Part shown: in pieces, positions 1 to 38,159 of the stretch
Layout of the letters: every line of letters starts with the position of its first letter
Numbering within the stretch: position 1 is the first letter of the stretch
Assembly (NCBI GenBank): GCA_030665585.1
Contig: DAOUZN010000002.1
Coordinates: 1-38,159, forward strand
DNA: 38,159 nucleotides
From: Deltaproteobacteria bacterium
GTDB lineage: Bacteria > Desulfobacterota > Desulfobacteria > Desulfobacterales > C00003060
Reading direction: 5' to 3'
Program-made: the position numbers and the translations under genes
Notes under the pieces: generated by a model
What the model was told of the DNA's origin: nothing
Seen by the model: only the letters and a program-made list of their open reading frames with translations
Database searches by the model: none

Positions 1-10
1 TGTGAGCGAC

Positions 11-133
11 ATTGAGCATTTTGGGGAAAAAGAACTTGAGGTGTTCAGCGTTAAGAAATGCTAACTGTCTGAGGGTGTTAGCCCGAGTTTTAGCATTTTA
101 GCTGAACATCTTAAGTACGCCCAAAATGTTCAC
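11..133. repeat. Imperfect ~120-bp palindromic intergenic element
   Basis: Left arm (about 14-65: GAGCATTTTGGG..CTTGAGGTGTTCAGC..AAATGCTAAC) is the imperfect reverse complement of the right arm (about 78-131: GTTAGC..GCTGAACATCTTAAG..CCCAAAATGTTC). It lies at the window edge, so context is incomplete. Confidence 0.55.
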
Positions 134-248
134 GGAGCGAGAAAAATTGACTTTTTACGAGTCTGTCAGTCTTGAATTGAGGCAGAATGCTATTGCATTT
201 ACGGTTCTTTCCGTGGTAAAGAGCTGATCCATAATCCATGGGGAATAT

Positions 249-302
249 TTGAAGCTCCCTGTAGCAAGCTACAGGGAATCTTCCACCGTAAGGAACGCTG
301 AC
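249..302. repeat. Repeat module A; inverted copy at 4547-4600
   Basis: TTGAAGCTCCCTGTAGCAAGCTACAGGGAATCTTCCACCGTAAGGAACGCTGAC matches the reverse complement of 4547-4600 with 3 mismatches in 54 nt by eye. It contains its own hairpin (CCCTGTAGC/GCTACAGGG). Confidence 0.85.
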
Positions 303-317
303 CGGCTTGCTCCCCGC

Positions 318-403
318 AAGCCCCGTCCTTTAGGACGGAGTCGAGGGGAGCTATGAAAAAACTGTTTTTCTTCCTTACCGGGAAGCCCCGCCCTTTAGGG
401 CGG
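318..403. repeat. Two direct copies of a small hairpin module, AAGCCCCG(T/C)CCTTTAGG(A/G)CGG
   Basis: Copies at 318-338 and 383-403. Each forms a 6-bp stem with a TTTA loop. This stretch is absent from the inverted partner at 4449-4600. Confidence 0.7.
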
Positions 404-427
404 GAAAAGCTTCACTTTTTTTGGATA

Positions 428-514
428 CGCTCGCTAACCCCGCAGCCCCGCTGGAACGGGATCTACACTTCGTTCCGACAAGCTACGGGGAATGCGCTCG
501 CTTTTGCGGTTCAA
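428..514. repeat. Repeat module B; inverted copy at 4449-4535
   Basis: 87 nt (CGCTCGCTAACCCCGCAGCCCCGCTGGAACGGG...GCTTTTGCGGTTCAA) appear identical to the reverse complement of 4449-4535. This explains the identical 30-aa string (SLTPQPRWNGIYTSFRQATGNALAFAVQ) in track ORFs 353-1036(+) and 4308-4538(-). Confidence 0.9.
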
Positions 515-544
515 TTCAGACCTTTTTACAGACCACAGGCTGAG

Positions 545-1036
545 ATGTCAAACAAGGGCCAAAGATTCCCTCTCGGCAGTTCGATCGAGACCCCGCCGGA
601 TCTGGTCAAAGAGATCATCTATCAGATACGCCGGCTCATTCAGGCCAGAGAGCTCTACACCAAGGAGCTGAGCAAGAAGTATTCAGTGACGGACGCACAA
701 CTTAACTGTGTTGTGGCCTTACAGGAGTGTGGCCCTTTGCGCCCCTCCCAGATTGCAGGGGTTATTATGGTGAAGTCCAGCACGGTGACGGGGATCATTG
801 ACCGTCTGGAACAAAAAGGGCTCGTGGTTAGGTTGAGGAACTCTCCAGACCGCCGTGCGATTACCATCGAGTTAACAGAAGCGGGAAAGAAACTCGCCGA
901 TAACGCCCCACCCCCTATCCAACAGAAGATCATGGATGGTCTTAGAGAACTTCCCAGGGCCCACATTGAGCGTATCGTGGATGGCCTCACCATGCTTACC
1001 CATATGCTCGACGTCCAGGATCTCGAAGTTGAATAG
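545..1036 (+). CDS. MarR-family winged-helix transcriptional regulator
   Basis: The MarR-like core is LNCVVALQECGPLRPSQIAGVIMVKSSTVTGIIDRLEQKGLVVRLRNSPDRRAITIELTEAGKK. Start is set at ATG 545 (MSNKG...), because the upstream part of track ORF 353-1036 is translated repeat DNA. Confidence 0.8.
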   Translation: MSNKGQRFPLGSSIETPPDLVKEIIYQIRRLIQARELYTKELSKKYSVTDAQLNCVVALQECGPLRPSQIAGVIMVKSSTVTGIIDRLEQKGLVVRLRNSPDRRAITIELTEAGKKLADNAPPPIQQKIMDGLRELPRAHIERIVDGLTMLTHMLDVQDLEVE

Positions 1037-1258
1037 CCCTGCTGGCCTCCCAGATCACTGATCGCCAACTTGACCCCCCGATATTTCCAAGTGATACTAC
1101 ATAGTTGGGCAAGTGTCTGTTTTGAGCAAGACGTTCTGTTTGTAGAAACAACTTGACAAAAAACCAGTTGCAGTATACAAGTCACATTCAATTGCTTTCT
1201 ATTAGAAATATATTAGTATAAGAATTATTAACAAGAAACAGTTTGGCGGGCACTCGAA

Positions 1259-1936
1259 ATGAACACGTTGGAAATCAACCCGAGTTTGGAGGAAGATGAT
1301 CTGGCCAGGCTTTTTGGGGGCGGCAAATCCTCTGGTTTCTCTCGCGGTGTTGCCCTGAGAATCGATAAACTGAAAGGGATATTGAAGAAATTGCTGACAC
1401 CTGAGTTATGTTATCGAAAGGTGAATATAGATTCGATCAACAATGGCTCAGTCTGTCTTCAAGGAGGTCCGAGCTTTAAGAGTCCGAAGCTTTCAAGAAC
1501 GTTGAAGAGTTGTGAGACAATCATATGTTTCATTGCCACTATCGGTTGTCAGATCGAAAAGGAGATCAGACAACTTACTAGCAGAAATGGTTTGGCAGGG
1601 GCGTACATTCTCGATTCCATGGGCTCTGTAGCGGTAGAGAGCATGGCCGAGAAATTCCACAGACGTATGGAAAGCCAGTACAAGGCGCAAGAAAAGGGGG
1701 TTACCTTGCGTTTTAGTCCAGGATACTGTGATTGGCCCGTCACAGAGCAAAAGAAGCTCTTCAACGTGTTCGATTCCTCTCAACTTGGAGTTACCCTCTC
1801 AGATTCCTGTCTTATGCAACCCCGCAAGTCTATTTCGGGCGTGTTTGGTGTTACGCCTTCCAATGGAAAGACTCCCGGCCAGTACAATCCCTGTACCGAT
1901 TGCAAGAAATACGATTGTATCGCCAGAAGAGGCTAG
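1259..1936 (+). CDS. Methionine-synthase (MetH) activation-domain-like protein (Met_synt_B12 family)
   Basis: LRFSPGYCDWPVTEQKKLFNVFDSSQLGVTLSDSCLMQPRKSISGVFG matches the SAM-binding RxxPGY...LF...G..LTES..M.P..SVSG pattern of the MetH reactivation domain. It is a stand-alone 225-aa protein with a Cys-rich tail (CTDCKKYDC). Confidence 0.65.
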   Translation: MNTLEINPSLEEDDLARLFGGGKSSGFSRGVALRIDKLKGILKKLLTPELCYRKVNIDSINNGSVCLQGGPSFKSPKLSRTLKSCETIICFIATIGCQIEKEIRQLTSRNGLAGAYILDSMGSVAVESMAEKFHRRMESQYKAQEKGVTLRFSPGYCDWPVTEQKKLFNVFDSSQLGVTLSDSCLMQPRKSISGVFGVTPSNGKTPGQYNPCTDCKKYDCIARRG

Positions 1937-2002
1937 CTGCTAAACGCGAAGTCTCGGGGTCTGGCTGATGCTCCAGACGGAGAAGATGGGACTAGTTCAG
2001 GT

Positions 2003-3466
2003 ATGAAAACACGAAAAGGATTATCAGGGGGAAATTATAAACCCCTAAGCGATCAAGACATCGCAAGAATACACGAAACGAGCCTCAGGGTCTTCGCCGA
2101 GGTTGGTGTACAAGTGAATTTTGCTCCGGCAAGGGAGCTGTTTCGGGCTGCCGGTGCAGAGGTGGATGAGGCCAGCAGGGTTGTCAAGGTCCCTCCGGGT
2201 CTCGTGGAGGAACTGATCCACAAGGCGCCGCCTATGGTTCGCCTCTGCGGCCGGGAAGAAAACGGTGAGTTGGATTGTGAGATAGGTGGAAATGGGGTCT
2301 ATATGGGAACCGGCGGCACAGCTCTTAATGTACAAGACCCAGGATCGCAGGATTCCCGGAGAGCAACACTTCAAGACGTCGCGAATATGGCCCGCGTTGT
2401 AGATGCCTTGGACAATATCCACTTTTACATGCTCAATGTGTATCCGAACGATCTTCCTGGGGAAGAGGTGGATGTAAACCGCTTTGGGGCAGCTTTGAAC
2501 GCAACCCGAAAGCACGTGATGGGTGGAGTTTATACGCTTGAGGGCGTTAGAAACGTCATTAAGATGGCTGAGACGATCGCAGGATCTCCCGACAAGCTTA
2601 GAGAACGGCCATTCATATCCATGGTGACTTGCCTTATTAGTCCTTTCAAACTGGATGAGCAATATGCCCAACTTACCATGGAGGCAGCGCGCAACAGCAT
2701 CCCGGTGGTGGTGCCCACAGAACCTCTTTGTGGTGCAACAGCCCCAATCACCTTGGCCGGGAATCTTGTGGTTCAAAACGTGGACACGCTGTCCGGCGTC
2801 ATGTTGGCCCAACTCACTAATCCGGGCGCCCCTACACTGTATGGGTGCATATCTTCCATTACTGACCTGCGCGATATGAAGTATCTTTCTGGGGCCGTAG
2901 AAATGGGGTTGATGAATGCCGCTGCAGCGCAAATGGCGCAGTTCTACCTGCTTCCATACTACGCAACAGCGGGAATGTCCGATTCCAAGGTAAATGATGC
3001 CCAGGCAGGTTATGAATCAGCGATAACCAACCTGTTGGTTGCTCTTGCCGGGGGCAACTTGATCCATGATGCAGCCGGTTTTCTGGAATTCTGTATGACC
3101 GCCTCGTACGACAAGCTGGTCATCGACAATGAAATCATCGGCATGATCATGCGGGCCGTGGAAGGCATTCGAGTGGACAATGAAACCCTTGCTTTTGATT
3201 TGATTAAGAAAACAGGGCCTGGAGGACATTTCGTGTCTGCACGCCACACGCGGCGTCACATGCGTTCAGAGCAGTATCTGCCTGAGCTAAGCGACCGAGA
3301 AAACCGCAAGAAATGGGATGCAGAGGGCGCAAAGGATACTGCCGCCCGGGCTACCGAGAGAGTCGTTGAGATTCTAAACAACCCGGCAGAGCCGGCCATC
3401 CCATCAGATATTCGAGAACAGATAAGAAGAGAAATTCCGGGCTTGCGGTCCTTTGTCATGGATTGA
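2003..3466 (+). CDS. MttB-superfamily (trimethylamine methyltransferase-like) methyltransferase, non-pyrrolysine paralogue 1
   Basis: 487-aa uninterrupted ORF with a typical MttB-family N-terminus (LSDQDIARIHETSLRVFAEVGVQV) and length. There is no in-frame TAG. Confidence 0.8.
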   Translation: MKTRKGLSGGNYKPLSDQDIARIHETSLRVFAEVGVQVNFAPARELFRAAGAEVDEASRVVKVPPGLVEELIHKAPPMVRLCGREENGELDCEIGGNGVYMGTGGTALNVQDPGSQDSRRATLQDVANMARVVDALDNIHFYMLNVYPNDLPGEEVDVNRFGAALNATRKHVMGGVYTLEGVRNVIKMAETIAGSPDKLRERPFISMVTCLISPFKLDEQYAQLTMEAARNSIPVVVPTEPLCGATAPITLAGNLVVQNVDTLSGVMLAQLTNPGAPTLYGCISSITDLRDMKYLSGAVEMGLMNAAAAQMAQFYLLPYYATAGMSDSKVNDAQAGYESAITNLLVALAGGNLIHDAAGFLEFCMTASYDKLVIDNEIIGMIMRAVEGIRVDNETLAFDLIKKTGPGGHFVSARHTRRHMRSEQYLPELSDRENRKKWDAEGAKDTAARATERVVEILNNPAEPAIPSDIREQIRREIPGLRSFVMD

Positions 3467-3478
3467 GATTGATGATCT

Positions 3479-3614
3479 CGTAAAAAGTCATCAGGTGGAC
3501 GGCAAAGTAAAAAGCTCCAGATGCAAGGCGCGCAAATCTTGAGGAGTGAGGCGTACTTACGGTACGTCGCAACGACGAAAGATGAAGCGCAACGCCGCAG
3601 ATGGACTTTTTACG
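3479..3614. repeat. Small intergenic element with 11-bp terminal inverted repeats, CGTAAAAAGTC...GACTTTTTACG
   Basis: The arms at 3479-3489 and 3604-3614 are perfect reverse complements. The motif GACTTTTTACGA(G/A) also occurs at 149-160. Confidence 0.6.
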
Positions 3615-3642
3615 AAGCCGTCAAGATTGCAAGGGACGATCT

Positions 3643-4452
3643 ATGATCATTATTGGAGAGAAAATCAATGCTAGCCTGCCTGGCGTCAAGGCGATGATAA
3701 AGAAACGAGATGTGGCTGCGCTATTGGAACTGGCGAAAGCCCAAGCTGCGGCAGGGGCTAAATTCATTGATGTGAATGTGGCAACTGACACGGGTTCCCA
3801 TGACGACGAATTGCAGTCTATGAAATGGGCCGTTGAAACCATTCAGCAGCATATAGACACCCCTCTTTGTATTGACAGCGCAGACCCCGCGGTTCTCGAG
3901 GCAGGGCTGGAAGCGCGCCGTGGAAGGGCAACGCTTATCAACTCTGTCAAAGCCGACAACGAGCATCTGGCAGAGGTCGTGCCATTAGCCTATCATTATG
4001 AAAGCCTTCTTGTGGGCCTTGCCATGGACAAAACTGGCATTCCTAAGACAGTTGAGAAACGCCTCAAAGCCTGCGAGGAGATAGCAGGTGCCTGCGAAAT
4101 CCATAAGGTGCCCGTGGAAAGCATGTATTTTGACCCCTTGGTACTGCCGGTGAGTTCTGATGTGAAACAAGGGGTCGTGACCCTTGATACCCTTTCTGAG
4201 ATTAAGAAGCGATTCCCTGGAGCCAACACTGTGATGGGGCTTTCTAATGTATCATACGGGCTTCCCAAGCGTCCCAGACTCAACAGAGCCTTCTTGCACA
4301 TGGCCATTTATGCCGGCTTGGATGCCGCTATCATGGACCCCCTGGATGAAGAGCTGATGCTGGCGGTCAGGACAGGAGAAGCTTTGATGGGAAAGGATCG
4401 CTTTTGCAGACGGTATATGAGGGCCTTCCGAAAACAGGAGGCAGTTGTTTGA
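3643..4452 (+). CDS. Pterin-binding methyltransferase (methyl-corrinoid:tetrahydrofolate methyltransferase; MtrH / MetH pterin-domain type)
   Basis: MIIIGEKINAS...FIDVNV...PLCIDSADPAVLEAGLE...LINSV is a typical pterin-binding TIM-barrel signature. Start is set at ATG 3643, because the upstream part of the track ORF is repeat DNA. Confidence 0.75.
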   Translation: MIIIGEKINASLPGVKAMIKKRDVAALLELAKAQAAAGAKFIDVNVATDTGSHDDELQSMKWAVETIQQHIDTPLCIDSADPAVLEAGLEARRGRATLINSVKADNEHLAEVVPLAYHYESLLVGLAMDKTGIPKTVEKRLKACEEIAGACEIHKVPVESMYFDPLVLPVSSDVKQGVVTLDTLSEIKKRFPGANTVMGLSNVSYGLPKRPRLNRAFLHMAIYAGLDAAIMDPLDEELMLAVRTGEALMGKDRFCRRYMRAFRKQEAVV

Positions 4453-4600
4453 ACCGCAAAAGCGAGCGCATTCCCCGTAGCTTGTCGGAACGAAGTGTAG
4501 ATCCCGTTCCAGCGGGGCTGCGGGGTTAGCGAGCGCATCTAAGAAAGTCAGCGTTCCTTACGGTCGAAGATTCCCTGTGGCTTGCTGCAGGGAGCTTCAA
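4449..4600. repeat. Inverted partner of repeat modules B (4449-4535) and A (4547-4600)
   Basis: Reverse complement of 428-514 and 249-302, but contiguous, without the ~125-bp insert seen at 303-427. It overlaps the stop codon of the pterin-binding methyltransferase gene. Confidence 0.9.
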
Positions 4601-4640
4601 TCGTGATCGCTTGTAGGATTCATGATGCAAAAAGCGATCA

Positions 4641-6203
4641 ATGGAGAATCAAGTGAACGAATCATTTCGTGAAGGGGTGCTGGTCAAGCCGTATGAACGC
4701 TTGAACCAGGAGCAGATCGAACAGCTGAATAGTGCTTCTTTGCAGATATTGGCTGATCCCGGAGTCTGGTGTTACAACGAACGGGCGGCCGACCTCTTTA
4801 AGGCTCACGGAGCTTCTGTTTCCGAGGAGCCTCAGACACAGGGTGTGTGTTGGCGTGTCAGCTTTCCTCCAGGTCTCGTTACCGAAGCCGTGGCTCAAGC
4901 ACCTTCCCGGATTGTCATGGGGGCAAGAAATCCGCAAAACAAGCTGGTTCTCGATGCCCAGGTGCCCCGTGTGTATTTCGGTTCCGGCTCGGAGGCCAAT
5001 GTGTGGATCGAAACCCAAATGAGGGAATTTGTGAGCGTTGAAGAGCCTCAATTGAAACGCCAGATTCCTAGTTTTACGGAGGTCAGGGGGAATTCAACGC
5101 TCCTTTGCCGAGCTGCCAAACTGTGTGAACGACTGGACCATCTTGATTTCTTCATCCGGCCATTGAATATCCAGGACCCGGATGTGACGTCAGACAATCA
5201 CGATGTGAACAAATTCTTTGCAAGCCTGAACAACATTACCAAGCATGTACAAGCAGGACTCACAAGTCTGGACAGACTCGGTGATGTTGTCCGGATGGCT
5301 GAGATCATTGCCGGCGGCCCGGAAGAGCTGAGGGCAAACCCGATCATTTCCTTCATTGCATGCGTGTTTAAGAGCCCGCTTCAGATGGTTGATGAAACGG
5401 TGGAGAAGGTCTTCGGCATTGTGGATGTCGGTCTCCCTGTGGTCATTTCCTCTTCTCCCCAAGGGGGATCTTCGGCTCCTATTCAGGAAGCCGGCATGGT
5501 GGCCCAGATCAACGCAGAGATTCTAGTCGGCATTACCCTAACCCAATTGATCAAACCGGGGAGCCCCGTACTGTATGGAAGCGTGCCTGTGCGGGCACGG
5601 CTTGACGACCTACACGACCTGTATGGCTGTCCCGAATTCAATCAATATAATATAGATTGTGTGCAAATGGCGCGCTTTTATGACGTGCCCAGCTATTCTT
5701 CCGCAGGGGTCGGAGATGCCAAGATTCCGGGCATGCAAGCTATTTATGAAAAGCTGTTTACCCATCTGTATATTGCCCTGAGCGGCGCTCAGTATATCCA
5801 CTACGCGTTCGGACTCCTTGACCGGACCAATAGCTTCTGTCCGTTGCAGGCGGTGCTCGACAATGAGCAAATTGGGAAAATCAAACACTGTCTTCGAGCG
5901 CCCAAAGTGGACGGTTCCGCAGTAGATGATACCCTCAAAATGGTAAAGAAGGTCATGGCATCCCCTTATCGGCTGTATGCACGGCATGCCCGCAAGGCAA
6001 TGCATGCCGGTGACATCTCAGATCCCTATCGCTTTGAGGCCAAGGGTCTGGAAGACAAGGTCCTGGAGAACGCCCTGGTCTATATGAACCAATTGGAGGC
6101 TGAACCGGCACCTCATCTGGACCAAAAAACGGTAGATCGGATCTTTGATGAGATACCGGGGCTCCTGCCGGGGCTTAGGCAGTCTGCAGGGCTCGGCAGT
6201 TGA
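4641..6203 (+). CDS. MttB-superfamily methyltransferase, non-pyrrolysine paralogue 2
   Basis: 520-aa uninterrupted ORF. The N-terminus LNQEQIEQLNSASLQILADPGVWC and overall length fit the MttB family. It is clearly divergent from paralogue 1. Confidence 0.75.
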   Translation: MENQVNESFREGVLVKPYERLNQEQIEQLNSASLQILADPGVWCYNERAADLFKAHGASVSEEPQTQGVCWRVSFPPGLVTEAVAQAPSRIVMGARNPQNKLVLDAQVPRVYFGSGSEANVWIETQMREFVSVEEPQLKRQIPSFTEVRGNSTLLCRAAKLCERLDHLDFFIRPLNIQDPDVTSDNHDVNKFFASLNNITKHVQAGLTSLDRLGDVVRMAEIIAGGPEELRANPIISFIACVFKSPLQMVDETVEKVFGIVDVGLPVVISSSPQGGSSAPIQEAGMVAQINAEILVGITLTQLIKPGSPVLYGSVPVRARLDDLHDLYGCPEFNQYNIDCVQMARFYDVPSYSSAGVGDAKIPGMQAIYEKLFTHLYIALSGAQYIHYAFGLLDRTNSFCPLQAVLDNEQIGKIKHCLRAPKVDGSAVDDTLKMVKKVMASPYRLYARHARKAMHAGDISDPYRFEAKGLEDKVLENALVYMNQLEAEPAPHLDQKTVDRIFDEIPGLLPGLRQSAGLGS

Positions 6204-6305
6204 ACGTGTTTACACAAAGTCGAAAAGCCGGAACTTTCCCAAAACGCGGGGATGGAGGCCTTTTCTTGAAATGATATCAGTAATTCCAAGCAGGAGAAAT
6301 GGACA

Positions 6306-6989
6306 ATGGAAAAACAGGAACTCCCAGACGAAATCGCGTTTAATGTTATTCAAGGCAGAGTAGAGGCTGAAGACGAAGGGGTTGACGAGGGTTTGGAAGG
6401 ACAGCCCGCTGTAACCGAATTGGTCCATCAGGCCCTTGAACAAGGGCTGAACCCGAAATCGATTGTCTTGGAAGGTTTGACCAAGGCCATGGATGAGGTA
6501 GGGGAAAAGTTTGAAAAAGGGGAATACCTTATCCCGGACATGCTCGCCTCGGCCGAGTGTGTGGGGGCGGCAATGGATATCTTGACCCCTCATCTGCTCA
6601 AGGCAGGCGTGGAAAGCAAGGGTAAGTTTGTTATTGCAACCGTAGCTGGTGATCTTCACGATATAGGTAAGAATATCGTGGCCATCATGCTCAAGGGTGC
6701 GGGCTATGAAATCATTGATTTGGGGGCCGATGTCCCCTCAGGCCGGATCATCGACGCGGTAAAGGAGCACCAGGCCCCCTTTTTGGGGCTGTCAGCCTTG
6801 CTTACCACCACGATGCGCGTGATGGGAGACGTTATCGACAAACTCAAGGACGAAGGTATGCGAGATAAAGTGAAGGTGTTCATCGGTGGGGCTCCCACAT
6901 CTCCCGAGTTTGCCGATCAGATCGGTGCTAATGCCCACTGCGCAGACGCTTTCCAGGCCATTGACATATTAAAGACGATGGCTATTTGA
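6306..6989 (+). CDS. Corrinoid (cobalamin-binding) methyl-carrier protein
   Basis: DxHxxG B12-binding motif (GDLHDIGKNIV) followed by SALLTTTM and GGAP motifs. An N-terminal helical cap domain is present. 227 aa. Confidence 0.85.
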   Translation: MEKQELPDEIAFNVIQGRVEAEDEGVDEGLEGQPAVTELVHQALEQGLNPKSIVLEGLTKAMDEVGEKFEKGEYLIPDMLASAECVGAAMDILTPHLLKAGVESKGKFVIATVAGDLHDIGKNIVAIMLKGAGYEIIDLGADVPSGRIIDAVKEHQAPFLGLSALLTTTMRVMGDVIDKLKDEGMRDKVKVFIGGAPTSPEFADQIGANAHCADAFQAIDILKTMAI

Positions 6990-7056
6990 AGAATTTCGGA
7001 GTGAGTTCTAAACAAGTCCAGGTTGTTGAAACCCTTTCACGAGGAAGACTGGGATT

Positions 7057-8316
7057 ATGACAGAGAAGAAAGCTTACTCTCAAGCGGCGACCACAGGAAA
7101 ATACGACAAATCCACAGGGCTGTTGGGCAAATACGATAACGTGAGGAAGTTTTGGGAAGACCAGGTGACTGGTATCTTTTTGCGCCCCCCGTTAAGCGAA
7201 CTCGTGAAGCGAAAGAGGCAACGGCTTGAGCGGATTCGTATCCTGGACCTGGGTTGCGGCAGCGGCGACGGGTATGACCTGCTGACTGGTGTAACCACTA
7301 AAGATCCGGGCATATATGAATATATCACAGCCGCTCTCACCCCGGACATGGTCAGGGAATATGTGGGGGTTGACATCAATGAGGACCTGCTAAGTCAGGC
7401 CGCGTCCACATACGGTCATATCCCGAAGGTACATTTCGTCTGTGATGATATGTCAGAAGGCCTGCCTGCTGCCATGGTAGATGAAGAGCCCTTTGACGTC
7501 TATTTTACCTCTTTTGGTACACTTTCGCACTTTCACCACGATCAGAGCGTGAAATTGATCGCCGACATTTGCAAACATGCACCAGACGGCGCTATCTTCA
7601 TGGGGGATTGGTTGGGTCGATACTCCTACGAGTGGCAGGAACTGTGGCACCATCCGGCCGACAAGGAATACTTCATGGACTACCGGATTTCGTACATATA
7701 CCCAAATGAAGAACGGGACGATGCTGAGGTCGCTGTTTTCCCTCTCCGACTCGTGTCGCAAGACGAGGTCAGGGCCATGATAAAAGAAGCAGAAAAGGTC
7801 TCCGGCACAAAGATCAAGCCAATCATATTTTTTGATCGCTCGATCTTGATTGGAAGGCACATGGATACAGGAGACTACAACAAGAACTGTCCCAAGCTGA
7901 GGAGGGCCGTGAACTCGCTTTTCGAGAGTTACGTGCGAACGGACCTGGAGAGCCTTCTGGTGGACTACGTGCCCAGGCCAGGTTTTGATCACCTCAACAA
8001 TTTTTTTGAGATGCTTTTCATGTGTTCTAACGCCTTGGTCAAGTATACGATCAGCGTGCTCAGCCAGTACGACTCGCAAAATGGAGATCTGCATTCTGTT
8101 GATGATGTGCTCCCTTTCTACCCGGATCCACTCAAAGAGGCCATGCACTCCATGCGACGGGTGATTGAAGGCGTGGGTTGGCTCAAATGGGGAGATGTGC
8201 GAGCCAATGTCATAGAGGCACAGCTCGGATATTGCCTCCGAAAACTGGAGATGGATATTCAGCCCGGAAAAGGCATGGGTCATGGCCTTGTGGGAATATT
8301 TGAAATTCGCAAGTAA
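7057..8316 (+). CDS. Class I SAM-dependent methyltransferase with a large uncharacterised C-terminal region
   Basis: Motif I is ILDLGCGSGDG, followed by an acidic loop (VGVDIN) and FTSFGTLSHF. 419 aa, roughly the last 200 aa not recognised. It lies 67 bp downstream of the corrinoid protein gene. Confidence 0.7.
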   Translation: MTEKKAYSQAATTGKYDKSTGLLGKYDNVRKFWEDQVTGIFLRPPLSELVKRKRQRLERIRILDLGCGSGDGYDLLTGVTTKDPGIYEYITAALTPDMVREYVGVDINEDLLSQAASTYGHIPKVHFVCDDMSEGLPAAMVDEEPFDVYFTSFGTLSHFHHDQSVKLIADICKHAPDGAIFMGDWLGRYSYEWQELWHHPADKEYFMDYRISYIYPNEERDDAEVAVFPLRLVSQDEVRAMIKEAEKVSGTKIKPIIFFDRSILIGRHMDTGDYNKNCPKLRRAVNSLFESYVRTDLESLLVDYVPRPGFDHLNNFFEMLFMCSNALVKYTISVLSQYDSQNGDLHSVDDVLPFYPDPLKEAMHSMRRVIEGVGWLKWGDVRANVIEAQLGYCLRKLEMDIQPGKGMGHGLVGIFEIRK

Positions 8317-8339
8317 AAGATAAGGAAGGAGGAATTCAT

Positions 8340-9857
8340 ATGGGGGGTTTTGTTGTTTACCGGGGAAAATCCGATCGAAAAACCCTAGAAGACATGTTCG
8401 AAAAGATAGAACATCGAGGACGATACACCTCAGGCATCTTCGAGAACAACGGCACGTTCATGGCCCAGAATTATCTTGAGGCCGACGGCGCTGGGGATGG
8501 CAGCAGTATTATTCCAGTAAGGAGTTCTTCGAACCCAAATCTCAGGATCTGTTATGATGGCCAGATAGGGAATAGCAGGGAACTGGTGCGTGCTTGTGGG
8601 ATATCTGAGGGGCCCTTCAGCGAGGAACGCTTGCTTCTCCACCTGTACGAAAAACACGGTTTCGATATGTTGGACCGTCTGAATGATGCCATCTTCGCCT
8701 TCGTTATTTCTGACGGCGAGGATTTTTTTGCAGCACGCGATGTTTTGGGCATCAAGACACTCTTTTATGGCTCAAAGAACGGAACGATGTACCTTTCCTC
8801 GGAACTGAAGAGCATCTTGGAGGTAACAGAAGACGTCCGGGAGTTTCCACCCGGACACCATATGGACCGGCAATGTGTTTTCGGGCGGTTTGCGGCACTC
8901 CCCCAGGCCCCACCAGAAAGCTTGGACATTGAACCTGAGGGAATGGCGAAAGAAATCCACACTATGATCCAGCGGAGCCTCCGCAACCGTGTCGACTTCC
9001 GTCTTCCAACAGGAAGCCTCCTCAGCGGTGGCATCGACAGCAGCGTGATCGCCTGCTTGGCCAGTGAGGCCTATAGGGAAAAGTTCGGAAAAGATGCCCA
9101 ACTCAAGACCTTTGCCCTGGGCGTTGGAGAAAGCGAGGATATCAAGAACGCTAGGGCAATGGCTGAACACATCAATTCAGATCATCATGAATTGATTGTG
9201 GATCTTGAACAGATTCTCGCAGTCTTACCCCACGTGATCTATCATCTGGAGTCATTCGACCCCTCCTTGGTTCGAAGTGCAGCTTCAAACTACCTCATCT
9301 CCCGACATGCCAGTGATCATGGCATCCAGGTGCTTCTGTCCGGTGAGGGAGGAGATGAGGTGTTTTGCGGATATACCTACTTGAAGGACTTCCCTTTGGA
9401 GGAGCAGTTCTCGCGCCAGGTAGAATGTCTGGGATTTTTGCATAACAACGCCTCATTGCGGCTGGATCGCATGAATTTGTGCCACGGCGTTCGAGTTGTA
9501 GCTCCTCTCATATCAGGGGAATTGCTCAACTACGCCCTGGCCATTCCTCCGAAATACAAGCAAATGCCAACGGAAGATGGAAAGATCGAGAAATGGATCT
9601 TCCGAAAAGCCTTTGAGGCAATGTTGCCAAGAAAGGTGGCTTGGCGAACCAAACAGGAATTTTCACAGGGATCAGGATCTGCAGGAGTACTGCCGGCCCA
9701 TTTTGAAGAGACCGTAACGGACGAAGAGTTGGCCCAAGCCCAGGCAGAGCACCCTATCGTCCGAAGTAAGGAAGAACTACACTACTTCCGAATTTTCACA
9801 GAGCATTTCGGCTCAGGTCAAGCCGTCAACACAGTGGGGCAGTGGATATCTCTGTGA
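8340..9857 (+). CDS. Asparagine synthetase B-like PP-loop ATP-dependent amidoligase with a degenerate glutaminase domain
   Basis: PP-loop SLLSGGIDSSVIACLA and an AsnB-like C-terminal domain. The N-terminus is MGGFVVY instead of MC(G/S)I, so the Cys nucleophile is absent, and NGEIYN is replaced by DGQIGN. It starts 23 bp after the preceding methyltransferase gene and has an AGGAAGGAGGA RBS. Confidence 0.75.
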   Translation: MGGFVVYRGKSDRKTLEDMFEKIEHRGRYTSGIFENNGTFMAQNYLEADGAGDGSSIIPVRSSSNPNLRICYDGQIGNSRELVRACGISEGPFSEERLLLHLYEKHGFDMLDRLNDAIFAFVISDGEDFFAARDVLGIKTLFYGSKNGTMYLSSELKSILEVTEDVREFPPGHHMDRQCVFGRFAALPQAPPESLDIEPEGMAKEIHTMIQRSLRNRVDFRLPTGSLLSGGIDSSVIACLASEAYREKFGKDAQLKTFALGVGESEDIKNARAMAEHINSDHHELIVDLEQILAVLPHVIYHLESFDPSLVRSAASNYLISRHASDHGIQVLLSGEGGDEVFCGYTYLKDFPLEEQFSRQVECLGFLHNNASLRLDRMNLCHGVRVVAPLISGELLNYALAIPPKYKQMPTEDGKIEKWIFRKAFEAMLPRKVAWRTKQEFSQGSGSAGVLPAHFEETVTDEELAQAQAEHPIVRSKEELHYFRIFTEHFGSGQAVNTVGQWISL

Positions 9858-9985
9858 GTCATTCTATGTAAGAAGAAAGGTGCCCATAAAAAAGACCAAA
9901 CAGGCTACACATGTAGGGAGGTGACTTAGGGACGTCTATGATTTTATGCTTTATATTGGGAAAAAGAAAGTGATAATGACGAGGC

Positions 9986-10051
9986 ATGCCAAGAAAAGCA
10001 AGGATAGACACGCCTGGAGCTTTCCATCATATCATCATCAGGGGCATAGAC
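9986..10051 (+). pseudogene. Fragment 1 of a Y1 (IS200/RAYT-like) transposase, first ~22 codons only
   Basis: MPRKARIDTPGAFHHIIIRGID matches the conserved N-terminus of the IS200-like / REP-associated tyrosine transposase family. Similarity stops exactly where repeat R1 begins. Confidence 0.6.
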
Positions 10052-10115
10052 TCGAACGGGACGGTCATGCATTTATGCGTTTTACTTGGAGCCAAATGAT
10101 GGTATGGGCATGACC
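10049..10115 (+). repeat. 67-bp direct repeat R1 (partner R2 at 10829-10895)
   Basis: GACTCGAACGGGACGGTCATGCATTTATGCGTTTTACTTGGAGCCAAATGATGGTATGGGCATGACC versus R2, with about 58 of 67 positions identical by eye. The offset is exactly 780 bp. Confidence 0.85.
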
Positions 10116-10307
10116 ATGCCGCGGAGAGCCCGGATAGATGCCCCCGGTGCGTTGCATCATGTTATTTGCCGGGGAATTGAGCGTCAGGTGATCTTTCAGG
10201 ATAATGCCGAGAGGGATGATTTTGTTAACAGGCTTGGCAGAATCCTGAGTGAGACCTCAACACCGTGTTATGCCTGGGCATTGATCCCGAATCACCAGTT
10301 ATGTTGA
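10116..10307 (+). pseudogene. Fragment 2 of a Y1 (IS200/RAYT-like) transposase, N-terminal ~60 aa, truncated
   Basis: MPRRARIDAPGALHHVICRGIERQVIFQDNAERDDFVNRLG...LIPNH then a stop. The family normally continues NHFHLL..., so the catalytic C-terminal part is missing. Confidence 0.65.
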
Positions 10308-10383
10308 GCTCAACATAAAAAATGGGTAACGAGTGGGACATTCAGCAGGAATGGGCAGCTGCCTAACGTAAGGTCACACATTG

Positions 10384-10782
10384 ATGAAGTACTATAGTGT
10401 TTATGTGAGGGTTGATTTGGACGAGCCACTGGAAATGCCTCCGCTCCGGAACTCCACAAAGCCTTGGTATTCCGTTGGCTATTTCCAAACCTTCTTCTGC
10501 ACCGAGAAATCCAAAGATAAGGCCAAGATGCTCGTTTGTGACTACTTCAAGAGCCAAAAAGAAAAACCCAATTCTTACAAGTTGACATTTGAGCGAATCG
10601 CATGGATGCGATGGATTACAAAACGTGAGCAGATCGCTTTTGGCTTGACGGCCGATCTTACGGAGGAGATGTTTTCCAAAAGAGACCAAATCGGAATCTG
10701 GTATGCAGGTGACAAGGAACACTTCGTAAGCGGGGAAGACTACGCCGTCACTATGCTGGAGGAATACAACGAGAACTTATAA
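10384..10782 (+). CDS. Hypothetical protein (132 aa from ATG 10384), no recognisable family
   Basis: Clean ORF in a visibly AT-richer stretch. No motif recognised. It lies between the two R repeats. Confidence 0.4.
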   Translation: MKYYSVYVRVDLDEPLEMPPLRNSTKPWYSVGYFQTFFCTEKSKDKAKMLVCDYFKSQKEKPNSYKLTFERIAWMRWITKREQIAFGLTADLTEEMFSKRDQIGIWYAGDKEHFVSGEDYAVTMLEEYNENL

Positions 10783-10790
10783 CAACCGAG

Positions 10791-10840
10791 CGCGTCAAAC
10801 GCGCGTCAAACGTCAAACGACTCAAACGGACTCAAACGGG
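10791..10840 (+). repeat. Iteron-like cluster of five TCAAACG units
   Basis: CGCGTCAAACGCGCGTCAAACGTCAAACGACTCAAACGGACTCAAACGGG. The last unit merges into repeat R2. Confidence 0.7.
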
Positions 10841-10895
10841 ACGGTCATGCATTTATGCGTTTTGTTTGGGGCGAAATCATGGTATGGGCGTGAAC
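10829..10895 (+). repeat. 67-bp direct repeat R2 (partner R1 at 10049-10115)
   Basis: See R1. R2 replaces the 5' part of higB. Confidence 0.85.
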
Positions 10896-11066
10896 AATGC
10901 TGCACCAAGATTAAATGATCTACGAATTCCGCCGGGTAATCAATTTGAGACTTTGAAAGGTGACCGTAAAGGCCAACACAGCATACGAATCAACGACCAA
11001 TGGCGGATATGTTTCAAATGGAGCGATGGCGATGCGTATGATGTTGAAATCACAGATTATCATTAG
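10866..11066 (+). pseudogene. higB: 5'-truncated HigB-type (RelE/ParE superfamily) toxin remnant
   Basis: The C-terminal two thirds are typical (PPGNQFETLKGDRKGQHSIRINDQWRICFKWSDGDAYDVEITDYH), but about 35-40 N-terminal residues are missing. The track ORF begins with TTG inside repeat R2. Confidence 0.6.
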
Positions 11067-11075
11067 GAGAATCCT

Positions 11076-11384
11076 ATGAAAAAGAAAAAGCTTCCTCCTA
11101 TCCATCCAGGCGAAATTCTTATTGATGAATTCTTAGAGCCCATGGGGATCAGCCAATACCGGCTGTCCAAGGATATAAGTGTACCCCCAAGGCGCATAAA
11201 CGAAATTGTGCATGGAAAAAGATCCATTACTGCAGATACTGCCCTTCGTTTGGGACGGTTTTGCGGCATGTCACCTCAGTTTTGGCTAAATCTCCAGACG
11301 CGTCATGATCTTGAAGTGACTGAGGATTTGCTTGAGGACCGGCTTGATGGTGAGGTACACCCTCTTCAAGTCCAAACAGGATAA
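11076..11384 (+). CDS. higA: HigA-type antitoxin, XRE-family HTH
   Basis: IHPGEILIDEFLEPMGISQYRLSKDISVPPRRINEIVHGKRSITADTALRLGRFCGMSPQFWLNLQ is the canonical HigA/VapI pattern. It starts 9 bp after the higB remnant. Confidence 0.85.
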   Translation: MKKKKLPPIHPGEILIDEFLEPMGISQYRLSKDISVPPRRINEIVHGKRSITADTALRLGRFCGMSPQFWLNLQTRHDLEVTEDLLEDRLDGEVHPLQVQTG

Positions 11385-11645
11385 TATGTACTGAGGTTAC
11401 AACCTTGCTGATGAAGATGGACTGGAAAAAACCTGGCGGTTTTCCCCAGCCACTTATCAGCCCGTTGATAACATAGGGTATATCGTCATTTTTTGACCGA
11501 GAAATCCGCCAAGACTGAGTTAGCCAGCCACAGCCCCATTCCAAATCTGACGTCCTTTACCCTGATGACTGCTTTCGAGAATCTTGGTTCCCCGAACTGC
11601 ACCTCAAGGGTTTGGCAAACGCCGTAATATCAACTAGATCTCTAC

Positions 11646-12500
11646 TTGACATGGAATCATGCGGTAGAGCACATACGGCTTTTTGGCACCGCAAATCAAA
11701 GTCAGGCCGAAAACAAGCAACCGAGATCTGAATCAGCGAACCAGGCGGGGCAGCAGGCATTGACCAAGGACATATTCTTCGAAATACACCGAGACCTTCC
11801 AAGGGAGGGCCCCGGAAGAAACGAATACACAAGAAAGGCATTCCGGATGCTTCCCGTATCGGACAACCCTCGTATCTTGGATGTGGGCTGCGGCCCCGGG
11901 GGCCCGACTCTGGAACTTGCTAGGTTGAGTCATGGGCAGGTAGTAGGATTGGACATCCACCAGCCTTACCTAGATGAACTCACGAGAAAGATCGAACAGG
12001 CAGGACTCTCGGACCGTGTCAAGGCTGTCAACTGCTCTATGTTCGAGATGGATTTTGCGGATGAGAGCTTCGACATCATCTGGGCTGAAGGCTCCATATT
12101 CATCATTGGTTTTGAAAGGGGCCTCAATGAGTGGCGGCGGTTCCTTAAGCCCAATGGGTTCTTGGTGGTCCATGAGATGACTTGGTTGCGTCCAGATCCC
12201 CCACAGGAGATCTTCGACTACTGGAAGTCGTCCTATCCTGGGATCAGCTCCGTCTCAGAGAACCTGGAACGGCTCCGTGGCTGCCTCTACCACCTTATCG
12301 GCCATTTCACATTGCCCGAGGATGCCTGGTGGCTTGAGTATTATAGGCCTCTCGAAAAGCGAATCCGGCAGCTTCGCGTGAAATATGTCGATGACTCTGA
12401 GACTCTTGTCGTGTTAGACAAAGAACAACGTGAGATAGATTTGTATAGGAAGTACCACAAGTGGTATGGCTCTGTGTTTTTTGTTATGAAGAAGAGATAA
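11646..12500 (+). CDS. Class I SAM-dependent methyltransferase
   Basis: Motif I is ILDVGCGPGGPTLELA, followed by VVGLDI and FDIIWAEGSIF. The track start is TTG and no in-frame ATG lies nearby, so the start is uncertain. Confidence 0.7.
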   Translation: MTWNHAVEHIRLFGTANQSQAENKQPRSESANQAGQQALTKDIFFEIHRDLPREGPGRNEYTRKAFRMLPVSDNPRILDVGCGPGGPTLELARLSHGQVVGLDIHQPYLDELTRKIEQAGLSDRVKAVNCSMFEMDFADESFDIIWAEGSIFIIGFERGLNEWRRFLKPNGFLVVHEMTWLRPDPPQEIFDYWKSSYPGISSVSENLERLRGCLYHLIGHFTLPEDAWWLEYYRPLEKRIRQLRVKYVDDSETLVVLDKEQREIDLYRKYHKWYGSVFFVMKKR

Positions 12501-12708
12501 TAAGAGTTCAACGTGGTAGGGAAACTGTGGGTCTTGAGAGCTCTACACTTCAGGGTCGTAAAGGAGAAAGTATTGTCAGTCTAGCCACTCGCCAAAACGA
12601 ACCCAAATTGCTGCTTAGATTGGTCCACTTGGCTCGAAGGTCGTCGGTGTTTAAGCAAGTGATCCAGGGAGTTCTCCGGCACAACCCAGTGGACTGCCGA
12701 CTATGGGC

Positions 12709-14457
12709 TCATTCAACATCTTTGCCGCCAACCACATCCGTGATAGGGGGCCGGCGGTGGGGATGAAACACCCCGATCTTCAAGCGCTTGAAATAATCGT
12801 CCAGGCCTTTGACGGCAAGGTGCCCCATGGTGAGTACGATGAGCATGTTGGCCCATAACATCCAGCCGGTGCCAAAATCGGCCAGGGCCCCGAGTTCGGT
12901 ATTGTTTTTCACCAGGAAAGCGCCCACGACCGCCAGGAGAAGGAATACAAGCTGGTATGGCAGAACAGATCTCTTGCCGAACATGTACACCATGCCCTGC
13001 TCCCCGTAGTAACTCCACGAGATCATGGTCGAGACGGCAAACAACCAAGCGGCAAGGGTCACCAGCCACTTGCCAAGGCCCGGGAAGGCACGATCAAAGG
13101 CAAGGCCCGTCAGGCTGGCACCCGCAAGGTTTCGAAAGACGCCCTTAATGGGTCGGCCCGCTTTGTCAATCACCCACTGGGCGCCGATGGGTACTTCGTC
13201 CCATGTAATCGTTTGCGGTCTTCCCAGAACATCGCCCTGAATCGTCCCGTATACCCTGATACGTTCCCGTTGTCCTTCTTGATCAGCCGGTTTTTTGAGC
13301 AGGAAAAATACCTGGGTATTCACTTTCCAGCTTTCGCCCACCGGAAGTTCGGGCAGAGCGCTCACCTGGTCCGGCGCCATCAGCACGATCTTGCCTTCCT
13401 TTTCCACAAGTCGAACGGTACCCGTCATCTCACCGGCGGGTCCGCGGTTCCAAGTGCCGGTGGAAATGATGACCAGAGCGGTGAGGCTGCATATGCAAAG
13501 CGTGTCAATAAACGGGCCCATGCCACCTACGATCCCTTCCCGGGCGGGTTCATTGGTTTTGGCCGCCGCATGCGCTATGGGCGCCGAACCCAGGCCCGCT
13601 TCGTTTGAAAATAATGCCCGTTTCATCCCCTGAGCGAAGACGAATCCGAATGTTCCGCCCAGAAAGGCGCCTGCAGCCTCGGTCTTCCCAAAGGCGCACT
13701 TGAAAATCAGGACGAACATGGCTGGAATTTCCTGGACGTTTGCAGCCAAGACAGCCAATGCCGAAAGCAGATAAAGAATGCACATCACAGGAACAAGCCT
13801 CGCAGCCACCTGGCCGATTCGTTTGATACCGCCCACGATAACCAATCCCACCAGAATGGCTAGAACAATACCGGTGGCTATTTTTGGGACCCCAAAGTAA
13901 TTGAGCGTCAAGTCCGCCACATTCCATGTCTGGAACATATTACCGCCTGCCATGGTCATGATCAGCAGCGTGATACAGAAAATAAAGCCGATGGTCTTCG
14001 CCACCACACGGGAGAATCCGCCTCTAGCGCCTAGTGTTTTATCGATGACCCACATCGCCCCGCCATGGGGGTCATCCGGGTCATGCGTGTTGCGGTACAA
14101 CATGGCCAGGGTAATCTCCACAGACTTGAGCGCCATGCCGAGAAATCCAACAATCCACATCCAGAACAGGGCACCAGGTCCCCCCAGGGCGATGGCCACA
14201 GCGACACCGCCGATGTTCCCCAACCCAATGGTTGCGGACAGGGCGGCCGAAAGCGCCTGGAAATGGTTGATGGCGCCCGGATCATCCGGGTTGTCATACA
14301 CGCCACGGGTGACGGCCACCCCATGGGTGAGGACCTTGAACTGTGAGAACTTGGTCCAGACTGTAAAAAGTATGCCTGCTCCGAGCAAAACATAAAGGGT
14401 CCACGGACCCCACAGGAAGCCATTGAGGCGACCGATCATCTCCATAAACTCTCCCAT
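12709..14457 (-). CDS. Alanine/glycine:cation symporter (AGCS) family transporter with a ~105-aa internal insertion
   Basis: FQALSAALSATIGLGNIGGVAVAIALGGPGALFWMW and SNEAGLGSAPIAHAAAKT are AGCS hallmarks. 582 aa, with a non-hydrophobic segment at about residues 336-443. Confidence 0.8.
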   Translation of the reverse strand: MGEFMEMIGRLNGFLWGPWTLYVLLGAGILFTVWTKFSQFKVLTHGVAVTRGVYDNPDDPGAINHFQALSAALSATIGLGNIGGVAVAIALGGPGALFWMWIVGFLGMALKSVEITLAMLYRNTHDPDDPHGGAMWVIDKTLGARGGFSRVVAKTIGFIFCITLLIMTMAGGNMFQTWNVADLTLNYFGVPKIATGIVLAILVGLVIVGGIKRIGQVAARLVPVMCILYLLSALAVLAANVQEIPAMFVLIFKCAFGKTEAAGAFLGGTFGFVFAQGMKRALFSNEAGLGSAPIAHAAAKTNEPAREGIVGGMGPFIDTLCICSLTALVIISTGTWNRGPAGEMTGTVRLVEKEGKIVLMAPDQVSALPELPVGESWKVNTQVFFLLKKPADQEGQRERIRVYGTIQGDVLGRPQTITWDEVPIGAQWVIDKAGRPIKGVFRNLAGASLTGLAFDRAFPGLGKWLVTLAAWLFAVSTMISWSYYGEQGMVYMFGKRSVLPYQLVFLLLAVVGAFLVKNNTELGALADFGTGWMLWANMLIVLTMGHLAVKGLDDYFKRLKIGVFHPHRRPPITDVVGGKDVE

Positions 14458-14860
14458 GGCCTTATGACTCCTTTCTCCCTTGTGTGATGGTGCGATAAAG
14501 AGCCCTCGACGGATAACTTATGCCTAATTTGGTCAAAAACCGCAAGGGCTTGCGCTGATCTCTCATGATTGGGCACCGCCTGAGCTCATCCCGGTCACGG
14601 GGGTCTCTGTCAATTTTATGACGAATGGTCGCGCCCACGGGCAGAAGGCGTTCATCTTCTCATGACCCTGACCAACAGGTGTTTCTTTGCCTCCCGGTCT
14701 GGGCCCTGCCAGTGAAGGCCCCCTGGCCGTCCGCTCCACCCGTATTGACCTTGGTGAATGGCATGGCTTTTGCTGGATCTAACAAAGAAATCAACGGGAT
14801 TGGTCTGGCTGAACTTGCGATTAGACCTTGGTGGTGTGTGGCAGGGAAATCACAAAACGT

Positions 14861-16747
14861 ATGAATGAGACCCATTTTCGTATCCTTTTTGAGGGACTGG
14901 ACCCCCGTGCGCAGCTTCAGAAGCTCGTCATTTTCTTTGAAAAAGAGCTCGGCTTCTCTGAGGATCAAATCCGCAACCTGTTGACAAACCCGCCCCGTGT
15001 ACTCTGGGAGGTGTCCACCCATAACGATGGCAAGCTGATTCAAACCGTCCTGGAAAAGATGGGCTGCCAGACATATCTGGAGGCTGTCACGGGAGATTCT
15101 ACCTACCCCTTTGCCATATCCACAAAGCATCACAAGCTTATCAACCAGGAGTTGAGCAAAATCCTAAGGTGTAGCGCCAATCTGGCCCTGTTTCTGGTGC
15201 ACCTGCAAGGGGCCAAGCATGGCTCCATCCTCCCGTCCATGATGGGGCCTTTTGAAAAAAAACTGGCAGAACATTTTCGCGAAAGTGACACAGTCGTTGG
15301 AATCGACGACGCTCGCATCATCATACTGGGGTTTTCCACGGACAGGCAGGGTGTTGTCCACCTCAAAAACAAAACAGATCGTGTTCTAAAAGAACTCTTA
15401 GGAGAAGAGATTCTCATCAGCATGGGCTATGCACTCTTTCCAGAGGAGGGCCGAAGCCTTTCAGAGCTGATACACCTCGCAGAGGTGAAGCGAATCGAAA
15501 AGGGTCATGATGGCTTATCAGATACTAGGATAGCGTCCTCCCGGGACGAGCTTGCGCCACATGTTTCAGCAGGCGAGGAAAGCCCCAGCCCCCTCCAGCT
15601 TTGCTTTACCAAGGGACGTGGAAAGATTTTCAAAAGACTGCTTGATATGGACCCTGAAATTCTGTGGATTGGGCTCAGTCAGCTTCCCCAAGCCAAACAA
15701 AAGGAATTTCTGGCCAGGTTGCCCTTCGACTCTCCCGTTGCACCGGTCCTGGAGGAAAGGATCAATGCTCAGCCTCGACCCATTTCTGACAGGGCCGCAG
15801 AGCAACACTTTGAGGCCATTATTCATCAGATGGAGCTGGAGGAGAGCCTCGAGGAACGGAGGAAAACCCAACAGGAAGTCATCTCAAAACTCAATCGGGT
15901 GGAGGCCTTGCCGACCCTGCCGTCCGTTGCGGCTCACGTGTTCAAGATCGCATCAAATGCCAATTCATCGGCCGCGGATCTGACTGAAGTCATCGTAAAC
16001 GACCCTTCTTTGACGTCGAAACTGCTCAAGATGGTCAATTCCGCCTTCTACGGATTTCCACAGAAGATCGGGACGGTGAGGCAGGCGGTGGTGATTCTCG
16101 GCACGGAGGAAATCATGGACCTAGCCTTCGGCCTGGCAGCTGCAAAGGTCTTTGAGGTCAAGCCTCTTGAAGGGTTGTACGATCCGAAGGCCCTGTGGCA
16201 CCACTCCATGTGCACCGCCCTCATTGCCCAAAATTTATGCCAAAAATTTCCGGAATATCAAAGGCTTGGAGCTTTCACTGCAGGCCTGCTCCACGATTTC
16301 GGAAAGATCTTTCTTATAGAGCACTTTCCCGAACTCTACGGACAAATCCATGTTGATGTAACGAAACTCGGCCTCCCCCTCTTCGAGCTGGAAGAAGAGA
16401 GGTTTGGTCTAAACCATGCGGCCATTGGAGAATTCCTGGCCTCAAACTGGAATCTGCCAGAGGCCCTTGTGGAAGCCATTGCCTTTCACCATCAGCCTTT
16501 TTCAGCGCCCGGTCATCCCGAGCTAGCGGCTATGATCGGATTGGCGGACTACCTGCACTACGGAACCAGTAGGTTGGGAGAGCTGCCGGGGGGAGTCCCT
16601 GTTTTTTCGCCCCAGTTGACTTTCGGCCATTGGAGTTTCTTGGCGCCACTCTTCAAAGGCCTGGATACTGAACAGCTAGAGAAAATGCAGGAAGACGCCC
16701 TGGCCATTATTAGAGACAGCCAAGATCTGTTTTCAATCTTAGATTAA
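14861..16747 (+). CDS. HDOD-domain signalling protein with an N-terminal region resembling a degenerate GGDEF domain
   Basis: C-terminal HDOD is LPTLPSVAAHVFKIASN...DLTEVIVNDPSLTSKLLKMVNSAFYGFPQKIGTVRQAVVILG...GLLHDFGK. The middle region (LALFLVHLQG...DTVVGIDDARIIILGF...ISMGYALFPEEG) has GGDEF-like spacing but no GGDEF motif. Start is set at ATG 14861. Confidence 0.7.
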   Translation: MNETHFRILFEGLDPRAQLQKLVIFFEKELGFSEDQIRNLLTNPPRVLWEVSTHNDGKLIQTVLEKMGCQTYLEAVTGDSTYPFAISTKHHKLINQELSKILRCSANLALFLVHLQGAKHGSILPSMMGPFEKKLAEHFRESDTVVGIDDARIIILGFSTDRQGVVHLKNKTDRVLKELLGEEILISMGYALFPEEGRSLSELIHLAEVKRIEKGHDGLSDTRIASSRDELAPHVSAGEESPSPLQLCFTKGRGKIFKRLLDMDPEILWIGLSQLPQAKQKEFLARLPFDSPVAPVLEERINAQPRPISDRAAEQHFEAIIHQMELEESLEERRKTQQEVISKLNRVEALPTLPSVAAHVFKIASNANSSAADLTEVIVNDPSLTSKLLKMVNSAFYGFPQKIGTVRQAVVILGTEEIMDLAFGLAAAKVFEVKPLEGLYDPKALWHHSMCTALIAQNLCQKFPEYQRLGAFTAGLLHDFGKIFLIEHFPELYGQIHVDVTKLGLPLFELEEERFGLNHAAIGEFLASNWNLPEALVEAIAFHHQPFSAPGHPELAAMIGLADYLHYGTSRLGELPGGVPVFSPQLTFGHWSFLAPLFKGLDTEQLEKMQEDALAIIRDSQDLFSILD

Positions 16748-16749
16748 GC

Positions 16750-18033
16750 GTGTGCCCCATGGTGTCCGACAGACAAGAGATGTCAGGTGAGCTTTCCTTG
16801 CTGGTGCAAGAAAGGGACGTGTTCAAGAAGCAGTTTCTTAAGGTACAAGAAAATTATGAGAACAAGATAAAGGAACTTTCCATCCTCAAAGAACTGGGCA
16901 ATACGCTCCGGGCTACCGATTTTAATGATAAGAAAACGTTTTTTCGGAATCAACTCAAGATTATTCAGAGATACATAACCCTGGAAAACATTTCCCTTGC
17001 ACTTCTGAACGAAGAACTCCAACTTCTTGAGATTGTAGCTAAAAGCGGTTCTGATGGGCCTATTAGCCACCCCACATTTTTGCCGATTGAAGAGGGGGCG
17101 CCCGGCCAAGCTATGGTTCAAAGGAGCCTCGTCATCATTGACGACATTCAGGTCGATCCTTCCGATGGAAAACAAGGGGGCCATGGTGGCGGCTCGTTAC
17201 TCTGTGTTCCCGTGATGCACAACAAGAAAGCGATCGGCGTTCTTAGTCTGCAGCACAGGAAGATAAGGGGTTTTAAGCAAAACCAGGTGCGCTTCTTCGG
17301 CCTTGTTGCAGATCAGATTGCCACCGAAGTGATCCTTTTCCGTTTGTATCGTCAAATGCTTAAGGAGGAAAAGCAACGCTTTCTATTGAGTCGGTTTTTC
17401 TCAAAAGCGGTGACAGAAAAGATCTTTGCCAGCGGAGATAACCTCAGACTGGGAGGAGAGCGCAAGAAGGTGACCATCCTGTTTGCAGACCTGTGCGGCT
17501 TCACTTCGATGTCTGAAGGACTCGATCAGGAAAAGGTGGTTGACATATTGAACGCCTATTTTTCACGGATGACGCCGATCATATTCAAGCACCACGGGAC
17601 CCTGGACAAACTCATGGGCGATGGCATCCTGGCCTTCTTTGGGGCTCCTCTTTCCCATGGGGATGATTCCCTGCGAGCCGTGCAAACAGCCATTGAGATG
17701 CTCACTGCCCTGAAGGCGTTGAATCTTGAGAAGCATCAGGACCATTGGCCTCCTTTAAGAATCTCCATAGGAATCAACTCAGGAGAAGTGGTCGCGGGCT
17801 ATATTGGCTCAGAGGAGCATCTAAACTATACGGTGATTGGCGACGCTGTCAACGTGGCACAACGTCTGGAATCTATTGCTGCACCCAATGAAATTCTCAT
17901 TAGCAAGACCGTCCGGGAAGAGATTAAGCACCGGGTTTCGCAAGGGCGGGGTCTGAAAGCCCTCATTCCCCTTCCAGCCCAAAAGGTGAAGGGTAAGGAG
18001 AAGGCCATCGAGGTTTACAGGGTGGAAGCTTGA
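16750..18033 (+). CDS. GAF domain / class III adenylate-guanylate cyclase
   Basis: Cyclase core is VTILFADLCGFTSMSE...GTLDKLMGDGILAFFGAP...IGINSGEVVAGYIGSEEHLNYTVIGDAVNVAQRLES, with an upstream GAF-like region. Start is GTG 16750 or ATG 16759, 3 nt after the preceding stop. Confidence 0.8.
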   Translation: MCPMVSDRQEMSGELSLLVQERDVFKKQFLKVQENYENKIKELSILKELGNTLRATDFNDKKTFFRNQLKIIQRYITLENISLALLNEELQLLEIVAKSGSDGPISHPTFLPIEEGAPGQAMVQRSLVIIDDIQVDPSDGKQGGHGGGSLLCVPVMHNKKAIGVLSLQHRKIRGFKQNQVRFFGLVADQIATEVILFRLYRQMLKEEKQRFLLSRFFSKAVTEKIFASGDNLRLGGERKKVTILFADLCGFTSMSEGLDQEKVVDILNAYFSRMTPIIFKHHGTLDKLMGDGILAFFGAPLSHGDDSLRAVQTAIEMLTALKALNLEKHQDHWPPLRISIGINSGEVVAGYIGSEEHLNYTVIGDAVNVAQRLESIAAPNEILISKTVREEIKHRVSQGRGLKALIPLPAQKVKGKEKAIEVYRVEA

Positions 18034-18070
18034 AGACTCTGGAAACGTGTTGATCACTTCAGAACACGGT

Positions 18071-19006
18071 TTAGTGGTGGTAACCGGAGGCCCTGGCGGG
18101 GGTTTTGTCCTCTGGCTGCCCACCAAAGATCGAGCTCTCATCAGACAGGAGCTGTTTAACTTCACCCATGGTGCTTCTTATGTCCGTCCAGAACTGTCCC
18201 ACCATGCTGGTGCTAATCCCCAGGACCCCGAAGATTTCATCCTCGTACGCCTCAGCCAGGCCTTCAATCCCGCCGGCCCAGCCCATAGCCGTCGCTGTTC
18301 GGTTGGCCACGTAAACGGCAGCAGCGATGTCCTGGTGAGATGTGGCCTGTTTCGGACGATGGTGGTAGCCGATGCCGGTGACTACTTCTGGAGGAAACCG
18401 CCAGCGGCGAGCGATCATCTCTCCTAATTCTTGGTGGTCCACGCCGAATGTTTCTCGCTCAGCATCCAGGAGCCGCAGGCCTTTTCTACTCATTCGGATC
18501 AAAATGGCGTCCATGTAAGTTTTCACGTAAAAACTCAGCACTGACTTGCCAATATCATGGAGCAGGGCTGCCGTGTATATCGTGAGGACCTTCTTCTTTC
18601 CAAGGCGCCGTGCCACCGTTTCGCCGATGAGAGCCGTGGCCACGGCATGCTGCCACAACTCGCCCTCTTTGAGCTCATATCCGGATATTTCAGACTCAAA
18701 ATAGCGGGCCGCGCAAGCCGTCATGACGACGCGTATCAACTGTTGATCTCCGAGGGCAACTATGGCATCACTCAGAGAACCTATGGCGTACCTGCGAGCA
18801 TAATAGGCCGAACGACTCATGGCCAACACCTTCGCCGCGATGGCCGGATCGTACTTGATCACGGCCTCGACCTCTCTCACAGGGGCCATGCGACGCAGCA
18901 GTGCGGTCACCTTCCAGATCACCGCTGGAAATGGGGGCAGTCTTTCTGCAGCCTTTAAGATCTCCTCTGTGGGAAAGGCGGACACAGCCTCGGGCATCTG
19001 TTGCAT
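18071..19006 (-). CDS. HDOD-domain protein
   Basis: LPPFPAVIWKVTALL...VIKYDPAIAAKVLAMSRSAYY...ALLHDIGK...GVDHQELGEMIARRWRFP fits the HDOD/HD-like pattern. Confidence 0.75.
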   Translation of the reverse strand: MQQMPEAVSAFPTEEILKAAERLPPFPAVIWKVTALLRRMAPVREVEAVIKYDPAIAAKVLAMSRSAYYARRYAIGSLSDAIVALGDQQLIRVVMTACAARYFESEISGYELKEGELWQHAVATALIGETVARRLGKKKVLTIYTAALLHDIGKSVLSFYVKTYMDAILIRMSRKGLRLLDAERETFGVDHQELGEMIARRWRFPPEVVTGIGYHHRPKQATSHQDIAAAVYVANRTATAMGWAGGIEGLAEAYEDEIFGVLGISTSMVGQFWTDIRSTMGEVKQLLSDESSIFGGQPEDKTPARASGYHH

Positions 19007-19197
19007 CCTGCATCTGAATGTTTGTATCTACGACTCCGGGACAAAGGCCCTGGATCTTTCTTGTTATCGGAAGATACCCGGCTTTTCTTTAGGGTCTTGG
19101 ACCGGCCAAGAGATCGTGCTGGCGCGTCTGGCATGGGAGGGCACCGTTTGGCGGGTCGTCTGAACAAGAAGGGTCCTGGGAGGCAAAGCGAACCGCC

Positions 19198-20121
19198 GTG
19201 AATGAAACGTGCCATCATGTAAGGAAAACCGATCCCTCGTCCGACTTCGATGTTTGCGTGGTCGGCCATATTACCAGGGACATCGTGAAGGTTGGCCGGA
19301 CAAGGCGGACAGCCCCCGGGGGCACGGCCTATTACACGGCCATGGCTTTGAAACGACTGGGTCTGAGCGTGGCTGTCGTCACGAAAGGGGCAAAAAACGA
19401 CAGGCAGCGCCTGCTGCGTGAGCTAACCGTCGAAAAAGTCGGCATCTTTTGGAAGGATGGCGAAACCACCCCAACTTTTGAAAACACGTATAGCGGCAGG
19501 GGCCTCGATACCCGGACCCAGGTTCTCAAGGGTACGGGCACCCCTTTCTCAGCCAAAGACCTGGCAGGGATCAGCGCACGGGCATTCCATTTTGGCCCAC
19601 TGGTCAAGGAGGACATCCCCTTACAAGTCTTGAAACAAGCGGCCGGCAAGGCAAAGATCGTCTCATTCGATGTCCAGGGCATGGTGAGACCAGCTCGCCC
19701 TGGGGTGATCACCCAGGAGGATTGGCCAGACAAGAAAAAGGGGCTCGCCTGTGTCCACATACTGAAGGCAGATGAAACCGAGGCGTTCATCCTTTCTGGA
19801 GAAAAGGACATGGGCAGGGCTGCTGCAGTGCTTGCTTCCTTTGGCCCTGCAGAGGTCGTCATCACCTTGGGGCATCGAGGATCCCTTATCTATACGGCAC
19901 AAAGGCTTCATAAGATTCCAAGCTGGACCCCGAGAAGGCTGGTGAATCCGACAGGATGCGGGGACACCTATATGGCGGGGTACCTGTATGAACGTTTGAG
20001 AGGAACGCCACCAGAGACGGCAGCCAGGTTTGCGGCTGTCATGGCCGCTTTGAAATTAGAGAGCCCCGGTCCCTTCACGGGGGGTAAGGCAGATGTTCAT
20101 GCCGTCCTATCGCGCAAATGA
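19198..20121 (+). CDS. PfkB-family carbohydrate/nucleoside kinase
   Basis: N-terminal VVGHITRDIV...GGTAYYTA and C-terminal NPTGCGDTYMAGYL (the PfkB DTxGAGD-type motif). GTG start, so the start is uncertain. Confidence 0.7.
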   Translation: MNETCHHVRKTDPSSDFDVCVVGHITRDIVKVGRTRRTAPGGTAYYTAMALKRLGLSVAVVTKGAKNDRQRLLRELTVEKVGIFWKDGETTPTFENTYSGRGLDTRTQVLKGTGTPFSAKDLAGISARAFHFGPLVKEDIPLQVLKQAAGKAKIVSFDVQGMVRPARPGVITQEDWPDKKKGLACVHILKADETEAFILSGEKDMGRAAAVLASFGPAEVVITLGHRGSLIYTAQRLHKIPSWTPRRLVNPTGCGDTYMAGYLYERLRGTPPETAARFAAVMAALKLESPGPFTGGKADVHAVLSRK

Positions 20122-20715
20122 GAGGACGTCATATTTCTGATTCTGAAGGGCCTTTACAATAGGTTCCATGGGGCACTCTTTGAGGCGGAAATAGTAGGTT
20201 TTGCTGTCGCTTGTGTCTGGGGCAATCCCGACGCTGACAATCTCCCCCCCATGATCGTGGATGATACGGGAGACCTTTTCAAACCCCTGTGGCTCATTGC
20301 CCACGTTCACGTCCAGCCTGGATCCTTCGGTGAGAATCCCCATGATCTTGATAAAAGCGCCCAAGATATCCGTCACGGTGATCACGCCCAGGACCTTATC
20401 ATCGCCATCAACCACAGGCATGCCGCCGATTTTTCTCTGGTAAATAATTTGGGCAGCGGTCTCCATGTCCGCATCCGGGTGTATGGTGATAGGGTTCTTG
20501 ATCATCAGGTCTGCCAGGGACAGGCCCGTGACAACAGCCGGAAGAAGGCCCTGTTTCATGTCCGCCAGGGTGACCCACCCCACGAGTTTTCCTGAAGCGT
20601 TTACAACAGGAAGGTGCCGGATAGAATTCTCCCGCATGAGGTGGATGGCTTCTTGAACAGAGGTGCGGTCTGAAACGGTGATGGGATCCTTGATCATTAA
20701 AGACCGGATGCGCAT
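20107..20715 (-). CDS. CBS-pair domain protein with a C-terminal ACT-like region (AcuB-like)
   Basis: Two CBS repeats (IKDPITVSDRTSVQEAIHLMRENSIRHLPVV ; IKNPITIHPDADMETAAQIIYQRKIGGMPVV). Confidence 0.7.
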   Translation of the reverse strand: MRIRSLMIKDPITVSDRTSVQEAIHLMRENSIRHLPVVNASGKLVGWVTLADMKQGLLPAVVTGLSLADLMIKNPITIHPDADMETAAQIIYQRKIGGMPVVDGDDKVLGVITVTDILGAFIKIMGILTEGSRLDVNVGNEPQGFEKVSRIIHDHGGEIVSVGIAPDTSDSKTYYFRLKECPMEPIVKALQNQKYDVLSFAR

Positions 20716-20802
20716 GGTCTGTCTCCTTTTCTCTGGGCACTAACTTTAAAATACTATAAAGAAAAGGATTCGTCAAGGATCAGGACAGGATCAGAGGCCC
20801 CG

Positions 20803-21903
20803 TCAACGGCCTCCGGGTTGATACAGACAAAGAGGTTCCTCAGCCAGATAGTCGCCTGTGGCCTCATAGGCCCTGGCACGACACCCGCCGCATACTTTCC
20901 GATACTCACACCTGCCGCACTTTCCTTTCAATTGGTTGAAATCCCTCAGTGAGAGGAATATTTCTGATTCATTCCAGATACGAGCAAATGGGGTTTCCTT
21001 CACATTGCCGCAATGGAGATCCAGAAAGCCACAGGGTTGGACATCGCCGGTGTTTGATATGAAGCAAAAGCTGGTACCCCCCAGACAACCCCGTGTTACG
21101 GCATCAAGCCCATGGCTCTTGGACGTAACGCTCTTGCCTTCCTGGCGCGCCCGCTCCCTCAATATCCGATAATAGTGGGGGGCACAGGTGGCCTTTAACT
21201 GAAGGGAAATCTTGTCCCTCTGGTCATAAAACCAGTTCAGGGTTTCTTCGTACTGCTGAGCCGAGATTTCCTGATCCACGATGTATTTTCCTCTGCCCGT
21301 GGGAACAAGCAGAAAGATATGATGGGCCACGGCCCCCAACTCCACAGCCAGTTCTTGAATCCTTGGTAGCTCATCGAGGTTTTGCTGCGTGATGGTCGTA
21401 TTGATCTGGAAGTCAAGGCCGGCCTTTTTGGCCCATTGAATACCCTGCAGGGCCCCCTCAAAGGCCCCTTTCACCTGGCGGAACCGATCGTGGCTTTCCC
21501 TCGTGGCCCCATCCAGGCTAATGCTGATGCGCTGTATGCCGGCCGCTACCATCTCTTTGGCATTCGCCTCCGTGATGAGCGTGCCGTTGGGGGCCATGAC
21601 CATACGAAGGCCTTGGTCTGCCCCGTAGCGCGCGATCTCAAAAATATCCGGCCTGAGGAGGGGCTCCCCTCCTGTCAGGATAATCACAGGTTGCCCGACC
21701 TCTCTGATCTGGTCCAGGAGCTTGAAGCAGGCCTCAGTGTCCAGCTCACCTGAGTGAGGCCCTTGAGTCGCCGCAGCCCGGCAATGGATGCAGTTCAGGT
21801 TGCAGTTTCGAGTCACCTCCCAGGCAACAAGCCGTAGATGAGATACTTCGTTCTTGCCACCCGTATGGGTCGGCTTCGACGTTGGATGTTGATCTGGTTT
21901 CAA
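20803..21903 (-). CDS. Radical SAM/SPASM enzyme of the NirJ/AhbC/AhbD heme-maturation family
   Basis: CxxxCxxC motif (NCNLNCIHC) and a Cys-rich SPASM tail (CGFLDLHCG...GKCGRCEYRKVCGGCRARAY). It is adjacent to hemB. I place the start at TTG 21903, preceded by GGAAAGGGAG just after the hemB stop, rather than at the track TTG at 21960, which overlaps hemB by 38 nt. Confidence 0.65.
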   Translation of the reverse strand: MKPDQHPTSKPTHTGGKNEVSHLRLVAWEVTRNCNLNCIHCRAAATQGPHSGELDTEACFKLLDQIREVGQPVIILTGGEPLLRPDIFEIARYGADQGLRMVMAPNGTLITEANAKEMVAAGIQRISISLDGATRESHDRFRQVKGAFEGALQGIQWAKKAGLDFQINTTITQQNLDELPRIQELAVELGAVAHHIFLLVPTGRGKYIVDQEISAQQYEETLNWFYDQRDKISLQLKATCAPHYYRILRERARQEGKSVTSKSHGLDAVTRGCLGGTSFCFISNTGDVQPCGFLDLHCGNVKETPFARIWNESEIFLSLRDFNQLKGKCGRCEYRKVCGGCRARAYEATGDYLAEEPLCLYQPGGR

Positions 21904-21922
21904 TGCAAGCTCCCTTTCCAGG

Positions 21923-22900
21923 TTAACTGCCGCCCAGCTCCTTGGCGGCTTCTTTTGCAAAATATGTCAAAATCATGTCTGCACCAGCACGTTTAATAGC
22001 CATCAGGCTTTCCATCATGACCTTGTTTCCGTCCAGCCACCCTAGCTTGTCGGCTGCCTTGATCATGGCAAACTCACCGCTCACATTGTAGGCTGCCACG
22101 GGCAGATCGATTTCTTCCCGAACCCTGAAAATAATGTCCAGGTAAGCCATGGCCGGCTTGACCATGATAATATCGGCCGCCTCTTCCACGTCCATACTCA
22201 CCTCACGAATGGCTTCCAGGCTGTTGGCCGGGTCCATCTGATAAGTGCGCCGATCTCCAAATTTCGGGGCCGACTCAGCGGCCTGGCGGAAGGGATAATA
22301 AAAGGCTGAACAGTACTTGGCCGCATAGGACATGATGGGCGTCATTTCAAAACCGTTATCATCCAGGGCCTCGCGTATTTCTGAAACACGACCGTCCATC
22401 ATGTCCGAGGGGGCCACCATATCTGCCCCGGCTCGGGCATGGGAAAGGGCCGTTCGTGCCAACAGTTCCAAGGTCTCATCATTGACGATGGTGCCGTCTT
22501 CCACCATGCCGCAGTGCCCGTGATCCGTATATTCACAAAGGCAGACATCGGTGATCACCACAACATCGGCGACCTTGTCTTTTACGGTCTTTACAGTCTT
22601 CTGGACGATTCCGTCCTCGGCATAGGCACTGGTGGCCAGAGCGTCCTTCTTGTCAGGAATGCCAAAGAGCATCACAGCAGGGATCCCCAGGTCGCGAGCA
22701 ACCTTGACCTCTTTGACAATGTGGTCTGCAGAAAGCTGGTAGTGTCCCGGCATAGACGGTATGGCATCTTTGACGCCTTTGCCTTCCACGGCAAACAGGG
22801 GAAGGATCAGGTCATCAACCGAAAGTCGTGTCTCCCGAATCATCCGTCTGAAATTCTCGTTCTGCCGCAGGCGTCTTGGCCTGTAGTCTGGAAAAAGCAT
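21923..22900 (-). CDS. hemB: Porphobilinogen synthase (delta-aminolevulinate dehydratase)
   Basis: [30 protein letters not shown] and the Zn-site [14 protein letters not shown] are typical of full-length HemB. Confidence 0.9.
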
Positions 22901-22950
22901 CGCTAACCTCTCCTGACCATCATCAGTCGTTGGTGGTTGTATCGTTGCCG

Positions 22951-24732
22951 CTACGGGTCTTGAGACTCGTCTGCAGGGGCACGATCATTTGTGTACATCT
23001 CCTTTACCAGGTGATTCAAGAATGCTTCAGGATCTTCCAAGGCCTCTTTCGTAACGACAAAGTTGTCCTTACCCATTCTGTCGCGAATCAGTTGAAAACC
23101 GTCCTCAAAGTCCGATGTGAGCTTCTTATAGAAATTTCTCAAGCCTGTCCGAGAAGCGTTCATTTGGCCGATCACCACATCGATGGCATCTTCGGCCAGG
23201 GTCACATTTAGATCATGGGTTTCGGAGAAGTAGTCTTGGATATTTTTTATCTGATCGTAATCGCGACTTATCTTTTCCATAACGGCATTCATGTCGAACG
23301 TGCTCATGGCATAAACGTCTGCGATCAGAGACCTTCGTGATGGGGTCAGCACCATATCGTATCTGTCAGTCAGCACGGCCTGGTAAGCCTGGACATATTT
23401 CTTGATGGAGTCCTTTTCATCCTGGACGATCTTTTCGTAAATCCTTTCCCACTTCGCACTGTTTGCCTTGGACACGATTTCCTGGAGGGCCCCTTCAGGG
23501 TCTTTGACCACTTTTTCTGTCACGGGGAGTTTCTTGATGTCGGTGGAGGGAAGCCTCTTTTCCAGCTTCACCAGGACCTTCTCGATCACGCTGACCAGGG
23601 CGCGCGCGCCGGTTCCTTCCTGGTAGGCAAGCTGGGCCAGGGCTCTCAGGGCTCGATCGTCGAACTTGACGTCGATGCCGTAGGCCTTGAAATCGAGCTT
23701 TTTGCTCAGAATGACAGGATTATTCGGGTTCTTTAAGATGGCAAAAAGGTCATCTTCGCTCAGTTTCTCGAATAGCGAGATAACCGGCAAGCGTCCTATG
23801 AACTCCGTCTCAAAGCCGAACCGAATGAGATCCTCTGGTCGGGTATATTTCAGGTAATCGAGGGATTCTGAGTGGCTCTTGACAGATGCACCAAAACCGA
23901 TACCTTGATCTACGATCCGTTTCTTCGTGATTTCTGCAAGTTCGTCAAAAGCACCGCTCATGATGAACAGGATATTCCTTGTGTTCACTACCCGCTTTCT
24001 TCGTTTGCCGGTCTTGCGATAGCGCTCCACCTCCTCAAGCATGGAGATAGGATCGTGCGCCACCTTTAGGTCCACCTCGGTCTCTTCCATGGGTTTTAGC
24101 AGGGCACGCTGAACACCGGTGCGGGAGACATCCGGCCCGATCAGGTGGTTACTGGAAGCGATCTTGTCAATTTCATCGATGTAAATGATCCCGTACTCCG
24201 CCAATTCGATATCATCATCGGCTTCGCGCACGAGGTCCCGCACCAGATCTTCCACATCCCCTCCAACATAACCCGTTTCACTGAACTTGGTGGCGTCCCC
24301 TTTGACAAAGGGGACCCCTGTCTTCTGGGCGATCAATTTAATCATGTAGGTTTTTCCCACGCCCGTAGGTCCTATCATGAGAATATTGTTCTTGATGTTT
24401 CCTAGGATCGGTTGATTTTCCTCTTCGAATGATTCGGCATATTGGACACGATTAAAATGGGTGCAGATCTTGGTAGCCAGGATCGCCTTGGCCTCGTCCT
24501 GTTTTATGACATACAGGTCAAGGTAGGCTTCAAGTTCCTCCGGTTTTAATGAAAAATTGATCTTTTTTTTCCGGGCAGGCTTTCCTTTGTCGTCAACAGG
24601 GGCCTCCTGGGGGATCACCATCGGAGCGATGAGTTTCACACGGCCACCAAATTTCTCCGACAGGAACTCGCTGATCTCTTTTTCAACCTCTTTGGGGTCT
24701 GGAAGCTTTTCGTCTTTTTCCGTCATACTCAC
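22951..24732 (-). CDS. ClpX-like AAA+ unfoldase paralogue (no zinc-binding N-domain, long C-terminal extension)
   Basis: Walker [13 protein letters not shown], pore loop [10 protein letters not shown], Walker [14 protein letters not shown]-type loop QGIGFGA, and sensor region EFIGRLPV...GTGARAL. There is no Cys4 N-domain. About 170 extra C-terminal residues. Confidence 0.7.
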
Positions 24733-24896
24733 CTACTTGCATCACTTCGTGATGCCCTTTTTGTCGCCGTTCAGAAGAGATAGTGAACCGTCCTATTTTT
24801 TCCTTTGGTGTGCTATCACTATAATCACCCACTGGGAGAATTCAAGAAAAATGCCAATGTCGTTTCGTGAGTTGATTTCTGTGACCTCAAATCCCC

Positions 24897-24924
24897 TTGA
24901 CAACGAGGGGCCCGGTGGTATGGT
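24897..24924 (+). promoter_or_regulatory. Candidate sigma70-type promoter for tRNA-Arg
   Basis: TTGACA (24897-24902), 16-nt spacer, TATGGT (24919-24924), 16 nt upstream of the tRNA 5' end. Confidence 0.35.
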
Positions 24925-24940
24925 TTCAATGCTTCTTTGC

Positions 24941-25016
24941 GGGCGATTAGCTCAGCGGATAGAGCACAAGCCTCCGGAGCTTGGTGTCGCCGGTTCGATT
25001 CCGGCATCGCCCTCCA
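24941..25016 (+). tRNA. tRNA-Arg (anticodon CCG), CCA encoded
   Basis: Manual cloverleaf: acceptor GGGCGAT/ATCGCCC, D stem GCTC/GAGC, anticodon stem CAAGC/GCTTG with loop CTCCGGA, variable GTGTC, T stem GCCGG/CCGGC with loop TTCGATT, discriminator T, CCA. 76 nt. Confidence 0.9.
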
Positions 25017-26391
25017 ATTGAAGCCACCTGCTTACTTGTTCAATGGCTTCCTTCTTGCTCCGGATCTCTCCATTCAGTCGCCCTTCTTCCACTTTTTCCA
25101 ACAACCTGCCGATCAGCTCAGACGGTTCCAGATTGAAATGCCTGATCAGGTCATGGCCGGTGACAAGCCTAGCTGCAGCCAACTTGGGCTTTAGGTCGAA
25201 AAAATATGTGGAAAAAATCTGTTCCAAAAACGTGATCAATGCGCTGAGGGACTCAGGTCCTACACTGGCCTTGGCACGCTGATCCGCCACGCTGTGGAGT
25301 AAGAGGCCAATGAGGTCGTCTTGGAATTTTCTGACAAAGCGAACGATCCCTCGCGAGCCGAGGTTCGCTCGCTGATGGGCATCAAACAGCAACAGGGGAC
25401 GTCGGTGGTTTTGTACGATGAATGTCACGTATGATCGGTCTTGACCAGACATCCTGAGCCTGGCACAGATACGTCGGGCAAGACGGCCCCCCTCCTCCTC
25501 ATGGCCCAGGAACCGGACCCTCCCCCTTTGGTCAACACTGCGTGTTTGGGGTTTGCCTAGGTCATGAAGCAAGATCGCCCATTTCAAAAGAACCTTTCGG
25601 TCGTGCGCCTGCAGATAGTTTGCGATGGGTTTGACAAACCTGGGCCAGAGGCCGCCAGGGTTGATCAGGATCGTCTCCATTTCTTGGTAGGCCCGCAGGC
25701 TGTGTTCAAACACATCCCATCCATGGATCTCGCCCTGGAGGCAGCCTCGACACGGTTCAAGTTCAGGGATGATCCGAGTCAGCAGGCCGGCTTGGAACAT
25801 TTGCTTGACGTAATGAAACGACCCCTCAACCTTCATCATTTTGAAGAGCTCAGCGGTTATGCGTTCTCCGGCCGATTCGGCCACTAGGAAGCTCTGCTTG
25901 TTGATCACAGCCAGGGTTTCGGGTTCAATACGAAAACCCAGGACAGCCGCCAACCGAAAGGCCCTGAGCATCCTCAAGGGGTCAGCCGAGACCGCCTCTT
26001 GGGAAACAAGTCGGATGGTTTTGGACCTTATGTCATCGAGGGCTCCCACAGCATCGATCAGCCTTTTGGATCGCAAATCATAGGCCAGGGCGTTGATGGT
26101 AAAGTCCCGCTTCTTCAGATCGTCTTCAATGCTTTTTCCAGCCATCGGGGAAAAATCGAGGACCTCATCGCCTGAAATTACCCTGTAGAGGGCCTTGTTG
26201 TCTTTGCCGATTTCGATCATCCGGGCACCCAATTGTGTGGCCACCTTGTTCGCAAAGGCCCTGGCGTCACCGGGCACTGCAAAGTCATGGTCCTTGGAGA
26301 ACCGATGAAGGATATCGTCGCGCACAGAGCCTCCTACCAGATAAACAGGGCCGATCTGGGAAAGACTGTAAAAGTGGGGGCCTAACTTCAT
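24952..26391 (-). CDS. cca: CCA-adding enzyme / poly(A) polymerase-family tRNA nucleotidyltransferase with HD domain
   Basis: VYLVGGSVRDDILHRFSKDHDFAV, RDFTINALAY and HD motif LLHDLGKP. The last ~21 codons are antisense to tRNA-Arg. Confidence 0.8.
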   Translation of the reverse strand: MKLGPHFYSLSQIGPVYLVGGSVRDDILHRFSKDHDFAVPGDARAFANKVATQLGARMIEIGKDNKALYRVISGDEVLDFSPMAGKSIEDDLKKRDFTINALAYDLRSKRLIDAVGALDDIRSKTIRLVSQEAVSADPLRMLRAFRLAAVLGFRIEPETLAVINKQSFLVAESAGERITAELFKMMKVEGSFHYVKQMFQAGLLTRIIPELEPCRGCLQGEIHGWDVFEHSLRAYQEMETILINPGGLWPRFVKPIANYLQAHDRKVLLKWAILLHDLGKPQTRSVDQRGRVRFLGHEEEGGRLARRICARLRMSGQDRSYVTFIVQNHRRPLLLFDAHQRANLGSRGIVRFVRKFQDDLIGLLLHSVADQRAKASVGPESLSALITFLEQIFSTYFFDLKPKLAAARLVTGHDLIRHFNLEPSELIGRLLEKVEEGRLNGEIRSKKEAIEQVSRWLQLEGDAGIEPATPSSGGLCSIR

Positions 26392-27128
26392 CTATGTTTC
26401 CGCCTCAACTTCCGGGCATCTTTCTTCCAGGCGATCTCCTTTCGGACGCGTTTTCTCTTCAACTTTTGTTGCTGCAGGTCGTGAGAGCGCTCCATGTCCA
26501 GGGTGAAGGTCCCCGGCAGGATTTGCGGTGTCAAAACCGTCTCCTTTTTCGGTTTGGTGGTCTCCTTTTTTTCCTTTGGAAGAGGCGGCCCCGAAAAATA
26601 GCCGACCGGCACATCATCGACCACATAAATCAGTTCACCCTGCATGGAGAATGCCACGCCGGTCTCAGAGGCCCTTTGGGCCTGGACGGTGAGCAGCACA
26701 GGACTTGAGTCCCGGCGTCTCCCCATGCGCAGGGCCAGTTCCTTGCTCGTCGCCAGAAAGACATGGTGCTGTCCCATTGGGGTGAGGCCTTTCCGGCAGA
26801 CAACAGGATAGGCCTTGCGCCGCACGCAGTGATAAAGGAGTTTGGGAGGGAGGACGTCTGGAACAGGGCTCACCGACGCGTGAGGGCGAGCAGCTTTAAT
26901 GCGGTCATCTTCAACAACAAAGGCGTCCTCAGGGCAGGTGATAAGGACTTCATGGAGGTGAGACTTGCGGACATACCCCCATCCGGGTTCCTCTGTGATG
27001 GCCTTAAGGAGATCCTTCAGACGCACGAAACCGTCCTCCTTCGGGACTAATCCGAATTCGTCAGGCCGGTGTCCCAGGACATAGACCATGAGCTTGCCGA
27101 GCTGTTTGGGATCTTTTTTCCTTCCCAC
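26388..27128 (-). CDS. Tpt1/KptA-like (RNA 2'-phosphotransferase fold) protein with a Lys/Arg-rich C-terminal tail
   Basis: LGKLMVYVLGHRPDEFGLVPKEDGFVRLKDLL and LYHCV...GLTPMGQHHVFLATSKELALRMGRRR..PVLLTV parallel KptA (FLSFVLRHKPE...; LYHGT...RHYVHLS...VGARHG.PVIL). The stop overlaps the cca start (ATGA). Confidence 0.55.
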   Translation of the reverse strand: MGRKKDPKQLGKLMVYVLGHRPDEFGLVPKEDGFVRLKDLLKAITEEPGWGYVRKSHLHEVLITCPEDAFVVEDDRIKAARPHASVSPVPDVLPPKLLYHCVRRKAYPVVCRKGLTPMGQHHVFLATSKELALRMGRRRDSSPVLLTVQAQRASETGVAFSMQGELIYVVDDVPVGYFSGPPLPKEKKETTKPKKETVLTPQILPGTFTLDMERSHDLQQQKLKRKRVRKEIAWKKDARKLRRKHR

Positions 27129-27211
27129 TATCTCACAGTTTCTCCGTGTTGCCGAAAAGGATCATGAAAAAGAAGAGAAAGGAGGAGGGTTCTGGGTGAT
27201 CCTGCACTTTT

Positions 27212-28261
27212 TCATCCCAAGGTCCTTTGCCTCAACAAGTGATCCAAGATAACCAGCCTCACCATGGCCTCGCACACCGGCACAATCCTCGGAATGGCAG
27301 AAACGTCGTGCCGTCCCTTGACGGAAATCGTTGTGGGACGCCTGTGGACATCGATGGTTTGTTGTTCGATCTCAATAGAGGGGATGGGTTTCACCGCTGC
27401 TCGGACCACAATATCGTCACCATTGGAAATACCTGCCAGAATCCCCCCGGCCCTGTTAGTGACAAAGCCTTCAGGCGTGATCTCGTCATTGCATTGAGAA
27501 CCCATTAGCCGGGCTGCCTCAAGACCCACCCCGATTTCAACGGCCTTGACAGCCCCTATGCTCATGAGAGCCTTTGCAAGGTCTGCGTCCAGCTTGTCAA
27601 AGACAGGCTCTCCAAGCCCCGGGGGGCACCCTTGCGCCACGACCTCGACGATGCCCCCTGCGGAATTGCCAGACGCCTTGATTTCCTTTATCTTTTCTGT
27701 CATCCCGTTCGCTGCGTCCGGATCCGGCGCAAAAAAGGCATTCTCGTCAACAGCCTCCAGGTCCACCCGCTGTGCCCTGATCCCTGCAAGCTCCAGGGTG
27801 TAGGCCTTGACCTTGATACCTTCCTGGTCCAGGGCCCTTTTGGCCACAGCCCCTGCTGCAACCCGGGCTACGGTTTCTCTGCCCGAAGCCCTGCCGCCGC
27901 CCCTGTGGTCTCTTATACCGTATTTTTCCAGGTAGGTGATATCCCCGTGGCCGGGCCTGAAGGTATCCTTAATGGTCCTATACGCCTTACTGTCTACGTC
28001 CTTGTTGTAAATGAGAAGAGCGATAGGCGTTCCCGTGGTCCTTTCCTCAAAGATGCCGGAAAGGATTTCTACCTTATCCGGTTCCCGTCGAGGCGTACTT
28101 GAAGCCGCCCGGGGCCTTCTCCGGTCCAGCTCCTCCTGAATGTCCGATTCGGTCAGGGGAAGCCGAGGAGGACAGCCGTCAATGACGACCCCAAGCCCTC
28201 TTCCATGGGATTCGCCCCAGGTGGTGACCACAAAGGCTTTGCCAAAGCTATTTCCCGACAT
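27212..28261 (-). CDS. aroC: Chorismate synthase
   Basis: The N-terminus [27 protein letters not shown]...RRRPG-type pattern and the length (349 aa) fit. Confidence 0.9.
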
Positions 28262-28290
28262 AAGATCTCCCTCGTACGGCGATTGTGTAA

Positions 28291-28809
28291 CTACTCAGCC
28301 TGCAAATACCGAACTATCTGATCAACGAGTCCATCAATGGTCAGATTTGAGGTGTCCACAGAGAAATCCGCAACCCCTTCATAAATGGGCATCCTCTGCT
28401 TCAGGAGGCTCTCGGTCTCCTCATAGATATCGCCCTCCGACAACTTGGGCCGCTGCTTCGGGCTTGACTCATCGCCCTGGATTCTTCGAATCATAGTATC
28501 CATATCTGCCTTCAGCAGGACGAAGGTACCCTTGTCGCGGAGCCACGCCACGTTGTCTCTGTCCATGACCGCGCCACCGCCCGTGGCAATGACGCAATCA
28601 TCCTTGGCAGCAATTTCTCGGATGACTTCTTTTTCCCTTGCCCGAAAAAAGGGCCAGCCTTGCCCGGCCACCATATCACTGATGGTCCTACCAAGTTTTT
28701 CTTCAAGATAGGCATCCGCATCGTAAAAAGGTCTTCCGAGCCTTTTGGACAGGGCTATCCCCACCGCGGTCTTTCCCGTGCCCCTATACCCGATCAAGAC
28801 GATGTTCAT
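28291..28809 (-). CDS. aroK: Shikimate kinase
   Basis: P-loop [15 protein letters not shown], ...DADAYLE..., GGGAV. 172 aa. Confidence 0.85.
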
Positions 28810-28879
28810 AAGATCATATACGGGCTGTATTCTTGAACCCAGGCCAGGTGTATAAGGGATATGGGCTGTGGCATATTCC

Positions 28880-29365
28880 TTAATCCCGAAATTCTCTTCT
28901 CACCATATCCGCTGCTGCTCGCACCGCCATCAGGTAACCGTTTTTTCCAAAACCAGCGATTCGGGCCTTCACGACATCGGCCATCAAGGACTTGTGCCTG
29001 AAGGGCTCTCGCCGGTAAATGTTGGAAAGATGGACCTCAATAATCGGTACGTCCAGCATCAAGAGGGCGTCTCTGATGGCCACACTGGTGTGGGTATAGG
29101 CAGCCGGGTTGATGATGAGAGCGTCATAAGCCTTCATGGCCTCATGGATCTTTTCCACCAAGGCCCCTTCATAGTTCGACTGGAAGGTCTCTGCTACCAT
29201 CCCGCAATCTTGTGCGGTTTGTTTGATCTCTGTGTCGATCTCTTCCAGCGTCGCGGTGCCGTACCAAGTCGCCTCGCGCTGGCCCAGCATGTTCAGGTTT
29301 GGGCCGTGGATGATGAGAATCCTGGGTTTTTTCTCATTGCCTGACATTTTTCTGTGTCCGTTCAT
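28880..29365 (-). CDS. aroQ: Type II 3-dehydroquinate dehydratase
   Basis: ILIIHGPNLNMLGQRE...QSNYEGALVEKIHEA...IINPAAYTHTSVAIRDA...EVHLSNI. Start is set at ATG 29365 (GGAGGAG upstream), and ATG 29347 is also possible. The track's longer start at 29449 is unlikely. Confidence 0.85.
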   Translation of the reverse strand: MNGHRKMSGNEKKPRILIIHGPNLNMLGQREATWYGTATLEEIDTEIKQTAQDCGMVAETFQSNYEGALVEKIHEAMKAYDALIINPAAYTHTSVAIRDALLMLDVPIIEVHLSNIYRREPFRHKSLMADVVKARIAGFGKNGYLMAVRAAADMVRREFRD

Positions 29366-29414
29366 CGCCCCCTGACGACTCCTCCGAGCCGCGCGTTGAC
29401 ACCCCGGGGAGTTT

Positions 29415-29595
29415 AGGGCTCGCGCAAAAATAACTTCACATTTTGTCATCTCAGCTTCAGCCCATCTTTGACCGATGCCTCATTCGCAAACACCTCGAAA
29501 TAGCGCGCTATTCCTCGGGTTTTGCTCAATCGGATCGGCCAAACCTGAACCAAATCTGAGCGCCAACTCTGCGAACTTGTTCTTGCGCGAGCCCT
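29415..29595. repeat. 13-bp perfect inverted repeat (AGGGCTCGCGCAA / TTGCGCGAGCCCT) bracketing a 155-bp spacer inside the aro operon
   Basis: The arms at 29415-29427 and 29583-29595 are exact reverse complements. The second arm abuts or overlaps the aroA stop codon. Confidence 0.7.
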
Positions 29596-30857
29596 TAGCC
29601 CAGAGATTCCAGCTTCTCCCAAAAATCCGGGAAAGACTTTCTCACACAATCAGGGTCCTTAATAGCCACCCCCGCTATGGCCAAGCCCGCGATAGCAAAA
29701 CTCATGGCAATCCGGTGATCGCTATAACACTCTATCTCCGCTGCCCGTGTGGCTATACCCTGAACGATCATTTCATCGGCCTTTTCTTCTGCTTTGGCAC
29801 CAATCTTTCGAAGCTCGCGGGTCAGCGCTGCTATCCTGTCCGACTCTTTAATGCGCAAATGTCCTATGTTTTTCAGGATCGTCTTACCCCTTCTGAAGGC
29901 CGAGACCACAGCCAGGGCGGGGACCATGTCGGGCATATCCTGAAGGTCCAGGCAAAGATCTCCATGATTGGATAACGGCCCTGTGATTGCCACGCCGTTG
30001 CCAGAGGTGGTGACTCCGCATCCTAAGCTCTCAAGGACATCTGCAAAGCGTATATCTCCCTGGACGGAGTCTGGATGGATATTTGATATCCTGACTGTGC
30101 CTCCGCAGATGGCGGCCGCGGCCATGAAATAAGTAGCACTCGAGGCATCACCCTCTACACCATATTCTCTTGCCCTGTACGCTTGAGGGGCCTTCACGAA
30201 GAACGTATTGTCATGAGGCGCCAAAACTTCCACGCCAAAGCGCGCCATCACATCCAGAGTCATCTGCACGTAAGGCCGCGACGGGAGCATACCCTGCACC
30301 TCGATCTCCGTATCCCTTCTGGCGTAAGGGGCCGCCAGCAGGAGGGCCGAGAGATATTGGCTGCTAAGTCCGCCAGACAAGACAGCCTTTCCGCCGGCAA
30401 GTCCCGTTGCTCGAACTTGAACAGGAGGGCAGCCGTTTCCTTCCATACATACGGCCTCGCCCCCGATGTTTTTCAAGGCATCGACAAGGGCTTGGATGGG
30501 CCTCTGACGCATGCGGCTGTTACCATCGAGTAAAAAGGTCCCGTGTCCCAGACAGACAGTGCCCGTCAGGAGCCGAAGTCCGGTTCCGTTGTTGCCCAAA
30601 TAGATAGGTCCTGAAGGGGTCGTCAGTTCACCGCCGGTCCCTTGAATACTAAGTTCACCGCCCTGCCGCCGGATCGTTGACCCCAGCAGGCTGAGGGCAT
30701 TCATCAAATGCTCGGTATCTTCGGAAACCAAGGCCCCCCTGATAAAGGACTGACCCTTGGCAAGGGCTGCAGCGACCAGGGCCCTTTGGGTGTAGCTCTT
30801 CGAGCCCGGCACCCGAACCGCGGCATGGATCTTTTTAATCGGTTTGATGAGCCTCAT
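29595..30857 (-). CDS. aroA: 3-phosphoshikimate 1-carboxyvinyltransferase (EPSP synthase)
   Basis: VRVPGSKSYTQRALVAAALA...SEDTEHLMNALSLLG and ...LRIKESDRIAA. Start is set at ATG 30857, overlapping the upstream stop (ATGA). Confidence 0.9.
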   Translation of the reverse strand: MRLIKPIKKIHAAVRVPGSKSYTQRALVAAALAKGQSFIRGALVSEDTEHLMNALSLLGSTIRRQGGELSIQGTGGELTTPSGPIYLGNNGTGLRLLTGTVCLGHGTFLLDGNSRMRQRPIQALVDALKNIGGEAVCMEGNGCPPVQVRATGLAGGKAVLSGGLSSQYLSALLLAAPYARRDTEIEVQGMLPSRPYVQMTLDVMARFGVEVLAPHDNTFFVKAPQAYRAREYGVEGDASSATYFMAAAAICGGTVRISNIHPDSVQGDIRFADVLESLGCGVTTSGNGVAITGPLSNHGDLCLDLQDMPDMVPALAVVSAFRRGKTILKNIGHLRIKESDRIAALTRELRKIGAKAEEKADEMIVQGIATRAAEIECYSDHRIAMSFAIAGLAIAGVAIKDPDCVRKSFPDFWEKLESLG

Positions 30858-31990
30858 GTCCTTAAGAGCCTTTCGTAAACCACTGCTTCCATCTCTCTCA
30901 CCGGGGCCTTTCTTCCCGTCCACGTGCTAAACTGCTCAACACCCTGGTGCACGAACATATGAAAGCCGCTTGCCACCTTGCATCCTGCCGCCTTGGCCTC
31001 CTTCAACAGCATAGTCTCAACTGGATTGTATATCACATCCGCCACAGCCTTGTAGCTGCTCAGCACCCCCTTTGGCACAGGCATGGCATCTGTCTTTGGA
31101 TACATCCCCACAGGTGTGGTATTGACCAAACAGTCTCCCCCAACCGCTCCGATCTCAGGAAGAAGCGCAAAGGCACAATCAAATTCGTCGGCCAGTGAAC
31201 GCCCTTTTTCCTCAGACCGGTTGACGACCATGACGTTTCCCCCCTTGCTGGTTATGCCGAAAACCACTGCCCTTGCCGCCCCGCCTGCGCCAACCACCAC
31301 GAATGTGTGACCTTCTACGGGAAGCAAGACTTCAAGGCACCTGACCGCACCGACCCAGTCCGTGTTGGTCCCTCGTATGCCGTCTTTTCCAAAGACCAAG
31401 GTATTGACCGCGCCAATCTTTTCGGCTGTATCATCGATTTCGTCTATGAGCCCGAGGATCTGTGTCTTAAAGGGATGGGTCACACTGGCCCCCTTGACGT
31501 TCAGGGCCTTCATTCCGGTCAAGGCGCCGGGTAGATCCTCCACCTCAAAGGGCAGATAAATGGCGTCTAGGCCGAGGAGCCCAAAAGCGGTATTGTGCAT
31601 CAGTGGGCTCATGCTGTGTGCCACAGGGTTTCCGATGATCCCGTAGAGGGCCGTTTCCCCGGTAAGGGTGCAACATGGGTCGGCATCAGCCGATTCCACC
31701 GGGCGTGCAGGTCCGCCAAATGAGGCTGCGGATTGAATCCTTCTTGATATGGCCACGATCTTTCCGAATATTTCCTCGATCTCGCGAGCCTTGAGTGGCC
31801 CCTTGTTGTGCTGGGCCAGATACTTGAACACAGCTTGTTCTCGCCAGGGGTCACGGATATCAAGACCCTCTTGAACCTTGAGTCTTCCGATCTGAAGAGA
31901 AACCGAGGCGCGTTCGTTCAACAGCCTTAAGAGCTCATGGTCTAGCGCCTCAATATCCTGCCTGAGTCGGTTTAGGGAACCCTTGCTCAT
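30854..31990 (-). CDS. aroE: Fusion protein: AroQ-class chorismate mutase (N-terminal ~90 aa) plus shikimate 5-dehydrogenase
   Basis: N-terminal LRQDIEALDHELLRLLNERASVSLQIGRLK...RDPWREQAV is a chorismate mutase type II pattern. From about residue 115, YGIIGNPVAHSMSPLMHNTAF...NVTHPFK...GTNTDWVG...VVGAGGAARA is AroE. Confidence 0.8.
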   Translation of the reverse strand: MSKGSLNRLRQDIEALDHELLRLLNERASVSLQIGRLKVQEGLDIRDPWREQAVFKYLAQHNKGPLKAREIEEIFGKIVAISRRIQSAASFGGPARPVESADADPCCTLTGETALYGIIGNPVAHSMSPLMHNTAFGLLGLDAIYLPFEVEDLPGALTGMKALNVKGASVTHPFKTQILGLIDEIDDTAEKIGAVNTLVFGKDGIRGTNTDWVGAVRCLEVLLPVEGHTFVVVGAGGAARAVVFGITSKGGNVMVVNRSEEKGRSLADEFDCAFALLPEIGAVGGDCLVNTTPVGMYPKTDAMPVPKGVLSSYKAVADVIYNPVETMLLKEAKAAGCKVASGFHMFVHQGVEQFSTWTGRKAPVREMEAVVYERLLRT

Positions 31991-33093
31991 CTCCTGAGTC
32001 CTTCAATGACATCTATGATCACGCTTTGGGGGACTTCTGATGTGACGAAAGGAACCCCTATTTTTCTGATCAGTACAAAGTAGAGCCGCGCCCCAACAGC
32101 CTTCTTGTCGCTGGCCATAAAGCCGAGGATTGCTTTTGTATTGAAGTCCCCCGGGATCTCGGTGGGCAGCCCGTACTGTTTAATCACACCAACAATTCTC
32201 TTACAGGACCTTTCATCCAAGTAGTCAAGTCTGTATGACATCTTGGCGGCTGCCGCCATCCCTATGGCCACGGCTTCACCGTGAGTAAGCCGGTAGTCTG
32301 ATGCAGCCTCTATGGCGTGTCCGATGGTGTGGCCAAAATTTAGGATGCGCCTCAGCCCCCCTTCCTGTTCGTCCATCTCCACGATGCGGGCCTTTATCCT
32401 ACAGGACCGCTCCACCAGGATCCTCATGACAGGAAGTTGCCGTTCAACAACGGCGGCCCTCTCCTGCTCCAACAGTTCGAACATCTCTTCATCGCTGATG
32501 ATGCCATACTTGATGATCTCGGCCAATCCGTTCTTGAAGTCTTTGTCAGACAGCGTCCTCAACAATGATAGGTCGATAAAAACGGCTCTTGGCTGGTAGA
32601 ACGTCCCGAGCAGGTTTTTCCCTTCCGGAAGATCAATGCCGGTCTTGCCACCCACGCTACTGTCCACTTGGGCCACAAGGGTGGTGGCAATTTGAACATA
32701 GGGCACGGAGCGTTTGTAGATGGAGGCAATAAATCCGGCCAGATCACCCACCACGCCGCCACCCAGGGCAATGAGTAGGGACTTGCGGCTGACGTTGAGC
32801 TCAATGAGTTGTCTCGCGACATCAAGGACCGTGCCCATCGATTTTGAGGCTTCGCCTGCCGGTATTTCAATCAAATCAACGGGCACCCCAGCCGGCTGGA
32901 GTTTTTCTCGGACCATTTCGCCATAAAGGGAATTGACCCCCGAGTCTGTAATGACGACGCACCGATCCACCCCATCTTGGGCCTTGATCATGACGCTCAG
33001 ACGATCCAGCACACCCTCGCCAATGTCAATCTCATAGGAATCGGACCCAGATCTTTCCAGGTTGACTCTAATGGGCTCCATCTTTTTCTGCAT
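31987..33093 (-). CDS. aroB: 3-dehydroquinate synthase
   Basis: [62 protein letters not shown] and HTIGHAIE. Start is ATG 33093 or 33081, overlapping the aroF end. The stop overlaps the next start (ATGA). Confidence 0.9.
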
Positions 33094-34105
33094 ATCCTTT
33101 TCTGACAATCTTGGCAATCGATTCGATCTCATCCATGAGCTTATAGAATTTTTCAGGCTTAAGCGACTGGGGCCCATCTGACAGGGCATGGGCCGGGTCT
33201 GGATGGACCTCTATGAGCAAACCGTCTGCCCCCACTGCTACAGCCGCCTTGGCCAAGGGCAGGACAAACCGCCACTGGCCTATGGCATGACTTGGGTCAA
33301 CAATGACCGGCAGGTGGCTTTTGTCCTTCAAGACCGGCACGGCACTAATATCCAGGGTGTTGCGCATAGCCGTCTCAAAGGTACGAATCCCACGCTCGCA
33401 GAGTATGACCTGGTCGTTGCCCGAGGCCATGATGTATTCGGCAGACATGAGCAGCTCGTCCAGGCGGGTCATCATCCCCCTTTTTAAGAGCACCGGCTTT
33501 TTGGCATGGCCTATGGCCTTTAGAAGCGCAAAATTCTGCACATTCCTCGTGCCCACTTGAAGGACGTCCGCGTATCTTTCAACCAGTTCAACATCCGAGG
33601 AACTCATGACCTCGGTAACCACCGGCAACCCCGTTTTTTCCCGTGCTCGCGCCAGGATTTTTAAGCCCTCTTCACCCATCCCCTGGAAACTGTATGGCGA
33701 TGTCCTCGGCTTAAAGGCCCCCCCTCTCAGCATGGAGGCCCCGCCTTTCTTAACCACATCAGCGCATTCCATGAGCTGCTCTTCACTTTCTACCGCACAG
33801 GGCCCTGCCATAACGACAAACTCCGGCCCGCCAATCTCCACATCGCCCACCCGAATGACGGTATTGCCGTCCTTGGTTTCTCGGCTTGCAAGCTTGTAAG
33901 GCTGCAAGATGGGCATGACTTTCTCAACACCCGGCATGTCTTCGGCGGCCTTCAAACGCACCTTCTCTCGCTCGTCCCCAACCGCGCCAATAATGGTCCG
34001 CTCCACTCCTCTCGAGACATGAGCCTTGTATCCCACTGACTCGATCCACCTAATCACCTCGTCGAGCTGCTTCTCGTCCGCTTTCTTCTTCATAACGATG
34101 ATCAT
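33068..34105 (-). CDS. aroF: 3-deoxy-7-phosphoheptulonate (DAHP) synthase, type I-beta, with an N-terminal ferredoxin-like regulatory domain
   Basis: Catalytic core [13 protein letters not shown]...[18 protein letters not shown]...[11 protein letters not shown]...KRG. A ~70-aa N-terminal domain ([22 protein letters not shown]...) resembles Thermotoga-type DAHPS. Confidence 0.85.
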
Positions 34106-34132
34106 CTTTAAGCCCTCCTTCTTCGCATAAAT

Positions 34133-34167
34133 AAAAAGGGCCGCGGTGATCTTTGCCTCCGCGACCC
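34133..34167 (-). terminator. Hairpin 2: intrinsic-terminator-like structure immediately upstream of the aroF RBS (candidate attenuator terminator)
   Basis: Minus-strand RNA is GGGUCGCGG-AGGCAAAGAUCA-CCGCGGCCC-UUUUUAUUUAU, a 9-bp stem with one G-U pair. It ends about 27 nt before the aroF ATG. Confidence 0.6.
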
Positions 34168-34180
34168 TTTGCCCCTAAAC

Positions 34181-34218
34181 AAAAAAGCCGCGGGCAGGCG
34201 GTCCGGCCTGCTCGCGGC
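34181..34218 (-). terminator. Hairpin 1: strong GC hairpin followed by U6
   Basis: Minus-strand RNA is GCCGCGAGCAGGC-CGGACC-GCCUGCCCGCGGC-UUUUUU, a 13-bp stem with one mismatch. It lies 18 nt after the leader ORF stop. Confidence 0.6.
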
Positions 34219-34236
34219 TTAAGGATTTCATATGGA

Positions 34237-34347
34237 TTAGCTACTGCTTACCCGTCCTCCTTCCAGCCTTGAACCGACCGGTCCAAAGAACCAATAATAG
34301 TAGCCAAAATAAAACATGTTCATTGCCATGTCGTTTCGGAATTTCAT
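34237..34347 (-). CDS. Candidate aromatic-rich leader peptide (36 aa): MKFRNDMAMNMFYFGYYYWFFGPVGSRLEGGRVSSS
   Basis: Hand translation of the minus strand. AGGAG lies 10 nt upstream of the ATG. Codons 12-21 are F Y F G Y Y Y W F F. The ORF is below the 60-aa cutoff of the ORF track. Confidence 0.55.
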   Translation of the reverse strand: MKFRNDMAMNMFYFGYYYWFFGPVGSRLEGGRVSSS

Positions 34348-34370
34348 ACTTCTTTTTCTCCTGAACTAAA

Positions 34371-34402
34371 AATATATTGCCATGCTTCCCGCACCCTGTC
34401 AA
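34371..34402 (-). promoter_or_regulatory. Candidate sigma70-type promoter for the leader/aro operon
   Basis: Perfect -35 TTGACA (34402-34397), then an AT-rich CAATATATTTTT region 17-20 nt downstream. The -10 hexamer is ambiguous. Confidence 0.35.
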
Positions 34403-34430
34403 CCAAAAAATAAAAGGAGGAACCCGTTCT

Positions 34431-36221
34431 TCATCGAATATATCCCTTTTCCTCAAGATATAGCATGACCTCCTGCGCGGCTTCGTCCGGGCTCACTTCC
34501 GTGGTATCTATGGTGATTTCTGGATCGGAGGGGGGAACGTAAGGGTCATCAACCCCCGTCACTCCCTTCATCTTCCCGGCCCGTGCTTTGGCGTAGAGCC
34601 CTTTGCGGTCCCGTTGCTCGCACACTTCCAAGGGGGTGGCAAGGTAGACCTCGATATAGCCCCCATAGCGAGTGATCAACTCCCGGTTGTGGCGCCTGGA
34701 TTCCTCGTAGGGCGCAATAGGGGCGCACAGGGCGATGCCCCCGTTCTTGGTGATTTCGCTTGCCACAAATCCGATGCGCGTAATATTGAGATTTCTGTGC
34801 TCCTTGGAAAAGCTCAGCTCACTTGAAAGATTCCTTCTCACGATGTCGCCATCCAGTAGGGTCACTGGCCTGTCCCGCATTTCCATGAATTTTACCATCA
34901 ACACCTTGGCCAGGGTGGATTTGCCTGCCCCGGATAGCCCTGTGATGAACACGGTAAAGCCCTGCTCCGACCGGGGTGGATAAGCCCGCCTGAGCTCTGC
35001 CACAACCTCCGGATAGGAAAACCATGCGGGTATCTCGAGGCCACTTTCCAACCTGCGCCGCAGTTCGCTTGAGGATATCTGCTTGACGTTCATCCCGGGC
35101 TCCACCTGGTCTTCCGGAATATACTCGGCCCTTTCTTCCACATAGACCATCTTCTTCAGGGGAACCATCTTGATGCGTGTTTCCCCTTCAAAGGATTGAA
35201 CCAACTCCTGGGCCGCATGGAGCGGGTAAAACCGCTCTTGGGTCCTGTTGTTGGCAAAGGGATCTCCATGATCATCGGCCACCATGAAATGGCTACACCC
35301 ATAGTTTTTGCGAATGATGGCCTGCCACAGGGCTTCCCGAGGCCCGGCTTTTCGCATGGCCAGGGGGATCAAGCTCAGCATGATCATGTTCTTGGGGTAT
35401 TGCTTGACGATTTCCTGATAGCACCGTACCTGGGTATAGTGGTCCAGATCTCCTGGATGGGTCAGTCCCACGACAGGCTGCAGCAGGATACTGGCGCCCG
35501 CCTCGCGGGCGGCCTTGAGCGTCATTTCCTTGTGGGCACAGTGGAGATGTTTCTCGGTTTGAAAGCCGATCACATGGCGCCAGCCATGTTGGGCAAACCG
35601 GCGATGGGTTTCGGCCGGAGTCCGCCTAAGCGCCTTGAAATCATAGTGCATGGGAAGGTGAATCCCCTCAAGGGACCCTCCTAAATACCAGGGCTCCACC
35701 TGCTCATAGAGAGCTCTCACACCTGGGTGTTTTTCAGGATCCTCGGTGCCAAATACACAGCCCGCTTCCCGCTTCCTGTCAGGTTTCCAGATATCCTTTA
35801 CGGTGAGCACCGCCAGCATGAATCCTTCCCCGTCTCTCAGGGCCACAGGCTGGCCTTCCTCAAGGCTTCGGGCCATTTCTTCGCTCACATCCAGGCAGAC
35901 AGGCATGGGCCACACCGTACCATCCGTAAGACGCATCTCATCTAAAATACTTTCATAGTCTTCTTCACCGAGGTAACCTGTAAAGGGATAGAATGCCCGG
36001 TTGAGAAGCAGCTCAAGGTCGCAAAGCTGCCTCTTGTTGAGATTCACAGAGGAGTAACCCAGGGCAGCTTCTTTTAAGCTTTCAATGCGCCTAAAATGAA
36101 CAAGAAGACTTTCAGAGTAATCACGTGCTGGTTTCATAGCCGATCCATGACTTGGCATCTCAGCAGTTTGTGGCCTTATGTGTTTCAACAGAGGTTCTTC
36201 TGAAGACGATGAATGAACCAA
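34431..36221 (-). CDS. cysC: Two-domain protein: ATP-sulfurylase-like N-terminal domain (substituted motifs) fused to adenylylsulfate (APS) kinase
   Basis: C-terminal APS kinase is FTVFITGLSGAGKSTLAKVL...LDGDIVRRNL...FSKEHRNLNITRIGFVASE. The N-terminal domain aligns to Sat but has FQTEKHLHCAH (versus QTRNPMHRAH) and VADDHGD (versus VGRDHAG). The track start is TTG; ATG 36158 or 36137 are alternatives. Confidence 0.75.
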   Translation of the reverse strand: MVHSSSSEEPLLKHIRPQTAEMPSHGSAMKPARDYSESLLVHFRRIESLKEAALGYSSVNLNKRQLCDLELLLNRAFYPFTGYLGEEDYESILDEMRLTDGTVWPMPVCLDVSEEMARSLEEGQPVALRDGEGFMLAVLTVKDIWKPDRKREAGCVFGTEDPEKHPGVRALYEQVEPWYLGGSLEGIHLPMHYDFKALRRTPAETHRRFAQHGWRHVIGFQTEKHLHCAHKEMTLKAAREAGASILLQPVVGLTHPGDLDHYTQVRCYQEIVKQYPKNMIMLSLIPLAMRKAGPREALWQAIIRKNYGCSHFMVADDHGDPFANNRTQERFYPLHAAQELVQSFEGETRIKMVPLKKMVYVEERAEYIPEDQVEPGMNVKQISSSELRRRLESGLEIPAWFSYPEVVAELRRAYPPRSEQGFTVFITGLSGAGKSTLAKVLMVKFMEMRDRPVTLLDGDIVRRNLSSELSFSKEHRNLNITRIGFVASEITKNGGIALCAPIAPYEESRRHNRELITRYGGYIEVYLATPLEVCEQRDRKGLYAKARAGKMKGVTGVDDPYVPPSDPEITIDTTEVSPDEAAQEVMLYLEEKGYIR

Positions 36222-36510
36222 TCGTCGCGCTCTTGCTTCCCGGTAGTCCGTGCAGGGAATGTGCCAGTCCGCAAGCCAACCTTAATCATCAGAGAACGTC
36301 TGACCAATGGTTGGCCTCGTCCCGGCATCCCCTCCCCCGCCCTTGATTTTAGGTGTGACGTCACGGGGAAACACTTATGTAAAACAACAAGTTATCAATA
36401 TTTCTCTATGCCAAGCGCACACAGGATGTCAATGTTCAAATCCTTGTATCAATTTAGCCGATTCAAAGAACGGGCACAACAAATTTTAAGACGTCATCTT
36501 TCCAATCCGC

Positions 36511-37698
36511 TTACGAACAAACTGCGGCCGCTGCCTTGGACTCATCCCAAAAAGGTGAAAGCTCTCTCAGCCGTTCAATAATCGGCGGGAGTTTCTCGAT
36601 AATAAAATCGACCTCTTCTTCGGTGTTGTAAATACTCAGGCTGAAGCGGATCGAACCGTGCGCTGCCGTAAAGGGTACGCCCATAGCGCGCAGAACGTGA
36701 GATGGCTCCAGAGAACCTGATGTGCACGCCGAACCCGAAGAGGCGCAAATACCGAATTCATTCATCATAAGCAGGATAGCCTCACCTTCCACATATTCGA
36801 AGCTTATGCTGGTCGTATTGGGAAGCCGATGATCACGGTCGCCGTTGACCATGGCATTGGGGATCCGCTTAAGGATTCCATTTTCAAGCTTGTCCCTGAG
36901 ATACTTGACCCGCTCGTTTTCCTCCCCTAGATGTTGGGAGGCCAATTCGCACGCCTTGCCGAGTCCGATGATGGAGGCCACATTTTCGGTCCCCCCCCTG
37001 CGTCCTCGTTCCTGATGCCCGCCGATGAGAAAAGGCGAAAACTTCGTCCCCTTCCGGACATAAAGGGCGCCGACCCCTTTGGCCGCGTGAATTTTGTGCC
37101 CTGAAAGAGAGAGCATATCTACAGGGACCTGCTCCATGTCGATGGGGATCTTTCCAACTGCCTGAACCGCATCTGTGTGGAATACAATGCCCTTTTCTCG
37201 CACCACCTGGGCGATCTCGTCCACAGGGAACATGACCCCGGTCTCATTGTTGGCCCACATGACGCTGACGATGGCCGTGTCATGGGAGAGGGCCCTGTAC
37301 AAATGCTCAAAATCCGATCTCCCTTGCCGATCTACAGAAAGGAAGGTGACCCGATATCCATGCCCACCCAAGTGCTCACACAGGTTCTTGACAGCGGGGT
37401 GTTCAACCCGTGTGGTGACGATATGTTTCTTGTCGGGTTGAGATGCAATCGCTGCTCGAATCGCCGTGTTATCACTTTCCGTACCGCAGCTGGTAAATAG
37501 TATTTCATCCGGCGTCGCCCCGATGAGACCGGCCACCCTTTCCCGTGCCTCCTTTAATTTCCCCGCCACCTGACCCCCAAAGCTGTGCATGCTCGACGGG
37601 TTGCCGTATAGGTCATGAAAGTAAGGGAGCATCTCTTCCAGGACCTCCGGTGCCACCTGGGTTGTGGCATTGTTGTCTGCATAGATCACTTTCATCAC
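36511..37698 (-). CDS. nifS: Cysteine desulfurase, NifS/IscS type
   Basis: IYADNNATTQV, SLSGHKIHAAKGVGALYVR (PLP lysine) and SSGSACTSG (active-site Cys loop). Confidence 0.9.
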   Translation of the reverse strand: MMKVIYADNNATTQVAPEVLEEMLPYFHDLYGNPSSMHSFGGQVAGKLKEARERVAGLIGATPDEILFTSCGTESDNTAIRAAIASQPDKKHIVTTRVEHPAVKNLCEHLGGHGYRVTFLSVDRQGRSDFEHLYRALSHDTAIVSVMWANNETGVMFPVDEIAQVVREKGIVFHTDAVQAVGKIPIDMEQVPVDMLSLSGHKIHAAKGVGALYVRKGTKFSPFLIGGHQERGRRGGTENVASIIGLGKACELASQHLGEENERVKYLRDKLENGILKRIPNAMVNGDRDHRLPNTTSISFEYVEGEAILLMMNEFGICASSGSACTSGSLEPSHVLRAMGVPFTAAHGSIRFSLSIYNTEEEVDFIIEKLPPIIERLRELSPFWDESKAAAAVCS

Positions 37699-38159
37699 TC
37701 TACCTCCTCTACCACCAGTTCCGGCGTGACCATTTCGCGCAGCTTGGATTGCACATAGTGTTTCAGCGTGACCTGAGAGGCGACACAGGTAGCACAGGTG
37801 CCACGAAGCTTTACAAGGACCGTGTTTCGGTCAATATCGATAAGTTCAATATCGCCTCCGTCCTGCTTCAGGGAAGGTTTAATCTCACGTTCCAATGTCT
37901 CCTGGATGAGTTTGATCTTCTGAATGTTGGTCAGCTGAGTGGGTGGCCGGTGAACAACATGGGGCTTGCCATGGACCTTATCAATAATCTCCTGGATCTT
38001 CTCATGACAACTTTCACACCCTCCCCCTGCCTTGGTATAATCAGTGACGTCTTCCACTGCGGTCAGGTTGTTTTCACGAACCGCTCGCTCTATTTCTACA
38101 TCAGTCACACCGAAGCACTCGCAGACGATCTCCCCTTCAAGCTTTTTTTCGGGCTCCCC
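37695..38159 (-). CDS. nifU: NifU-type Fe-S scaffold protein (partial; the N-terminus lies beyond the window)
   Basis: BFD-like [2Fe-2S] segment CECFGVTDVEIERAV...GGGCESC and C-terminal NifU domain DGGDIELIDID...GTCATC. The reading frame stays open to the window edge. The stop overlaps the nifS start. Confidence 0.8.
   Translation of the reverse strand, partial: GEPEKKLEGEIVCECFGVTDVEIERAVRENNLTAVEDVTDYTKAGGGCESCHEKIQEIIDKVHGKPHVVHRPPTQLTNIQKIKLIQETLEREIKPSLKQDGGDIELIDIDRNTVLVKLRGTCATCVASQVTLKHYVQSKLREMVTPELVVEEVE

Follow-up and report, generated by a model that had tools for sequence, protein, structure and literature searches.

The window, that is, the whole 38,159-nt stretch of DNA that was analysed, carries a conserved eight-gene operon, of which the genes at 7057–8316 and 8340–9857 are the final two. 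The eight genes lie in the following order:

353..1036, + strand, MarR-family regulator (PF01047, E 1.8e-14), opening the conserved locus
1259..1936, + strand, stand-alone homologue of the MetH activation domain (PF02965, E 4.7e-11)
2003..3466, + strand, MttB1, non-pyrrolysine MttB-family methyltransferase (PF06253, E 1.3e-109)
3601..4452, + strand, pterin-binding methyltetrahydrofolate:corrinoid methyltransferase (PF00809, E 5.2e-24)
4641..6203, + strand, MttB2, divergent non-pyrrolysine MttB-family protein (PF06253, E 8.3e-58)
6306..6989, + strand, corrinoid (B12-binding) protein (PF02310 and PF02607)
7057..8316, + strand, class I SAM-dependent methyltransferase, 419 aa, ATG start (Pfam and profile comparisons)
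8340..9857, + strand, putative adenylating amide synthetase derived from AsnB, without glutaminase, 505 aa, 'type 1', ATG start

The original prediction had described the last two open reading frames, their lengths, their shared direction and the gaps of 67 nt (corrinoid gene to methyltransferase) and 23 nt (methyltransferase to AsnB-like gene), all of which were confirmed. The MarR homologue occupied the same position in 20 related loci, and the MetH-activation-like gene, the first gene of the operon, was kept in 34–36. By analogy with MetH, the product of the latter is predicted to reactivate the corrinoid protein via SAM-dependent reductive methylation. The product of 3601..4452 scored 300 bits against NF005719, above the cutoff of 259, and the corrinoid protein was MtgC-like, with an NF047996 score (215 bits) under the cutoff. 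No promoter or terminator signals joining or separating the genes were found above chance.

MttB1 has Met325 at the pyrrolysine position (codon 2975–2977), and an in-frame stop was looked for in its reading frame and was absent. Its TIGR02369 score was 489.5 bits, below the cutoff of 525, and the Rfam model PYLIS_3 matched positions 2975–3074, with the UAG of the model aligned to AUG. MttB2 has Val at the pyrrolysine position, the same being seen in 76 of 77 orthologues. To our knowledge, MttB-family enzymes are known as demethylases only. In every catabolic system, methyl-cobamide methylates N5 of THF. The characterised non-pyrrolysine MttB enzymes all act on quaternary amines (PMC13080624, PMC8604678), and the characterised relatives are demethylases feeding methyl-THF (PMC8604678, PMC12155760). 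In Ruegeria, one corrinoid/pterin core serves both directions of methyl transfer (PMC12478193). At the positions of MtgB R312 and H348, which bind the substrate carboxylate (PMC13080624), MttB1 has Tyr/Asp and MttB2 has Tyr/Tyr.

The AsnB-like protein matched Asn_synthase (E 1e-61) and, weakly, GATase_7 in Pfam. It begins MGGFVVY, carries the PP-loop SGGIDSS, and has YDGQIGN at the position of VNGEIYN in E. coli AsnB. An in-frame TGA lies 13 codons before the ATG, and the 12 intervening codons include no ATG, GTG or TTG, so that no start can supply Cys1. A GGAGG lies 8 nt 5' of the ATG. The claim that the protein has neither an upstream start nor Cys1 was confirmed. Alignment to E. coli AsnB gave the changes C1 to G, R49 to Y, N74 to D, E76 to Q and D98 to E, and the last four mean that the whole glutamine-binding set is replaced. 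Among full-length homologues (n=115), position 1 was Ser in 104, Ala in 9 and Gly in 1, and R49Y, N74D, E76Q and D98E were kept across the Cys-less clade. The predicted loss of the nucleophile and of glutamine binding therefore holds clade-wide and goes beyond the residues originally listed.

The protein retains the PP-loop and E348, D351, E352, Y357, R387, K429 and K449 (E. coli AsnB numbering), with the synthetase-site changes D384A and K376C. We take E348, D351 and D384 of E. coli AsnB to correspond to E364, D367 and D400 of human ASNS. In the human enzyme these three residues form the pocket for the charged amino group of the substrate (PMC6748925); D384 of this pocket is the residue replaced by Ala here. 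The Cys-less clade keeps the adenylation site and the cation-binding acid cluster.

Similarity was by far the closest to true AsnB (E 5.5e-59), followed by beta-lactam synthetase (5.6e-17) and CarA (6.6e-9), and the NF006949 (AsnB) score was 376 bits, below the cutoff of 499. Like its best PDB and NCBIfam match, AsnB (E. coli, PDB 1CT9; human ASNS, 6GQ3), the protein has a two-domain build and an SGGxDS PP-loop, and it presumably forms an acyl-adenylate that is then attacked by nitrogen. Unlike AsnB, it has Gly in place of Cys1 (Ser or Ala in orthologues), the swapped glutamine set and the two synthetase-site changes, and its gene does not stand alone but belongs to a corrinoid methyltransferase operon. 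Descent from AsnB, loss of the glutaminase and reuse of the adenylation domain are shared with beta-lactam and carbapenam synthetases (1JGT, 1Q15) and lasso cyclases. Unlike these enzymes, it keeps the AsnB-type E348, and besides the distant E-values to the two synthetases, the clavam, carbapenem and lasso partner genes are absent. It was rejected as a lasso-peptide cyclase (NF033535, 123 bits, cutoff 525) and as a macrolactam cyclase (model score 45, cutoff 300), and neither the window nor any related locus yielded a lasso precursor or B-protease, in agreement with the earlier view that this is not a lasso system.

Cys1 mutants of E. coli AsnB reportedly retain ammonia-dependent synthesis. 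The place after the methyltransferase is taken in some loci by an AsnB that has Cys1 and passes the NCBIfam cutoff of 499 with 575 bits, and for this reason the AsnB-like step is probably an ordinary amidation using free ammonia and not exotic chemistry. For the product of 8340..9857, the predicted nitrogen source is ammonia or a small amine. The statement that AsnB homologues without Cys1 make no asparagine was too strong, as E348, D351, E352, R387 and K449 are kept and the protein is nearest to true AsnB.

For the methyltransferase, Pfam returned class I methyltransferase matches only, across residues ~50–200 (Methyltransf_25, E 1.4e-9), and no match to the C-terminal half. The AlphaFold model (pLDDT 92.9) has the Rossmann sheet running on through strands 180–187, 205–210, 227–233 and 252–261, followed by a helical lid of ~120 aa (281–401) and a last strand (410–418) back in the sheet. 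The '~200-aa unrecognised C-terminal half' of the original prediction thus stands as a region without a Pfam match but not as a separate domain. With 310 clusters at 50% identity the family is a small one, and it is uncharacterised; PDB comparison of the protein gave no specific relative. With the family profile, the best characterised PDB matches were phosphoethanolamine N-methyltransferases (PMTs; E 1.7e-6), these being weak and partial (27–30 bits). In the alignment, the near-invariant His158 of the family falls on the histidine in the LHLS segment of PMTs, and Tyr16 at the N-terminus is also near-invariant. In PMTs, a trimethylammonium group arises through successive SAM-dependent N-methylations. 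The class I fold, the helical lid and the aligned conserved His are common to the window protein and PMTs (PfPMT, 3UJ6/4R6W); unlike PMTs, it has 419 aa against ~260 aa and no phosphobase context, and the similarity covers ~100 residues and a short lid segment. By this resemblance the product of 7057..8316 is predicted to be an N-methyltransferase, though it may instead methylate O, S or C.

The methyltransferase family search returned 79 genomic loci from Desulfobacterota, Planctomycetota, Kiritimatiellia, Lentisphaerota, Verrucomicrobiota and Dehalococcoidia. In all 66 loci with enough flank, from at least five phyla, the 2.6 kb upstream of the methyltransferase contained an MttB gene, and MttB1 and MttB2 are the pair preceding the methyltransferase gene in all related loci. 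The core synteny stays while the outer flanks differ. The proposed linkage to MttB/corrinoid genes elsewhere was therefore found far more often than had been expected, and the description of the two genes as 'appended' was wrong, the methyltransferase being as conserved in the locus as the MttBs themselves. An ATP-dependent amide ligase of either kind was found in 35 of 37 well-flanked loci: an AsnB-family gene in 29, and a GCL-like carboxylate-amine ligase replacing it in six of the remaining eight. Ten loci add ProA and the GCL-like ligase. The methyltransferase directly follows the corrinoid protein gene in Desulfobacterota and MttB2 in PVC-group loci, where the corrinoid protein and pterin methyltransferase are usually not nearby. 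In several genomes a second MttB cluster with its own RACo/RamA activator adjoins. The genomes that carry the locus belong to energy-limited anaerobes, many of which come from saline sediments.

Fusions of the AsnB-family enzyme and the methyltransferase were found in P0277 (934 aa), P0278 (901 aa) and P0391–P0393 (901–949 aa), and four further contigs have the two as separate genes that overlap or touch, which argues for functional coupling. A reading of the two as chance neighbours, a housekeeping asparagine synthetase and an unrelated methyltransferase with no tie to the corrinoid genes, could appeal to the very large superfamilies involved and to promoter and terminator signals no better than chance, but is effectively refuted by cross-phylum synteny despite differing flanks, the fusions, 100% adjacency and the 23 nt from stop to start.

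The fusion-type operons include a ProX/OpuC-type ABC importer and are adjoined by MscS channels, Usp and MarC; one Usp-methyltransferase fusion was also found. On six contigs the AsnB, methyltransferase and importer genes occur without an MttB or corrinoid gene. A ProV-like ATPase, a permease and an OpuAC-type binding protein were present in 47 of 81 MttB-linked loci and five of six fusion-type loci. The binding protein was nearest to ProX, OsmF, OpuCC and EgtUC, all of which bind trimethylammonium compounds. The 'methylated amine, betaine or amide metabolite' proposed originally fits the fusions, the importer and the weak PMT similarity.

Several known systems share parts of this arrangement. 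In MtgBCA, MtpB, MtcB, MtyB and Ruegeria MtgBCD, too, a non-pyrrolysine MttB is combined with a corrinoid protein and a pterin methyltransferase, and an osmoprotectant importer is encoded close by. Unlike MtgBCA-type systems, the locus has two co-inherited MttB paralogues, both without the MtgB carboxylate binders, and MetH-type rather than RamA-type reactivation; unlike any described one, it has an obligatory SAM methyltransferase and amide ligase. In B. subtilis OpuB/OpuC with GbsAB, an OpuC-type importer is genetically coupled to solute-producing enzymes, and NAGGN synthesis (AsnO-Ngg) relies on an AsnB-family amidotransferase for the terminal amide of the osmolyte. Here there is no GbsAB or Ngg, the TIGR03104 score is 119 (cutoff 570), and methylation is included. 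The suggested resemblance to diphthamide, with trimethylation by Dph5 and amidation by Dph6, is an analogy of formal chemistry only (a trimethylammonium group and ATP/ammonia-dependent amidation of a neighbouring carboxylate): Pfam searches gave no Dph5/Dph6 homology, Dph5 is a class III methyltransferase, Dph6 belongs to another PP-loop family, and the target there is a protein side chain.

The pair is conserved and uncharacterised, and is accompanied by a betaine-type transporter and, in anaerobes, without exception by vitamin-B12-dependent MttB. The explanation we favour, tentatively and with somewhat less than even confidence, is that a quaternary-ammonium carboxamide solute is built or remodelled by SAM N-methylation together with amidation from ammonia; the MttB/corrinoid/THF module would exchange its methyls with the C1 pool. 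Building on the observed gene structure, residue losses, operon conservation, fusions and transporter association, the methyltransferase and the AsnB-like enzyme would share one small-molecule target, a quaternary-ammonium ('betaine-type') solute. The AsnB-like enzyme would use ATP at its intact PP-loop to adenylate the carboxylate of an aspartate-like acid, whose positive, possibly N-methylated, nitrogen would be held by the E348/D351/E352 cluster. The acyl-adenylate would be converted to a carboxamide by free ammonia or a small amine; glutamine would not be used because the N-terminal domain lacks the nucleophile and all four glutamine-binding residues. The methyltransferase would methylate the amino nitrogen with SAM, PMT-like, giving a trimethylammonium head group. 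MttB1, MttB2, the corrinoid protein and the pterin methyltransferase would shuttle N-methyls between the compound, or less methylated forms of it, and methyl-tetrahydrofolate, with the MetH-activation-like protein repairing oxidised corrinoid using SAM. Which atom is methylated, which acid is used, what donates the nitrogen and which way methyl groups flow via the MttBs are all inferred. The net role would be to make or remodel a compatible-solute-like trimethylammonium amide, beyond methyl harvest for energy.

An anabolic or stress role is favoured by the expenditure of ATP or SAM by both enzymes, the MscS/Usp/MarC context and the MetH-type repair. Against the favoured explanation, an operon-embedded importer is more typical of consuming an imported compound than of de novo synthesis, the PVC-group arrangement and the two loci with neither amide ligase do not fit, and a SAM methylase and a demethylase for one compound within a single operon would look like a futile cycle unless each handled a different methylation state or both worked the same way round. 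A literature search found no natural product such as 'asparagine betaine'.

The importer, embedded in or beside the operon, could instead indicate that the operon only harvests methyls from an imported betaine and that the pair readies the substrate for the MttBs. Amidation of the betaine carboxylate would then fit it to MttB pockets with Tyr/Asp and Tyr/Tyr in place of the Arg/His binders (PMC13080624), and the methyltransferase would re-quaternise a tertiary amine or block another group. This would also agree with all characterised relatives being demethylases that feed methyl-THF (PMC8604678, PMC12155760). We consider it unlikely, as ATP (to AMP) and SAM spent per molecule would exceed what a sulfate reducer gains from the methyl group, SAM methylation followed by demethylation of the same nitrogen yields zero net gain, and the six contigs carry the pair and importer without MttB or corrinoid genes.

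A sharper sub-case of the favoured explanation has MttB1 and MttB2 running 'backwards', N-methylating an amine from methyl-THF-derived methyl-corrinoid and so sparing SAM, which the methyltransferase would spend only on the step beyond methyl-cobamide. It is consistent with a repair domain of MetH and not RACo type, the presence of only the methyltransferase in organisms without MttB, the energy-limited, often saline-sediment lifestyle of the carriers, the methylation of THF N5 by methyl-cobamide in catabolic systems and the bidirectional pterin/corrinoid core of Ruegeria (PMC12478193). Since no MttB-family enzyme is known to run that way, the thermodynamics of quaternisation by methyl-THF are uncertain, and the corrinoid and pterin genes are not nearby in PVC loci, this direction is rather doubtful.

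The NCBIfam family 'corrinoid protein-associated methyltransferase CpaM' may act in corrinoid repair or priming. If the methyltransferase did likewise, passing a SAM methyl to Co(I)/Co(II), the AsnB-like protein could be an unrelated ammonia-dependent asparagine synthetase. The gene position after the corrinoid protein in Desulfobacterota and a weak CpaM match of the P0277 methyltransferase part (29 bits, cutoff 180) are compatible with this. It is nevertheless improbable: the window methyltransferase did not match CpaM, a MetH-type activation domain is already encoded in the operon, the methyltransferase family occurs in fusions with AsnB and beside the importer on contigs without corrinoid genes, and in PVC loci it follows MttB2.

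A protein or peptide target is very improbable, whether MttB or the corrinoid protein (a side-chain amide and methyl, comparable to diphthamide or the modifications of methyl-coenzyme M reductase), a RiPP/lasso product or a free pyrrolysine stand-in. In its favour, peptide carboxylates are substrates of some AsnB-like enzymes, the lasso cyclases, the TIGR02369 score and PYLIS_3 match place MttB1 close to the TMA methyltransferase, though without pyrrolysine, and ProA with the GCL-like ligase in ten loci could yield a pyrroline carboxylate derivative. The low lasso and macrolactam cyclase scores, the lack of a conserved precursor or protease gene in the related loci and the occurrence of the module without MttB speak against it, and the importer and stress-gene context favours a free solute.

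With a quaternary-ammonium amide as the favoured product, the gene associations suggest that a methylated, osmolyte-like compound carrying an amide is handled by a pathway not yet described.

Eight co-directional genes, all on the plus strand, were located within the first 10 kb of the window:

353-1036, plus strand, MarR regulator
1259-1936, plus strand, stand-alone homologue of the MetH activation domain (PF02965)
2003-3466, plus strand, MttB1, an MttB-family protein (PF06253, E 1.3e-109)
3601-4452, plus strand, pterin-binding methyl-THF:corrinoid methyltransferase (NF005719, 300 bits, above the cutoff)
4641-6203, plus strand, MttB2, a second MttB-family protein (PF06253, E 8.3e-58)
6306-6989, plus strand, corrinoid protein
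7057-8316, plus strand, MT, a class I SAM methyltransferase of 419 aa
8340-9857, plus strand, AsnBL, an AsnB-like protein of 505 aa

The observations that the original prediction had made on the sequence of the last two genes were all correct: gaps of 67 and 23 nt precede MT and AsnBL, respectively, the N-terminus of AsnBL is MGGFVVY, and Cys1 is absent. A GGAGG motif lies 8 nt upstream of the AsnBL ATG. The scan for promoters and terminators gave counts close to the shuffled expectation (15 found, against means of 10.3 for promoter-like and 11.6 for terminator-like elements) and hence no usable evidence for or against co-transcription. The MetH activation-domain homologue (1259-1936, plus strand) heads the operon, in the place where a RamA/RACo-type activator might be expected.

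Beyond AsnBL, the next ~1.8 kb (9858-11645) contained short ORFs only, of up to 119 aa on the minus strand and 133 aa on the plus strand. These ORFs had no family match and the segment no Rfam match; it may be degraded sequence or the remnant of a mobile element. The window also encodes another class I methyltransferase, unrelated to MT (11646-12500, plus strand; weak matches to the DVU_1556 family and CpaM), and a sodium:alanine symporter (12709-14457, minus strand), about 2 kb beyond the operon; neither is conserved in the related loci. Further along, the heme b synthase AhbD (574 bits) was found beside porphobilinogen synthase (20803-22900, minus strand). The pair represents the siroheme-dependent haem route, which sulfate reducers typically use, and agrees with a Desulfobacterota origin of the window.

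To place the operon in context, one genome per species was scanned, returning 79 MT loci. Among the carriers were two isolates, Desulfoferrobacter suflitae DRH4 (L025) and Desulfatitalea alkaliphila M08but (L033, a locus without the AsnB gene), the MAGs Eth-SRB1 and Eth-SRB2, and many further MAGs, with soda-lake, hypersaline, hydrothermal and marine sediments represented. Based on tblastn with the window proteins, the gene order MetH-activation, MttB1, pterin methyltransferase, MttB2, corrinoid protein, MT, AsnBL is common to Desulfobacterota and Dehalococcoidia, and the order in the PVC group is MttB1-MttB2-MT; the outer flanks are unrelated between loci. An MttB gene was present no more than 2.6 kb upstream of MT in every locus with enough flank (66/66), so the proposed link of the pair to MttB genes in other genomes was borne out and had been understated.

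Several loci showed variations on this arrangement. In L008, a second corrinoid methyltransferase cluster (13268-17830; pterin methyltransferase and corrinoid protein) follows the AsnB-like gene. The same cluster was seen in L035, L042, L084 and L016, partly cut by contig ends, and a related one in L055. Where the contig extends, the cluster continues with two more distant MttB paralogues and a RACo activator, its own RACo gene being visible in L008 and L035. In the Dehalococcoidia locus L096 (GCA_011170375.1, 11647-15067), and likewise in L095, a glycyl-radical enzyme and its activase come directly after the seven-gene operon. The L096 enzyme (824 aa) scored under every NCBIfam equivalog cutoff, its top matches being the PFL2-3 subfamily, sulfopropanediol dehydratase, HypD and CutC. 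A conceivable role is cleavage of the operon's presumed quaternary amine, or of a related one. Lastly, L011, a 9,380-bp contig labelled 'archaeon', carries an operon that looks circularly permuted (MttB2, corrinoid protein, MT, AsnBL, MarR, MetH-activation, MttB1, pterin methyltransferase) with 70-81% identity to the Desulfobacterota versions. This contig was probably mis-binned, or its assembly wrapped around.

In asparagine synthase B, the nucleophile is Cys1, exposed once Met has been removed. The AsnBL frame contains a TGA 13 codons upstream of the start and no ATG, GTG or TTG in between, which rules out an alternative start that would supply Cys1. Alignment to E. coli AsnB (L086) gave the replacements C1G, R49Y, N74D, E76Q and D98E, in line with the anticipated loss of Cys1, Asn74 and Asp98. 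The residues that take the place of R49, N74, E76 and D98 (Tyr, Asp, Gln and Glu, respectively) were found in 37/37 aligned orthologues of type 1, the Cys-less kind to which AsnBL belongs. This shared pattern marks the predicted loss of glutaminase activity as ancient and clade-wide, and because the four replacement residues are themselves conserved, it suggests that the remodelled glutamine pocket has a new role and has not merely decayed. At position 1, the 115 full-length AsnBL homologues had mostly Ser (104), with Ala in 9 and Gly in 1. Ser1 as a substitute Ntn nucleophile was rejected, since the position varies among these three residues and the glutamine-binding residues are all replaced.

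In the synthetase site, AsnBL retains the PP-loop (SGGIDS), E348, D351, E352, Y357, R387, K429 and K449 (E. coli AsnB numbering), together with two replacements, K376C and D384A, that are constant throughout the type-1 clade. The roles of the PP-loop and of E348, D351, E352, R387 and K449 were taken from the literature on human ASNS, in which E364, D367 and D400 form the pocket for the charged amino group of the aspartyl-AMP intermediate (PMC6748925). Mapped onto E. coli AsnB, these three residues correspond to E348, D351 and D384, of which AsnBL keeps the first two and has Ala for the third. Such a pocket would fit an aspartate-like acid with a bulkier nitrogen, for example an N-methylated one.

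The best solved relative of AsnBL was E. coli AsnB (E 5.5e-59), and the protein scored below the cutoffs of both asparagine synthase models (376.2 against 499 bits for NF006949; 258.9 against 267.1 for TIGR01536). Other members of the superfamily were rejected in turn. Beta-lactam synthetase and carbapenam synthetase (CarA) matched at only 5.6e-17 and 6.6e-9, respectively, and no clavam or carbapenem gene context was found at the window or the related loci. Against the model for the NAGGN amidotransferase AsnO (TIGR03104), AsnBL reached 119.3 bits (cutoff 570.1), and no Ngg-like gene was present among the conserved neighbours of the related loci. For the lasso peptide cyclase (NF033535), the score was 122.9 bits against a cutoff of 525, with no lasso precursor or B-protease genes adjoining in the window or the 79 related loci. 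The macrolactam cyclase (NF033561; 44.8 bits, cutoff 300) and the XrtA-type amidotransferase (score far under the cutoff) fared no better. Diphthamide enzymes of the Dph5/Dph6 type were also sought, and neither MT nor AsnBL matched a diphthine synthase or diphthine-ammonia ligase in Pfam or NCBIfam.

Three kinds of AsnB relatives were found at the MT locus. Type 1 is shared at 60-79% identity across Desulfobacterota, some Planctomycetota and Dehalococcoidia. Type 2 starts with MCGI, has a complete set of glutamine-site residues, scores 574.9 bits (above the AsnB cutoff of 499) and in some loci (L001, L009) directly follows MT. Type 3, from the PVC group, is Cys-less and approximately 30% identical to AsnBL. 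The simplest reading is that of a single amidation step, run on glutamine by type 2 or on free ammonia by type 1. As an interpretation of the pair, the original prediction was partly right, in proposing a methylated amine, betaine or amide metabolite and no lasso peptide; its premise that Cys-less AsnB homologues do not make asparagine-type amides was overstated. The type-1 protein of L096 is 67% identical to that of the window, compared with 41% for MT and 54-58% for the MttBs, and this high conservation suggests either strong constraint or separate horizontal transfer of the gene.

For the frequency of these genes, 37 well-flanked loci (at least 7 kb upstream and at least 5 kb downstream) were considered. 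An AsnB-family gene was present in 29 of them, directly after MT in 20 of the 29; in eight loci type 1 adjoined another, less closely related AsnB-family paralogue. Eight loci had no AsnB-family gene, and in six of these a GCL-like carboxylate-amine ligase was present instead. With one or the other in 35/37 loci, an ATP-dependent amide-forming ligase is near-obligatory at MT loci, and its family is exchangeable. The GCL-like ligase adjoins a ProA gene in several loci, as in L030 (set at 11279-14000; ProA a genuine glutamate-5-semialdehyde dehydrogenase, 509 bits) and also L046, L050, L053, L067 and L068. The ligase of these loci had no Pfam match, and a DUF362/4Fe-4S protein joins the two genes in some of them. 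The ProA/GCL-like set is co-conserved with MT across phyla, mostly where an AsnB-family gene is absent.

The MT family is narrow, comprising 310 clusters (50% identity) at E<=1e-3 among 1.84 billion representatives; nearly all members are full-length at 400-430 aa, and the 120 top-ranked close homologues share 69% identity or more. Motif I reads LDLGCGSGDG, with D64, G66 and G68 invariant and D106 and D131 near-invariant. An AlphaFold (AF2) model built from 62 diverse family members (pLDDT 92.9) predicted a single class I Rossmann domain with a helical lid of ~120 residues, and not two domains, so that the ~200-aa C-terminal half described originally as an unrecognised part did not emerge as a separate unit. 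Foldseek against the PDB returned many class I methyltransferases at probability 1.0, all generic, with TM-scores normalised to the query of 0.42 at most and no functional assignment from structure. In a profile search of PDB sequences, the top characterised relatives were phosphoethanolamine N-methyltransferases (PMTs; E 1.7e-6). In the alignment, the near-invariant His158 faces the histidine of the PMT 'LHLS' segment, part of the lid aligns with its PMT counterpart, and Tyr16 is near-invariant too; in PfPMT, a Tyr/His pair forms the catalytic dyad. These matches give a weak lead, and the only functional one, that MT may be an N-methyltransferase building a trimethylammonium group. CpaM (NF043040, cutoff 180) was rejected: the window MT had no match at E<=0.01, and the MT part of the fusion protein P0277 reached 28.8 bits.

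Several proteins of 901-949 aa were found to consist of an AsnB with Cys1 present (566 bits to the AsnB model) fused to MT; another four contigs encode this AsnB type and MT as two distinct genes, overlapping or abutting. No MttB or corrinoid genes were present in the fusion-type contigs. In 5/6 of the fusion-type contexts, the next genes encode an ABC ATPase of the ProV type and a permease that carries a fused OpuAC binding domain; MarC often comes after these, with MscS channels or Usp genes nearby, and one Usp-MT fusion was found. A homologous transporter was present in 47/81 MttB-linked loci. In the closest relatives of the window (L008-L010, L042), it is divergent and just upstream of MarR, a position that in the window would fall just past the left edge. 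The proteins most similar to its binding protein are ProX, OsmF, OpuCC and EgtUC, which binds ergothioneine; all four recognise a trimethylammonium group. Together, the fusions, the minimal module and the transporter indicate that MT and the AsnB-type enzyme share one metabolite, of the quaternary-ammonium class, and the MttB-free modules indicate that the MttB/corrinoid genes were added to the module in anaerobes. Very probably, MT and the AsnB-type enzyme are coupled in function, as one module that acts on a quaternary-ammonium solute. A plasmid search for a cultured carrier of the fusion-type methyltransferase found nothing closer than Streptomyces homologues at 28% identity, whose context was uninformative. 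An ergothioneine-like pathway, with the GCL-like ligase, neighbours with an FGE-sulfatase domain and the EgtUC-like binder as its parts, was set aside: the FGE genes are not conserved neighbours, and MT has no EgtD-type methyltransferase match in Pfam or NCBIfam.

MttB1 and MttB2 are PF06253 TIM barrels with a sense codon at the pyrrolysine position (Met325 and Val357, respectively). Among MttB1 orthologues, this position was Met in 38, Thr in 20, Ile in 5 and Val in 1, the Thr and Ile forms being from other phyla, and no MttB1 or MttB2 orthologue had a stop codon there. Inside MttB1, Rfam PYLIS_3 matched at 2975-3074 (plus strand) with 65.1 bits (gathering score 38), the UAG of the model aligning to the AUG of Met325, the exact pyrrolysine codon position. 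With AUG in place of UAG and no orthologue carrying a stop, a recoding signal was rejected; the match appears to reflect coding homology to pyrrolysine-type mttB genes and, at the level of sequence, shows MttB1 to be a close non-pyrrolysine derivative of the TMA methyltransferase. In MtgB, specificity for glycine betaine resides in R312, H348 and F356, of which R312 and H348 hold the carboxylate (PMC13080624). Based on phmmer alignments to 2QNE and 7XCL, the three positions are Tyr, Asp and Cys in MttB1; MttB2 has Tyr at the first two, the counterpart of F356 being uncertain. As the carboxylate binders are not kept, the substrate of MttB1 and MttB2 is probably something other than a simple carboxylate betaine; an amide would fit.

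From these components a specific mechanism can be put forward, tentatively and with confidence somewhat short of even. AsnBL would adenylate the carboxylate of an aspartate-like acid, which ammonia would convert to the amide, and MT would N-methylate the amino group with SAM. MttB1, MttB2, the corrinoid protein and the pterin enzyme would link the N-methyl groups to methyl-THF, with the MetH-like domain repairing the corrinoid cofactor. As to direction, an anabolic role, or one that converts an imported precursor, is favoured, because MT and AsnBL consume high-energy cofactors whose cost methyl oxidation could hardly repay in a sulfate reducer, because the neighbours of the minimal module are osmotic-stress genes, because reactivation is of the MetH type and the adjacent second MttB cluster of several genomes has its own RACo/RamA activator, and because a corrinoid/pterin core can work in both directions (PMC12478193). 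The main weakness of this view is that the importer embedded in the operon and the entire biochemical precedent for MttB enzymes point to catabolism. A single operon with both a methylase and a demethylase for one nitrogen also calls for a special explanation: the two would need different methylation states, or would both have to run in the methylating direction.

In the form of the anabolic role that goes furthest, the operon would be a methionine-synthase-like N-methylation machine. The MttBs, drawing on methyl-cobamide derived from methyl-THF, would act in the methylating direction alongside the SAM methyltransferase and an ammonia-dependent AsnB relative, yielding a new trimethylammonium-carboxamide compatible solute in energy-limited anaerobes (Desulfobacterota, Planctomycetota, Kiritimatiellia and Dehalococcoidia). 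We consider this unlikely; if true, the MttB superfamily would gain its first biosynthetic role, and the product of the pathway would be a new osmolyte as well. That ProA, the ligase and MT together make a small-molecule mimic of pyrrolysine is only remotely conceivable, given that ProA and the GCL-like ligase occur in just 10/81 loci and that the MT/AsnB module also occurs without MttB.

Both MT and AsnBL belong to known superfamilies. In the literature searched, no counterpart of the Cys-less AsnB clade, of the MT family or, above all, of their obligatory association with a specific MttB pair was described; searches on MttB with asparagine synthase and methyltransferase, on CpaM and on AsnB residue names returned nothing relevant, nor did those on 'asparagine/aspartate/glutamine betaine'.

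Quaternary amines are major methyl sources for the production of methane, acetate and sulfide in anoxic sediments and the gut. To our knowledge, the MttB superfamily is the only anaerobic route that takes methyl groups off them, and we know of no substrate for most of its members. With this locus, a widespread MttB subsystem is defined: at least five phyla carry it, in many cases in marine, hypersaline or soda-lake sediments. A SAM methyltransferase always accompanies it and an ATP-dependent amide ligase nearly always; we know of no described MttB system with these components. The remodelled pocket of the AsnB-like clade suggests binding of a new ligand there. Solving the locus would assign a function to a small orphan MT family and to a glutaminase-dead AsnB clade, and would reveal either a new betaine-type solute and its turnover or biosynthetic work by MttB-family corrinoid methyltransferases.

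Follow-up and report, generated by a model that had tools for sequence, protein, structure and literature searches.

A mixed Phe/Tyr/Trp leader and two tandem terminators as a candidate attenuator of a shikimate operon in a Desulfobacterales-like bacterium

The locus considered here lies in front of genes that encode the whole common pathway of aromatic biosynthesis. It lies on the minus strand of the window, that is, of the whole stretch of 38,159 nucleotides that was analysed. The source organism is an uncultured Desulfobacterales-like bacterium. The operon and the ribosome-binding site (RBS) of its first gene are the following:

34105-27212, minus strand: controlled operon with aroF, aroB, a chorismate mutase-shikimate dehydrogenase fusion, aroA, aroQ, aroK and aroC (Pfam)
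34121-34113, minus strand: aroF RBS GAAGGAGGG, with the ATG at 34105

These genes cover all seven common-pathway steps plus chorismate mutase, and the operon product, chorismate, is the precursor of exactly Phe, Tyr and Trp. The ORFs lie on the same strand and are closely spaced or overlapping, which suggests that they are co-transcribed. According to Pfam, aroF encodes a DAHP synthase with an N-terminal ferredoxin-like domain, and the gene upstream of the locus encodes an ATP-sulfurylase/APS-kinase fusion (sat-cysC), which has a hairpin and U tract of its own. An earlier note on this DNA had named a sat-like/cysC gene upstream and a DAHP synthase downstream, and both identities are thus confirmed. 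As developed below, the region between the two genes is best explained by a classical ribosome-mediated leader-peptide transcription attenuator that would sense charged tRNA-Phe, tRNA-Tyr and tRNA-Trp and control the whole common shikimate operon, a reading to which we assign a probability of about 0.8.

A leader ORF, a putative promoter and two terminators upstream of aroF

The elements recognized upstream of aroF are as follows:

34402-34374, minus strand: putative sigma-70 promoter read from the sequence, with the -35 TTGACA at 34402-34397, a 17-nt spacer and an extended -10 (TGg-CAATAT) at 34382-34374
34362-34358, minus strand: leader-ORF RBS AGGAG, 10 nt upstream of the ATG
34347 (ATG) to 34239-34237 (TAA), minus strand: leader ORF of 36 codons plus stop, peptide MKFRNDMAMNMFYFGYYYWFFGPVGSRLEGGRVSSS
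34314-34285, minus strand: regulatory codons 12-21, UUU UAU UUU GGC UAC UAU UAU UGG UUC UUU
34220-34181, minus strand: terminator T1 (regions 3:4), AAGCCGCGaGCAGGC-CGGACC-GCCUGCcCGCGGCUU, then UUUUUU
34170-34127, minus strand: terminator T2 (regions 5:6), AAAGGGUCGCGGaGG-CAAAGA-UCaCCGCGGCCCUUU, then UUAUUUAU

The earlier note had described the 36-codon minus-strand ORF with its AGGAG site and had counted nine aromatic codons among codons 12-21; the sequence bears out the coordinates, the RBS and the count, since these codons read F Y F G Y Y Y W F F, with four Phe, four Tyr and one Trp. When all six frames of the 38-kb window were considered, the other ORFs of up to 80 aa reached at most five aromatic residues in ten, against 9/10 in the leader. 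The peptide is hydrophobic, and a Pfam search with it returned no match.

The same note had placed two U-tailed hairpins between the leader and aroF, and these were verified as well. Both are located between the leader stop (34237) and the aroF ATG (34105), the T1 hairpin (34220-34185) having a folding energy of -27.1 kcal/mol and a U tract that runs to 34181, and the T2 hairpin (34170-34135) an energy of -20.8 kcal/mol and a U-rich tail that extends to about 34127. The leader RNA as a whole folds with a z-score of -4.8 relative to dinucleotide shuffles. A dispersed repeat was ruled out for T1 and T2, since each is present in a single copy in the window. Additionally, only 27 nt separate the end of T2 from aroF, leaving no room for a promoter of aroF's own, and therefore expression of the operon must cross both hairpins.

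Transcription is predicted from the sequence to start near 34367. A promoter and terminator scan of the window called neither the promoter nor T1 and T2, owing to its loop-length and -10 rules; the -35 hexamer of the window is a perfect TTGACA, and the consensus scan missed the promoter because its -10 (CAATAT) is weak. The promoter, T1 and T2 were therefore taken from sequence reading and from comparison with homologues, where each of the 13 family members inspected had a CTTGACA, preceded by a T-rich stretch, ahead of its leader ORF.

Recurrence of aromatic leaders upstream of DAHP synthase genes

If the aromatic run is regulatory, it should recur in front of orthologous genes, a check that the earlier note had proposed. 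An ORF counted as an aromatic leader if it started with ATG, was on the sense strand no more than 300 nt upstream, did not exceed 70 aa and contained a stretch of 10 residues of which 7 or more were aromatic. Such an ORF was present at 41 of 151 related DAHP synthase loci, while the antisense and the shuffled controls each gave 0/151. It was also verified that an intrinsic terminator lies between leader and gene at 39/41 leader loci, versus 17/96 loci without a leader. Roughly one in four of the sampled loci carries an aromatic leader, and the phyla concerned include Thermodesulfobacteriota, Clostridia, Chloroflexota, Gemmatimonadota and Calditrichota. Across these many phyla the leaders fall into otherwise unrelated families, in which the in-frame run of aromatic codons is the one conserved feature; this apparent unrelatedness suggests several origins.

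The association was then approached from the DNA side, blind to gene content. An RNA-motif pattern with 20 fixed bases, for which about 34 chance matches are expected in the collection, recovered 31 loci with an in-frame aromatic leader, and only these matches were used. In 31/31 of them a DAHP synthase gene lies downstream, at a distance of 139-301 nt, so that the association with DAHP synthase genes is exclusive. Many of the remaining matches (for example in Collinsella) are chance or unrelated occurrences and were set aside.

The window itself belongs to one homologous family, and 41 of its members were aligned, most of which come from Syntrophales or from elsewhere in the Thermodesulfobacteriota. 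A conserved TTGACA, the leader ORF and T1 are common to the family, and the majority of members also have T2 immediately ahead of the aroF RBS; a purine-rich RBS precedes most of the homologous leaders. The aromatic run is found in every member, whereas the peptides are not conserved outside this run and an RNA-constrained VCPS segment. The T2 of the window is clearly homologous to that of L004, L081 and others, although T2 is absent from a subgroup of the family (L006, L007 and L083) and its U tract is degenerate in L081.

The two closest relatives depart from this arrangement. In L001 (88% DAHP synthase identity) the leader has been lost, the homologous T1-T2 pair stands as a terminator directly after an unrelated HDOD-like gene, and aroF has a different, 265-nt leader; this is best read as a rearrangement. 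In L002, no leader was found in the 288 nt upstream that its sequence offers. These two loci prompted the reading of T1 and T2 as ordinary gene-end terminators, which was rejected because 12 more distant relatives keep the order leader, T1, usually T2, and aroF. A related proposal holds that a stable, small hydrophobic protein is the product of the ORF, or that the ORF arose by chance, and that T1 and T2 terminate an independent short transcript or the upstream gene. Although the hydrophobic peptide and the position of the hairpins in L001 are compatible with it, we regard it as scarcely credible given the contrast between sense-strand leaders and controls, the lack of conservation and of a Pfam match in the peptides, the obligate passage of aroF transcription through both hairpins and the separate hairpin of sat-cysC. 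The attenuator thus remains the preferred reading of the ORF and the hairpins.

Mutually exclusive RNA structures and their conservation

Besides the two terminators, three alternative pairing elements were recognized in the leader RNA:

34305-34239, minus strand: hairpin 1:2, in which the aromatic-codon segment pairs with the distal leader ORF (-29.4 kcal/mol)
34284-34258, minus strand: region 2, the upstream strand of the antiterminator, GGACCGGUCGGUUC..GGCU..AAGGA, codons 22-30
34200-34154, minus strand: relay helix 4:5, in which the T1 3' arm and U tract (34200-34181) pair with the AAAGGG flank and T2 5' arm (34170-34154)

The partner of region 2 is the segment 34225-34200, which comprises the T1 5' arm, the T1 loop and the flank just upstream, and the resulting 2:3 duplex has an energy of -30.9 kcal/mol in the window and of -20 to -32 kcal/mol in 41/41 homologues. 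The 4:5 helix comprises 16 bp, has an energy of -22 to -23 kcal/mol and draws in the T1 U tract together with the AAAGGG that precedes T2; its formation and that of T2 are mutually exclusive. Therefore, the leader can adopt two exclusive sets of structures, T1 with T2 or 2:3 with 4:5. Codons from 15 (34305) onward double as the 5' strand of hairpin 1:2, which would form when no ribosome occupies the run and would keep region 2 from T1. The earlier note had seen that the T1 3' arm can pair with the T2 5' arm and had taken this pairing as the antiterminator. The pairing is real, longer than was stated (16 bp), conserved and covarying, but the primary antiterminator, formed by codons 22-30 and the T1 5' arm, had been missed.

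Both sets of structures are supported by comparative evidence. In the 41-sequence alignment, the terminator state has 89.8% of cells paired, compared with 26-56% when the partners are slid, and 78 double-change cells, compared with 26.6 +/- 5.1 after shuffling (0/500 shuffles reach 78). For the antiterminator state (2:3 plus 4:5), 87.6% of cells are paired (26-45% when slid) and 31 double-change cells were counted versus 11.3 +/- 3.0 in shuffles, with 0/500 shuffles reaching 31. The pattern used to pick the 28 sequences added to reach 41 keeps the cores of region 2 and the T1 5' arm constant, and those columns are therefore unable to covary; the 13-sequence alignment gave the same picture for both states. 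T1 occurs in every aligned homologue; 94.5% of its cells are paired, and compensatory changes are present, while T2 has 83.9% of cells paired and six pairs with double changes. The 2:3 pairing is conserved and covarying, and one pair of helix 4:5 covaries with AU in 11 sequences, GC in 10 and CG in 5.

Folding was examined in two ways. When a ribosome was masked and the RNA folded at equilibrium, T1 had a probability of 0.97 at every ribosome position and no switch appeared. Once T2 is complete, the terminator state is better than 2:3 with T2 by about 1 kcal/mol, and if 2:3 is held in the complete transcript, T2 is preferred to 4:5 by about 4 kcal/mol. Since the terminators always win at equilibrium, any switching must be kinetic, as it is in trp, and the attenuation model would thus depend on the kinetic precedence of folding. 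Of the exclusive structures that the earlier note had proposed to seek by folding, both sets were found conserved; the equilibrium calculation did not reproduce a switch.

Because classical attenuators are kinetically controlled, masked-equilibrium folding was replaced by folding snapshots of the nascent RNA, extending from the 3' edge of the ribosome to either the T1 loop or the T2 loop. In the snapshots that end at the T1 loop, in the window and the relatives examined, 2:3 formed with the A site on codons 11-19 and was gone once the A site reached codon 22 or beyond; this range of stall positions coincides with the aromatic run. Hairpin 1:2 was found in the snapshots with the A site at codons 8-10. 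When the RNA extended to the T2 loop, the unconstrained minimum-free-energy (MFE) fold was 2:3 plus 4:5 in 8/10 sequences (the window and 7/9 T2-bearing homologues), the exceptions being L081 and L008. The window has features of its own within the family, in that its region 2 (CCGGUCGGUUC) differs from the family consensus (GGUCUGCCCAUCG) and its leader ORF is 8-10 codons longer, so that a ribosome at the stop codon leaves region 2 uncovered.

The standing of helix 4:5 deserves separate consideration. It could be argued that attenuation at T1 is real, that the relay is non-functional and that T2 is a fail-safe terminator, or a 5' stabilizing hairpin of the aroF mRNA, with constitutive or leaky read-through. 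The preference of the completed transcript for T2 while 2:3 is held fits this proposal, as do the T2-less subgroup and the degenerate T2 U tract of L081, and part of the 4:5 complementarity is automatic, given that both stems contain the palindromic core. On the other hand, this core changes in step in T1 and T2, from CCAUGG to CCGCGG, and the complementarity extends beyond the palindrome in L082 and L086, as in the pairing of GCUAUCCAUGGC with GCCAUGGUAGC. Together with the covarying 4:5 pair and the presence of 4:5 in most unconstrained MFE folds, these observations make a non-functional relay unlikely, and a functional relay is preferred.

The absence of an intrinsic switch at equilibrium could also be taken to mean that a trans-acting factor, such as an RNA-binding protein, uncharged tRNA or a small-molecule riboswitch, controls the terminators, with the ORF being incidental or auxiliary. 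Aromatic pathways elsewhere are under TRAP or T-box control, and a T-box (RF00230) was detected at the same position in L024, a Bacillota genome from a metagenome; T-boxes are known interchange partners of leader peptides. The test for T-boxes therefore works, since the RF00230 model finds the one in L024, and it gave no match in the window. The Rfam models for the Phe, Trp, His, Thr, Leu and Lactococcus leu/phe leaders had no match in 33500-35000 (cmscan, E up to 10), and across the window and 40 related loci nothing reached the gathering score except one T-box, tRNAs, 5S rRNA and a PYLIS hit. The L31-Firmicutes leader model RF03156 matched 34257-34288 with 27.9 bits, below its gathering threshold of 33.3; the match corresponds to a small hairpin in region 2 plus a GGAAGGAG tract within the leader ORF, and the gene that follows is aroF rather than rpmE. 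The match was treated as a chance resemblance. No Rfam family thus matches the leader beyond chance-level hits. An in-frame aromatic run conserved across unrelated leaders would not be needed by a ligand- or protein-binding RNA, and it is stalling on that run that leaves region 2 exposed in the folding snapshots. Control by a trans-acting factor is consequently highly improbable, and sensing by the translating ribosome is favored.

Proposed mechanism and its significance

In the proposal of the earlier note, the common aromatic pathway is governed by a ribosome-mediated attenuator whose leader mixes Phe, Tyr and Trp codons, and this proposal is supported by recurrence, terminators and covariation. 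All the elements of an attenuator are present, in the right order and with the right spacing. In the model, transcription would start from the dedicated promoter (TTGACA at 34402) and a ribosome would load on the 36-codon leader. With plentiful aromatic aminoacyl-tRNAs, the ribosome would cross codons 12-21 and cover or pass region 2 (34284-34258), leaving the T1 5' arm free, so that T1 would form, T2 would act as a second terminator and transcription would stop before aroF. A ribosome stalled on the aromatic codons would instead leave region 2 exposed just downstream, where it could pair with the emerging T1 5' arm (2:3); the displaced T1 3' arm and U tract would in turn anneal to the T2 5' arm (4:5), both terminators would fail to form and transcription would read through into aroF-aroB-CM/aroE-aroA-aroQ-aroK-aroC. 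If the leader were not translated, hairpin 1:2 would sequester region 2, resulting in termination. The shikimate operon would thus most likely be switched on only when aromatic amino acids are short.

If this model is correct, a single RNA switch gates entry into the aromatic pathway (seven common steps plus chorismate mutase) and integrates the charging of three tRNAs. Allosteric control, which the Pfam match to a ferredoxin-like regulatory domain suggests for the DAHP synthase, may add a second layer to attenuation. Beyond this locus, the evidence tilts slightly towards the view that leaders with Phe/Tyr/Trp runs, together with terminators, are a widespread and uncatalogued control of type I-beta DAHP synthase/shikimate operons, and that the Thermodesulfobacteriota design relays one stall through 2:3 and then 4:5, disarming two serial terminators. 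The comparative data suggest that leader-peptide attenuation is common for DAHP synthase genes in many anaerobic phyla. A survey published in 2010 still considered attenuation by leader peptides to be essentially limited to Proteobacteria and Actinobacteria (PMC2965389). What is seen here is most likely a textbook mechanism in a lineage and an RNA family where it is uncatalogued, and since the mechanism itself is textbook, it opens no new question. In practical terms, the family alignment could serve as the starting point of a new RNA-family model, and annotation of the leader ORFs as hypothetical proteins is to be avoided. The two-terminator relay also represents a compact natural design for tight, low-leak attenuation.

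Comparison with known systems

The earlier note had not recognized the leader as a described element, which holds only in part. The Thermodesulfobacteriota leader family and its two-terminator relay are absent from Rfam and from the literature searched, a possibly relevant study (Lopatovskaya et al. 2010, Mol Biol 44:128) lying outside that literature, but the kind of element is known from at least the aroR-aroF and uORFC-13-1 leaders. In Corynebacterium glutamicum, aroF is under the control of aroR, a leader with a Phe-Tyr-Phe sequence (Neshat et al. 2014, summarized in PMC11802643; predicted in PMC4046766), which is reported to respond to Phe and not to Tyr (PMC11802643). As in the present locus, a short ORF containing aromatic codons immediately precedes a DAHP synthase gene, the target step is the same, and a ribosome stalled at Phe/Tyr codons raises terminator read-through, which is the logic proposed here. 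In contrast, aroR belongs to a different phylum and has only the Phe-Tyr-Phe tripeptide, whereas nine of ten codons are aromatic here, Trp included, and two tandem terminators precede a seven-gene operon. On the basis of the published description of aroR, homology between the two leaders is unlikely. The Corynebacterium aroF enzyme is presumably of a different DAHP synthase subclass (I-alpha).

The uORFC-13-1 motif occurs upstream of aroF only, in Acholeplasma and some environmental sequences (24 representatives), and comprises a predicted uORF with Phe codons, promoter elements, an RBS and an adjacent intrinsic terminator, for which ribosome-mediated attenuation was proposed (Brewer et al. 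2021, PMC8632094). It thus resembles the present leader in combining a Phe-codon uORF, promoter, RBS and terminator before aroF but, compared by its description, its codon signal consists of consecutive U residues that encode one Phe or more, and it has a single terminator.

The Firmicutes T-box leaders have a similar position before aromatic biosynthesis genes and similarly couple conditional termination to tRNA charging. Unlike the leader described here, a T-box senses uncharged tRNA by direct RNA-RNA contact.

There is a mechanistic likeness to the trp, pheA and his attenuators of E. coli and Salmonella, with which the present leader shares the logic of alternative 1:2, 2:3 and 3:4 hairpins and a terminator more stable than the antiterminator and, in the model, would share kinetic control and termination when the leader is not translated (superattenuation). 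The his leader likewise has a chain of more than two alternative helices. In sequence, the present leader is not similar to these attenuators, judging from the Rfam scan with E up to 10. Whereas each of those leaders responds to one amino acid and governs a terminal branch, the leader described here would respond to three amino acids and govern the common trunk, and a second alternative helix (4:5) would disable a second complete terminator.

Organization of the aroF leader

On the minus strand, an ATP-sulfurylase/APS-kinase fusion gene has its stop at 34431, and the DAHP synthase gene aroF begins with an ATG at 34105. The 326-nt gap between them carries the following features:

34402-34397, minus: perfect -35 hexamer TTGACA
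34382-34374, minus: putative -10 element, extended but weak (TGgCAATAT), 17-nt spacer from the -35
34362-34358, minus: leader ribosome-binding site AGGAG
34347-34237, minus: leader ORF of 36 codons, encoding MKFRNDMAMNMFYFGYYYWFFGPVGSRLEGGRVSSS
34220-34185, minus: hairpin T1, -27.1 kcal/mol, then six U
34170-34135, minus: hairpin T2, -20.8 kcal/mol, then UUAUUUAU
34121-34113, minus: aroF ribosome-binding site GAAGGAGGG, then the aroF ATG

An earlier note, made from the sequence alone, had described this arrangement as a candidate ribosome-mediated attenuator upstream of a shikimate operon. Its observation was confirmed, and all of its coordinates and counts were found to be correct on re-reading the sequence. 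Nine aromatic residues lie within a 10-residue stretch of the leader ORF; across all frames of the 38-kb window, every other ORF of up to 80 aa has at most five in 10. Compared with dinucleotide shuffles, the fold of the leader RNA is more stable by 4.8 standard deviations. Since T1 and T2 are each present in a single copy within the window, their origin as copies of a dispersed repeat was ruled out. A weak hairpin also spans the ATP-sulfurylase/APS-kinase stop codon (34405-34454, minus), followed by UUUUAUUUUUU directly 5' of the leader -35; it is probably a terminator that keeps upstream transcription out of the aro leader, and its T run may also serve as an UP-like promoter element.

Pfam searches confirmed the identities of both genes flanking the leader and the presence of an N-terminal ferredoxin-like regulatory domain on the aroF product. 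From aroF down to 27212, the same-strand genes aroB, a chorismate mutase-shikimate dehydrogenase fusion, aroA, aroQ, aroK and aroC follow, this run comprising the complete common aromatic pathway. Downstream of aroC lie a Tpt1/KptA-like gene and ORF 24952-26391, encoding a CCA-adding-enzyme-like protein, whose 5' end (start 24952) is overlapped on the opposite strand by a tRNA gene (24941-25013, plus; 65.4 bits).

Elsewhere in the window, the Rfam family PYLIS_3 (mttB pyrrolysine insertion sequence) is matched at 2975-3074 (plus; 65.1 bits), within an MttB-family ORF of 487 aa (2003-3466). Because this ORF is uninterrupted, with no in-frame stop, the match probably stems from coding-sequence similarity in an MttB homologue of the non-pyrrolysine type rather than from a recoding signal. 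The surrounding genes are:

353-1036: MarR regulator
1259-1936: protein with a B12-dependent methionine synthase activation domain
3601-4452: pterin-binding protein
4641-6203: second MttB-family gene

Distribution of aromatic leaders upstream of DAHP synthase genes

A sample of 160 loci coding for relatives of the window's DAHP synthase was assembled from genome and metagenome collections, the nearest relatives belonging to metagenome-assembled genomes of Desulfobacterales, Syntrophales and other Thermodesulfobacteriota. Upstream sequence of 300 nt or more was available for 151 of these loci. A sense-strand, ATG-started leader ORF of up to 70 aa with at least seven aromatic residues in 10 was present in 41 of them; the same threshold was never reached on the 151 antisense strands or in as many shuffled sequences. 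The earlier note would have given up the attenuator had the aromatic run not been conserved in orthologous leaders, and this outcome is clearly contradicted. At least one intrinsic terminator was found between leader ORF and gene in 39 of these 41 loci, versus 17 of 96 without a leader. By sequence, several leader families that appear to be unrelated can be told apart:

Thermodesulfobacteriota: ...FWFSFYYYYF..VCPS...
Other 'delta' lineages: MHT.RYYYYYYF...
Clostridium: ...FYSFFYFMFWGFYFSAGY...
Lachnospiraceae and Oscillospiraceae: AYFYFYYYF...
Gemmatimonadota, Calditrichota and Chloroflexota: other families

Five Clostridium leaders (L050, L063, L071, L077, L080), located about 120-240 nt upstream of the gene, have in common the long peptide-level motif F.FF.F.FWGF.FSAGY.FCKK, conserved far above expectation for a mere codon run and probably reflecting RNA-structure constraints, like the VCPS segment of the window's family. 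In Anaerolineae/Chloroflexota (L016:952-1035, L025:944-1030), an aromatic-run ORF (e.g. MKNITFNAFYFYFYFGF...) lies about 470 nt upstream, compared with the usual spacing of about 100-150 nt, and longer aromatic-rich ORFs of 55-56 aa occur about 290-400 nt upstream at L012:1045-1215 and L026:933-1100; another element or small gene may intervene.

The layout of the window's leader is common to 12 relatives with 67-83% DAHP synthase identity. It consists of a T-rich stretch with CTTGACA, the leader ORF, a conserved RNA segment ending the aromatic run (consensus GGUCUGCCCAUCG, read as VCPS), T1 (GCCAUGGG...CCCAUGGC, then at least six U), T2 in most members (GGCCAUGG...CCAUGGCC, then U5) and the aroF ribosome-binding site. 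The window version is somewhat idiosyncratic, its region 2 (leader codons 22-30, 34284-34258) departing from the family consensus and its ORF continuing beyond the homologous stop, which is out of frame in the window. Its T2 and tail align base for base with those of two relatives (L004, L081). A gene-blind RNA pattern (GTCTGCCCATCG, a 25-55 nt gap, then GCCATGGG) was scanned against 185,579 species genomes. Among the 120 matches listed, 31 had an in-frame aromatic leader, and DAHP synthase was encoded 139-301 nt downstream in all 31; the other listed matches were about as numerous as expected by chance or fell in unrelated conserved coding sequence. On this sequence evidence, the element is exclusive to the DAHP synthase gene as far as sampled.

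The closest genome relative (L001:943-1310, 88% DAHP synthase identity) has homologues of T1 and T2 that are not preceded by a leader ORF and follow immediately on the stop of a 280-aa HDOD-like gene. Beyond them lies a different leader of 265 nt, whose mini-ORF, MIDVYWHYWKFNQGIME, occupies 1091-1144; this leader also has a long GGAAU/AUUCC inverted repeat (fold z = -4.2) and no obvious terminator. This looks like a rearrangement in which the attenuator terminators became a gene-end terminator and a second, different aromatic-codon leader came to precede aroF.

Alternative pairings and their covariation

A predicted antiterminator (2:3) arises when region 2 pairs with T1, involving the T1 flank, 5' arm and loop; the minus-strand pairings are:

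34284-34271 with 34213-34200
34268-34265 with 34219-34216
34262-34258 with 34225-34221

This duplex amounts to -30.9 kcal/mol in the window; across the 41 members of the family alignment, the equivalent duplex ranges from -20 to -32 kcal/mol. The earlier note had also proposed pairing of the T1 3' arm with the T2 5' arm, and such a helix (4:5) was found, joining the T1 3' arm and U tract (34200-34181) to AAAGGG and the T2 5' arm (34170-34154) at -22 to -23 kcal/mol and excluding T2.

Covariation was evaluated in the 41-sequence alignment, to which 28 sequences had been added by a pattern fixing the cores of region 2 and the T1 5' arm, against partner-slid controls and 500 shuffles, the latter control ignoring phylogeny. 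The terminator state (T1 and T2) was paired in 89.8% of cells (slid partners 26-56%), with 78 double-change cells versus 26.6 +/- 5.1, and the antiterminator state (2:3 and 4:5) in 87.6% (slid partners 26-45%), with 31 versus 11.3 +/- 3.0; none of the 500 shuffles reached either observed value. A single 4:5 pair was divided among AU (11), GC (10) and CG (5), and a 13-sequence alignment gave the same picture for both states. The four arms have one palindromic core in common, which reads CCAUGG in most relatives and CCGCGG in the window. The arms change together, which fits selection on both the hairpins and their cross-pairing.

Predicted influence of ribosome position

At equilibrium, T1 formed with a probability of 0.97 at every position of a 28-nt ribosome mask, and no ribosome-position switch was seen in this folding of the window leader. 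Textbook attenuators behave likewise: their terminator is the more stable of the two structures, and the antiterminator prevails only if it forms earlier. Folding was therefore carried out on nascent transcripts, beginning at the 3' edge of the ribosome. When the RNA extended to the T1 loop and the A site lay at any of codons 11-19, the minimum-energy fold was 2:3 in the window (-35.7 kcal/mol) and in every relative tested. From codon 22 on, region 2 is under the ribosome and 2:3 is gone; when the ribosome is still upstream of the run, region 2 is taken up by hairpin 1:2 (34305-34239, -29.4 kcal/mol), formed by the aromatic codons and the distal leader ORF. Unconstrained folding to the T2 loop gave 2:3 with 4:5, without T1, in the window and in seven of nine relatives having T2; about 1 kcal/mol separates the two states once the whole of T2 is present. 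These modelled snapshots reproduce the classical logic, in which a stall on the regulatory codons would lead to read-through, and smooth or no translation to termination.

Just past region 2, at 34253-34262 (minus), the leader ORF contains a purine-rich tract resembling a ribosome-binding site, GGAAGGAGGA, which pairs with the pyrimidine-rich aromatic codons within hairpin 1:2. Most relatives keep a GGAGG-like version, and the tract together with the small hairpin before it gives a sub-threshold match to the L31-Firmicutes leader (27.9 bits versus gathering 33.3).

Proposed mechanism

The element is interpreted, with a probability of roughly 80%, as a leader-peptide attenuator. Transcripts starting at the putative promoter would have their leader translated, and the supply of charged tRNA-Phe, tRNA-Tyr and tRNA-Trp would thereby be sensed; a single stalling event would be relayed through two strand exchanges, 2:3 forming first and then 4:5, disarming both serial terminators. 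The attenuator interpretation of the earlier note is supported by conservation, covariation and folding snapshots, and it required corrections. Attenuation at T1 is more certain than the relay: every member of the window's family has T1, whereas T2 is absent from one subgroup (L006, L007, L083), and in L081 its U tract is poor. It is nevertheless unlikely that attenuation operates at T1 while disarming of T2 by 4:5 is not functional, and the two-step relay is retained in the proposed mechanism.

In the subgroup with T1 and without T2 (L006:1430-1500, L007:610-686, L083:830-900), the place of T2 is taken by a GC-rich hairpin (GCUGUCUGAAAGCCGGGAGCAGGG...CCCGGGCGGCUGAAAGGAG) that lacks a U tract and extends into the aroF ribosome-binding site; the second layer may there be translational, not transcriptional.

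Comparison with known systems

This type of regulation has its textbook models in the trp, pheA and his leaders, which provide the mechanistic template. The window's leader matched no Rfam family, and across 40 related loci the one relevant match is a T-box (L024:1166-1437, 103.5 bits, gathering 93). In this Bacillota relative it occupies the site at which other relatives have an aromatic leader peptide, an example of the interchange of sensing systems for one gene. In the literature searched, which did not include the possibly relevant survey of Lopatovskaya et al. 2010, no description was found of aromatic-run leaders in Thermodesulfobacteriota or Clostridia, or of a two-terminator relay. 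Putative attenuators before aromatic 'supraoperons' were reported in 2005 from a prediction database, without leader peptides being described (PMC1173090). The closest system in function is the Corynebacterium glutamicum aroR leader (Phe-Tyr-Phe) upstream of aroF, predicted in PMC4046766, whose read-through reportedly increases under Phe limitation (PMC11802643). The case is clean and well supported. The element forms a new family of a regulator type that is well known, and its target already has a leader-peptide precedent elsewhere. A specialist is unlikely to be much surprised by the element; its interest lies in its breadth across phyla, the mixed three-amino-acid sensing proposed for a pathway trunk and the putative double-terminator relay.
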